Shown: one piece after another, positions 1 through 57,360 of the stretch
How the letters are laid out: each line of letters starts with the position of its first letter
How positions within the stretch are numbered: position 1 is the first letter of the stretch
From: Thelocarpon superellum
Taxonomy: Eukaryota
Assembly: GCA_026025795.1 (NCBI GenBank)
Contig: JAPEUG010000070.1
Span: forward strand, 1-57,360
DNA length: 57,360 bases
Direction: 5' to 3'
Translations under genes and position numbers: made by a program
The notes under the pieces: model-generated
Database searches by the model: none
What the model saw: only the letters and a program-made list of their open reading frames with translations
Told to the model about the DNA's origin: nothing

Positions 1-3000
1 TACCACAACACAGGCCACATGACATGGCCATTGACCTCACAGAGGGAGAGCCACCATGGGGGCCCCTCTACAACCTATCAGCTACAGAGCTGAGTGTCCT
101 CAAGGACTACGTGGAAACCAACCTAGAAAAGGGGTTCATCCAGCATTCCAAGTCGCCAGCAGGAGCCCCAGTCCTCTTTGCGCCTAAGCCAGGTGGGGGA
201 CTGCGACTCTGCGTGGACTACAGGGGTCTCAATAAGATCACCAAGAAGAACCAGCACCCACTGCTATTGATCAGCAAGTCGCTAGATCGACTCTCACAGG
301 GCAAGGTGTTTACCAAGCTCGACATACGCGCTGTGTACAACCTGATCTGCATCAAGGACAGGGATGAGTGGAAGACAGCCTTCCAAACAAGATATAGACA
401 CTTCGAATACCAGGTGATGCCATTTGGGCTCATCAACGCCCCTGCTACATTCTAGAGCTATATCAATAGAGGACTAGCAGAATACCTGGACAACTTCTGT
501 GTAGTATACTTGGACAACATTGTCATATACAGCAAAGTCAAGGCCAAGCACATGCAGCATGTGTGCAAGGTGCTCAAATGCCTCCTACACCTCGGCCTAT
601 TTCTCAAGCTAGAAAAGTGCCAGTTCAATGTCAACAGAGTCCCCTTTGTGGGGTATGTCATCACACCTCAAGGGGTCCATATGGACCCTAGCAAGGTGGA
701 AGCTGTTGCAGAATGGCCAGCTCCCAAAACAACAAGGGATATCCAATCATTCATTGGATTTGCAAACTTCTACAGGCACTTCATCAAGGGCTTCGCAGAG
801 CTCGCACAGCCACTCAATGCGCTGGTGAAGACACCAAGCAAGAAGTCGAACACGCCTGTGGTGTTGATGCAGGAAGCTCGCTGCTCCTTCAAACAACTAT
901 GCGACGCCTTCACCAAAGCACCAGTCTTAGGCCACTTTGATCCCTGCCTCCCCCTTCAGGTTGAGACAGACGCCTCACAGATAGGCATCTCAGGAATCCT
1001 GTGCCAGCAGCACTAGGAAGACAAGAGGCTACACCACCAATAGCAACCCATTGTGTTCTACTTGCGCAAGCTCAGAGATGCTGAGTACAACTACAATACA
1101 GGCAACCTGGAGATGCTAGCAATTGTCACAGCGTTTGCACAGTGGAGACACTACCTCCAGGGTGCAGCACACCAGATCGAGGTGGTGACAGATCACAATA
1201 ATCTCCACACGTTCACCTCAGCTAAGACGCTGAGTGGACACCACAAGAGGTGGTATAGCGACCTATCTGAATATGACTTCTGAATCACACATCGACTAGG
1301 GAGACTGAACCCAGCTGACGCTCCATTGAGACATCCAGACTACGAGCAAGCCGCTGCCCCTGAGCAGGGAACTCCCATGTGGTTCATCGATACCATGGCT
1401 GGCCACGACCAACCCCATGCGATGGGTGAACCAGGCAGAGCAGCAGCGCTCGCCCTAATGGTTAGCAGTGGCAGCCATGTGTGCATTACACTGCGACGAA
1501 CAGTGATCGCAGCATCACATGCTGAGACAGCTTATGGCAAAGCTACAAGCAATTTCTGCAAGGTCCTTGCAGAACTGCAGCAAGCAGACCCTGACATTGT
1601 ACATATGACACAGAAGGGCTTCCTGCAAGACAATGCCAATACATCAACACAAGGATGCAACAACCCTGCAGTGGTGTGGAGCAAGGACACAGACAGCCTC
1701 GTGCTCCACAAGGGGTGCCTGTACATCCCTGCTCAGGGAGCAGGACGCTTGGAGGTTATGCAAACCCACCACAACAACCCTTTAGCAGGGCACTTTGGTG
1801 TACACAGGACTACAGAGCTGGTCTAGCGAAAGTACAGCTGGCCTACTGTGGCCTGGGACATCGAGGAGTATGTCCTTACCTGCGCCATGTGCAGACGAAT
1901 GAAGCCAGCAAGGCACAAGCAGTATAGAGAGCTACAATTGCTTCCTCCACCATCAGAACCATGGAAGGACCTAACCATGGATTTTGTCACTGACCTACCC
2001 CTGAGTGGTAGCAGTGGGAAGGCCTACAACTCCATCTTAGTCATCATGGACTGCTTCACCAAAATGGTGTGCTACATCGCGGTTCGCAAGACAATCGACA
2101 CACCTGAGCTGGCAGATGTCTTCATTGAGCAGGTTGTTAGCAGATATGGGCTACCAAGCTCCATAGTCTCTGACAGAGGCACAGTGTTCACAGCAAGCTT
2201 CTGGTCTGCGCTGTGCTACCACGCAAGGATCAAGCGCCACTTGAGCTCTGTGTTCCATCTGCAAACAGATGGACAGACAGAACAACAGAACCAGACGCTT
2301 GAGCAATACCTTTGTAGCTACATCAACTGGCATCAAGACAATTGGGTACAATGGCTACCCCTAGCCAAATTCTCCTACAACAACAGTTGCCACACCTTGT
2401 TGGGAGTATCGCTGTTCTATGCGATGTACAGCTACAACCCTGTGCTCAACCTGACTAGGAATCCACCCCCTCGCGAGGTCCCAGATGTCATGCAGAGGGT
2501 TAGCCACCTACAGGAACTACAAGGGGAACTCACACAGCAGCTCCAGGAAGCCCAGAAAACGCAGGCCAGATACTACGATCGCAAGACAAAGCGAATGACA
2601 TACGCAGTCAGACAGCAGGTGTGGCTATCAGCACACAACATCTGCTCTGCAAGACCAAGCAAGAAGCTTGATGTGAAATACCATGGCCCATTCCGCATAT
2701 TGGAAGCAGTAGGCAGGCAGGCCTACTGATTGGACCTAGGGAGCAAGCTGGGCAAGATACACCCTGTGTTCCATGTCTCCCTGTTGGAACCCCACAGGCA
2801 GAGAGACAACAGCGATGAGGAGCAACCAGGCCCCATCCAGATCAACAGCAAAGACAAATGGGAAATAGAGTCCATACTAGCAGAATGCAAGCAGTATAGG
2901 AAGCAGCTCTACCTCATACAATGGAAAGGCTACTCAGAGGCTCACAACTCCTGGGTGCCTGAGGAAGACCTGCTACACTCACGAGACCTACTCAACAAGT

Positions 3001-3074
3001 TCAAACAATGTCAACATGAGTGTCCTACAGCTTCTACAAGACAATCACAGGCACGACGCCAGGCAGTTGATTAA
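1..3074 (+). pseudogene. pol polyprotein (RT-RH-IN-chromodomain) with multiple in-frame stops
   Basis: ORFs 24-455, 510-1016, 1053-1283, 1326-1826, 1848-2729 and 2730-3074 share one frame separated by TAG/TGA stops. Catalytic YLDD reads YLDN at 507-518. Confidence 0.93.
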
Positions 3075-3236
3075 GAATGGATTCAGTCCCTCTGCAGGGA
3101 AGGCGCAGCAACCTAGGAAGCCAGTGGCATGTGGGCTTAGCTCCTAGTGGCTGGGGGCCCAGGGCCCAACCACGCAGCAGGAGATACAAAGATCACCTCA
3201 ACAGGAAAGGACCTGCAAGGTGTAACCAACAAGCAG

Positions 3237-4176
3237 CTAGTTGTCAGCCAGAGGACGACAGGAGGCCTCGGCTCTGTCAAGAGCCATGTGGGAAGCGCTG
3301 GACGCTGTTCGGCTGTGTGGGGTGCGAGGAGTTGCAGACTGCAAGGCCTGGTGGCTAGCGCTTGGGGATGGTTCTGAGGTGATTGTCCCCCCTGAAGGAC
3401 CTTGGCTTGGGGTTGAGGTGATAGACGACAGAGACAAGGGAGCGTCTTGGGTCAATCTGTGCCCATGTCCGCAACGCCCAGCAGATCGAGAGCTGGGGTT
3501 TGTGCTGGGGTTGACTCTGCCAATTGTGAAACCATGCACTCGAGGAGCGGCCTCACCCTCAAGTGGTTTGTCCAGAAGGTCTGGGTCCTCATCAGGACTG
3601 AACAGGTGGACTGCAGGGAATCGATTCTGCCACAATGTGAGCGACACCCAGCAAGCAGCAGAGACAACGCAGACGCCTACCAAGTAGCGCAGCTGGTTCA
3701 GGATCTCCATCAGGAGGAAGTTCGAATGCTCAGTCGCAGCAAGAAGAGCGCTGCTGTCACGCTGTCCACGCTTGTTGAACTTGACAGCAGAACGGAACTT
3801 CGAGATGTGGAGCAGTAGGCTAGACCTATAGGTCTCTAGCTGTGATTCTGCTGCAATGGCGTCAGTAGGAGGATGATGGAGCGAGTTCATGTACTGCTCT
3901 TGCAGCTGGAAGATGGTGTTCATGTGTCCCACAAACTTTGTGGGGATCTAGTTGACGACGACGAATCAGTGCAGCTACGCAGTAGAGCAATCGACATACT
4001 GAGAGACAGGGGTGCCCAGCGATTCGGCACCTATCGCACTTCCTATACAGATTAGGCTTATGGCACCTATGGCTGTGGTTGTGGCCAATCCACTTGATGC
4101 AGTGTTGACAGGTGCTCTGATCCAACACAGGAGGCGGGCCAGGCACAGCCACCTGCTCAGGGAACACAGCAGACAT
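3237..4176 (-). CDS. Antisense cargo gene inside the retroelement; N-terminal Zn2Cys6-like motif, ~277 aa, exons 4176-4000, 3947-3681, 3626-3237
   Basis: Introns GTATGT..CTGAT..TAG (3999-3948) and GTAGGC..GCTCAC..CAG (3680-3627) join the exons in frame. Motif is Cx2Cx11Cx8Cx2Cx6C. Confidence 0.7.
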
Positions 4177-4514
4177 TGTGAGGTTCAGCGAAAGTGGAAC
4201 AGAGGCAGAAGCGGATTGATGGAAGCAGAACAGGAGCAGAACAAACACAGGATATCCTTGAACAAAGAAGCTGCAACGATTGCAGATCGAGATCCTGGTT
4301 GACGAAGAAGCTGCAGAAGAAGCAGAGTGTCAACAGACCCACAACAAATATCAACAATGTGCGAATTAGCAGCAATTCACCACAACACAACAACAACATG
4401 TTGCCCTAGCCCTACAGCGCTATTGACAACCACCCCACAGGGCTATCCAGTTCAATAGCAGCAGGCGAATAGCTGTGTGCGCTCCTGGAACAGAGCACTA
4501 AGGAAGGGGGTAAT

Positions 4515-4771
4515 TGTGAGGCTGGGAGCTCCACGCCTCGCCACGAGGATAGGAGTGATCATGTGATGGCCATGTGATGGTCACATGATACAGCATGTGA
4601 CCTGGCACACTGTATATAAACCGAGTCCTGCTGTGAGCTAGCAGAGCCCCAGTGTTCAACTCAAGTAACACGAGGAGGCTAGTCATAGGTCTATGAGCCC
4701 TAGGAGCCATGGAGTCAACTCCATTGACTATGTCTACTGTTTCCGCCTAGCTGTAGGCCTTTGTCATCACA
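4515..4771 (+). repeat. 3' LTR (257 bp), preceded by polypurine tract
   Basis: TGTGA...TCACA inverted termini, PPT AAGGAAGGGGG ending at 4510, and a TATA-like TATATAAA near 4613. Confidence 0.85.
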
Positions 4772-6120
4772 ATGTTAGTATTATGTTCAAGCAGGCAAGG
4801 AACCTACTGGAACCAGTGATAGCACACAGAGTCTAGTAGCAATTCCATGGAGAACTTGAAGTGCTCATGAGGTTGTAGAGGATGTGTGGGGTGGAGCTGG
4901 CGCTGGAGCTCATGTCTGTGATGTAAGTGGAAGGCCACTAGAGCAAGGAGAAGAGCAACAAGGTGGGAGCAATGAGAAGCCTCCATTGCTGCAAGATTGT
5001 GAGATCTCAGTGTTGGAGGTGAGGAAAAGCTGGATTGGAGCTCCAGAGCTCCCTCCCAATTCCATCATTCAATCCATATATTGCCTATTATAGACTAGTG
5101 GCTACACTATTCCTAAATTCACCAAAAACTGCTATTCCCAAATAGCTCTTCCAAACTTCAGTGACCAGTGGCAAAACCACTCTAATAAGGCCATGCTACT
5201 GAAGTACAGATGCATCGTGAACCCAGGGACGTGAGTTCGGTGTGTGTTTCATCAGAAGCGTGCTGTAGTCGGCGTCGCGCTCACGTAGAGTTGGTGCGAC
5301 CAGACAGTTGTCCTGCGTCCCACACACCGGGCTCGCCTGGCGCAAGGCGAGACCGCGTAGATGGGAAGATGATTTCCCGCTATTTATAGTGGGTGAGGGC
5401 CGCTATCGGACTGCAGGATCCAGGGTCCCAGGGTCGATTGCGACAGGCCATTAGACCCGCCATTAGACCCGCGTCGCTCGACCCCTTTTAGCCACAATGG
5501 GCAATGAGCTCGCGAATAAGCGTAGCTGCTGCATCCACGGTGTTCGCCGTCCACCGTCCGGCCCACGCGGACCCCCCCTCGCCCTGGCCGGCCCGCTGGG
5601 TCCGGACCTGGGTGCGTCGGGAAGAGAGGGCGGGCGAAATCCGTGGCGGTCAAGACGACTACGAGGGACGGGGACGAGGCTTCATGATCGACGGTCCAGG
5701 GAAACCCTGCACGCCGCCACACCGGCCCGTGCGCACCGCGCGACCTACCATTCCCTCCACTTCCATCCCCCGTACCTCGTGTTGCAGCTGAGACCGATAG
5801 TCCATCCGTGGTAGTCTACATAGATTGGCTAGGGTTAGCTGAACATCGTGGCCATGGGTGCTCATTATTGTATTCACCTTCAGTAGTTGTGTACAGTGAA
5901 CCCTACGACACGGCCCAGACCACTTGAGTGTCGTCTTATTCACCACAAAACAGCTCCGTGTGCGCGACCACGTCGCCTTTCTTTACATCCACTCCCTCGC
6001 GCGCACTGCCCTCCGACCTGATCTGATCCTTTCTTCACCCCGGAACCGCTCTCTTTTCGCCACTCCCACCCTTCTGCGCGCTTCACCTCCCACTTCACGA
6101 TCCTCACTTCTCCCGTCACG

Positions 6121-7435
6121 ATGCTTGTGCGATCTGTCCTTGGTCGGGCCGTGAAGGGCGCGACAGCGACCCGTGCTCGTGTCCTGGCCGGATCTCTCCA
6201 TACGTCGGCGCCCGTCTGGCAAGAAAAGGTGGCCGCGCGGGAGGTGCCGGTCTACACGTACACGAGCGAGATGCATCCGGTCGCCACGAGCTCCCTGGCC
6301 GGCTCCATCAGCAGCCGCCCACCCATTGCCACGACGCTACCCGTCGATGAGGCCAAGTCCGCTTCGAGCGTGGACATCACCGAGCCTGTGGACGAGACCC
6401 AAGACGTGGTCGGCCTCAAGGACTCCGTGTATTCCGCTATGCCGCACACGCTGAAAAACTTCACGTTGCAAGGCAAGGTTGCCGTCATCACCGGGTACGT
6501 GTTCCGTGTGCTGACTGATGTGGTGCCACCTGACGTGATACTGACCTTATGTGGTGGCAGTGGCGCTCGTGGATTAGGCTACAACATCGCCGAAGCTTTT
6601 GCCGAAGTGGGCTGCAAGGCCGTCATCATCATGGATGTGCAGCAGGAGCTGGGTGACAGCGCGGCGGCCGCCATCCACGCTCGTAGCAAGATCCCTGTCA
6701 AGTTCTACAAGGTCGATGTGCGGGATGAGAGCGCGATTGCTGAGGTGGTGGAGAACGCCTCCAAGTCCTTTGGGTCCATCGATGTCGTGGTCAATGCCGC
6801 AGGCATCGCCGAGTGAGTTCCCTGCTCGCTATCACCATTGTGCGCGCGCGAACACACCAAGTCTAATCAAGTCGACTAGCTCCAACATCAAAGCCATGGA
6901 TTACGACACGGATCGCTTCCGTCGTCTCATCGACATCAATGTGACCGGCTCGTTCCTGATCGCACAAGCCTGCGGACGCACGATGATCCAAGCCGGCAAC
7001 GGCGGGTCCATCATTTTCATCGCCTCCATGTCCGGCACCATCGTCAACTTCCCGCAGGAGCAATCGTGCTACAATGCCTCCAAGGCGGCGGTCATCCAGC
7101 TAGCCAAGTCACTGGCGGCAGAGTGGGCGCAACACAACATCCGTGTCAACTGCATCTCGCCCGGGTACATGGATACCGCGCTGAATCGTGTGCCGGCCCT
7201 GGATGCGCAGAAACGCATCTGGACGGAGAAGACGCCGCAGCAACGTCTGGGGCAACCGGACGAGCTAAATAATCTTGCGGTGTTCCTGGCCTCGAGCGGC
7301 TCTTCATTCATGACGGGGACCAACTGCATCATCGACGTAAGTCTCCACCGCTGACCTCGGGTCATCTCCACATGTGTGTGCGTCGAGCGCGCCTCGCTGA
7401 CATGAATCTGCCAGGGTGGTTACACACTTTACTAG
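6121..7435 (+). CDS. Short-chain dehydrogenase (D-arabinitol 2-dehydrogenase-like) with probable mitochondrial presequence; 3 introns
   Basis: TG|GARGLG Rossmann motif, NAAGI, ASMSG, YNASK, VNCISPGY and terminal DGGYTLY after splicing. The N-terminus is Arg/Ala-rich. Confidence 0.9.
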
Positions 7436-7999
7436 AAGCTTCCCGACGGGCCCTCTCAGCTGTCCAGCCTCTCTGCAGCGACGCGGGCCTCTTCTGCTCT
7501 GCCCCTTCTGCCTCTTCATGGCTCCATGAGCCCCTTGCCTTGCTTTTCACTCCTCTCTTCCCACCCTACCTAACCTAGATGAATCTTTTCGACGGGGCCA
7601 TTGATGGCTGACGGGGCTTTCTTCCTGCGTGTCCTGAGGGGTGTCGCTTGGGCGGAGGGTGCGCGTTTCACACAAGCAGTCGAGTGGATCAGTTGGTCGG
7701 GCGGATACTCGGTCAATTGGTCATTCGGTCGGTCGGGCTGTTCGGGCGGCTCGGGCGGTCGAGCCTCGATAGAATTCAATCTGATAGAAGGGAATAGATC
7801 GTAAACGAGACGGCTACGGGATGGGACGGGATGGAGGGAACGGGAGCCCGTCGTGTGATGGATGGACGGGCCTGCTTCCTCCGTTTCATTGATAGATGGT
7901 CAACTACTGAAGATTTCCGCCTTCGCCCCCTTGTGGTATCATGGTGCTCGTGGGCTAACGATACGTGACGACCACTCAAGACGCGCGTATCTCATGGGA

Positions 8000-9025
8000 T
8001 CACGTCGGCTTGATCCTCCACCCACCCCAATCATCTTCCTCCAGGTCCTCGCTTTCGCTCTCGGCCTCGTCTTGTGCCCCGCTGCCACCGTTCGCAGGTT
8101 GCTGGACGTCGGCTTCCATCGCCATGGCGCCTCCATCCTCAGGTTCCTGTTCGTGGGCCTGTCGCCGCAGCTCTTCTCTCCGCTCCTTCAACCGCCGGAC
8201 CTTCAGCTCCAGCGCCTCCATCTCCTCGAGCTCCATCTCCATCTGCCGCGCCGCGTCTTCCTTGTCTCCCTCGAGCTCGGCGTCCTGCCGTTCTTTGGCC
8301 TGAGCATTGGCCTCGGCGGTTGATCGCGCGGCAAGTTCGGCGGCGGAGAGGGCCGGCGCGGAGATGGTCGACGGCGCCGTTAAGACACTTGGAAGCTTGG
8401 TGGGGCCAGATGAGACCTCGTCGGCTGTTACGGTGGCAATCTCGCGCTCAAAGGCCGCGTATACGTCCTCGTCGACTGTCTGATCGTTCGCGGCATCGGT
8501 GCTGTCGTTCCGAGGCGCAGATATCGTCGGTGCCGTCTGAGGAGCGGACGATGGGTCATCGAAGAAACCGGTGGGGAGGCCTGAGCCAGAGGCAGACGCT
8601 GTCGATGTCTCTTCCTGGTCCGGGCTCACCTCCGGCTGCTCTGCTGCTGATGTCTCCAGGGTTTCGGGCGCTTCCTCATCCCGCTGTCCTCCGTCGAAGA
8701 ATCCTTCCGGTAGGCCCTTGACCTTCTCGCTGGCTTTGGACCTTTTACTACCCCCGTCCTCTCGCTCATCGGCTTTACGCTTTCGACTTTCCACCAGTGG
8801 TGAAGCGGTCGACGAGCGGTTGGGAAGGCCGTGTCCCCCGCTTTCGTTCTTCAGTCGTTCCGCGTGCCGGCTGGATCGGACATGGCCGTCCCACAGTGAC
8901 TCGGATTTGATCTGGACATGGCAAATGAGGCAGAGGAGCGCGCCCGTGGTCGAGTATGTTGCATGGGGGTGGGTGATCCGACGAGCGTTGCGCTCATTGC
9001 GCAGCAGAGAACGAACGTCGGTCAT
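8000..9025 (-). CDS. C2H2 zinc-finger/coiled-coil protein, ZNF830/CCDC16-like
   Basis: N-terminal CxxC...HxxxxxH finger, LPEGFFD/LPTGFFD motifs and an acidic coiled-coil C-terminus. Confidence 0.75.
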   Translation of the reverse strand: MTDVRSLLRNERNARRITHPHATYSTTGALLCLICHVQIKSESLWDGHVRSSRHAERLKNESGGHGLPNRSSTASPLVESRKRKADEREDGGSKRSKASEKVKGLPEGFFDGGQRDEEAPETLETSAAEQPEVSPDQEETSTASASGSGLPTGFFDDPSSAPQTAPTISAPRNDSTDAANDQTVDEDVYAAFEREIATVTADEVSSGPTKLPSVLTAPSTISAPALSAAELAARSTAEANAQAKERQDAELEGDKEDAARQMEMELEEMEALELKVRRLKERREELRRQAHEQEPEDGGAMAMEADVQQPANGGSGAQDEAESESEDLEEDDWGGWRIKPT

Positions 9026-9725
9026 GTTAGGCAGGAAGCTTGGCTGGTGCAGACATCAGCATGACGATATTGATGCTGCAGCTCAGCTCTCGTCTTCAGG
9101 CGCCGGTCTACGCTAACGTCCGTGGGTCTAGCGCCTCGCGAGCTCGCCGAGGTCGCCTATTGTATCCTCTCATCCATGGAAACATGTATTCGTGCCCAGA
9201 CGTACGCGTGCTCGAACTTGTCATCCCTCGTCAAACTTCCACCTCTTCTAAAAAAGTTCTCTACCTTCTTGTCCTTCGCGGCCTCCCGAAATTTTCCTAC
9301 TTTACGCCTTTCCACTCCTGACGGCTCTTGCATCAAACTCATTCAGCGGGTTGGCGAAGACGCGTTCGGTAACGTGCCGAAATCTTTTCAGCGAGGGGCG
9401 TGGGAAGACCGGGTCCACGCCGAGTTGTCCGTTATCCGCCTCCCTGGTCGCGTGAAGTCATATCAAGCCTTGGATCAACGCCTGACCAGGCGGCTGCGAG
9501 CGTTCCGATTCATCCTCAGTCTCCTGTCGGGTCTTCTATGGATGGTCGTCCTGCGGTTGACGGATGATGGTCGTGACCGAGTGTCTTGTCTACAACATCT
9601 TGTCACTGGCATATCCTGTCTGTAGATCAAAGCTGCGAGGTCAAGACCATAGCGGTCCCTGTACCCGACCCAGCTCAGCCAGCCAGCACGATATCGTAGC
9701 ATCATAGATCTTGGCTGTGGACATC

Positions 9726-12530
9726 ATGAGTGGTAAGCAACCAGGTGCCATGTCCCCTCATCTCCACCGTCGTGGAGTGGCCCGACGCTCTTTCCCCCCA
9801 AGGCGTGTCAAGCGTGGCTAACATGTCTGCAGACGAACCGCGACGGTCTGGCCGTGCCACCAAAGGCCAGCATACCAAACCCCTCGAGACATCGGCCGAC
9901 GCGTCGAAGCCGATGAAGCCCAAATCGGCCAAATCCAAGAACACTCCCGACGACGAGGACGACGAAGAGGAAAATGACGCCATCATCCGGTGCATCTGCG
10001 GCACCACGACGGAGGAAGAGGATGAGGATGAAGAGCGCATGATGATCTGCTGTGATAGATGTGCGTGTTGGCAACACAATGAGTGTATGGAGGTGTCTCA
10101 GGATGAAGACGCGCTGCCCGAAACCTATCTGTGCGAGCTCTGTAGTCCCGAGGACCACAGGACCTTGCTGGAGAAGGTGGGACGAGGCGAAAAGCCTTGG
10201 GAAGAGCGAGCGAAGCAGCCGAAACCTGGCAAGAAGGGAAAGAAGGCGACGACGAAAGGTAGAGGGGGACAGAGGGGCCCAGGGGACGCGAAACCGGAAG
10301 TGGTGGAGAATCTCCAGGGGCAAGTCGGGAAGGAGCAGGCGAACCATGGCGACGATGCAAATAAAGACGGCCTCACCAGCCATGCACCAGGATCAGATCT
10401 TTCCAACGCCATGGGTCTACCTGCTGGGCGGCGCGCCAGCGGGGGAAAGAGAAAGCTACGGGGGAATGGCGACGCAGGGACGCCCGAGGCTCAGCCGGTA
10501 GGTTCTCTGGCATTCAAGGGGTGAAGAGGCCACCTAACGCGTACTAGGTTCCATCGGCCAAGGTGCGAAAGATCTCGGGCCCGGACGTCAAAGGGCCAAA
10601 AGCGGATGGCAATGGCTTGACCAGCCCAAGCGCCGGAGATGCACCTCCGTCAGGCCTGGAGAGCATCCCGAACCTCACTCGTCGCAAGACGGCCGGCGTT
10701 CTAATCAAAGCCATCGGCGAGCAGATCGCGTCCGCTCAGGCCAATGGATCGTACACGCTTCCTGACGAGAAGACGTTGGAGGACGTGGCGCTCCAGCTGG
10801 GGTTGGAGGTGGAAAAGGCCGTCTTCAGTCACCACTCCAATCATCCTGGGGAACCTTCGACGGAATACCGTGTTCGTCTCCGATCGATGATGTTCAACCT
10901 CAAGAAAAATCCGGCCTTGCGGGATCGATTACTCCATCAGCTGCTCTCTCCCGATGAATTCTCCACCATGTCTACGGATGCGATGGCCAGCGAGGAGCTA
11001 CAAAAGCGGACGGCGGAGATGAGGAAGGAGACGGAGAAGCAGCATATTCTTATCAAAGACGACGGACCCCGAATTCGACGGACGCACAAGGGCGAGGAAT
11101 TGGTGGGCGACGAGCGGGAACATGGCGGCGGCAACGAGTCCATCTTCGCCATTGCGCCCGCACGTCGACGAGAGACAACAGTCGAGCCCCAATCTCCGAG
11201 TCTTGCCAGTCCAATGGGTGGTGCTATGAGTCCGGATGGATCTGACGTGAAGGCAAGCCCTGGACGGGAGGGATCGCCCGATCCGGCCCGAAGCGCGACC
11301 AAGAGCGAGACGAAGGCATCACCGCACGTGGGCGGGGGTGAGCGGCGAAGGACTTCGGCCTTTAACATCCAAGATGTGTGGTCGACGGTGCAATCGGCCA
11401 GTGCCGGAACCGAGGCAAAGGAGCCGGGTTCATTCGATGCGCCCAGCGAGACAGCGGTCAGCATTCGCGCGCGTCGCGACGCCCCCGAGGTGGCCATTGA
11501 CTCGGAGATTGACCAGCTGCTGAACGATGACGTCGAATCTCCACCATATTCCCCGACGGACAATGAACCGGACGAGTCTGTCATCTGGCGAGGCAAGGTG
11601 GCGATGGAGGGACAGGCAGAGTTCAGCGGTACGGCACGGCATGTCGGGGGGGCAGACCTGAGCGCGAGCGTGTCATGGCCGACGCTCATCCCCTCGGTCA
11701 TCAACGTCGACGGGCGCATCTCGGTGGACCGGGCCAGCAACTACCTCTGCGGACTCCGGTACAGCAAGAGCACCGACGTGGTGGTGGTGTCCGTGAGCGC
11801 CGTGGGGGGCGAGGCGGCGCAACAGAGCTTTGCCAAACTGTGGGACTATTTCCACGCGCGCAACAAGTACGGCGTGGCGGGGAGTTCGTCTCTCCCACCG
11901 ACGGTCAAAGACGCCTACATCATCCCCGTGGAGGCGGGGATCGAGAAGCTGCCGGAGTTCATGGAGATGCTGGCGTACATGTCGATCGAGTCGCCACGGA
12001 CCGAGCGCATGCTCCTCGTGACATTTGTGGTGCGCGCCGGCACCACCACGCCGTCTGCATCGGCAGTGGCCACGCCACAGCAACCGGATGCCACGGCGTT
12101 GTCGACCGTGACGCCGATCAATCCCACACAGTGGATCAATCCTCCCGCGACGACCTGGCCTCAGACGACTCCGGCTCCCACCAAGGCATCCACACCCAAT
12201 GAACAACACGCCGCTCCCACCAACCCAGCAACCAACCCATCCCTGTCAACATCGACTCCATTGCCATTTTCCGCACGAGCCGCGTCAATCCTTGGTGCTC
12301 TGGCCCACACGCGCGTCGCGAAAGAGGTGTTGTCTCAATCGACACCGCAATTGGGCTCAGCGACAGCAGGACCTCCACAAGGCCAAGGTCAAGGCCAAGG
12401 CCTCAGCGACAAACAGTTGCACGTGATCCGCGACATTCTCGAGCGTGTGCCCGCTGCTCGTGAAGATTTCGCGCTCTTTGCTCGCTTTTTGAGCGATGCT
12501 TCGGCGCGTGAGGGGGCCGGTGCGTCCTAG
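9726..12530 (+). CDS. BYE1: Transcription factor Bye1 (PHD, TFIIS-central, SPOC); 2 introns
   Basis: Micro-exon ATGAGTG|gtaagc..cag gives MSDEPRRSGRATKGQH. PHD (IRCICG..CDRCACWQHNEC..CELC), TFIIS-M (RSMMFNLKKN) and SPOC (IWRG..GRI..KDAYIIP) follow. Confidence 0.9.
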
Positions 12531-12932
12531 GCTACTCAACCGGCGAAAGGATAAAGCGGCAGGCAAGGCAAGGCACGGAAGATGATGGAAGTTTCGTCAT
12601 GTCTGGCTCCGAGTCTTCGGTTGTCTTCTATCGTATCGTATCGTCTTGTCTCGTCTTGTCTCGTCTTTGTTCTACTGTAGGATAAGATGGGACGAGCATG
12701 GGAAAGGTAAGGACAGGGTAGGACAGGGTAGGATAAGACTGCTCTTGCATGATTCGTTCGTTTTGTTTCCATGGGGCTCGAGAAGAGTAGGTAGGCATTA
12801 GTTATCTTTGCTGTATACATGCGTATCATCCCTTTCTCTCTCACTCCAACCGTGAGACGCAGATGATCTGATACTTACGTACATACATTCGCCGCCGCCG
12901 CCGCGCGAGACCGCTTAATATTCCCCGTCCTT

Positions 12933-14996
12933 CTACTGATTCTTCTTCTCCCTCCCTCTCCCATCCAAACCAAGGAAGCGCACCACCCACGCACTTCCGA
13001 CGCGTCTTGCCAGAGCAATCCGCCCCCTCGCACGCCGGACATAGCTCTTCAACCCTCTGCTCTCGACCTCGTCGGCGCCAACGAAGCGGCGCACGAGCAG
13101 ATTAAACACCATGCCGAATGCAAGCGCCATGACGGTGCTGGTCAGGATGATTACGTTATATGGCATGCTGAAGTCTGGCGTTGGAAGGGATAGGAGCAGG
13201 CTTGTGGTGCGGATGTATGTCGTTCCCATCCTTACTTCTCCCCCTCCTCCTTCTCCTTCTCTTGATGATGATGATGAGGAGAGGGAGGAGGGCGAGGATG
13301 GGATGGTAGAGGAGGAGCCTCCTAACACCCTTATGATAGCACCCGCCACGTCGAATCCACGATTGGCGTCCGGTGGATACTCGGTGTAGCGTAAGATGGC
13401 TTTGTCAAAGTCGTAGGTCAATGTGGCGGTGGAATTGGGAGGGAGGGAGAGCAAAATCTCTAGGTGAGTCGGTCGGTGTCGATCCAACGCCGGACGATAG
13501 TAGAGTTCTTGGATGAGCGACGGTTCGTCGTGGCCGAGCGCGTCCTGTGAGTGTTTGCCGCCTGACGAGAGTTTGGCCTGCAGGGTGTGCAGATACGGCT
13601 TCATGAACCACGGCAGCGATTCTAGATAGACGAAATCCACCATGTCCGTGCTTGACGGGTTCGTGAGCAGCGTCTGCACCCCGCCTCGCTCTTGCCCGTG
13701 TCCCGTAAAGGATCGTTCGGCGTACAGTGGCGGTCGAGGGATTCCCACGGGAGGAGTGGCGGTGTGTTTGGGCAGAACGAGGTCGAAATCATTCGTGCCT
13801 GGCCCCGTCAGCCTGAGGCCTCGCGGGTTGCGGCTGCTCCTACCTGGCAACTCGAAGCATCGTAATGCCCCGTCCTGGTACTTGCTCTCGACCGCGCCGG
13901 CTGATAAGAAGACGGGTCGTGCCTGGTTTACTTCGATGCACACGGTCTCTGACTCAGGCCCATCCTGTTCCGTCAAGGGACAGGATCCTTTGATCTTTCG
14001 GCCAAAGATTTCCGTCAAACTCCACCCCGGCTCCGTGCCATCGTCGAGAGGAAAGCACGTGTCGTGAGAGGCGTACGGCTTGGTTGTGTCGCACACCAGC
14101 TCCTCCGATGGCAACGGGCGAGGGATAGGGTTGTCTATGACCGTTAACTCTTGAGCCATACAGTCTCGTCGAATGACACCCACCCCTGTGCCGTTTGGAC
14201 CGTTCAATGTCCAACACCATGTCAATGGTCTGGTCAATCTCCAAGATACAGTCCTTTCGATCTCCGGAGCAGAGGGGCCGCACATCGATGGACATACTCT
14301 GCCATGAGGCATCGAAGAGTTTGTGGCCATCGAGCAAGCTGGAGATCCCGGCTTTGCCCTTGCACGGCAAGAGCTTGAGGAACGGCGTCAGGTTCTCAGT
14401 GCACACAGGTTCCCGTGGCAGGGTACCATGCAGGAGATGGAGGTTGCGGAGAGTCGAGTTAAGGTGGTTGCCTGATGGCTGAAAGGACATGACTGGTCGG
14501 ATGGTACGGGTGGAGTCGATGAAGTTCAGCGAAGCGCAGAAGAGACCCGACAGCGCGTTGGTCAAGGTGAGCCAGCGGGCATCGGCCCTGGCGAGAGTCA
14601 GCGCCTGGGCATATAATCGGCGGTAGCGAGCACTCACTCCTCGTCACTGTTGGCCTCCACCCACGCCCACAGCTCGACTCCCGTCCCTCCTTCCCGAGCT
14701 CCCCCCCAAGGGCGAGCGCCCCAGCTCTCGGCATCCCACCGGCCGAGACTGAAGCGTAGATGCAGTTCGCGTGTGTTGGCGTGCTGTAGGATCTGGCCAA
14801 GCGATCGAGGAAAGTATCGGAAATTCTGTTTCTCAAAGGACGAGGAAGATGCGTTGCTGCGGAAGTTGAAGGAGGCTAGAAGGGACGAGGGCGCCAGAGG
14901 TCGGAGCAGAAGCCGTTCATGGTACTCGGTCGTGGCAGCGGAGATCACGAACAGCAGAGTCCCTACACATAACAGGGGATGAAATGAAGGAAACAT
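12933..14996 (-). CDS. GPI16: GPI transamidase subunit Gpi16/PIG-T; 3 introns
   Basis: Signal peptide, ELHLRFSLGRWD, LSGLFCASLNFID, VCTENLTPFLKLLPC, EYPPDANRGFD and LPTPDFSMPYNVIILT with a TM helix. Confidence 0.95.
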
Positions 14997-15262
14997 CACC
15001 GCTCTGCCACCGCCACGCTCACGGAGCGCCTCACGAGGGCGAGGTCGGGCGTGCCATTCCTCCGTAGGTGTTGCTTGGGACCGGCTCCTTGGCTTTCGGG
15101 ATTCTGTGGCGCGTCCCGTCGCCTCCATTTAGGCGCGGGAGACGCGCAGCGAAATCTTTCGGCTCACCCGACGTCGCTATACGCTTCCGTGGCTATCCCA
15201 CCGCAGCTGTCGAATGAGCCCCAGAAAGTCTTGGACAGAGCACGCAGATCCAGAAGCTCATC

Positions 15263-16317
15263 ATGGCTGCGGAACAGAGGAAACTCTTAGGTGGGTCCCC
15301 AATTCCAGCCCATTCACCCCACGCACGCTGACCATCTTCCACAACAGAGCAGTTGATGGGCGCCGGCGCTTCCTCTCGCTCCTCGCAACTCGCCATCACG
15401 GACCCCAAAGTGTGCCGATCTTTCCTCGCCGGCACCTGTCCTCACGACCTCTTTACCAACACCAAGCAAGATTTGGGACCATGTCCCAAAGTGCACTCGG
15501 AGCCGCTCAAGATCGAATATGAGAGCTCGCCGGAGAACAAGCAGAAATACGGATTCGAATACGACTACATGCGCGATCTCCAGAAATACATCGACGACTG
15601 CAATCGCCGGATCGACACCGCACAACGGCGACTGGAGAAGACGCCGGACGAGATCAAGCAGACGAACAACCTGGCAAGAGGCCCCGCCCGATCCATTCCC
15701 ACTCGCATGGTCGACGCTAACATGCAGACTGCCTACAGCTGACTCGAATCTCCGACCTGACCAAGACAATCAACAGCGGGCTTCTCGAGGTCTCAATCTT
15801 GGGGGAAGAAGGCTCGGTGTCGCGAGCAGTCGAGGAATACTTCAAGATCAACCAAGCGAAGCAGGCGCGAGAAGAGCGCGAGCGGGATCTGAAAGCGCTA
15901 GCGGACACGTCGGGGCCATCTGGGCACCAGAAGTTACAGGTGTGCGACGTATGCGGGGCCTATCTCAGCCGGCTCGACAATGATCGACGCCTGGCGGACC
16001 ACTTTTACGGGAAGATGCACCTGGGGTATGCGCAGATGCGCAAGACGGCCGAGACGCTGCAGAAGGAGCTGAAGGGCCGGCCGCCGCCGAACCGACAGGA
16101 GGACATGGGGCCGGGCGGGCGTGAGGACCGCGATAATCCCTATGGCGACCGGGAAGGGGGCGGCTGGGGCGGCCGTGGTGGAGGTGGAGGTTACGGCCGA
16201 GGGGGGTTCCGGGGGAGTGGCGGCGGAGGAGGCGGAGGCGGAGGCGGAGGCAGTGGCTTCGGCGGGCGGGGCGGCTATCGAGGCCGGGGAGGAGGCGGAT
16301 ACGGAGGGCGGTGGTGA
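15263..16317 (+). CDS. LUC7: U1 snRNP protein Luc7; 2 introns (second GC-AG)
   Basis: MAAEQRKLLEQLMG, VCRSFLAGTCPHDLFTNTKQDLGPC, LQVCDVCGAYLS..DHFYGKMHLGY and an RGG tail. Confidence 0.95.
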
Positions 16318-16551
16318 GGCTTGTTTAGATACAGTGGTTCATCCGTACGTAGTTTATACCAGCGCCGGCGTTTTCGGACCAGACCACGGAGCCAGACCGC
16401 GGACTGACTGCACGCATACAACCACGCGCATAAGCCACGCCAGGGGAACACGCAGCGTTCCATCGTTGCGTTGTCTATTCTTAGAAGCGTGTATTGTAGT
16501 GGACATGGAATCATCGTAGCGGCGCGCCGCGCCTTCCCCGCCATTCTCGTG

Positions 16552-17903
16552 TCACGCTGGCGTCGCCGACGGCGTGCCCGTCTCCATCTGATCGGCCCAC
16601 GTAGTGCTCGGGTCGGCGCCAGAAGGAGACACGAGCGGACCTTCGGCTGGTTTGGGCGTGTCCCCTCGGGTGGCGGTCTGGGGCTCTGTAGGCTTGCTCT
16701 CGGGCGTCGGTGCGGGCTGTGTGGGCTGCGTGGGCTTCGTTGTCTCCGCCGCTGCCGCAGACTCGCTCGGCGCTCCTGCTGGCTTCGTGGCTGGTAGAGC
16801 GGGAAAGTCGGCCTCCGCCTTGGTGTCGGGTGCAGAGGTTTGCGTGTGGTGGGCCTGGTGAGGACTGCCTGCGAAGCGTCCCCCCCGTCCTCGTCCCCTG
16901 CCAATGCCCCGATCGCCTCTGCCCCCTGGCCCTCGAGCCGCGTAACCCCCTCGCTCGTTCTCGGCCGGGCCGTCGTGGTTGCTTACGCCGCCGCCGACGA
17001 CGCCGCCGTAGGCGCCCCGGCGGAATTGTGACCCCGTGCTGCCTCGTCCGCCCACTTGGTCCTCATCCTTTTTCTCGGCATCCCATTCTCGCCCCTGCAC
17101 CGCTTTCATCTTCCGCAGCCGGTTTCGCTCGCGCTCACCCTCCATCACCTGTCGGTTCTGCCGTTCTTCCTTGCGTTTGGCCTGTTCTTGTCGCTCTCGC
17201 TGCTGGAACGATGCTTCATCTGCTTCGGCCCGACGGTGGGCTTCTTCGCGCGCTGCGTTCTTCAGTTTGATCGAAGCAAGTCGCGCCGAGAGCTCGTCCT
17301 CGCTCAATTTGGGCTACCGACGGTCAGCTGGGTAGTGCGACATGAGCTGTGTGGCTCCATGATTCAAGACACCCACCTTTTTCACCCCGCCCGTCCCACT
17401 CCGATCTCCCTTGACGGCGCCAGGCCGTACCTCGTCCTTGGCGGCCGTCGCTGGCGCCGCACCTTCCTTGCTCTCGTCACTAGGCACGACCGGCGCCGCT
17501 TCTCTCCGACCACCTCGGCCCCGACCTGCGGTGCCTCTCTCGCTCGATTCTCGTGGTGCGTGTCCGCCTCTTCCTCGGGGCGCGGGCGGAGGCACGGGCT
17601 GGGAAATGGGCTCGGCGACGGGAGTAAAGTCATCATCAAAGAGGTCGTCGGGTGCTCTAGTTTGTGCAAACTCGTCGACGATATCATCTTGCCCGACCTC
17701 GAGATATGTAGGTGTGGGCTCGAATGCCGCGCTCGTCGGATTCAAGTTATGGGAACTTGCTCCATTCTTTGAGACCCACAGTGGGTGATCGTTAGCTAGA
17801 GGGCGGCCAGGCGTCTCGTGCACCCGGGGCATACCTGCTGCTCCTTCACGCCCTCTTTCTGGGTCGGTGGTGGGGGAGGGTCGGCGTATTTGGAAGCTTC
17901 CAT
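16552..17903 (-). CDS. RGG-rich/coiled-coil fungal hypothetical protein; 2 introns
   Basis: Spliceable exons (CAG|gtatgc; AAG|gtgggt..tag), DDLFDDDFTP, a charged coiled coil ending GREWD, RGG boxes and FPALP. Confidence 0.75.
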
Positions 17904-19401
17904 GAAGATATAATGGTGGCGGTGCGAGTAAATGTGTGTGGGGTACGTCAATTTGATCATACGAGGACGGGCATTGCGAGCAAGTAGATGCTGGACACGG
18001 CCTTACAAACGGTAGGGAGAAAAGTGATGGATGCAGGCACGATTACTTCTTACTGTTCTTGCTCCTCGGTCGCGGGGTTCCGAACAACTTCCTGTCGTTA
18101 TGTGCTTTCTACCTCCCCGTGTACGCAGTCCGAAGTGCTTCGGCGAGCGGGGGGAATTTGTTCGGTGTTCGCTTGAAACCGGCGGCCGCACGAGTCCTAC
18201 GACGCGGGAAAGGAGACGGCGCCGACGACTGCGGGGACGGAACGAAGAACATGGACCCTCGCCTCACCAGACAGAGCACTACGGCCCTGTCAACCTCCAC
18301 AGACCCACCGTCATGTCTCCGATCTCATTAGGTAGATGGATCCAGATCCAGTCCGTAGAGAAGTGGCTACTTGGGTGCTACGTCTTCTTCCGTATAAGAC
18401 AGCGACAGCAGACCGTCACAGTAGAGTTCCATTAGGTCTTAACATCGGTGGTAACGTCTGTCGAGTGACGTCTAAAATAATTGACTACTGCCCCTTGTGT
18501 TGTCCATTTCCTTCATCTTTCACCTTTCATTTCCACCACTTCCCAGATCATGGCATCTTCACCCGGCGATTTCACCCTCGGGCAAGATTGTGAAAAATCT
18601 CCGGGCCAGAAAGCGCCATTAGGGTGCTGCCACGTCTTCCGACTCCCCGTCAGGCCGTGCACAAAGACGACGCTGTGCCGGGAAATGGAGGTCAGTCATG
18701 TTGTCTTCGAGACCTCTCGCCCAGCCCCGTCCGCAACACCTACTCAAACGCGGCATCGTCGGGGGTGACGACAATGCTGATCCCAAGTGGGCCAGACTCA
18801 CCGCCGCTGGCGAATCATCACTGTATGTAGAGAGCACACCAAGGCGTAGACAGTCCTCACGCGAGGCGTGATGTCGAGCTTCCTACCGAGCTTGACACCG
18901 CCGCTTGGCCTGACCTGGATGAGGATGAGAGCCATCGAGGCATCTCGTCTGATATGATCCGGATATGATCCGACTATGAAGACGATCCAACAATGCGCAC
19001 TTTCTTCGGTGGCTCCGTAGAGCAAAATCAGACGGTCTTGCCATTCGACATGGCCGCTGCTGGATATGGAGGTGCAACGGGCATGCTCCCCACCGCCAAC
19101 GCATCGTGTCGGAGCCTCGCCAGAGTGATGGTCGTGCAGCTGCATCTGCAGGGATGAGCCGTCGTTGGAAGTGCGAGGAGCGCGATGCTATATTCGTCCA
19201 AGCGCCGTACCCGTGTATCCCTGAACCGCAATACGTCGAGAGGCATTCCATGGCTATAGATAGATACTCTTGGCAAGCATGGATGGGCTGATGTGTTCCT
19301 AGAGGTAGACATATCATCGGGTGGATTAACGTCTCGAAGGTCGATATTGGTGCTTCATTGGTACAAGTATATAACTTCAGACGACGGATGGACGCCGCCG
19401 C

Positions 19402-21357
19402 TCAGGCCTCGCCGTCATTGGTTTGCCCTTGCCCGTCACCACCCTCGTCGTCGCCAGCGCGGTGCACTTCCACCTCCACCGCCAACTGTGCTTTCAATCC
19501 GTGCTTGCCGACGGCCATAGCGCGCCTCAGCTCTTCTTCTTCCTCGTGCAACCGAGAGCGACCCTGTTCCAGAGCACCACGTTGCCTTCGCTTCTCCTGC
19601 GCCACCATGGCCTCCCGTGCCGCGAGCGCCTTCATCCGTCGTTCGCGATCTTCTTTCCTCTTGTTCACCGTCGCGGCATCTTCCTCGTCTCCATCTAAGC
19701 CCGTCCCGTTTGACGCTGGCGGCGGTCCAAGGGTGGATATGTACGTCCTGACTAATCCGTCTCGCGCCAAAGAGTCAATGGAAAGAAAGCGGAGGTCGGT
19801 CCGAAGCGATGTAGGAAGGTTGCTTGAATCCGTGGCGTTGTTCAGTATCGACAGAGGCTGAGACTTGAGCAACGAGGTGAACTCCGATTTCCGTGTACTT
19901 TCCGATAGCTTGAGCCCTGGAGACGTAGGTGTCAGGGGATGCCCGCAGGGAGAGAGACATTGACGCACGAGAGATATAACCCCGATACCATTTCTCTCGT
20001 TCTTTGTCGGAGAGTTTGACATCTCGCATCTCAGCCTCTTTCCGGTATTTCCGTTTGAACTCAGGCCAATAGAGCTTTGGTGTGGCGTGCTTTTGCATGA
20101 AGTCGAGGTACGGCAGGCGGGGCTGAAACGAATGAATGGAGCAAGCTTGACAAGGGGAGGGAGATGGCTCACATCTTTCTTTTCCTGCTTCGCTTTCAAC
20201 TCTTTGGCATGTTGGATGCGTTCCCGGCTCCACTGGGCCCAGACCTCCTTGCGTGACTTCATGGTAGGCAGGACGGTGTAGCGATCGTCGTCAATGATTG
20301 TCCCTTCTTCCACAACTTTCTCCCACGTGGCGTACGGACTGATGCCATGGTCGTCCAGTAAATCCTTGAAGAGACCCGTTGCATCTTCCTCGGTGAAAGG
20401 AAGTCCCTCGGCCCCTTCGTCATAAGCGTCGTCATCTTCGCCGGCGCCGTATTCTTCGGGATCCAGTCCATAGTCTTGGCCCATAGCCTGGAGCTGAAAG
20501 GCAATATCATCCTCGTTGAATTCCTGCGGCCCATTCTCTTCCTGCCCCTCCACTCGGGGCCGTTTGACCAGACCCTCCTCGTCCTCCTCGTCCGTTTCTT
20601 CGACCTCTTCATACTCATCACTACCCCCGTCTGGAGGCGGCGAGGCTATGGCGGCCACCGCGGGCTGGTGGGCACTCGACGGCTGTGCAGAATCCGCCTT
20701 CGTTGGGTCCGTGGTTCTAGAGGGCGCCTGCTCTTGCTGCGACTCGGACCGTTCAAATTCATCAACGGCCTCCTGCAGTTCGGACGGAATTTTCCAGAAG
20801 CTCTCGCCCTTGTCGGGATGGTAGACAAAACGCCGTCCTAGCTTGGTCTTCACCAGGAGCCATGGACTCTGTCCTGGAAGCCCGTGTTTCGATTTCGGTC
20901 GATCTTCAGGCTGGTGGCCCCGCCGCGACCCATGGTAGTCTCGACCTCCGCGAAAATCACCCCGCCCTCGCCCTCCACGATATCCAGACGGCTGATGCGT
21001 AGCAAAGCGCGCACCTTGCATGAATTGGCTTGGACTAAAGCCAAACGGGCCCCCGCTCGGCCCGGGCACTGAACTTCCAACATCACCTTGGACGGGGGTG
21101 GCGTGTGAAACGTCTGGTCGCGATGGGGGAGCTGGTCGTGTGTAGGTGGATTCCTTAGTCACGGTGTTGTAGTAGTATGAATGCCCTGTGCATCTCTCAT
21201 CAGCTTGGAAAGTGGCGACGAGATGATTGTTGGTGGAGGAGGTACCTGTCGGAGCTTTATGCTCCGTCCATCCAGGCAGGAGGGGCGGCGGCGGTGGAGG
21301 AGCAGGCAGGTCGTTGCCCGATGGGCCTCGCGGCCGATGAGTGGATTTAAGCATCAC
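19402..21357 (-). CDS. WW and FF domain protein (TCERG1/Prp40-like family); ~3 introns
   Basis: WW1 LPGWTEHKAPTG|HSYYYN..STYTRP, WW2 WLLVKTKLGRRFVYHP..SFW, FF domains FKDLLDD..PYATWE and WPEFKRKYRK. Confidence 0.88.
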   Translation of the reverse strand: MMLKSTHRPRGPSGNDLPAPPPPPPLLPGWTEHKAPTGTSSTNNHLVATFQADERCTGHSYYYNTVTKESTYTRPAPPSRPDVSHATPVQGDVGSSVPGPSGGPFGFSPSQFMQGARFATHQPSGYRGGRGRGDFRGGRDYHGSRRGHQPEDRPKSKHGLPGQSPWLLVKTKLGRRFVYHPDKGESFWKIPSELQEAVDEFERSESQQEQAPSRTTDPTKADSAQPSSAHQPAVAAIASPPPDGGSDEYEEVEETDEEDEEGLVKRPRVEGQEENGPQEFNEDDIAFQLQAMGQDYGLDPEEYGAGEDDDAYDEGAEGLPFTEEDATGLFKDLLDDHGISPYATWEKVVEEGTIIDDDRYTVLPTMKSRKEVWAQWSRERIQHAKELKAKQEKKDVSHLPPLVKLAPFIRFSPACRTSTSCKSTPHQSSIGLSSNGNTGKRLRCEMSNSPTKNERNGIGVISLVRQCLSPCGHPLTPTSPGLKLSESTRKSEFTSLLKSQPLSILNNATDSSNLPTSLRTDLRFLSIDSLARDGLVRTYISTLGPPPASNGTGLDGDEEDAATVNKRKEDRERRMKALAAREAMVAQEKRRQRGALEQGRSRLHEEEEELRRAMAVGKHGLKAQLAVEVEVHRAGDDEGGDGQGQTNDGEA

Positions 21358-22307
21358 TTCAAAAATGATTACAGTTGACCGTTATGGGCAGGGGTTTGAG
21401 ACGATCACTACTTGGTCATGGTGTTCGTTATCGGCACCTGAAGAGCGACCTGGTTGGAAGTTCATTCTGAAGCTTGACGAACGCGCACGCGTTTGGGCCG
21501 TCATTACGCGGTTGTCGTCTCTCCCAACAAATTTCTTCGACCGCAGTCACGCCTTCCTTGTCCACAACATACGCACAAGAACCTCATTGTCCGACACGGA
21601 ACCGGAATGGTGTGTGATACCGTGACGAGATCTACGGGGCTTTCAGATCGACGATCAGTCCTGAGTAAGGAGAGGTTCGCTGGGTCAGCCCAGTGTGTAA
21701 TGCCTCGGTCCATGGCAAACGGTAGGTCTAAGGAGAGACCGCGACAGACGTCTACCTAATCCGACCAGCACTGTAGTTGCGCGGTGAATAGCGATATGCA
21801 CGTAATGGCTGCACAGACCTCAGACTGAACGCTGCTAGCTTCGACAGGCGTTGTGGATGCGTCTTGCCGCGGTAAGTCGTCGCCGCTACGATGCATGGAG
21901 GCGCATGAGCAGGACGATAGAGCTCCCGAAAGTTTTGGGGAGGCATATACCATTGCATCCAACCGCGGCCCGTCCAATCATGACAGTCGTTATGTGTTTG
22001 GGCTCGGCACTCGAGGCTGGCAGGCCAGGCCCATCCTGTCTGTCATTCATGCCTTGGTCCAAGGTCTAAGCCTCTTCCTGTCTGTGTTGTCGAACGCCCG
22101 GACCATGCCCCAGCACCTTCTCTATTCGGCGCACGGAGCTGTCCGCCCAGGTCCAAGTATATATGCACCATGTGCTCGAGCCTGGCTGGAACGCCATGTT
22201 GACCTCATCGTTTTGCTGCCCGGCCCATTCTTTCTCGCCTCCCAGGTGCTGTTACATCCGTGCTATTTACCCACCTTCGCCAGTCCTCGTCCGTTGTTCG
22301 ATCCACC

Positions 22308-22667
22308 ATGCGACATCACTTGGCAGTTGCGGCCCTCATGGCCGCCGGCATCTCGGCCTGTCTCGCATTGACGCCGGCTGAAAACGCATACGTGCTCGCC
22401 ACCCGCCATCACCCTCGTGATTTCGAGCCGCGAGGGGTTGTAGTGGACCTTGCCGAACACCTGTCCCTGACCACCGAGCAAGCACCCGTCCGAAGAGAGT
22501 TGATCACCATCGAAAAAGCCAAGGAGAACCCACTCAAGATGCGGCAGATGGAAAGCCGGAGCGTGCTCAGCGGGGTCAGCGGAGAGGACAACGAGCATTC
22601 TCGGCGAAGCTTCCCTTCGTTCTTACGACAACATCTTTCGAGAAGGGCACAAAAGCAGGCTGTTTGA
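22308..22667 (+). CDS. Possible small secreted protein (119 aa unspliced)
   Basis: CACCATG start context, signal-peptide-like MRHHLAVAALMAAGISACLA and several RR dibasic sites. No recognisable family. Confidence 0.4.
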   Translation: MRHHLAVAALMAAGISACLALTPAENAYVLATRHHPRDFEPRGVVVDLAEHLSLTTEQAPVRRELITIEKAKENPLKMRQMESRSVLSGVSGEDNEHSRRSFPSFLRQHLSRRAQKQAV

Positions 22668-23290
22668 CCCTCTGGAAAAGGGTTCTTGATCATCCCACCA
22701 CGGTTCCGAAAACGACAGAACCTCTCGAGCTGCAGCCATGAGAAGCCAGACATTGCGACTCGTCGCTCGAAACCTGGAGCACTGGCACATCGGACGAGGG
22801 CTGGGGGAGAACCCTAGGGACCTGGATGAGCGACGTGATGGAGAGAAAGTCGGGAGATCGGCTTGTTTTCCTTAGTACCGGAAGCGACTGTGATTTTGTT
22901 AGGAGGTCGTCGGTGGCGTTAGTTGGGGATACCAGTCCGTGGCTCAAGCAACGAAATCAGGACGGGCGCCCTTTAATGCTCAAAAGAGTAACACCGAGTT
23001 TAAAGAGAAACTTCCCAAACAACCATTCCAATTCGGAAAGTGCGTGCTCTCTTTCCGCATCGTAAAACATTCGGCCAAGGTGTGAGACAGCAAAATACGA
23101 TGTTGGTGAGGGAGATCCCGCGGGTAAATATTGTCTACGGTAGACGACTCGGGAGATACGCGTCAAGCGATTGCCTGGAGCTTGGACCATCGCAATAGGC
23201 ACAAACTGCCATCAAGACCCGGAGAGGCAATCCAGCGCCACCTCTTCAACCACTCCTCGACCGCCTTCACCCTTCAATGAGCTGTTCGTC

Positions 23291-24255
23291 ATGTCGCGAA
23301 GATACGATTCGAGGGTGAGCAGCATCCTCAGACGATCCTCTACTACGAAGCTGCTCGGCTGATCCCACCTCGCAGACCACCATCTTTTCGCCAGAAGGTC
23401 GACTCTACCAGGTCGAATATGCGCTCGAAGCCATCTCTCATGCCGGCACCGCACTGGGCATCTTAGCCAAAGACGGCATTGTCCTGGCGGCCGAGCGAAA
23501 GGTCACCAGCAAGCTCCTGGAGCAGGATACGTCGGCCGAGAAGCTGTACATTCTGAATGAGTAGGCCGTCCTTGCCCGGCACCTCCCACCTCCTCCTCCC
23601 CTTGCCCAGCGTCGCAGACACTAAGCCGACGGACCCTCTCAGCAACATGATCTGCGCCGTCGCCGGCATGACAGCGGACGCCAACATCCTGATCAACTAC
23701 GCCCGCCAAGCTGCGCAACGCTACCTGCTAAGCTACAACGAAGACATCCCTTGCGAGCAGCTAGTGCGGCGATTATGCGACCTCAAGCAAGGGTACACGC
23801 AACACGGCGGACTGCGGCCCTTCGGGGTCTCTTTCATCTACGCCGGCTACGACCCGCAGCGCGAGTTCCAGCTGTACCAGAGCAATCCCAGCGGCAACTA
23901 CGGCGGCTGGAAGGCCACCAGCGTCGGCGCCAACAATGCCAGCGCCCAGAGCCTGCTGAAGCAGGACTACAAGGAAGACTGCGACCTCAAGGAAGCGTGT
24001 GGACTGGCGGTGAAGGTACTAAGCAAGACGATGGACTCGACCAAGCTGAGCAGCGAGAAGAGTAAGTCGTTGGCCTAGACCGGCCCCCTTGCTTTAGTGT
24101 CTTCCGCCCGGCTGATCCACCGCGCAGTCGAGTTTGCCACCGTCGGCCGAACAAAGTCCGGCACGCCGTACCATCATCTGTGGACGGCGGAGGAGATTAC
24201 GGCTCTGCTCCGAGAACACGAGTTGGCCAAGGAGGAGGACAAGGATACCGGGTAG
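23291..24255 (+). CDS. PRE9: 20S proteasome subunit alpha-3; 3 introns
   Basis: [39 protein letters not shown] and [15 protein letters not shown]. Confidence 0.97.
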
Positions 24256-24934
24256 AAGTAGTATACATGTACTGATCTGGATCGTAGCTAGAGCATGCGA
24301 GGTCAAGTATCCTGATGAATTCTTTCATTCGTACGCCTACGTAGGTCTGTGATGGCATCGGACGAGTAGCGTCGATACAACCATCGGGCACGTCTAATCT
24401 ACGGGAACACGATGGTGCGACGGGTCATGATGGTACTATTCTTCGGATGATTGCACTGGTATCGGAATCGGAATCGATATTGAAGAGACCTTGATGTGTA
24501 CCCACTATTCGGGCAAATTACCACGTCTTCATGAATAGATGAGTAGGTGGGTAAGCAAGTGAGGGAGAGAATTAGTTCACCGGAAATAATGAGTTCATTC
24601 ATCTTTAACCAGCGATTGGAGGGGAAAGAGGGAGAGAGAGCGTTTGAGAAACGGACCGTGAGAGCTGGACCGACTGAGAGGAAGAGAAAAATTGAGATGC
24701 CCGCATGTCACTTCCCTGCTGTCTGACACGTTTTGAGAAAAGATAAAAAGAGATCCAAGGGAAAAGGAAACTGAGAAAAGGAAAAGAGAGCCGGTCAATG
24801 TCTAGTGGACGGCGGAAGGAAAACCGGTGCTGGATGAAGGAAAGAGGTCAAGAACCGGTCGACCATTTGTCGAGATGCGAAGTCTAGGGGAGAATCAAGA
24901 GAAGAGGACTACCAAAGGACTGTCATGTTGAAGA

Positions 24935-27900
24935 TCATGCGATCGCAGTCAGGGTGATGTCGTCGAGGTAGATCGAGTAGAGACCGTCCGCATCCGGTGT
25001 ACCTTGGCACTGGACTTGAATCACCAGCTCCTCCGCAGTAGACGATACCGGGCCGAATCGTCCCGTGATCTTCTGGTACCCAGGCGTATCATCGTCCAGG
25101 TTGGTGAAGGCGACAGGGTACCCGCCCAAGGTGAAGATGGCCAAACAGTAGTTATCGGGCGTTCGTTGCCGCGTGAAAGCGGCGAATTGGTACGTGGTTC
25201 CGGGGCAGATGGAGAGTGTCTGGGTGATGCTGATTGTATCTGTGGTTGTCAGCGCTGTCACCAACGCTTGACGTGAGCCCGAGTTGGCTGGATTGGCCGT
25301 CGTGCTGATCACGCTGCTGACGTTCGGGCTGCCGCTCAGAACCTGGTCCTGCCACGGGGGAGCATTGAAATATCCATCTGACGCGTTGGTTTCGAAGCCT
25401 GAATTACTGATTGCGGACGGGTAAGCGCAGGCGGAAGCCGTGGATGAAGCTGAGGACGAAGTCGAGGTGTTGGAACTCACAGTCGAAGAGATTGTCGTTG
25501 AGTTCGTCGGGACCGGGATCGAGGTGGCGCCAGTCGAAAGGAAGCCCGAGCTGGAGCTCGTCGAGGTCGCCGTCGTCCCAGAGGTTGTCGAGTTAGCAAA
25601 GGGCGGTATAATTGATGAGGATGATCCCGAACTGGTAGTGCTGTTGCCGCCCTCTGTGGCGGAGGAGAAAGGCGTTGGAGGCGGGGACGTCGAGCTATTA
25701 CTTGACCCGCTCGACCCAGCTGGATTGGGGAGTGTCGTGTTCGTCGTGGGTAACGGTGCAGCGGAGGTTGTCGTGTTGGTGGGGCTCGCGAGACTGGTCC
25801 CGTTGGCACTATAGGAAGGTAGCACCGTCGTTGCATTTGACGACGACGATGGGAACGACGTTGTGTTTGAGGTTGGGAAAGGGGGCGCCGACGATGTCGC
25901 GTTGGTGGGGCCGGCAGGGCTGGTAGTATTGGAAGAGCTGGTTGTATTTGCACTGGCAGTCGGTGAGGGAGTTGTGCTATTTGTCGTCGGGAACGGGGGC
26001 GACGTCGTGTTGGAGGTCGGGAATGGCGGCGTCGACGTTGTCAAGTTAGCAGAGCTGCTAACATTCGACCCCGTCGTAGGCGACGAGATCGTGATATTGG
26101 TCGTCGGAAACGGGGGCAACGTCGTGTTGGTAGTCGGGAAGGGTGGCGATGTTGTCGCGTTAGCAGAGCTGCTAACATTTGCTCCGGCAGATGGTAGCGA
26201 GATCGTACTGTTCGTCGTCGGGAACGGAGGCGAGGTGGTGTTGGTGATGGGGAAGGGCGGCGCCGTGGTATTGGTCGTGGGGAAGGGGGGAGCTGAAGTG
26301 GTCGTGTTGGCAGAGCTGGTGACGTTGGCAGAGCTGCTAGCGTTCGTCGAAGGAGTTGGTAGCGAGGCCGTGCTGTTCGTTGTTGGAAACGGGGGTGAGG
26401 TGGTATTACTGATGGGGAAAGGGGGTGCGGTGGTATTAGTAGTAGGGAACGGTGAAGCAGAAGTTGTCACGTTCGCCGGGCCGGTGGTGTTCGCAGATTG
26501 GGAAGGTGACGATATTGTGCCGTTCGTCGTGGGGAAAGGCGGCGACGTGGTATTGGAGCTCGGGAACGGCGGGGAGGATGTCGTTGCGTTGGCAGGGCCC
26601 ACAGAGATGGTGCTATTCGTCGTTGGGAAAGGGGGCGACGTCGAATTCGTGGTGGGAAACGGTGGGGCAGACGTCGTTGCGTTCGCAAGCCCTGTAGAGA
26701 TGGTGCTGTTCGTGCCGGATGAAGGCAAGATGACGGTACTGTTCGTCGTTGGGAAAGGGGCTGTCGAATTAGTAGTAGGAAATGGCGGGGCGGATGTCGT
26801 TGCGTTAGTAGGGGCGGCAGAAAGGGTACCATTCGCGCCAGAGGTAGGCAGTGAACTCGTACTATTCGTCGTTGGGAGAGCCGGCGAAGAAGTTGAATTG
26901 GTCGGCAAGACCCCAGTCCCAAATGACGACGGTGCAGACGTTGTCGTCCCATTGGGAGAAACAATTGACGGTGAGATGGTTGCGGTCGTGTTGGTCGGAA
27001 CAGCCGTTGTAATACTGCTGTTGGTGGCAGGTAGCGACGTGGAAGAAGTGACATTCAAGGAGGCCGAGGGAGTGGTCTCTGAAGCGACCGTGCTGGTCGA
27101 GTTGGTAGAAGCAGAGGACGGGCTCGTGATGCTAGATGACGTTGTCCCAGACAAAGATAGAGACGTGAGAGTGCTTGTCAAGCTTGCCGATGAGCTTGAG
27201 GACGAAACGGCTGAGGAGGTTGAGGATGTCCCTGAAACTAGAGAGAAGGTGGTGGTCGTTGACCCCCCCACCGTCAGGATGACGGTGGTCACAACTGCTG
27301 TCGTAAACCCGTCCAGTGTTGTCGTGACATCCTCTTCGTCCAAAACCTGAAGGTATGTCGTCTGCAACGTTCACATGGTCAGCGCCGTCATGTATAAATC
27401 AACTCAAGCACTCACAGTTGGTGCGGCCGTGCCGATGACACTGGTGGTGGCCTTCGCCACACGCAGACAACTGCAGGCACTGGACAGCGCGCTGGCGACT
27501 GATGAGTCTCCCGCGGCATCACGTTTTTCGACGACCGTGGGGTAGGCAAAGGCCGTGGTAGAAGGTGCCGCGGCTTTAGCCGCCTCGAACCATTTCGCTT
27601 CCTCGTCCGACAAATCCCGCTTCGACACGCCACCTGAGGCCTCAACGACTGTCACGACTGTCGACGTAACGGTTGCAGTGTCTCCATTGAATTCCGTGTC
27701 CGTGTAGGTGATGGTGCCAGTGGTATAGGCGGTACTGAGATCCAGTTAGCGAGAATCGGGCCGGGCAACGGGGGCCACGACGAGCATACACGACAGGCGT
27801 AGTATATCCGACGGTTCTTGTAACGAGTGGGATGCTAATATATGTACTGCAAAATGGGCTGGCGTCCGCGGTATCACTGCTCAGGGCACGAAGATAGCCG

Positions 27901-28028
27901 TCTTGCGTACAGAGGAGGCGTTTGGCCAGCGGATCTAAGAGACGATGGGCCAAGGGATTGGCCAGGACGGTCAACGATAGCGACAGAGAACTCCAGGCCG
28001 TGGCCAATTGAAAGAGGGAGGAACGCAT
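24935..28028 (-). CDS. Secreted mucin-like S/T/P/N-rich protein with Cys-containing N-terminus and C-terminal CBM-like beta domain; 2 introns
   Basis: Signal peptide MRSSLFQLATAW.., ASPFCSTYI and LSSACSCL motifs, PPFPTTNST repeats, C-terminal ISNSGFE..W..ITQTLSICPGTTYQF..YLDDITL. Confidence 0.85.
25860..26800 (-). repeat. Coding minisatellite, ~30-bp unit encoding (S/A)PPFP(T/S/I)(T/S)N(S/T)T, about 17 copies in clusters of 2-3
   Basis: Repeat units are visible in the translation of 24935..27367. Confidence 0.85.
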
Positions 28029-30050
28029 GGCGTCCACGAGAAAAAGAGCGTTCGGGAAGGATGGGGGTCCGGTGTTCCAGGGTGGGTTGTCTAGGAGATG
28101 CACCACGGGGACGGTGGGCGTCGAATATATAGACCTCGGAGGGGAGGTCTCCACCGACAGGGTCATGGGAAAGCAGGCCGGTCAGGCCGCATCCGAGAGG
28201 GACCATCCGTCGAGCTGTCTCAACGATGACAGGCCTGGCTCACACTGTGGAAGCCAATGACCAACGGCCTCCGACGATCGACCCATGTCGTGGAATGTTG
28301 CTCTCCACGGCGCCGGCCCAGACCTGGTCACCTCCCCACGGTATCTAGCCAAGGGGTCACAGTGGTGCTGCATGGTTGAGATCAACGCGACCATGGTGCA
28401 GCGAGCCATAGGGCCGGAGGGCCGGTGGACGAGTAGGTCGGCGGGGCAGTGGGTCGCCGCGGCGCACGGGTGAATGCTCGGTGGGGCCCGACGAGGCGTC
28501 GCCGGTGGACTTGGTGTCTGGCTGAAGCTGCTCGGAGCAGGTCGTCACGGTAAGGGTAGGCCAGGCGTGGGAGGGGACGCCAGGGCGCGCCAAGGGAGGT
28601 ACCATCGGAGCTTGTCTCAACGCGCCGCCTCGTCACGCCGTACAGGGAAAAAATACCATTCACATGCGATGGCCCTGCTCCTCCCGTCCGATGCATGGAC
28701 TAGAGGGAGAAGGAAGGGGAGAGGGTGGAGGTGGAGGAGAGGGAGTGGGGGCGGATGGTACGCCAGCTCGTCACGCAATACTACGACTAGTAGTACTACT
28801 CCACCCTTCAATCGGTCGAGCCGGTCAGGGGAGGAAGAGACGGTCGCAGCTCGGACGCGAAGCCACACACGTCGGCAAGCAGCTCGGAAAGCAGCTCGAG
28901 AAACGGATGAAACGAGACAGGCACAGGAATGCATCGGACTTGAGTCCTCCCTTGGGTCCCCAAGCGTGTCCACGCACGATTGGGAAAGGGCCCGTCCGCT
29001 ATCGCCGACCTCTCACAGATTCGCCCTCCACTGCACCGGAGGACTCACGCGTTGCCTCGTTCGGCTCGAGCTCGTCCTTGTCCGAGCAGCGGTCGTTGCA
29101 CGGTGCTGCGGCATCGCCAAATGGAGCAGGGATGAGGCATGACTGCCTGCTTCCGGCCCTCCCAGAATGCTTTCATACCTAATCTTTTACGGTGTAATGC
29201 TGCACGACGATAAGTTTCCAAACGAGCTGGCCCGGGTCAGATCACGTTGTCATTGGCCATAGGCGGACGATGCCGTGCCAAAGGCCACGGCCGAAGTCGG
29301 CCCGCACTGCGTCCCGTCTGGCCACGGGCTTTTCGGATGAGAGCGCAGCCGCTGTACGACGCCATGGTGGGCCTGATCCCAATCATCGTCCCAACGCGGA
29401 GGCGTGGCCCACTTGCGGCTCCTCACAGTGGACCGTGGGTGATGCAGGTACGAAACACGAAATGAGCATTGTGCAACTCGGCAAGCACTGTGTGCTTTGT
29501 GGATGCAGGAGGTCCTGAATGGACATGGTCAAGGGCGGGACCAAGGAAATTCGCGGGCCGACCCAGAAGCTGCAGCTCTGCATTTCGCCTATCTACCCAA
29601 TCGCCACTCGGCCTCGGTGTTTTCCGGGGCCGACTGGACCAATGGCAAGGCAAGTGCCGCAATGGGATAAGGCACGCTCGCCGCTCGTTGCGTCTGTCCA
29701 CCCCTGCACCCGTTGCGTCGCTCTCTCTCGACGACTTGTTATCTCCATCGCGCCGCCCCGACAGTCTCTGCGAGTACCAGTATCTGGGTCAGCACAAATC
29801 ATCCCGCGCCGGGAGGACGCCGCCCACGCCGTCAAGTCTTCTCCACGATTTCTTGCACCACGCCTGAAGTGCGTGGTCCCCTAGACGGCTACGGATCAAG
29901 CGGAGAGGTGGACGCCGCTGCGGCAGCCGCAGCAAGGTTCGGGTAGCGACACGAGGCCATCCCTGGCTTTGAACTCCTTCCCCCTTCCCTCCACCTCCTC
30001 TCTGGCCTGCGTTTCGCCCGGCGCGACGTTGGCGCATTCTTTGCAAGACC

Positions 30051-30800
30051 ATGGGCATCTGTTCCTCCTGCCTAGGCCACGCTCGTCAATACGACCAGAT
30101 CCATGTGAGCCTTACCTCGAAGCAGTCGTCCACCTTGTGACCGCCTGTCGGCCGTCGCCCATCCCGTTCACGCTTTCCGAGCTCTGTGTGAAGCTGACCG
30201 TTGCGCCCCTTGCTTGCCCGGTGTGCAGGACTCGGAGAGGTCCCGACTTCTCTACGAGGACCCCAATCACCCTCGCTATGGCGCCCTCCACGGCGAAGCA
30301 CCACCCCTGGGCACTCAGATCGAACCACAAGACCTCCAGCGCGAGGAGGCGACGTTACGACGCATCGTAGCGCAGACATCCGAGTCAGTCTTGCCCCCTC
30401 CTCCCGGCCGCCCTTCGCATGACGGTGCCTCGATGACGTGACTAATCTCGGCCGTAGCAATTTCTTTGACATCTTCGCCTTCCAGCGTGCTGGCACCGAC
30501 ATGGCCCCGCCATCGCCGGGCGTCTCTCACGAGACCGTCCCGGCCCACTACCAGCGCCTCCTGCACCAGCTCGAGAACCCCTTGATAACTTTTAGATCCA
30601 CCGTGGCGGCGGTCCCGGCCCCGGCCCACCATCGCTCTCCTCCTGGCACGGAGTCGACATGGCATGATGAGGCCGGCGACGCTGCCGTTACAGTGCCCAT
30701 GCACGTAAGGGATGTCAATAGCAGCCACGTTGGAAACGTCGTTGGGAGATTCGTCGACCTGCAAGGCGCGGTGCGATCTGCCAAAGCCTCCCAGGCCTAG
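30051..30800 (+). CDS. LAMTOR1/Ego1-like lipid-anchored vacuolar adaptor, ~183 aa; exons 30051-30104, 30229-30383, 30458-30800
   Basis: MGICSSCLG (G2 plus Cys lipidation motif), ERSRLL dileucine-type signal and LRRIVAQTSDNFFDI. Canonical introns keep the frame. Confidence 0.8.
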
Positions 30801-32661
30801 CGGCGAGGTGCATGACGCGCCTCCGGTCGATCCCCCCATCTTCTGTACACCACTCTTCGCCTCTACCTCTGCCTTCATTGATGTGATACCCTACGGGTCT
30901 GTGCGCAACAGGCGTATGGCGATCCCCATGCTTTGGCGAAGATTTTTGATCTCGGTAGCTAGCATCAGGCATCGGAAGGACGTTTGCTCTTGCCAGGTCC
31001 GCCTGCTGTGAAACGTCTCTTGATATCGCTCGAATCTGCTTCGCACAGGAAAGCTTCTGTGCACCGGATTGCAGGCTGTAAGCCATCGTGAAAAAGGCTT
31101 AGGCGATTAACACCGCAGGTGTCACCCACGGCCGACACCTTCACCAACATCCCTAGTAGTGGATCCCAGCGCACTGGTACGCTTCGACGCCACTACCGGC
31201 CTAACGAAGATCGTCGGCCCCTTGTCTCGAAGGGAGTTCTCTGCGGGAAGGGGCACAACTTCCAGCGGATTTTGTGGCGCGGTCGAAATTCTAGACATGT
31301 CCTTGGACAAGAAAGCCACTCTTGCAACCATCCTGATGACTTGAACAACAACTTGGTCCCCCGTTCTTCTTTTGCGCGTCCGGCCAATTACGCCATAAAA
31401 CATACGGAATACGACATCATAGGTAATTGTGCGCGGTTACGCTGACCCGCTCCCGACGTCGTATCTATCACCGTCGAACCTGAGAGAGCAACGAGTTGCG
31501 AACGACCGAGCTCAGTCTCCAGTCGACGCGTTTTGCGTCGTATTCATTCGCTCGAGGGCGGTAGACGGGACCTGCTTGCCACCTCGGAGAGACCGAGTGG
31601 CGTAATCACGCCTTGCCGACGCCATCGTCTTGGGGAGTCTCCCCGGTCTCAAATCGCCTGCGAACGATCTAATCGGGACCCGTCCAGCCATGAAACCTTC
31701 CTCCGTCACTTTTGGCCCTCGATCTAAGTCAACGCAAACTCAACATTGAGCCTTGTTGATACATTGGCTCACTGTGTGGATCTCGTATCGTGCTTCCAAA
31801 TATAGCTGCCACCCCTCAGGGCAAGAGCCATCCATGGTTCCTTTAAGATCGCCGACTACGGCGGCTACTATCTGTGCTCTTCAGGAGACAAGCTTGAGTC
31901 ACCGGAGAAAGTTCGACGGCCGTCAAGGTGATATGCTTGTCTTCCCATGTTCATCCTTGACCAACCTCAAGTTCCATTCTGAAGTCTTAGACAGCCTGAG
32001 CCTCCGCCGACGAAGCCCACGTCTCTCCCAGCTTGATACGGTCTTGGATCATCTCTCGCCATAAGGTTGCTACTCTAAGTCTCCGGGCTTGTTAGTCTCG
32101 CGCTGTTGCGCACGAGACAAGGAGAGATCCACCGGATGGTGCAAGGATCCCGCCGTGCGGCTGCACCAAGGTCAGCGGTCGGCAGGAATCTGACGGTCAA
32201 GGACATCATGTCGAGCGTGGTGGCGAACAGCAGCGCCGTGGCCTAGCTAGTGACACAACAAAAGCCATCGCTGCGTTACTTCCTTCATTTGGACCAACCC
32301 GGCCGATTTCATGGATTGAGAGCCTCTGCCTCATTTTGGTGACACACCGTTACCTTCATCGCTGTGTGTTTGTAGTTGCGCGCAGCGAGTTTCTTGCCGG
32401 AGGATGCGTACGAATACACGCCAAGTCTATCATCGATCGTCGCGGCCCCCGGCTCCTGAACGCACGGATAACGAAGTCAAGAACAGACGACTTTATGAAC
32501 GATATATTCTGGAGCTTAGAGGCCACGAGCTGGGAAGCCACGAGCTGCGACGTTCAATGACAGACTTGGCGTTCGCCTATTAAGCAGAGGCTGAGTCCAT
32601 CATCGAACGCAAGATGTGATCTGGAGCTAGGAGCAACGACGTGCAACAAAATTCTTAGCCT

Positions 32662-32752
32662 TGTAATAGCGCGCACGTGACCTGGTCACGTGCCCACTCC
32701 TATTACTATCCCAGACTACGCGTAGATTAGCAATTCAGCTCTGATTCCTACA
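32662..32752 (+). mobile_element. 91-bp TG...CA mini-element (solo-LTR/TRIM-like), copy 1
   Basis: TGTA...TACA ends with perfect 4-bp TSD GCCT/GCCT. 85/91 identical to 55821-55911. Confidence 0.8.
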
Positions 32753-33232
32753 GCCTTGATTTTCTGTGTGGGTTCTCCGCTTAGGCCACTGCGGTTCGAA
32801 CCCGCCCGGGTTCAGCGCTCTAACATAATGAGGTTGCTTATGTAATCAGATAATGGAACCGAGAACGGAAAACGGAGAACGACTCATCGTCTTCTCAGTA
32901 ACATACCTGGCGCTCATCCCGACGGCAGAGCAAGCTCGTCTATGCTGGCCGCTAGCACGATTTAGCTAGGTTCGTATTTTCGTAGCCGCCGGTCCCCTCC
33001 GTGCCAAACGGAACGTCTCATCAATCCTCCTCTCTTACCGGAAGTCGGCCTACATGCTCCTCAACAGCGCGGCAGACCGTATGAGCAAAGAATACGAGGC
33101 TCTTCATTGGCTAAGGGCAAAGGGAGCGTGCGTGTTATCGCCTCTAGGCAACGTTACAGAAGCATCCCCCGATGACAAGGACCGTCCCAAGCATGCCGGC
33201 GTGTTCGTCTGACTAACCCCACCTTTCCCCGT

Positions 33233-33571
33233 TCAAGATCCAAATTGAACAGCCCGCCGTTCTTTTTCCTTCTGCAAATCGTGGATCTCGGCATCAAGCA
33301 CCCTGATATTTTCGTAGGCGCGGTCGATGGAAGCTTTGAAGCGCGCGCCCTCGGATTGCCAGCGGCTGATCCGCTCGGCTTCTGCGGCCCGCCGGCGCAT
33401 CTTGGTGTCGATCCTCTCGCACGTCTTACATTTGTTCCCGATACGATAGGTGGTCATGACGAGTTTCATGCCGCACGTCTCGCCGGTGCGGTACTCGTGA
33501 TTGCAGTGTTGACGGAAGTGGCCCCACTTCCAGTCGTCGCAGGCGAAGAGATGCTGATCGAAGAAACACAT
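33233..33571 (-). CDS. Small Cys-containing fungal hypothetical protein (112 aa); probable 5'-UTR intron
   Basis: MCFFDQHLFAC..WGHFRQHC..TGETCGMKLV..CKTC followed by a coiled coil. Upstream gtaagt..ctgac..cag intron at about 33656-33608. Confidence 0.8.
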   Translation of the reverse strand: MCFFDQHLFACDDWKWGHFRQHCNHEYRTGETCGMKLVMTTYRIGNKCKTCERIDTKMRRRAAEAERISRWQSEGARFKASIDRAYENIRVLDAEIHDLQKEKERRAVQFGS

Positions 33572-36500
33572 GCTGTTTCAGATGTCGACGGGCAAGAGAT
33601 TGTATGCCTGGAAGGTCAGGGGCAGGACCAAGTCGTGACCAGACGCGAGCACTTACCAAGACGCTCGAGGTCGGATGCGTTCGACGTTAGCGACGATCCG
33701 CGACGTGGACGAGCGGTGACGGCGGACGAGAGTGAGGAATGTTTCGGACCTGGATGAGGAATGTGGAGAATGATCGATGAGGAATGCTGCTGAGACGTTT
33801 TCCGGGGGTGCGGAGGTCAGGAGCCGCACCGCTGGGGGTATTTATGTCGGAGCGGTCTCCAGCCTTGCTTTCGTTTCTGGATAACAATGACCCCGGGTTC
33901 CGCGCTCTCTTCCCACCCTCCCGAACACTCTCATCCCGTCACTGCCGTGGTCAGCCAACGAAAAGGAAGAGAAGGATGAAGTGACAACACACCATGCGAC
34001 ATCCTGGTCTTCAGCTTTACCGTCACAACCACCTCGAAAGAACTGCTGCAAGGCCTACCGCCATCACCATGCGGAAGATGCCCCTTTGGTCACCTTATGC
34101 GCAGATCGGCTTGGTTCGCTTGCTACCTGGCGATGGTTCGGTACCGGGGCATTAGTTGCGGCCTAGGCCGCCATTCCTCTGGACGGCACGCACTCCTGAC
34201 CTATGGTTCCTTCTTGAAGCCCCTGATGTTGCTGCTTTCCTGGTCCTGCTCTCCATCACGTGTGCCGGAGGTGTGGCAGCTGAAGTGGCACCCTACTGTT
34301 CCCGTCGCGCGCCAATGCACTAGGTTGCATTCCTGGTGCGTCAACATCGGCTCCTTTCACGAATATATCCCAGCCACGCTTTCCACGGAAGAACCGTACC
34401 CGATGAGCGCATGGTGGCGCGGTGGGGCCGTGGAATCATTGACCGGTCAACGCTACATGGCCCATGATGACTGGACGATAGCAAGACCGATCCGACATGC
34501 GTTGAGGTGACCAGGCTCCACGCTCCCGCCTCCTTCGCCCGCTGCGCTGACCCAGACCGCACGCTGCGTATACCGCATGGCCACCCCCCCTCCTCCCTGT
34601 GCAGTCCGATCGTCGTTCGATTCGACACCGTGCCAACTTGCACACTGGTTCGAGAGCCCTGCAATGGGCCTGGCTCCCTGGGATGCTTGGCTGGAGGGTG
34701 AACCGTGGTAACTTGTCTGTACGATGCATGCGCGATATTGTGGCGTTATCCAACTTGCCGGGGTCTGCATGCCCTCGTGGTTGACGAGGCTAGGGTCTAC
34801 GATGCGGCCAGTGATGCGATAGAGAGCGCCAACCCCTTGGGGCTGTTTACATGACGCCAGTGCTCGGCCCACCATGACCAGCGCGCCAATGCGTCGATGG
34901 GGAGCCCGAGCCGGTCTATCCTAGGTGTACACTGGCCTTCGTGGCTTCCACCGGGACGGCCGAGACACCAATGGCCGACTCTTTCGTGACGCATTGCTTT
35001 GGAGGGCACACCACCCTCCTGCGAAATTGGCGCAGGCGGCTGGGATGTTGTGCGGGCGTGCAGCAAGGCAGCCACCGGAGGCGCTCAAGTGTGCCAGAAG
35101 GGAGGTTTCTGCCTCATCCACAGCCAGTATCTCTGGCGGGACAAGCTCACCGCCACTTGGGCGTGCATCAAGGTGGACGCGCGTGGATCAAAACAATGAC
35201 CTGCCCACGTAGCGATGCCCAGCTAGGACGATGGTGCATGTCACCCGGATCGACACGGACGGAGGCGGAGGGTGTGGTGGCGCGAGGGCACGGTGCCTCT
35301 GGCAAGGACCTCGCCGGGACGGCACTAGGTTTAGTCGATGGCGGGGGGGCGGTGTTGGCACCCCCGACCGCAGCCATAGGCCGTTATTTTCCAACGCGAG
35401 TGGCTCTTGAACGAGAAAGTACTCTGGGTCGAGAGTAAACACCGTCCGCTTGGGACCAGGCTATGCGAGAAGTGGAGGATGAGGAAGCGAGGGGAGCAAA
35501 TGGTGCGACTGCGGCCAGTCAACAAGCGCCTAGGGTTCACGCGGAACTACACCATATCCCGATTGCTTCTTCAGACGTCATAATCGGCGCGGCTGCACCC
35601 CGCAGCGCGGTACCTGATCCTCGGGTCCTGCTCTATCCGATGAACGACGGAGGCTGGTTGAGGCAGGCCAGGGCGGAGCAAATAGGAAGGGCAGATGAGG
35701 GTCTGGAGGAGATAGAGTATCGGGGCGTGGACGAGGAGGGTGGGATCCAGTGGGCTGATTGGTTCAGGCGTCTCCTCACCAGTCGCCCGGGGCCCTCCGG
35801 AGGGCCAGCCAATGACGGCGGCGCGGGGACGTGTGGTGCATGTTGATGGGGGATGCGGTGTCATGGACCTTTGAGTTTGGTTGGTTCTACGGATCGCATG
35901 GCCGACCCGGCCTGCCGGGTGCGTCGCCGTCGCTCTACAGGAGTCCCATGCATCAGGCTACTGCCAACGCTGGGTCCACAAGGCGACCACGGCGCCGGGA
36001 GCACCTTGGGCTCGCCACACGGGTCGCCAGCTGGTCTACTTGTACGGCATAAGCTGAGGCCCCGCCAGGACCTCGAGGCGGGAGTGTTGACTTGCGTAAT
36101 GTCAGGTGAACGATTGTACGAGAGGTATATGAGGACTCGTGCATGCAAGCACGGAGTGCAATGGGGGGCCAGGCTAACTCCGTTGGAGCACGGGGTGTTG
36201 TGTCGCAGTTGACGCTGACCAGTCCACAGTCATGGGCTCGCGTCGCTTGGCCTTAGTGGCGGTCGCGGCACCTTTGTAGCGAGGGCCGCGAGAGGGTCGA
36301 TGCCTATCGATGAGCAACCCCCGCGGCCGCCTGGGCCCCGCCTCGTGCTCTCGACGCCAACGACGCCAACGACATTAGGCACGGCATCATCCGCTCATCT
36401 CAACGTCGATGACCACCGCCAGTCACGCCGATGTGCTTGCACGTCTCATACCCCAGGACGCCAGGTAGCGGTCAAGGGTCCGGTCTTGTTGCTATCCCAA

Positions 36501-36630
36501 GAGCTGTGTGGTGACGACTCCCTACTCTTCACCTCATCTGATCAGCCGACCTTCGCCGTCTCCGTTTCTTTCGTTATTCGTTCCACCCTCGGCGACGCCG
36601 GAGTTTGGATGGTCCTCCGATGGGCTCATC

Positions 36631-37488
36631 ATGGACCTGACGGATGAGCCGCATCCATCCCTCTTGGCCCTCTGCGATGAGCTGCTCTTACACATCTTCG
36701 CCTTCCTTGATGTTCCTGAACTGTTGAACTCGTCACGAGTAAGCGACGGCGTGGTGATGGGAGCGATCCTGAGTCAGTGACTGACCGAGCGCCAGACGTG
36801 CCACCGTCTCCGGCACATCTCGCTGGATCCGATCCTGCACCAGCATCGACTGCACCATGCCTCGCAGTGCCTCTCACACCAGCTCGACCGACGACGCTCG
36901 CTTTCCTCTCTCCTTCCGCCCACGTCGACCATCTACCTCTCGCGGACTCACTCGGCCGCGCGGGCGCTTTCTCGCTCACTGATCGCCATTCGCCTCAACC
37001 GGTCGCTCTCGCACCGGCCGTCGGCCTCCTCGCTCGTGACGTCCAACATCCTCCCGTCGGAGTGCTGCCGCCACGATGCCGCGACGGGCGAGGTGATCTA
37101 CGGCGGGGGCGTTGCACCACTCCTGGTTGGGGCACGACGCAGCGTGGAGCGTGAACGGGTCAAGGACCGGCTCCGTGGCAGCGTGGGGGCACGCAAAGGC
37201 CGCGAAGTGGCGGAGAAGCGCGGCTGGATCTCCGCCGCGGGCAGTTCTGGCGCACGTGAGGAGCGCGAGCGGCCCAATGTGCGAAACATGGCGGCCCGCT
37301 TTGCCCGGCGGGCTCGCGTAGCCACGTCGGAGGCTTCAGGGCGCGAGGCCGGCTCTTCTCGCTGGGGCCGTGCTGTAGCGGCTGCCAAGGAACGCGAGAA
37401 GGCGCGGGCGCTGGAAGCTCCAACACGCGCCAAAGTCTTGGGTCTTCGTAGATTCTGGGAGAGTGTTGGGCGGGCGAGCGTCGTCTGA
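36631..37488 (+). CDS. F-box domain protein; 1 intron
   Basis: LLALCDELLLHIFAFLDVPELLNSSR|TCHRLRHISLDPILH joined across a gtaagc..ctgac..cag intron. C-terminal PTRAKVLGLRRFWE. Confidence 0.85.
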
Positions 37489-38170
37489 CAGGATCTCTCT
37501 TTTCTTGGGCCATCGCCTTTGTGCTTTCGCTCCCTCTGCATCCACCCTCCTGTCCTTTCTCTCCTCCGCCTCTTCCTCTCCACCTTGCATATTCTCGTAG
37601 AAGCGCCGTGGTGCATATCTTGAATAGGCGTCGCAATCTATCCGGCCTGATTTGTTGGCTCAAGCCTGCACGCTGTCCGCAGAGTATTTTCACGGGTCTG
37701 CTGTTACGAATATGCGCTTCAACTCTGCCGCGCTGGAGCGATATGCCATCTCCTCTCCACCGATATTGCTCCACAACGTGTCCATTCTCCACTCTTAACT
37801 ATTTGTTGCGCTGCGAGAATACAGTGTAGATAGTATTAAGACTAGCTATTAAAACTCTGCTTGGGTCTCTCCATACCAATTATATGGGAACCAGCAAAGC
37901 AGCATTTCCTGCTCCGCCTTCCATGACCAACTGCTGATTATGTCATCTTCCAACAACATTCCGCCACCCATTGGGGCACGCCGCGTCGCCAAGAAGATGG
38001 TGACTAATGTCGCTGACTAACACTCTATAGCTCTTACGCATAGTTGCACTGGCGGTTGATACGTCACAACTGACTCCAATAACTCGACGCTGTCATAGTA
38101 TGATGAGTATCGAGTGCCAGGCGGAGCCCAAACACTCGCACTCGCTCACTAGGAGACGCTGGTGAGAGCC

Positions 38171-40412
38171 ATGGGCCGCTTGGTGACGGTCGCAACATGT
38201 TCGCTGAATCAGTGGGCCCTGGACTTTGAAGGCAATGCACAACGAATTATTGAGAGCATCCAACAAGCCAAGGCCGCTGGCGCCCGGCTGCGAGTTGGAC
38301 CGGAGCTGGAGATCACTGGCTATGGCTGTCTGGACCACTTCCTCGAAGGGGACACCTACCTTCATTCATGGGAGATGCTGGCCCGCATTCTGGACCATAA
38401 GGACTGCCAGGAAATCCTCCTGGATATCGGCATGCCCGTTCGACATCGGAACACCCACTTCAACTGCCGTGTGATTGCATACAATCGTCGGATTCTACTC
38501 ATCCGGCCGAAAATATGGCTAGCTAATGATGGTAATTATCGGGAGATGCGGTACTTCACTGAGTGGCGTCGGCCACGACACGTCGAACAGTATGACCTCC
38601 GACACATCCACTGGACAGTCTCAGATCAGTCATTTATTCCCTTTGGTGATGCCTTAATCAGTACCCGTGATACCTGCATAGGGGCCGAAACGTGTGAAGA
38701 GCTATTCACGCCAGACAGGTAAGCGATCCTTGAGGGACGACAGTGCCACAGTAGAGGGAGAGCTCACCACGAAGTACAGTCCTCACAACCACATGGGCCT
38801 GAACGGAGTGGAGATTTTCACCAACTCTAGTGGCAGCCACCACCAGTTACGGAAGCTCGATGTCCGCGTTGAATTGATTCGGGAAGCGACGCGAAAGGTA
38901 CTTCCGACAAGGACGGCTGTTCCGGGTTGTAGCTGATGGCGGTAGAATGGCGGAATCTATCTATACTCGAATCAGCAAGGCTGTGACGGCGACCGACTCT
39001 ACTACGATGGCTCTGCTCTGATCGTGGTGAATGGAGAGATCCTGGCACAAGGCTCTCAATTCTCGCTCCACGATGTCGAAGTCATCACCGCTACTGTCGA
39101 TCTCGAGGAAGTGCGCAGCTACCGGACCGCACCGAGCCGGGGCTCGCAAGCCATCGAGCAAGCAAGCTATGAACGAATCGAGACTGATCTTAACTTGTCG
39201 CAGCATGGAGGTGAGCTCGACCTCAACCTGCATCCAACTGTCCGACAAGAGGCTTGGTATCATACGCCGGAACAAGAGATTGCATTAGGGCCGGCATGTT
39301 GGCTGTGGGACTACCTGCGCCGATCTCGAGCAGCGGGCTTCTTCCTACCGCTCAGTGGTGGGATCGATAGCTGTGCTACTGCAGTGATCGTGCACTCCAT
39401 GTGCCGGAAGGTGGTCGAGGCGGTCGAAGAAGGCAATCAGCAGGTCATCCACGACGCACGAAGAATCGCAGGAGAGCCGGAAGACTCTACGTGGGTGCCA
39501 AAAGAGCCCCAGGAACTCTGCCGTCGCATCTTCCACACGTGCTTTATGGGAACGGAAAACTCCAGCAAAGACACGCGTGGCCGCGCCAAGGACTTGGCGC
39601 AGGCCATCGGAGCCTACCACACAGACCTGAACATGGATCGATTGGTTACTGCCATGGTGGACCTGTTCTCCCTTGTCACGTCCTTTCGACCCAAGTTCTT
39701 TGTGCGTGGCGGAAGCAAGACGGAGAACTTGGCGATGCAGAACATCCAGGCCAGACTTCGCATGGTATTGGCGTACCTTTTTGCCCAGCTTCTGCCGACG
39801 GTCCGGAATCGACAAGGGGGTGGTGCGCTATTGGTACTAGGGAGCGCCAACGTCGACGAATGTCTGCGTGGCTATCTCACCAAATACGACTGCTCCTCGG
39901 CCGACATCAACCCCATTGGCGGAGTCTCCAAGACCGATCTCAAACGGTTCATCGCGTACGCACAGGACGCCTTCTCCCTCCCGATTCTCGCGTCCTTCCT
40001 CAAGGCCACGCCGACGGCGGAGCTGGAACCTATCACGCAGTCCTATGTGCAATCTGACGAAGCTGATATGGGCATGACGTACGACGAGCTCTCAGTCTTT
40101 GGCCGGCTCCGCAAGGTTGAGAAGCTAGGTGTGTGGGGGATGTTCAGCAAGCTGTGCTACCTGTGGGGGGACCGGCTCACGCCGCGCGTCATCTACGAGA
40201 AGACGCGACGCTTCTACTACTTTTACGCCATCAACCGCCACAAACAGACCGTCTTGACGCCCAGCTATCACGCTGAATCGTACAGCCCCGACGATAATCG
40301 CTACGACCTTCGCCCCTTTCTCTATCCTGCCTTTGAGTGGCCCTATCGGAAGATTGAGCAGTGGCTTGACGTCTACGAGCGGAGGGAGAAGGATGGCGGT
40401 AAGGAGGCATGA
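38171..40412 (+). CDS. QNS1: Glutamine-dependent NAD+ synthetase; 2 introns
   Basis: [59 protein letters not shown] and PTAELEP. Confidence 0.97.
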
Positions 40413-40626
40413 GCAGGCATGAAAAGCGCGAGTTCAAATCGAGTTCAGCTAGATTAACTCTGCAATTTGAGGCTCATATGCTATATGCATACATGGCCAA
40501 GACAGATGGCCAATTAGTTAATGAATGAGAGTCACGGTTTACCCCCCACGCCCATGCTATGCCCATGCCATACGCGCCTGCGCCTTGGCCCATGTACGCC
40601 TTCGCTTCTCTTCTCTCTTGGTGAAT

Positions 40627-41028
40627 TCAGACGATACCCTCGACGCAAGCGACCGACGAGCCCGTCACATCCGCAATGACCTGCTCCACCTGCGCCTGCT
40701 GGGCCTGCACGAGGCCGAACTGCGCCTCGGTATAATCCAGCGTCATGAATCCATAAGAGTCGGAACAGCCGTAGACAGCCCCCGAGACCGCCAGCAGATG
40801 GCTTTGCATCGAGCTCCAGAACGTAGCACAGACCTGCGACGGATCGGCCTGGTAGCCCAGGCTCACGGCGTAGGTGTCCAGCGCGTTGCCGTTGAGGTTG
40901 GTTTGGTACGTGCATGATACCGGGGGACCGGCCGTCTGCCGAGCGACCAGCCGGTTGGATGCTGGGGCGGCAAGTGCTTGGCTTGCCATTACGCCGAGCG
41001 CGATGATGCGGAAAGAGGAGTAGCGCAT
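40627..41028 (-). CDS. Small secreted cysteine-containing protein (133 aa)
   Basis: Signal peptide MRYSSFRIIALGVMASQALA, propeptide ending VAR|Q, four Cys, intronless. Confidence 0.7.
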   Translation of the reverse strand: MRYSSFRIIALGVMASQALAAPASNRLVARQTAGPPVSCTYQTNLNGNALDTYAVSLGYQADPSQVCATFWSSMQSHLLAVSGAVYGCSDSYGFMTLDYTEAQFGLVQAQQAQVEQVIADVTGSSVACVEGIV

Positions 41029-42134
41029 TGAATGACGATGCCGATGACGAGAATGGGGTAGATTGGTACGACAGGTAGAGGTCGAGGACGAACTACTAGG
41101 TAGTAGTAGTTGAGAAGGACACTCGGAAACGCCGGCAGGGTGGAGTCGGCTTGATCGCAAGCTTGGAGGATGAGGGTTGTGGGCATGTAAGTGCCGCATA
41201 CGAGGAGTGTATGGATCCACGAACAATGGAATGGAAATCTCTGGTCGGTGAGTACGGCATTTGGCATGGGGCGATTCCGAGTGGCGTCTTATATACATCT
41301 CAAGCCTCAGCCTACTCCTCCTCCTCATCCATGAGAACACCCTGTGTGGAAACAATAGCATTGTGTCGAAAGGATCAACGAGGCTGCGCCATTCTTTAGA
41401 GATGCTATACCGTATTGTGTATCATATTATGACAAGGGGGTGGCCTTGTTCGAGGCCGTGTCGCTAATGCTATGCTGTGCGCTGCTGTGCCGGTTTGTGC
41501 AGATGCTTGAACCAACACGGGCGCAGCGATGAAAGTGGACGCGAGAGTGGGTGTGTGGGAGCCTTGGAAGCACAGGTACGAGAGCCATGTGGATGGGGAG
41601 GACGAGCCAGGTAGGCAGAGGGTCTGGAACTTCCATGTAGCCCGATTTAGGTCGTGCGCGGCGGGTCCAGGGTACGCGACAGGGGGGTGACACATGTGGC
41701 TGTGCTGATATAGGTGTGCAGAGGCAGGGTTGAAGAAGCATGAAGAAATGTTCAATTTGGTAGATTGAACACTACAGTTCATGCAGATGTCATGAAGCAG
41801 TGACCGGGAGGCGAGTTGGCAGGCGATTCAGGAGTCGCGTCAGGAGGCGACTAACATTGGACAGTCATCACACATCATGCGATGCTCGCCTACCAACAAG
41901 TAGAGTGGTACGAAGCACTTGTGTGCCAGACCTGCACGGCAACCAGGGGGGCGCGTGTGACTGCGCGGCTACTATTGTAAGTCGTATCGAATTCTCACTC
42001 ATACTCGTACATTTCACATTTTACACTTGGACTTGACTTGGAATTCGTTCGGCTCCCCCGCCAGCACCACCTACCCACCCTAAACCTGGAACATTACGCA
42101 CTCACGCATCCACTCACACAAGCATACTCGTATC

Positions 42135-43079
42135 CTACGCAGTCTTCTTCCAGGTGGTATAAACGCCAATCAAACTGCTGATCGTGCCAGCGATACCTAC
42201 AAGGCCATCGTCCAGGTTGACATATCCGAGTGCTGAGCCAGGAATGGTGATGTCGCAGAGATCGGAGACAAGTTGCATGTTGGTGGCCGCCCGCTCCCTG
42301 CTCGTTTCGTCAGTCTTGGTCTTGGGACGGACCTGGTGAGAGTGATAGGAAGGCTAATGAGGTTGACCCACCGTGCGATTTTCTTGCTCTCCACCACACC
42401 CTCCCCGTCTTTCTTGTCAATGCTGAGGTCTCGCTGTCGGAGTCGGTACAGCGTGTACACGCCCGACACCGTACTGCACAGCAAGCCCGCCAGCCAGGCT
42501 TTATATGCCTCCTTTTGCAATCGTTTGATGGATTCCGAGGGCCGGATACCGGCAGAGTCGAGCTGTCAGTTCTCGCATCAGCCACCATCACCCGCTCTGA
42601 CGTCTGCTCAGTCTTGAAGCACCCACATAGGTAATGGCATCGAAGCTCAGGTACATCGCATAACCCAGCTGTCGGCCAACGGCGGTATATCGAAGCACGG
42701 GGTCAAGATTGGCAGTGTCGGATGCGACAGCGGCCGCCTTGAAATGTTCAATGTTCTTGCCCACACGCATCAACTTGCGCGACAGGCCGAAGTTCTTCTT
42801 GATGGCCTCAAAGGGCGCGATGGACGCTTGGGAGGCATTGGTCCGAAGCAGGTACCACGCGTAGAAGCGCGAAAAGTACTGAAGTGTGCGGAGGAGCTTG
42901 TCGCGTCCGACTACAAGGCCCGTCAGTATCCATGACTCGGTGCGGACATAAGAGGTATTTGACTGGTCCGAGGTGTGGGAACCGCGGGGCCGAGATACGA
43001 GCTGCCACTGACCTGTCGTTGCCACGAACTTGAGATAGTGGGCCACCGAGGGGTGGTAGACCAGAGCATCAGCAACCAT
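42135..43079 (-). CDS. PEX11: Peroxisomal biogenesis factor 11; 3 introns
   Basis: MVADALVYHP..FVATT|VGRDKLLRTLQYFSRF, RKLMRVGKNIEH and C-terminal WKKTA. Confidence 0.93.
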
Positions 43080-43704
43080 GTTGAAGGAGGGAGGGGAATT
43101 TGAATATCGGAATGACCGCAGCGACACCACGCAGAGAGAGGAGATAGGTTCTGCCTCCGCACAGGCGACTTGACGGCATTCGTGACACCGGAGATACCTC
43201 GGTAACGCTGCATATCACGTGACTCAGAAGTGGTCAATCACATGCGCCCGCTCTTCCTCGACCGCACTTGTACGGGAGTGCTTCGTATTCATGTGGTCCA
43301 GTCCAACCAAGCTGGTTGACTGCACATTTGTCTGCACCGAATCTGATGTGTCGGTGCCCCTTCGATCAACGATATGATCTGACTCAGCTTATCATGGCGT
43401 AAGTGGCTGCCGCGTCACCATGAATCATCAGCATATAAGTGACGCACGTGATGCGGCCTACCTGCGGCTCCGAGGTGGGCAGCTAGGGTCTGCAGCATGA
43501 CGTGGTCGGGCTGCAAGTCGAGTTCTGCCTCGTTCAAGCCTTGCAGATCGAGGCAGACGCCTCCTGTCCATCTTTCCGCCTCGTCTATTAGATGACCGTT
43601 GCAAGATCGTCGTTGGACCTTTCTTTTTCCCAACCTCGCAGCCTCGTCCTAATGGCTCCGTCCAGCCTATCATCGCCCTCCTTCACCCTGGGCCCGCGCT
43701 AAAG

Positions 43705-44881
43705 ATGGCTTCTGGTACCTCTCTACCTGTCCATTGCCGCTATTCAGTGGCTGGACAGTCATCTGCCCGATGGGCTGTTAGCTAGCGATGAGTTGCGAGA
43801 TAAATAGATAGCATGGGTCATCGTTGGGGCTTCTACCGCGACAGCGGTCGTCCTTCGGCCTCTGCTCCCGTTCTTATCCCCCTCGGACGCCATTCTCTTC
43901 CCCACATCAATCACGTTCTCCCTTTCTCGCACCGCCACCAGTAGGTCCACCTTGAGGGTAGCCATAGACGTCTCCCACTGATACTTTGATGCAGTGTCTT
44001 CTTCAGCCCATCGAACGTGGTACGGGCCAGGTTGTGTCCTGGAAGGAACCATCATGTCCAAACTAGGCTCCGCCAGGGTGATTCGGCCTTATCGGCCAGC
44101 AAGCCATCAGCCAGAGCGAGGGTCCTTCAAATTGGAAGCAGGCGAAGCAATCCGATTTTCCAAGACCGGGGCAGGACTGCAGGTCGGGTGGTGGATGGGG
44201 TACAGGGCAAACGGGCAACGGGGCAAATTTCCCAGAAGCCACGTTCGGGTCCATTACAGCGAAGATGCACGATGGGGTTCATTGGTGGACGATAACCTTC
44301 ATCCAACGCAAGAGATGGTCGACCTATGCTTGCAACTGCTCTATGCATTGGGTGCCTCCGCGGAGAATTACCTGGCACCCGATGCCTACGCCGCCTTCCG
44401 CCAAAGCCAGACCTATCCTCTCTCCCACAACCTGTGGCTTCAATACCTCAATAAGTCACTCGACTACCATCTCGAGTGGCCGACCCAGACTCAAAAGGTC
44501 AAGTACGCCGACGACATGGCACGACTTCTGTACCACTCCTTCAACTTCACCTCCGTCGAAATTCAGCGGACCGAAGACTTTGCCCTCGTGCACTCGGCCC
44601 TGCATTCGCGGCCCCATCCCCATGACCCGCCCGCCCCGTTTCTGACATCGTCCGGCTTCATCGACGCAGTCGTCTACGACCTCCTTGACGAACCTGTCAA
44701 CGCTCTCGCGCGCTTGAACCTCGCGCTGGAGATCTATCGACCCGCATCGTATACCGAAAAGGACCACGTACCCATCCCCCGTGAGGCCTTGCCGTCAACG
44801 GCTATCATACAGGGGAACATGGAGTTTCAGGAGTTGAAGCGGCGTGGTAATGAGAATCTTCGCGACACGTTACAATATTGA
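43705..44881 (+). CDS. Hypothetical protein with SH3-like module plus a helical fungal domain; 5' exons uncertain
   Basis: ORF 43994-44881 has VIRPY..FKLEAGEAI..GWWMG..GQRGKFPRSHV, and a splice acceptor opens it. Candidate start ATGGCTTCTG|gtacct at 43705; alternative ATG at 44054. Confidence 0.55.
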
Positions 44882-45168
44882 GCAGGTTCGGTTTCGCGAT
44901 GCCGTGCACGGAATAGGGCATGGCGAAGGGCGTGCAAGTATGAGAGGCGGGGAGCTTGGGCTTGTTTTTCGGAGGTAGCATTATGTATTTTGCATTTACT
45001 TACTCGTTGAAGCAACAGCCTCTTCCTTTTTCCATTTCCCTTTCCTGTTCCTTCTCTCGTGTCCGGTTGCCCCATCTCACGTGTCTCTTTCTGCACCCAG
45101 ACCCAGGTCCAGGTCCAGAATGGCCCCCACCCGCCACGCTTGTCCTGCCTTGCTCCGCGCTTCCTACC

Positions 45169-47506
45169 TTAAACCTTGTAGAAACAGAACGCAAGATAGA
45201 AACCTGGAAGAGTTGACGAGAGAGCCAATCAGCCCCGTCGAGGCATTTGCATCATTCCACGCTTGCAGTACCTGCGCGTCGGAGACAAGAGACGGGGTGG
45301 AACACTTACTAGCTGCCTCAAGCTCCTCGTCACTGACCATCAACGGGCCCTTTCCACGCCCCCGCACGTTCATGCGTTCGCTGAGCGGACCCAGGATCGG
45401 ATCGTCGTTTTCTTCTCTCCACACGTCCATGAATGGCTTGCGGTACTGCAGTTCCAGGTTGTAGTCTTCTGCCAGTCTGATGATCCGCCAATTCCTTTCA
45501 TGTTAGGAATGAGGCGATAGTGGGTTGATGGATGGATGGATGGATGGATGGGTAAAGAGGAAACTCACGCTCGGAAAGCCTCCCATGGCACCACGTATTC
45601 CGGAATCTCTTCAATCGCCTCTTCAAGGAAATAACTATATTTCCATCCGAAAGGAGGCCGGAAAATGCCGTCGGTCGGGGTGTTGCCAGGGAACCGCACA
45701 CGATAGATCCCGTTGCCCCATTCGAGCGTCTCTTCCACCTCGCCCTCCTCCTTTTCGGCGGAGTCGATGGCACCCGTGCCGTTCGTGTGGGTCGAATCCC
45801 CTGCCTGTTCCGTTTCCTTTTCCTTTTCCTTTTCCTTTTCCTTCTGCGTCCGCTCGTGGAATTCCACCACCTTGTCGGTGAGCATGTCCGAGTTCGGAAT
45901 GACGCCCAGGAGTCTCCCGCCCTTCTTCAGGCAGCCCGCCACATTCCGTAACATGCCCCTCGCCTTGGCCTCGCTCTCAAAGGCGTAGTGCATGCAGAAC
46001 ATCATCGACACCACGTCGAAGCCACCCCCGCCCCATCGCGAGCTCGTCGCGCCGCCCGGACCCACGCCGGCGTCGATGCCCACGTCCCGGATCAGCGGCA
46101 GCGTGCCGAGATACTCGCCAAACGCGTCCTGCACGAAAAACTCCGCTTGAAAGGTCTTGGACGGTCGGCCGTGGGCCCCCCGTGGCCCACGGCCGCCACC
46201 ACTCCTCATCTGTCGATACCGCTCCCGAGCCTGGTCGATGGACACGTCCGCGGGATCGAGACCGACGTAAAGCTCCACTGGCTGCGGCGCTTGCTGCCAT
46301 TTGCCAAGATCCCCTCCTTTGCCACAGCCAATGTCCAGGATGGTGAGGCCCTTGCGGGCGCCGTCGTCGCCGCCGTACGTCGCTTCATCCGGCTTGTAGT
46401 CTTCGTTAGGTGAGAACTTCTGGATGATGGTGCTCTTCACCCAGTTGTTGAAGCTTCGCAGTCCCCGAATGCGACTGTCCGTTTTGCGCCATTCGCGCCC
46501 TCGTTCCGGCACGGCGTTGTAGTGCTGCTTGACCACATCTTGCACCCCCCGCTTCGCCACCTCCACCAGGACGCTGCGCTTCTGTTCTTGCTCACGCTCG
46601 AGCTGCCGCTGTCGGAAGGCTTCTCGCTCGGCGACGCTGATGCGCGACGCACCCCCTGGCCGCTTGAGTTTCCGCGGTGGAGAGCGCGGTGGCGGGGTCG
46701 GACTCCGTCGTAAGGGCGACGGAGAGCGGGGCGGAATGGGCGAGCGACGATCCCAGCGCCTGCGGTCCAGATGGCGCTCCGGTGACCGCGATGCCCTGCG
46801 CTTACGGTCAAGATGGCGTTCTGGCGAACGCGATCGGCCCCCCGAGCTCCTTCGGTCTGGCGGTGTCCGCTGGCGCCGGTCTGCAGGAGTCGTCGGTGCC
46901 TTTTTCTTGGTGAACCGCGGCAGGTTATCGGCGGTCATCGGAACGGGGGATTTGTAGGTGGTGTCGGCGGGCGACATGGACCTGCGCCTCTTCGCCCGAG
47001 GGTTTTCGATGTCATGTGGCCGTTTGACCTTGATGGCATCGGCCGGATGCGCGACTGGAGCCACGGGCGTGGAGTGACCCGACGAAGCAGCGCCATTATG
47101 GCGGGTTGCGGGCTCTGGTGAGCGTGTTCGTTTTCTACTCTTCTCCGGTGGCATTGAAGGGGATGAACGACGTTCCTGGCCAAGTGCGTCTAGCTCACGG
47201 TCGCTGGACGCTTGAGCCGGTACCTTAGCAGGTCCAGGACCGTGGGCGATGCAATCGGGCTCGAGTGATGCCTAACCTGATGGTTAGCCTCAGGCGGTGG
47301 AGCAGTCACCTACGGCATGGTCTGACCGTCTCAGTCAAGGGCGTGGCCTTGGGCTTGGCCTGGGTCACGTTTTCCTCGTCCTTTTCGGATCCACGTACTG
47401 CGTCTGGTTGAGGGTGCGGTGGTCCATTGCTGCCGTCGGCCGGGGCTGGGGCATCGGGTGGGGGGTCGTCTGAAGAGGTGAAGATGTCCCGAGCTGGGTC
47501 GTACAT
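45169..47506 (-). CDS. ABD1: mRNA cap guanine-N7 methyltransferase with long R/S/P-rich N-terminus
   Basis: LRSFNNWVKS, ILDIGCGKGGDLGKW, FDVVSMMFCMHYAFE, PEYVVPW and C-terminal FYLAFCFYKV. The start MYDPARDIF is less certain. Confidence 0.92.
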
Positions 47507-48069
47507 GACGTACAGCTCATCGAGGATTGCCGGCGCGTGAGTGGAATGGAGCTGGCAAGTCGTGGCGGGCGTTGGGCGAACCAAGGGATCAGTACGAGGT
47601 GATCGACCCCTGCGTGATTGGATCGTCAGTCGGGAGAATGTGAGGAACGCAGCGGTATGGAGAATGGCGTCCGGATACGGACCACTCTTTGGCAGCGTCC
47701 GACCAGATCAGAAGCATCTGGATTGAATGCCGCTCGTCTTGGGCGAGACCATGTTCTTTGGCTCGTCGAGCTTCAGATGAAACGGGTTGATGACTAAGCA
47801 TCGACGAAGCTTCACGGCCTCTTTCTTGGCCCCAAATCCAGCCAGACATACGCAGGCACCGACAGAGCGAAGTACTTTTGCGAGTTTGTACCGTCAATCC
47901 GTCATTGGGCCAGGGTCAGATCATCACTTGATACATCACACAGCTTCTCGTACCTGGTACCGTGGTCCGTGCACCATCGTGCAGTCGTGCAATCGAATCG
48001 AGTGGAGCTTGGATCCATCATCTCCATTCCCTTCCGACCTGCGGAGCTTCGACCTCCTCCACCGCCATC

Positions 48070-49680
48070 ATGGGTTCCGACCCTCAATACGCCAAGTACC
48101 CTGACCTATCTCTCGCCCAACACATCTTTCACCTCACGAACCCTTCGTCGTCTCGCGATACGCAACAGATGTCGGTCACGGCGCTGCAAAATGCCATCAC
48201 GGAACATAAGATGGCCCCGCTCTACCGCCACCTCGCCCACCCGGTGGATGGCATCCTCAATCCCACCGGTGAGAGCAGTGCGCAGAAACCGACGGCGACG
48301 GGGTCGAGAAAAGGGGTAAGCACGGCCAATCTCCTGGCCGGCAAGAGAGCATCGCCCAAAGTCGACTTTCCCTGGGACGAGAAGCTGTACGACGAGCTCA
48401 CGGCCTCGAACGAGCAAGAGCTGAAGGCCTTCAAGACGGAGGAAGCCGAGGCGGCGGAGAAGGCGGGCGAGACGGAAGTTCAGGCAGCCAAGGGCAAGCG
48501 GGCCGAGTTCTGGGCTCGAGTGGGTGACAAGGTCGGTTGCTGGCCGCGGTCGGACTCCCTCATCAACCGCTAATTGGTAGTCTCGGTGTCTAGGACGAAG
48601 CGATCGCGAGCTTTGAAGCCGTGTTTGAGAAGACGGGAGTGCTGGGGACACGGATCGATGTGGTGCTCGCGATAATACGACTGGGCCTGTTCTTCGTCGA
48701 CAAGATCTTGGTCAAGAAGAACGTGGACCGCGCGAAGACGCTGGTGGAGAGCGGTGGGGACTGGGATCGGCGAAATCGGCTCAAGGCCTACCAGGGTCTC
48801 CACTACCTCACCATCCGCTCCTACAGCCTGGCCGCACCGCTCCTCCTGGACAGCCTGTCGACGTTTACGAGCTACGAGCTGTGCACCTACTCGGCCTTGG
48901 TGGTGTACTCCGTGCTGGCCGGCTCGGTCTCGCTGAAGCGGGTCGACTTCAAGGCCAAAGTCGTGGATGCGCCCGAGATCAAGGCGATCCTCGGCGATGG
49001 CGAAGAGAAATTGTCGGCCTTGACCGGGGCGCTGTCGGCGGGGCCAGGGGCACAGGACGAGGAGATGCACGAGGTCTCGTCCGCCACGCCCAGCACATCC
49101 ACGGCGGCAGTCAACTTGACCATGCTGGGCCAGAGCAGCAGCGGACAGCCCGAGGTCGAGGCGGCCATTGACTTCTCGCCACTGGCGCAGCTAGTCAGCA
49201 GTCTGTACACGGGCGACTACCGCTCCTTCTTCCTAGCTCTGGCCGCGGTGGAGGACCAGTTCCTCGGCCAGGATCGTTACCTGTACGAGCACCGAGGATG
49301 GTTCGTGCGTGAGATGCGACTGCGAGGCTACCAGCAGCTCTTGCAAAGCTACCGGGTCGTCGGTCTGGCTAGCATGGCCCGAGACTTTGGCGTGTCGGTC
49401 GACTTTCTTGATCGGTACGAGGCACCTTCTTCCCTTTCCTCCCGTCGACGGTCCTCAGGTCAGCTAACACGCCTTGGCTCTCCGCAGCGACCTGGCCAAG
49501 TTCATCGCCGCCGACCGAATCCCCTGCACCATCGACCGGGTGAACGGCATCATCGAGACGAACCGGCCAGATGACAAGAATAAGCAGTACAACGACGTGG
49601 TGAAGCAAGGCGATGCGCTGATTACCAAGTTGCAGAAGTACGGCCAGGCGGTGAGGTTACGGGGGAGCGAGCGGGGATAG
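48070..49680 (+). CDS. RPN7: 26S proteasome lid subunit Rpn7; 2 introns
   Basis: MAPLY, GGDWDRRNRLKAY, LLLDSLSTFTSYE, REMRLRGYQQLLQSY and IETNRPD. Confidence 0.96.
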
Positions 49681-50149
49681 AGCTGGGATAGCTGAGACGG
49701 GACTCTGCGGCAACAAGAGTTTCCACAAAGTCATCAAGATGGCATCGGACCGATGCGTCGTTGCATCGTGAGAGTGGCCACTTTGTCATTTGCGATATGG
49801 ACTGGCCGTAAGTCGTCCCGCTCATATAACACATACGCCTGAGGCCAAATCAAGAACGTCGAGCCGTGCTTCATCCATCCATCAAGCCAAGCCTCTTTCC
49901 GTGGTATCGAAACAAAGAAGATCCCCATGGTTCCTGCGCTGTCCATGGCTGCAGGACTGTTGCCCCGTTGGAACCCAGGCCCACGAAGTAGCCGGTAGAG
50001 ACTCCAACACGACCTGGTATGCTGCGACGAGGTCGACGAACGAAAATTCTTTTGCTCCGGGCCGCAGCCCCGGTCGTGATAAAGGTCACCACATTTTGCG
50101 AACCATGCGGGCCAATATTCTCGTCCGCGGATTTTCCACTTCACTTCGT

Positions 50150-50800
50150 CTCTTTGCTTCCTTTGTGTCGATTTGTCGATCTAGCAATATTTGCGCCGTC
50201 TTTTTCTGGCCATTGCTCTCCGCAAGATCCAGCGCTGAGAATGCTCATTGTTAGCTATGGACAAGCTCTGATGGGAGTAAATAATCAGGGCAAGTCGTAA
50301 AACTGAGAAGGGATAGACTCCTTACATCTTTGATCACGACACCGCCAAGGCTGTATGCCACGAAGATAATAGGTCGTTTAATCTATTCAGAGGGTCAGTG
50401 ATTGTCGCGATTCGTAGAGACCAGTGCCAAGCAACCTCATCGGGATTTGATCGTTCGTCCTGAAGGTCCTCGAGTAGGTTTTCGGCATGCAAGAAAATGC
50501 TACTCTGACTGGTGCTGCCACTACCAGGGAAGAAAGTCATCACATCGACGTCGTGGCCCCACTAATGTCCTTCTAGTAAGCCTCCGAGTCGGATTCTTTG
50601 CAGTGGAGCAGCCGCAACACAGTCAGACCATACGTACCGTCATTGTCCGAACATCAGGAATCTTCTTCGGTAAGTGGTCCCGGGGCCAGACGACGCCGTT
50701 CTTCGCCCGCGTATTGAGCCGGTCGCCTCGCACTCCATGGACGAAGATGATGTCGGCTTTGATTGGGCCTTTCCCTTCGATAGGACAAGCATGCCTAGGT
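50150..50800 (-). pseudogene. Relic of SesB/SERAC1-like alpha/beta hydrolase abutting an ankyrin repeat fragment (NLR-like pseudogene)
   Basis: Spliced minus strand reads DIIFVHGVRG..WPRDHLP..|WGHD..HAENLLEDL..|RPIIFVAYSLGGVVIKD, then out of frame ALDLAESNGQKKTAQILLDR. Confidence 0.7.
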
Positions 50801-51223
50801 GATCTATCGCTGCGCGGCCAGATCGGAGGCCGGAGGGCTCAGCCAGTCGGCGTTATACCAGTGGAGCGATGATTCTCCAGGCGGCAGTCGACTTGGTTCT
50901 TCGATCAATCGCACCATATGGTTGAGCAGACATTGCGGCGCCATGGGGCTGCCGCCCCGTCGCGGCCTCGCAGCCCGGAAGACGCTCATTGGCTGACATC
51001 TGCATTGGCTGACACCTCAACGGCACTTGAACAGGTGAGACCCGGAGTGTTTATCGACTGAAGCAGAGGACTTTGCTGAGCACGACCTTCTAATATTTAG
51101 CCAAGGCACGATTGAAATCGACGCGTCCAGCTGCATCCTCATCATAATGGCCAGATCGATTCGGGCGTTTGTTCAGTGGGGACGACTAGTTATTCGCTTC
51201 CCCTCTAGAGCTCACGTAGCGAG

Positions 51224-51443
51224 TGTAAGGTTAGAGAGCCAACGCCTCACTGTGGGAATAGGAGGAGTCACCTTATGGTCACGTTTACTATCACGTGATC
51301 TCATGTACTGGAGCAAGTCTTGCAGGCAGCCAGAGTGTCCAACTCGGGTACAGCGATTAGGTCTTGGAACCTACTGCACCACGATATTCTAGCCAATCGA
51401 CGACGTCTACTGATTCCGCCTAGTTCTATACTTAACTGTCACA
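51224..51443 (+). mobile_element. Solo LTR (220 bp) related to the LTR at 4515-4771
   Basis: TGT...TCACA ends, shared blocks ACGCCTC..ATAGGA, AGTGTYCAACTC and GTCTACTG(A/T)TTCCGCCTAG. Flanks CGAG/AGAG. Confidence 0.75.
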
Positions 51444-51479
51444 AGAGCTCAGAGGGATAGAGCTGGCATTTTAGATGGC

Positions 51480-52045
51480 CCTCGACATACACACAGAGAT
51501 AAACAGCCGTGGCAAATGCACTGTCTTCACAAACAACCAGTCCACCATTCGAGCAGTGGCCAAGCCCAGGTACTCCTCAGGACAATACATCCTGGCCAAG
51601 GATGTTTGAGCACTTGACCAGCTCCGAGATTGAGGATGGGAGGTCCAGCTCCGATGGATTCCAGCACACAGGGGTGCTGGGCAACAAAGCAGCCGATCGA
51701 GTGGCAACGGAGGCTGCCAGCCACAGTCCACATGCACAAACGGACCCAGAACCGCAGCTGGAACCAGGATCACTGTGGACCCTGATGGCAACCACAGAAT
51801 CGGCCATTTGTCAGACGATGAGAGATACATGGGAGCGAGCCCGGGCAGTGGCCAAACATGGCAGAGAGCTCTTCAGCCTCGGGGTTTGGCCAGGGAAAGG
51901 AAAACTCACCACGCACATCAGCACACACCAAGCGATAAGCTCGGTCATTACGCAGATGCGCACCGGCAAGATCAGCCTACGCGCTTACCTCCATCCCATC
52001 GGCAAGGCCGACACCGACGAAGGCCAGTACGGCTACGGGCGTAGC
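51480..52045 (+). mobile_element. LINE (Tad1-like) RNase H / C-terminal fragment, frameshifted
   Basis: VFTNNQSTIRAV..SGQYIL, WIPAH, GNKAADRVATEA and TQMRTGKISLRAYLH motifs. Confidence 0.75.
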
Positions 52046-52634
52046 CGCCTGTGGCTGCTTGTGGTCTTCTTAAACCTGGCCGTCACCACCCAGCTATCCG
52101 GCGGACTGGTGGGAACCGTGCGGGATTTCATTTGTCTGCGTCAGCTGGTGGACCTCCCACACGATGGATTACGGTCCTCGACTTGATGCGTGCTGGGATC
52201 TATGCGTTGGACCTTCCAGGGATACGGATGATGGCTGACGGACCTGATGTTGAAAACGTTGGGCGGTCTTGATCAGCTCTCTGATTTTGAGTGGATAACT
52301 GGTGGACCGCGGAGTCGATATCCCTCGCTGGTTGGTTCATATCCGACAGGATTCCAATTACAATCTCACAACCGTGGGCCTCTCTGCAGTGAGCCCACGT
52401 GAAGAATATTCGGTTGATGCGGGCACGGAGCAGTGGACACTGAGCTACGGCGGGGAAGCGCCCTTATGAATAAGCCGTGATGGACTGCGTGCTAGGTCCT
52501 GCAGGTAGCCTTAGAAGCATGCTTCGATCTAATTCCACGACTATACTTCGCCACGTACACGAGTGCTACGCTCATAATTATCATGATGTTATGCATGTCT
52601 ATACCCGAATGGTTCCAGGAAGCCCGATGCTCGT

Positions 52635-54163
52635 CTATGGTGATTGCAAAGGCAGTCCGAGCGATCCGCTGGACGATGGATCCTTGGACGAAAGGTGGTC
52701 GTTGTCGTCGACATGATATTCGACGTTGCTCCGATCGTTTCCTCCTCCGCTCTCCAAATCATCCTTCCGCGACGGCTCCCTGCCGCGGGCCTCGAGGTGG
52801 TCGAGGAGGATCGAATCCCTCTCCCAGCGCTCATCCGCCGTCCACGCGACCTGCTCTGGGTTGGTCTTGGGCAACGGTTCGCCCACATTTTGGTAAGGAC
52901 CCGAAGCGACCTCGTCAATAGTGGACACCAGCGTGGTGCCTGTGTTAGACCATTTGGATTTCTTGCTCCACTTCGACGACCATTGTCGGGGGTAGCGGTT
53001 GACCGGGTCCGCTCCGCTACTCTGCCTGCTCTGCCTGCTCGACCCCACTTTGGAGAAGAGGCTAAGGCTGGCTACGCGCACGAACAGTGGGCGCATGATG
53101 GGGAGGCAGGCGCAGACAATGCCGAGGTTGGCTTCGAGCAAAGTCCAAAGCGCCGGAGCGTAGGCCGTCCCTACGTGACGTGCTTTCAGCAGGAGGTCGA
53201 GGATGATTATCAGGAAGTCTTACACGTCGGGTCGTCCGTGTACAGCTGGTGGAGGACGGAGAGTCGGATTGCGCTCGCTATGCACACGCTTCATGTCCTG
53301 GTCAGCCGACGCTGCCACGCGAGCGGATCAAGACTCACAAGCCACCGAGCAAAAAGATGCAAGAGAGTCCGATCTTTTGCTTGATTGACACCTTGAGTCG
53401 CCAGACCTGTGGCATTGGGAGGATGAGGATTGCTAGGTCGGTGAAGATGGTCAAGCCAGCTTCGGCGACGATGAAGGCGTAGATATTGATACACGAGCCC
53501 TCCCCGTACACCTCCCAGAAGTGCGAGATGGGCGTGCAGGAGAAGATGGCGACTGCGAGCGCCGAGATCCACCCGAACACGATGAAGGACGCGATGGCGT
53601 ACACAAAGTACCGGAAGCTGCCCAATGTGAAGATGCGGCAATAGAAGAGGAGAATGGAGCCCTTGATCAGCTGAATGCAGAATGAGTAGGCTATATCGAA
53701 GAAATATTGCGTCTGTTGCATCTGAGTGGCGATCTCACGAAGAGCGGGCCGACAGGAGCGCGCACCTTGAGGACACTGAAGATGTTCGCCACTGGTAGGG
53801 CAAAGAGGTGCATTCCGAGGCCATAGCGAATTGCTGGGCCCGAGATCAGCTGGAGCACAGGGCACGTTGGGGATGGAGGGAGCATGCATATTAAGTTGAC
53901 TGTCATGAGCAAGTACGCGAATATCTGGCAGGGTCAGCAGCGCGGCCGGGCGGACGGAGAAGTTTACCGCGTACCTCTGAAAGGATGATGAGATACTCAT
54001 CGTAGCTCCATGCCGCCTTTTTCAGCCTCCGCGCGAGCAGGCGAAGCGCGACAGCAACGGTGGACAAACTGATCAGGATCACATTGATGGCGATGAGCTG
54101 CCCTTGTCGCGACTCGTGAGTATGTGCTAGCTGGTATGCGATTGAATCACCCAGCGAGCTCAT
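52635..54163 (-). CDS. PTH11-like (fungal rhodopsin-domain) integral membrane protein without CFEM; several introns
   Basis: VALRLLAR..WSYD, IKGSILLFYCRIF, FSCTPISHFW, TDLAILILPM, FLLG and WTLLEANLGIVCACLP. Confidence 0.9.
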
Positions 54164-55632
54164 GATGGCAGCTCGGAGCCCTGGGTCAAGACCTTCGTCC
54201 GGTTAGGCAAACGTCCGGGCGCCGATGCGCTACAGGGCGCATGCTCATATAAGGCGTCTAGAAGCAAGCCCGTGCCCGTTGGTCTTCGTCTAGGGGGGTT
54301 GGGTTAACGAGCCGGGCCATGTGGGGCGAGGTGGGCCAGGGAGACTATCGAACCTCGGCAACCGTGTCGCCCAGCAGCCTCTGCGGGGCTGGCATGGACG
54401 GCGCGGCAGAGCAATCCCTCCCTGCCGTCTATGCCGCTCGCATGCGTTGATCTCCTGCACGTTGACAAATGAAAAGGCATCTTCTAGCACCATTGTTCAC
54501 TTAAGGTCAATGCCGACTCAGCGAAGTGACCTACATGCGAGCTTCTACCCACTAGTTGGTAGCGATCTAGATTGTTTGAAGAATCCCTCATCGAATGGTG
54601 GAATAGATTTGCATGACTAGGGCGGGGAAGTGCAACAACTCGCAGCAGTTCCTACTAGAAGGATGAGCTCTCGTTTCGATTTGTTACCACTTAAGCGATG
54701 TCCGTGACATTCACAAGCTTACCTAGAGCCAGCCAGGCAAGCATGACCCCGACGACAACAACGACGATGAGATCAAGTTGGTAGAACAAGAGAATGGCTA
54801 CGAGGCCGCGAGCAAGCGCAAGCAAGCAAAGCAGAACCAAGGTGGCAGGATTGGCAAGAAGTGAGTGCCAAACATGAAAGTTACACACGTCCGAAGGTGA
54901 GGAAGCGAAGCGGCTCGCCTCTTTGATGTAGATGATCGTCGAAGGGCGGGTAAGCACTAGTAGGAGTGAATATGCGCGCATCATCATCGATGGCACAAGG
55001 TGGACATGGCCTAGCTAGTCAGGTTCAAGAGTCCCTGGCATCCCGTACTTCGGACTTGTACACAACTAGCCATGATCGGCTATCATGCTGCAGTCCGACA
55101 ACTCTCGCGGGATGTGGAATCCAGCAAAGCGCGTTCGAATACGTGGGTTATCACTAGCCTCACCACTACCGCTTGCCGTGTGACACCCCGCGCTTCGACT
55201 CCCGCTTTGCTCCATGCTAGTGCGAAATGTCGTGCCGTGTCCGCCTGACAGTTTTCCCTACACTATTCTCAGATCCGCTAAAACCTCAGATCCTCTAAGT
55301 TTTCTCAACCCCTCTACTCTATCTTCGAATCCCTACTTTTCTCAAATATTCATCCGAGCTTCGAGAGAGGTGCTCGGTGAAATACGTAACGGGCTAGCGG
55401 GCCAAGATACTAATAGTAAGTATGAGTAGTAGTTGAGGTTGACGGTCTATCTGATGATTACCAACATGACATCAGCCCCAAAAGTGGAACATACGAATGT
55501 ATATAACCTTCGGTGCCAGTCCCCAGATGGCTCTATCTATTAGATCCATGGCCACTGCGAGGCACTTTGAGCATTGTAATCTCAGCATCATTGCACGAGT
55601 CCCCATCGTGAGCTACAAACGCAGCGTCGCCC

Positions 55633-56920
55633 ATGGCTTCCATTCGTGCGGAAAATCTGTTCAATGTTGATGGCTTGGTGGCGGGGGCGGGGGCGGTTGT
55701 TACGGGCGCGGGAAGTGGTGCGTTCACATCTTAGCTGGCTGGCCCTATTGCGAGCAAGCTGCAAATGGACGGCTGCGGACTTACGGTGGTGTTTCGATCC
55801 TCGAGGAATTGGTTTGATGGTGTAGGAGCGCGCACTTGTTCTGGTCACGTGCCCACTCCTATTACTATCCCAGACTACGCGTTGATTAGCAATTCAGCTC
55901 TGATTCCTACAATGATAAAATATCGGCTTTCTTGAGCATCTTTAATGCTATTCCCGATAGCGCGTTGACGGGCCGAGGGTGGCAGTTTGCCAAGGCCTTG
56001 GCGGCCAACGGAGCCCGGAGAGTCTACATCATTGGACGACGCAAGGAGCTGCTGGAGACTGCAGCCAAGCAGAGCGTGAGCATCCTGGTCCACTACGGAC
56101 AATCCACCGCCCCTAGCTAATGCAGAACAGGGCTTTGAGGCCATTACGCCTTTACCAGGCGACGTCACGTCGCGAGAGTCGCTGGCTCAATTGGCCGCAC
56201 AGGTCGAAAAGGAGGTCGGCTTTGTCAATGTCGTCGTCGCCAACGCCGGTACCTCCGGTCCCACGTTGGGGGCCCTGCAGAGAACCCCACCGCCGTCCCT
56301 CTCCGAGATCCGTCAGCGTTTACCCCCTACCCCCGCCTCGGACTGCACCAACACCTTTGCCGTCAATAACACGGCCGTGTTTGAGACCGTGGTGGCCTTC
56401 CTGGCCTTGCTCGATGCCGGCAACGCCAAGAAGAACGTCTCGCAAAAGAACCAGTTCATCACCACCTCCAGCATCGGAGGCTTCCATCGCGTTCCCTTTG
56501 CTGGCCTTGCCTATGGTGCCAGCAAGGCTGGAGCCACGCACATGATGAAGACGCTGGCTACGTGGCTCGTGCCGTATCAGATCCGTTGCAATGTCCTGGC
56601 CCCCGGTAAAAAGTAGTCTCGCCATTGCACGCGCTCGGCGTCCACGTGGCCGCCGTCAAGCGTAGCGGCCCCCTGCTGACGAGACGGGCCCCGACGTAGT
56701 CTATCCCTCGGGATTGTCCGCTCCCTTCTTCGCCAAGATGGAGAACCCGACCGCCAAGGATACCCTCGACGCCACTATGGTTCCAGCTCGGAGGATGGGG
56801 ACCCAGGACGACATGGCCGGTGCCACTTTGTTCTTGACCAGCCGGGCCGGTGCCTACTGCAATGGCAGCGTTGTCGTAACGGACGGTGGCCGATTGTCCA
56901 TCCTGCCATCGACATATTGA
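55633..56920 (+). CDS. Short-chain dehydrogenase/reductase; 4 introns including a 14-nt micro-exon (55806-55819)
   Basis: VVTGAGSG|IGLM|FAKALAANGA..IIGRR, ANAG, YGASKAG, RCNVLAPG and TDGG. Confidence 0.85.
55821..55911 (+). mobile_element. 91-bp TG...CA mini-element, copy 2, at the 5' end of an SDR intron
   Basis: TGTAGGA...TCCTACA 7-bp terminal inverted repeats, flanks ATGG/ATGA, 85/91 identical to copy 1. Confidence 0.8.
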
Positions 56921-56992
56921 GCAACGCCATAGATAAATATTTCATCCGCCAAGACAGTCGAGCACGCTTGTGCCACATCTCAGCTATGGCCC

Positions 56993-57360
56993 CTATACCA
57001 CCCCGCCCAGGATCAATTCATCTCGCTCCCAAATCAACGCAATCATGGCGCCGGCAGGTCCCGCGCAAACCGTCATGACGACGATACGCGTCAGAAACTG
57101 GATCCAGCCGTGGAGATTGAGAGGAGCCTTCCGTGCATTGCGGACTAGTGCCGTAGCCCACAGCAGCGTCGCTGTAAACCCGATGATCTCGTCGTATCTA
57201 AGGAAGATGTGCATGCCTTCGGCGATGTCGCGGACCCGCAGTGTTGACGTGGGCGACGGAGGGATAAATAAGTCCCGTGGATGCAAATGTGGGATGATGC
57301 TGGCTTGAAAGATGTGCGGAAGAATGACGGAGGAGACGGAGAGGGTGAAGACGGCGACGT
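56993..57360 (-). CDS. 3' end of an integral membrane protein (AtmA/AscF-like family suspected), truncated by window edge
   Basis: FIP..G..FLRYD..G..LLWA and GPAGAMIALIWERDE helices resemble membrane proteins of fungal meroterpenoid clusters. Confidence 0.5.
   Translation of the reverse strand, partial: VAVFTLSVSSVILPHIFQASIIPHLHPRDLFIPPSPTSTLRVRDIAEGMHIFLRYDEIIGFTATLLWATALVRNARKAPLNLHGWIQFLTRIVVMTVCAGPAGAMIALIWERDELILGGVV

Follow-up and report, generated by a model that had tools for sequence, protein, structure and literature searches.

Does the minus strand of this retrotransposon carry a gene, and if so, does that gene belong to the element or to the fungus around it? The stretch analysed here, hereafter the window, comprises 57,360 nucleotides of Thelocarpon superellum DNA (contig JAPEUG010000070.1 of assembly GCA_026025795.1). 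It starts within the pol gene of an LTR retrotransposon, so that the 5' part of the element and its 5' LTR fall outside the window, and between the pol stop codon and the 3' LTR a long antisense frame can be read through two introns. Our preferred answer, to which we give a probability of roughly 55%, is that this frame is an element-borne antisense additional open reading frame (ORF) of a multi-copy Ty3/gypsy chromovirus. It would belong to the type known as aORF-3R, defined as an antisense additional ORF between pol and the 3' LTR (Vicient & Casacuberta 2020).

Such questions deserve attention. Repeats are masked ahead of gene calling, and additional genes in LTR retrotransposons are for that reason seldom annotated. 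The features on which the following discussion depends are given below in the order of the forward strand, and were read from the letters unless another source is named.

Positions 3 to 3074, forward strand: 3' part of pol of a Ty3/gypsy chromovirus (reverse transcriptase, RNase H, integrase, chromodomain), in one frame, with Pfam matches.
Positions 3075 to 3236, minus strand: spacer from the pol stop to the stop of the antisense gene, a putative 3' UTR of the antisense transcript.
Positions 3626 to 3237, minus strand: exon 3, 129 codons (3626-3240) followed by the stop codon TAG (3239-3237).
Positions 3680 to 3627, minus strand: intron 2, 54 nt, GTAGGC...TGGCAG, phase 0, in frame and free of stops.
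Positions 3947 to 3681, minus strand: exon 2, 89 codons, a predicted three-helix unit (sequence and AlphaFold2).
Positions 3999 to 3948, minus strand: intron 1, 52 nt, GTATGT...AACTAG, phase 0.
Positions 4176 to 4000, minus strand: exon 1, ATG plus 58 codons (177 nt), with a cysteine cluster at 4110-4006.
Positions 4177 to 4499, minus strand: presumed leader of the antisense gene, with its putative internal promoter.
Positions 4500 to 4510, forward strand: polypurine tract AAGGAAGGGGG, 4 nt before the LTR and in pol orientation.
Positions 4515 to 4771, forward strand: 3' LTR, 257 bp, TGTGA...TCACA, placed by sequence and by the loose ends of contigs.

The identity of the element is straightforward. 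The last segment of the pol frame matches the Pfam family Chromo (E=7.3e-13), and rve (4.8e-9) and SH3_Tf2-1 are matched as well. With each stop replaced by X, the translated frame has 4048 relatives among polyproteins of chromovirus type, with a top identity of 52% and a Pfam set of RVT, RNase H, rve and Chromo. By its pol domain order and its C-terminal chromodomain the element is a Ty3/gypsy chromovirus, and a polypurine tract, an LTR with TG...CA ends and genomic repetition are found at 4500-4771, as a chromovirus should have them. The pol frame at 3-3074 ends in TAA at 3072-3074 and contains six in-frame internal stops (453 TAG, 1014 TAG, 1041 TAG, 1281 TGA, 1824 TAG and 2727 TGA), a count that bears out the first-pass annotation, which had described a pol with many stops.

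From the end of pol to the polypurine tract and LTR, the spacer measures 1440 nt. A tandem-repeat search found it without arrays of the Retand type, a search of Rfam gave zero matches at E<=0.1 over 2800-5300, and a self-BLAST of 1-5300 against the 57-kb window returned no second copy of the element. Within the LTR, an 11-nt CATGTGATGGC repeat occupies 4560-4580, and TATATAAA lies at 4613-4620.

On the minus strand, the model proposed in the first-pass annotation was reproduced in every coordinate: the ATG at 4176, introns at 3999-3948 and 3680-3627, an open frame of 277 codons and the spacing of the cysteines. Once exons 1-3 are joined there are no internal stops. Upstream of the ATG, which has an A at -3, the frame contains no other ATG back to a stop 51 codons away, and intron 1 shows a branch-like CTGAT 18 nt upstream of its AG. 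The cysteines at 23, 26, 38, 47, 50 and 57 form the pattern Cx2Cx11Cx8Cx2Cx6C, with two further cysteines at 200 and 271, and the product of exon 3 is a tail rich in Ser, Pro, Thr and Ala that is probably disordered. It should be kept in mind that the frame 3947-3237 is open with or without removal of intron 2 (236 aa from stop to stop); since this intron is in frame and open, splicing is not demanded by the frame alone. No canonical AATAAA was found in the putative 3' UTR at 3075-3236. On the other side of the gene, the minus-strand stretch 4396-4177 is free of ATG and 65.5% pyrimidine, and an ATG-free leader of 220 nt is not significant given 11 ATG per 1440 nt.

Whether this segment is a regular part of the element can be asked of sequencing reads. 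Logan contigs of four DNA runs (X1-X4) from two studies were placed on positions 1-6500. In the best DNA run, X1, the adjacent unique contig (5158-6500) has a depth of 128.3. Summed depth in the same run reaches 3440-6908 across the pol bins (mean about 5800, ~45x the unique flank), 3336-6558 across the bins of the antisense ORF (mean about 5100-5400, ~40x) and 43210 in the LTR bin (~337x). Summed depth is not copy number, and the usable point is the ORF/pol ratio of ~0.9; with this in mind, in terms of depth the family is worth an estimated 40 internal copies and hundreds of LTRs. The antisense gene is as abundant as pol and therefore travels with the element.

The contigs also tell us how the parts are joined. 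Contigs of diverged copies cross the pol stop into the spacer colinearly (X2 rec12, 2888-3210; X3 rec20, 2814-3141), another is colinear across the 3' end of the antisense ORF (X1 rec3, 3136-3311), and a fourth bridges the leader region into the LTR (X4 rec31, 4370-4538), again colinearly. In the four DNA runs no contig joint that skips the antisense segment was seen, so no copy that lacks the segment was seen. Eighteen contigs of X1 carry unlike upstream sequence at loose ends before 4515 (agreement 0.38), and other loose ends diverge behind 4760/4771. Such unlike ends at 4515 and 4771 fix the borders of the LTR, and are expected of 5' and solo LTRs.

Among the properties of an aORF-3R are an antisense position in the interval from pol to 3' LTR and presence in all or most members of its family. 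Here the gene runs from 4176 to 3237 in antisense, the pol stop lies at 3072-3074 and the polypurine tract begins at 4500, and depth and colinear contigs (four runs, two studies) place the segment in all or most copies. That the antisense segment is a regular internal part of a multi-copy element is thus well supported by its place between the pol stop and the polypurine tract and 3' LTR, by a depth of ~0.9 that of pol and by the colinear contigs. The first-pass annotation had already assigned it to the retrotransposon, with the caution that the LTR at 4515 might belong to a different element; the colinear contigs from spacer to LTR and the unlike loose ends show that it does not.

Next comes the question of relatives. 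A word-index search of 5.8 billion proteins and a phmmer search of 1.84 billion representatives gave a single true relative, here called P0001, a partial hypothetical protein of 246 aa from a 6.9-kb contig of a Thelocarpon superellum MAG. The match runs from residue 128 to residue 245 of P0001 and covers exon 2 plus the N-terminal 29 residues encoded by exon 3; 96/118 residues are identical (82%), or 96/136 (71%) in BLASTP, where 18 intron-2 residues are counted as a gap; exon 2 alone is 83% identical. This 18-aa gap coincides exactly with intron 2, and the homologous part begins at the first residue of exon 2 (IPTK), which is the same acceptor position. The acceptor of intron 1 and both sites of intron 2 were therefore chosen independently in another assembly, in that case too by prediction.

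Residues 1-127 of P0001 correspond to the C-terminus of an Amidoligase_2 protein. P0001 is therefore a gene-predictor chimera, a host amidoligase-type gene fused to exons 2-3 with exon 1 skipped or absent. This calls for caution in annotation, since the only database relative of the antisense protein is a chimeric model that joins a host gene of amidoligase type to transposon exons 2-3. A 6.9-kb T. superellum contig with only a partial model would also fit a repeat that breaks assemblies.

Two other candidates were rejected: a phmmer match (P0002) that is a tandem-repeat artefact, and a locus on a metagenome contig (L001) which has 26% identity from one exact 8-mer seed, an alignment interrupted by a stop and no pol in its neighbourhood. 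Collections of prokaryote genomes and viral contigs were scanned as well, and no relative of the antisense protein was found in them.

The comparison with P0001 informs us about decay. The two differ at 22/118 residues, all by single-base changes, and 17/22 of these are transitions, of which 15/17 leave A/T in the window where P0001 requires G/C (from P0001 to the window, for example, CGC to CAC, CGG to CAG and CCG to CTG). This GC-to-AT bias indicates that the antisense ORF of the window copy is decaying like its pol. The CpG observed/expected ratio is 0.38 in the element, 0.52 in the ORF region and 1.05 in host DNA. Between copies, the Logan contigs show 191 C>T and 223 G>A differences versus 75 A>G and 98 T>C; individually, the 40 best-supported of 731 variant places were considered.

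The window copy is dead, with six stops in pol and an antisense ORF that is decayed and open by luck. The first-pass annotation had set the open antisense frame against the broken pol, and this contrast proved not to be significant: at the stop rate of pol, 277 codons stay open with P = 0.20-0.30 (0.20 when counted per codon, 0.30 per susceptible codon). In a neutral simulation at 9-10% divergence the mean was about 21-23 amino-acid differences, and 42% of the simulated runs with 19-25 differences were free of stops. Neutral divergence of about 9-10% accounts just as well for the P0001 comparison, which does not show purifying selection. An aORF-3R would also be expected to show purifying selection or to be conserved to the same degree as the other proteins of its element; here the one homologue is 82% identical over 118 aa, while the nearest pol available for comparison is 52% identical.

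These results bear directly on the possibility that the segment is a piece of a host or foreign gene that an ancestor of the family transduced, and that has since been copied along with no service to the element. Any internal segment would show pol-like depth, the divergence from P0001 is compatible with neutrality, and the missense decay runs in one direction, from GC to AT, with A/T left in the window by 15 of the 17 transitions; capture by transduction is also discussed as an origin for such ORFs in the available passages of PMC7264820. We nevertheless hold this account to be unlikely. Among the 1.84 billion representatives no host homologue was found besides the element-linked P0001. The gene is whole, not fragmentary: its ATG stands in a good context, both introns are phase 0 and a stop closes the frame. 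Moreover, depth puts the segment at an estimated 40 copies' worth, and no joint that deletes it was seen.

A different doubt is whether the frame encodes anything. The frame might be open by chance, in a non-coding spacer that makes no protein and is retained because it acts in cis or yields antisense RNA for silencing. The spacer is poor in stop-forming dinucleotides, and a frame of 236 aa was reached in 25/2000 dinucleotide shuffles of its 1440 nt (mean 138, sd 32 aa), so that the open frame is moderately unusual when set against the shuffles. Codon scores, from a table trained on seven long host ORFs in the window, were weak for exon 1 (-0.185) and exon 3 (-0.079), each only marginally the top of its six frames, and the in-frame codons of intron 2 scored -0.273. 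In addition, no part of the protein has a family match, and the introns had been chosen freely in the first-pass annotation.

Set against this, exon 2 looks as clearly coding as pol does. At +0.135 its codon score clearly exceeds those of the other five frames (pol +0.109; host ORFs +0.10 to +0.40), and its GC1/2/3 of 0.54/0.35/0.65 may be compared with 0.55/0.39/0.60 in pol. The cysteine cluster with its two CxxC pairs is unique in the window: in a six-frame translation of the whole 57 kb, a loosened Zn-cluster pattern has a single match, at 4110-4006. Finally, a gene model made independently on another assembly has this acceptor and this intron 2 too, and exon 2 is confidently predicted to adopt a three-helix fold. 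We regard a chance frame as improbable, and the antisense frame as probably a gene.

A third reading, an ordinary host gene that happens to sit between a pol fragment truncated at its 3' end and a solo LTR of other origin, is very improbable. It draws on the T. superellum homologue, which adjoins a host amidoligase-type gene, and on the 5' LTR and any target-site duplication lying outside the window. Against it, the bins of the ORF stand at ~40x the unique-flank depth as pol does, the polypurine tract lies 4 nt before the LTR in pol orientation, and contigs of diverged copies are colinear from pol to spacer and from spacer to LTR.

If the antisense frame is an element-borne gene, what kind of protein does it encode? 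The first-pass annotation saw a Zn-cluster-like head, and membership in the Zn2Cys6 family is not supported. The canonical Zn2Cys6 spacing is CX2CX6CX5-12CX2CX6-8C, and in the first half-site here x11 takes the place of x6. The canonical regular expression had zero matches in the window, only its loosened version matching. Exon 1 gave no match to the PF00172 profile (Zn_clus) at E<=1, none to the sequences of PDB chains at E<=10, and no candidate in the word-index search. Pfam assigned a significant family to none of exons 1-3. A Toxin_17 match of exon 1 (E = 0.054) was below the cut-off and was treated as chance.

Structural and embedding searches add leads. The Atlas neighbours of exon 1 all score <0.9, with unnamed clusters up to 0.84, Zn_clus at 0.76 and DUF3716 at 0.76; the cluster that is 100% Zn_clus stands at rank 8, and these scores are to be taken as leads only. 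The AlphaFold2 model of exon 1 is poor (pLDDT 59), and its single Foldseek row (E = 9.7) offers nothing usable. The cysteines could alternatively be read as Cx2C-x20-Cx2C, the spacing of a single-zinc treble clef or ribbon.

For exon 2, AlphaFold2 predicts helices at 3-24, 30-54 and 65-88 (pLDDT 75.5, pTM 0.63). Foldseek returned only generic three-helix bundles for this model, at E > 0.7, and its Atlas matches, to helical proteins of the BRE4/FUSC type, are <0.9 and below the threshold of recognition.

Taken as an element-borne aORF-3R, the gene might work as follows. Minus-strand transcription would most likely begin at an internal promoter no more than ~220 nt upstream of the ATG at 4176; transcription from deep inside the LTR seems improbable, as five upstream ATGs would then precede the gene. 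The two short introns would be removed only from the antisense transcript. In the sense genomic RNA the same segments would not be introns, and reverse transcription would copy them and so keep them in every new insertion. That introns antisense to the genomic RNA survive reverse transcription is mechanistically sound and established.

The 277-aa product would consist of a zinc-binding Cys-rich head, then the three-helix module and then the Ser/Pro-rich tail. The head could be a Zn2Cys6-like cluster into which five residues are inserted, or a treble clef or ribbon of the Cx2C-x20-Cx2C kind. Its likeliest role may be that of a small nuclear nucleic-acid-binding factor that modulates the transcription or silencing of its own element. 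Analogy with the GENE23 protein of Grande, with TRP28 proteins and with HBZ suggests that this factor binds zinc, probably acts on nucleic acids in the nucleus, and is translated from an antisense transcript that is spliced and starts at a promoter of its own.

A bolder version can be put forward as doubtful conjecture. A chromovirus lineage of lichen-type ascomycetes may have evolved or captured an intron-bearing antisense gene in which a new six-Cys zinc domain and a three-helix module bind the LTR or components of host silencing, and so control expression of the element. If true, this would be a transposon-encoded, transcription-factor-like regulator in fungi, analogous to the retroviral accessory genes of HBZ/Tax type. 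More generally, a gene with clear introns and a probable metal-binding head would make a compact system for questions of LTR regulation and counter-silencing.

How does the antisense gene compare with what is already known? Like Gal4-type Zn2Cys6 proteins (PF00172), the protein has six cysteines in 35 residues, and its second half, C-x8-C-x2-C-x6-C with Lys-Pro after the third cysteine (Cys38), fits the canonical CX5-12CX2CX6-8C. In Gal4-type factors a helical segment and an S/P-rich tail follow the Zn cluster, as they do here. The Zn2Cys6 domain holds two Zn ions with its six cysteines and recognises half sites of CGG type. The protein is, however, much shorter than typical Zn-cluster regulators, and the fungal-specific transcription factor middle domain was not found in it. 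In the literature searched, no LTR retrotransposon was reported to contain a Zn-cluster gene.

Among retroviruses, the transcript of the HTLV-1 gene HBZ is spliced. HBZ belongs to an exogenous animal retrovirus, encodes a bZIP protein and has no sequence relation to the protein described here, so that the likeness is one of analogy only. It extends to an antisense position near the 3' LTR of a deltaretrovirus and to a product that is a nuclear regulator, as stated in the accessible part of PMC11963269.

Closer in position are the plant elements. The portions of PMC7264820 and PMC8365987 available as text describe antisense additional ORFs between pol and the 3' LTR in maize Grande, rice RIRE2, Silene Retand and PvRetro13. 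These ORFs (GENE23 in Grande; a TRP28 domain in Retand) resemble the gene here in position, in orientation and in the long spacer from pol to LTR. They occur in most copies of their families and have a proposed role as nuclear or DNA-binding regulators. The Grande protein is nuclear, and transcription from its own promoter is given in a reference title quoted in PMC11963269, as far as that paper's accessible part goes. Functions of extra genes in LTR retrotransposons are described as unknown even in the well-studied plant cases (PMC7264820, in its available passages).

The differences from the plant cases are equally plain. Those elements are non-chromoviruses of the Tat/Retand group with spacers of 3-6.5 kb, whereas we deal with a chromovirus and a spacer of 1.44 kb; their proteins are unrelated to this one, which has no match to TRP28 or any other Pfam family. 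The word "intron" is absent from the main text of PMC7264820 and PMC11963269, as far as that text was available, whereas two antisense introns are predicted here.

The nearest parallel is fungal. In Boty of Botrytis cinerea and Sclerotinia sclerotiorum an antisense gene, brtn, lies between pol and the 3' LTR (available passages of PMC7264820 and PMC8365987; brtn is also cited in the part of PMC5987419 at hand, the original paper being from 2011, Virology 417:248), and Boty-like elements carry gag, RT, IN and CHROMO domains (PMC4227169, likewise in part). Boty is therefore, on these excerpts, a fungal chromodomain-bearing gypsy element with an extra antisense gene between pol and the 3' LTR, as is the element here. 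Its hosts belong to the Leotiomycetes, whereas here the host is a Thelocarpon-like fungus. Both phmmer over the 1.84 billion representatives and the word index returned P0001 alone and not BRTN, which those libraries may not contain.

The layout of an antisense gene from pol to the 3' LTR is thus already known, including in the fungal chromovirus Boty, and we read the gene described here as a further case of it, apparently unrelated in sequence. A second and unrelated fungal case would show that fungal chromoviruses repeatedly acquire antisense accessory genes. What this element brings that is new is an apparently unrelated orphan protein with a six-Cys head, two clear predicted antisense introns and a different fungal lineage.

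The single true relative of the antisense-gene protein in the databases is P0001, a public T. superellum gene model in which the C-terminus encoded by an Amidoligase_2 gene is joined to exons 2-3 of the antisense gene. P0001 is a chimeric annotation, produced by a repeat that was left unmasked. The second phmmer match, P0002 from the representative library (E = 9e-8 with the antisense-gene protein as query), consists of 1705 aa of 57-aa tandem units; we rejected it as a relative, as its score comes solely from this repetition. P0002 appears to be an artefact of the library, and its repeated motif may resemble translated sequencing-adapter sequence.

The chromovirus element itself carries a stop in pol (TAG, 1014-1016) that is common to most of the summed contig depth, with C in only 1371/4891, and therefore copies bearing this stop appear to have multiplied. 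This would suggest that they did so either by amplification in trans or through the duplication of dead copies.

Within the LTR, short repeats are found in U3:

4560-4600, LTR U3: 11-nt direct repeat CATGTGATGGC, 1.9 copies, 100% match
4560-4600, LTR U3: CATGTGA/TCACATG variants, alongside the 11-nt repeat
4613: TATATAAA, with the U3 repeats just upstream

Together, the repeats and variants are a candidate enhancer or binding site.

Directly behind the LTR, the ~430 nt at 4775-5208 reach a summed depth of 1287-1553 in X1 (the best DNA run, whose contigs were aligned on window 1-6500), or ~10x that of the unique flank (128), and in one contig 4771 is joined to 5184 on the opposite strand. A second, lower-copy repeat seems to contain or adjoin the element.

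Other repeats lie elsewhere in the window. Two direct copies of 91 nt (32662-32752 and 55821-55911; starts TGTA.../TGTAGG...) are 93% identical and 23.2 kb apart, and may be a pair of solo LTRs or else belong to the LTR ends of a further element. Degenerate direct repeats of two interleaved families (one of 114 nt, the other of 73 nt; 60-75% identical) occupy 25734-26835, and their partial overlap with a 367-aa ATG ORF at 26247-27350 suggests a gene for a repeat-containing protein.

In base composition, the element (1-4771) is strongly depleted in CpG, with an observed/expected ratio of 0.38, whereas host DNA (5209-20000) stands at 1.05. Over the same 1-4771, (CpA+TpG)/(ApC+GpT) is elevated, at 1.52, with TpA/ApT at 0.75. 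The dinucleotide pattern looks like the deamination of methylated CpG rather than classical CpA-directed RIP.

Follow-up and report, generated by a model that had tools for sequence, protein, structure and literature searches.

In the window, by which we mean the whole stretch of Thelocarpon superellum DNA that was analysed (57,360 nt), a mobile element sits at the start of an intron of an SDR gene. The question raised by this locus is whether the element has rebuilt the splice donor of that intron, so that the gene now depends on it, or whether it has come to lie in a gene that is decaying. The initial annotation had described a mini-element that duplicated ATGG on insertion into an ancestral intron start and left a donor made of one host base and the first base of the element. 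The arrangement itself can be read directly: the intron starts with the host G at 55820 and continues with TGTAGGA of the element (TGTAGGA...TCCTACA, 55821-55911), which is followed by ATGA (55912-55915) and then TAAAA, and the GT-AG interval from 55820 to 55985 measures 166 nt. Subtraction of the element and one TSD from these 166 nt leaves 71 nt, the length that had been proposed for the ancestral intron. The features are collected in Table 1.

Table 1. Features of the SDR gene, as modelled, and of the inserted LTR family in the window.
Feature	Position	Strand	Remarks
SDR exon 1	55633..55717	+	Start of Rossmann fold, TGAGSG; 12-nt in-frame insertion at about 55684-55695
Intron 1	55718..55805	+	Site common to homologues; good donor (GTGCGT), non-canonical acceptor (GAG)
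SDR exon 2	55806..55819	+	14 nt, G-I-G-L-M; first Gly split by intron 1
Left TSD, ATGG	55817..55820	+	Final G is the first base of the sole donor giving a protein of homologue length
Solo LTR	55821..55911	+	91 nt, TG...CA, 7-nt terminal inverted repeat, Ty3/gypsy family
Competing donor within LTR, GTAGGA	55822..55827	+	+5G present; +2 frameshift with acceptor at 55985
Right TSD, ATGA	55912..55915	+	One mismatch, presumably G>A at the old donor
71-nt remainder	55915..55985	+	Putative lineage-specific intron; ends in CAG, single-copy in genome
SDR exon 3	55986..56075	+	
Intron 3	56076..56130	+	GTGAGC...CAG, 55 nt; position as in some homologues
SDR exon 4	56131..56605	+	Catalytic N, S and YxxxK preserved; numerous residues that homologues rarely have
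Intron 4	56606..56699	+	Homologue register (56609) has AA, not GT
SDR exon 5	56700..56920	+	Runs to stop codon
Second solo LTR of same family	32662..32752	+	Perfect 4-nt TSD

The gene belongs to the classical SDRs (PF00106 and PF13561 in Pfam), and its named homologues are from filamentous ascomycetes. It resembles the fungal classical SDRs in its TGxxxGxG, NAG, catalytic S and YxxxK motifs and in the sites of introns 1, 3 and 4, and differs from them by an additional intron 2, four inserted residues, an excess of rare residues and splice sites that are abnormal. As predicted from the sequence, an open model of 294 amino acids exists, in which the Rossmann glycine motif, NAG, the catalytic S and YxxxK are all present, provided that all four introns splice as modelled. 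The sequence of the 14-nt micro-exon is joined to the next exon in homologues. We regard it as real coding sequence, since GIGLM occurs in homologues and the 24-nt spacing of the motif becomes exact once the 166 nt are removed. Protein length is normal only when the donor at 55820 is paired with the acceptor at 55985. Skipping of exon 2 was rejected, because the sole open route needs another GAG acceptor and loses two residues of the motif.

That a mobile element was inserted with a 4-nt TSD is borne out by its family, of which 107 full-length copies were gathered. The 4-nt TSD is perfect in 71 of them, has one mismatch in 16, among them the copy at the SDR locus, and has more in 20. A search of the 19-Mb genome with the 91 nt gave 40 full-length matches of 93-100% identity among 155 candidates, and the last 19 nt of the LTR have 99 exact matches, against 0 for a reversed control. 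Taken with the 71/107 perfect TSDs, these counts argue that the repeat is not due to chance. The copy at the SDR locus is of average age, its 3 substitutions from the family majority being equal to the family median. Nor does its one-base TSD mismatch call for a special event, since 16 of the 87 copies with no or one mismatch have one.

The term “mini-element”, on the other hand, has to be given up, as the same sequence also bounds both ends of a coding element of 6.2 kb. This full-length but broken Ty3/gypsy element with 90-nt LTRs (L032:913-7210; G000 C31, ~33302-39510, minus strand) comprises 6208 nt, with a direct-orientation LTR at each end and an outer TSD of CTTG/CTTG. By direct reading, a primer-binding-like TGGTAGC follows the 5' LTR and a purine tract precedes the 3' LTR. 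The interior has, on the minus strand, Pfam matches to gag, protease, RT and RNase H in this order and, beyond RNase H, an integrase-like piece (best PDB match an integrase, E 9e-5). This domain order is that of Ty3/gypsy, and together with the LTR at both ends it identifies the insert in the SDR gene as a solo LTR. The L032 copy is interrupted by many stops and its LTRs differ at 7/90 positions. All seven differences are transitions, and the interior has almost lost its CpG (o/e 0.05 compared with ~1.1 in the flanks), pointing to CpG-directed RIP-like or methylation-driven mutation. The genome has six LTR-PBS junctions.

The family thus shares with Ty3/gypsy (Metaviridae) solo LTRs the TG...CA ends and a short TSD, an identical sequence at both ends of a gag-protease-RT-RNase H-integrase interior with PBS and purine tract, and an excess of solos that far outnumber the full copies. 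As a rule, the gypsy LTRs of fungi are longer than this, and 5-nt TSDs are frequent among them. What sets the present family apart from the usual Ty3/gypsy elements is the combination of a 90-91-nt LTR with a coding 6.2-kb element, together with the 4-nt TSD and a palindromic, TA-flanked, GTA-biased target. LTRs of this length are unusually short for a coding element, which is of modest interest. A literature search found no paper on this short-LTR family among the matches listed, which does not prove that none exists. LTRs of 85-120 nt, solo LTRs and proximity to genes are also features of SMART/FRetro129 of grasses, described as non-autonomous with 85-nt LTRs that form solos (PMC3281118), and of Helenus, described as fungal TRIMs with 5-nt TSDs (PMC10886601). 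In the accounts given by these sources, the elements are non-autonomous and have a very short interior and 5-nt TSDs in plants and fungi, whereas the present family combines a full coding interior with TSDs of 4 nt.

Several copies of the family deserve separate mention. L034:1041-1356 contains two independent solo LTRs that lie 226 nt apart, each with its own TSD. Within L034:1041-1356 and L029:1501-1600, one solo has an internal duplication, and the 5' end in L029 is rearranged. At L039:972-1061, the same LTR, with a perfect TSD and 94 bases added, breaks a frame of 429 codons that has a signal-peptide-like start and no Pfam match.

The 71 empty sites rebuilt from copies with perfect TSDs show a palindromic preference, with TA flanking the TSD on both sides. 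GTA starting at the last TSD base is found at 25/71 sites on the element strand and at 19/71 on the opposite strand, compared with ~1% per flank position, and a G stands directly before the T of the LTR in 56 of the 107 copies. Given this preference for GTA, and with TG at the start of each LTR, insertion of the element automatically yields a G+TG “donor”. The new GT at the SDR locus is a by-product of the integrase preference, and the target bias explains in simple mechanical terms how an insertion at the start of an intron recreates a GT.

As a splice donor, the new GT looks poor. We built a donor matrix from 37 distinct homologue donors, 89% of which have a +5G; a window-wide tally of donors derived from branch-site motifs gave just 5 unique cases and was left out of the scoring. 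In this matrix, which is crude since it gives the canonical, shared donor of intron 3 only -0.9, the LTR-made in-frame GTGTAG, a donor without +5G, scores -5.4, the competing GTAGGA +4.1, the presumed old donor -1.8 and the lowest homologue donor +1.2. The initial annotation was right to point to a competing donor 2 nt downstream. Its expectation that use of this donor would shift the frame holds for the acceptor at 55985, but not for those at 55897 or 55960, with which the frame is kept and 30 or 9 residues are added.

Other lesions of the gene are unrelated to the LTR. They are the GAG acceptor of intron 1, which the initial annotation does not mention, the loss of the intron 4 donor from its register, and the 4-residue insertion. 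Among 16 distinct intron 1 acceptors in homologues there are 10 CAG, 5 TAG, 1 AAG and 0 GAG, and GAG acceptors are rare in general. In intron 4, the sole in-frame GT is at 56606, and its use loses the Gly of APG. The insertion adds four residues to the first beta strand and is absent from 21/21 displayed homologues in the alignment. The protein also has 20 residues with a frequency of no more than 1% among homologues (83 homologues have a median of 5, and 5/83 exceed 20), a count that is inflated because the set holds no close relative (best identity 60%). S170N sits in a column that is S in 119/119 homologues.

There is also evidence against decay. The frames of the exons are intact, with no stop or frameshift in any of them, and so are the catalytic N, S, Y and K. 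The 3/3 coding differences to a related strain (runs X2 and X3) are synonymous. Moreover, no paralogue was found in the organism's own genome at E 0.001, the gene being the assembly's sole match to its subfamily. On balance, we think that the SDR gene, judged by its sequence, is probably decaying rather than rescued. Of the two outcomes between which the initial annotation had left the choice, decay is therefore the better supported, and dependence on the new donor is less so, given the independent lesions and the weakness of that donor. An ordinary solo-LTR insertion into a decaying SDR gene is in our opinion the probable explanation of the locus.

Run X1 adds to the case for decay, as it contains a minor form (depth 58 vs 88) with 7 differences within 56318-56393. 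At three of its 5 amino-acid changes, this form has the residue most frequent in homologues in place of a rare one in the window; of the other two, one is uninformative and one (V151A) goes in the opposite direction. There is also a form, at a similar depth, in which the sequence jumps from 56429 to 56781 and the stretch between is not given. The X1 differences are confined to 56288-56810, with none in the rest of 2.9 kb, and the minor form may represent an allele, gene conversion or a second organism.

The intact frames and catalytic residues, the synonymous differences and the single-copy status of the gene would also be expected if the gene were alive, with the 166-nt intron spliced from the LTR-made GTGTAG and with the GAG acceptor and the shifted intron 4 donor tolerated. 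Such a rescue would have a precedent: according to PMC12130899, solo LTRs of a Copia family in switchgrass form functional introns, and ~12% of classified introners are LTR-derived, solo LTRs included. The SDR locus resembles the LTR-derived introners described there in that a GT within a gene is contributed or co-opted by an LTR copy. It differs from them, as far as that description goes, in that the LTR provides a predicted donor only, the acceptor being host sequence 74 nt beyond it. Rescue would, however, require three weak or abnormal splice sites to be used together, in addition to acceptance of the 4-residue insertion, while a better donor lies just 2 nt away. Judging from L032, the locus would also have had to survive a stage with a 6.2-kb insertion at the donor. 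We therefore regard functional rescue as rather unlikely.

A broader proposal would be that the integrase bias sets the TG of an LTR about as short as a fungal intron behind the G of a 5' splice site, that the resulting hybrid host/LTR donor is used, and that the gene survived the 6-kb stage. We consider this quite unlikely as well. If the hybrid donor were used in RNA, the locus would offer a clear example from nature of a host splice donor replaced by a retrotransposon, and the hybrid donor would represent a step, open to testing, on the way to LTR-derived introners in fungi.

We compared the locus with the best 80 of the 226 homologue loci found, which are 43-58% identical to the window gene. 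In 75 of these 80 (56 distinct DNA stretches), the glycine motif is uninterrupted by one test; of the remaining five, four show no break when judged by motif spacing, and in L113 an intron follows one codon later. The ancestral intron that the initial annotation expected to find in relatives is thus present in 0/80 of these loci, an outcome which that annotation had itself named as refuting its proposal, and intron 2, unlike introns 1, 3 and 4, which are common to some homologues, would have to be lineage-specific. At only 43-58% identity of the homologues, a lineage-specific intron is still likely. A pre-insertion intron of 71 nt is supported by the homologue spacing of 24 nt, which is restored exactly when 166 nt are removed. 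In view of this spacing, of the CAG at its end, and of G-TA being the common target, a lineage-specific intron of 71 nt that predated the insertion is the simplest reading and, by these sequence criteria, a likely one. The empty site that had been proposed, ATG followed by GTAAAA, is then the most parsimonious, with G-TA at 25 and A-TA at only 2 of the 71 sites with perfect TSDs; the intron that it implies is without support from homologues. L113 and the window form a near-intron pair, the homologue's intron lying one codon downstream of intron 2.

The 71-nt remainder matches only itself in its own genome, and has only chance matches of 11-15 nt to the fetched loci. Derivation from the LTR was also considered, and a likeness of 73% over 26 nt was treated as chance. 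No joint that skips the LTR was found in runs X1-X4, which is a weak test, as contigs break at the repeat and X2 and X3 have no contig across the site.

The absence of the intron from the 80 homologue loci could also mean that there was never an intron. The site would then have been ATG ATA, encoding Met-Ile as many homologues do, the TSD would be ATGA with A>G in its left copy, the 71 nt would be an unrelated insertion, and the GT-AG ends would be coincidental. Residue 34 fits this, being Met or Ile in 92/101 homologues and Phe in at most 1%. What makes this account very doubtful is that a chance in-frame CAG would be needed exactly one codon before the resumed exon, and that A-TA is so much rarer than G-TA as a target of the family. 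In addition, the 71 nt match no repeat, and, as L113 illustrates, introns can arise at a distance of one codon.

We thus return to an ordinary solo-LTR insertion, for which the following course of events can be envisaged. A Ty3/gypsy retrotransposon with 90-91-nt LTRs would have integrated between ATGG and TAAAA, the G being the base with which a lineage-specific intron of 71 nt began. Recombination between the LTRs would have removed the interior of ~6 kb, so that a solo LTR flanked by 4-nt duplications remained. The preference for GTA and the TG of the LTR would together have made a new GT, a poor donor beside a better one that is out of register. The duplicated old donor, in the second TSD copy, would later have lost its G by a neutral G>A change, an effect of ordinary drift. 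The SDR gene may have been dispensable or already failing, and would now be decaying; in that case, the rebuilt donor is probably without a selected function.

The high copy number and the 7-nt terminal inverted repeat of the 91-nt unit, the donor-like GTAAG/GTATG/GTGAG at 12/71 target sites, and a branch-plus-acceptor pattern downstream of 17/54 GTA sites (21% of controls, one-sided p 0.04) might suggest a unit that moves on its own, as a MITE, TRIM or introner, and that seeks out or generates splice sites genome-wide. This is extremely improbable, since the 91 nt form the LTR of an element with a coding interior, no short LTR-interior-LTR form occurs among the loci fetched, +5G is found at 16/54 GTA target sites compared with 27.6% of control GTA sites (p 0.76), and a Pfam scan of 448 (of 467) LTR-flanking frames gave just 8 matches, and in these cases the LTR seems to precede or follow the gene. 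The lack of +5G enrichment indicates that real donors are not generally targeted, and systematic targeting of true donors was ruled out on this ground. A MITE or other non-autonomous DNA transposon was rejected because the terminal repeat is limited to 7 nt, there is no stable hairpin (z 0.10), and the unit is an LTR. A TRIM was rejected as well, for among the loci fetched there is no short non-coding interior between two short LTRs, the close pair in L034 being two solos.

Some further observations concern other parts of the window and the sequencing runs. Positions 1-4771 hold a different Ty3/gypsy element with a purine tract and, by eye, RT-like, integrase-like and chromodomain-like pieces; its LTR is ~257 nt long (4515-4771), and related copies occur in L018 and L028. 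At 37801-37956 there is a second repeat family, which is older and has matches of 73-77% in L008, L013 and L017. In L017, the 91-nt LTR adjoins or sits inside a copy of this older family, which ends in the same terminal motif. X2 and X3 are two moss-metagenome runs of one study, in which a close relative is present at low depth; the pieces are 151-290 nt long with 3-11 differences, and copies of the LTR that lies in the SDR gene occur there at other sites. Next to the SDR gene, a fungal rhodopsin-domain gene (PF20684) lies on the minus strand at 52635-54200. Here, too, a donor may have been lost, since an intron-like stretch with a branch site and CAG seems to lack a GT and reads through in frame.
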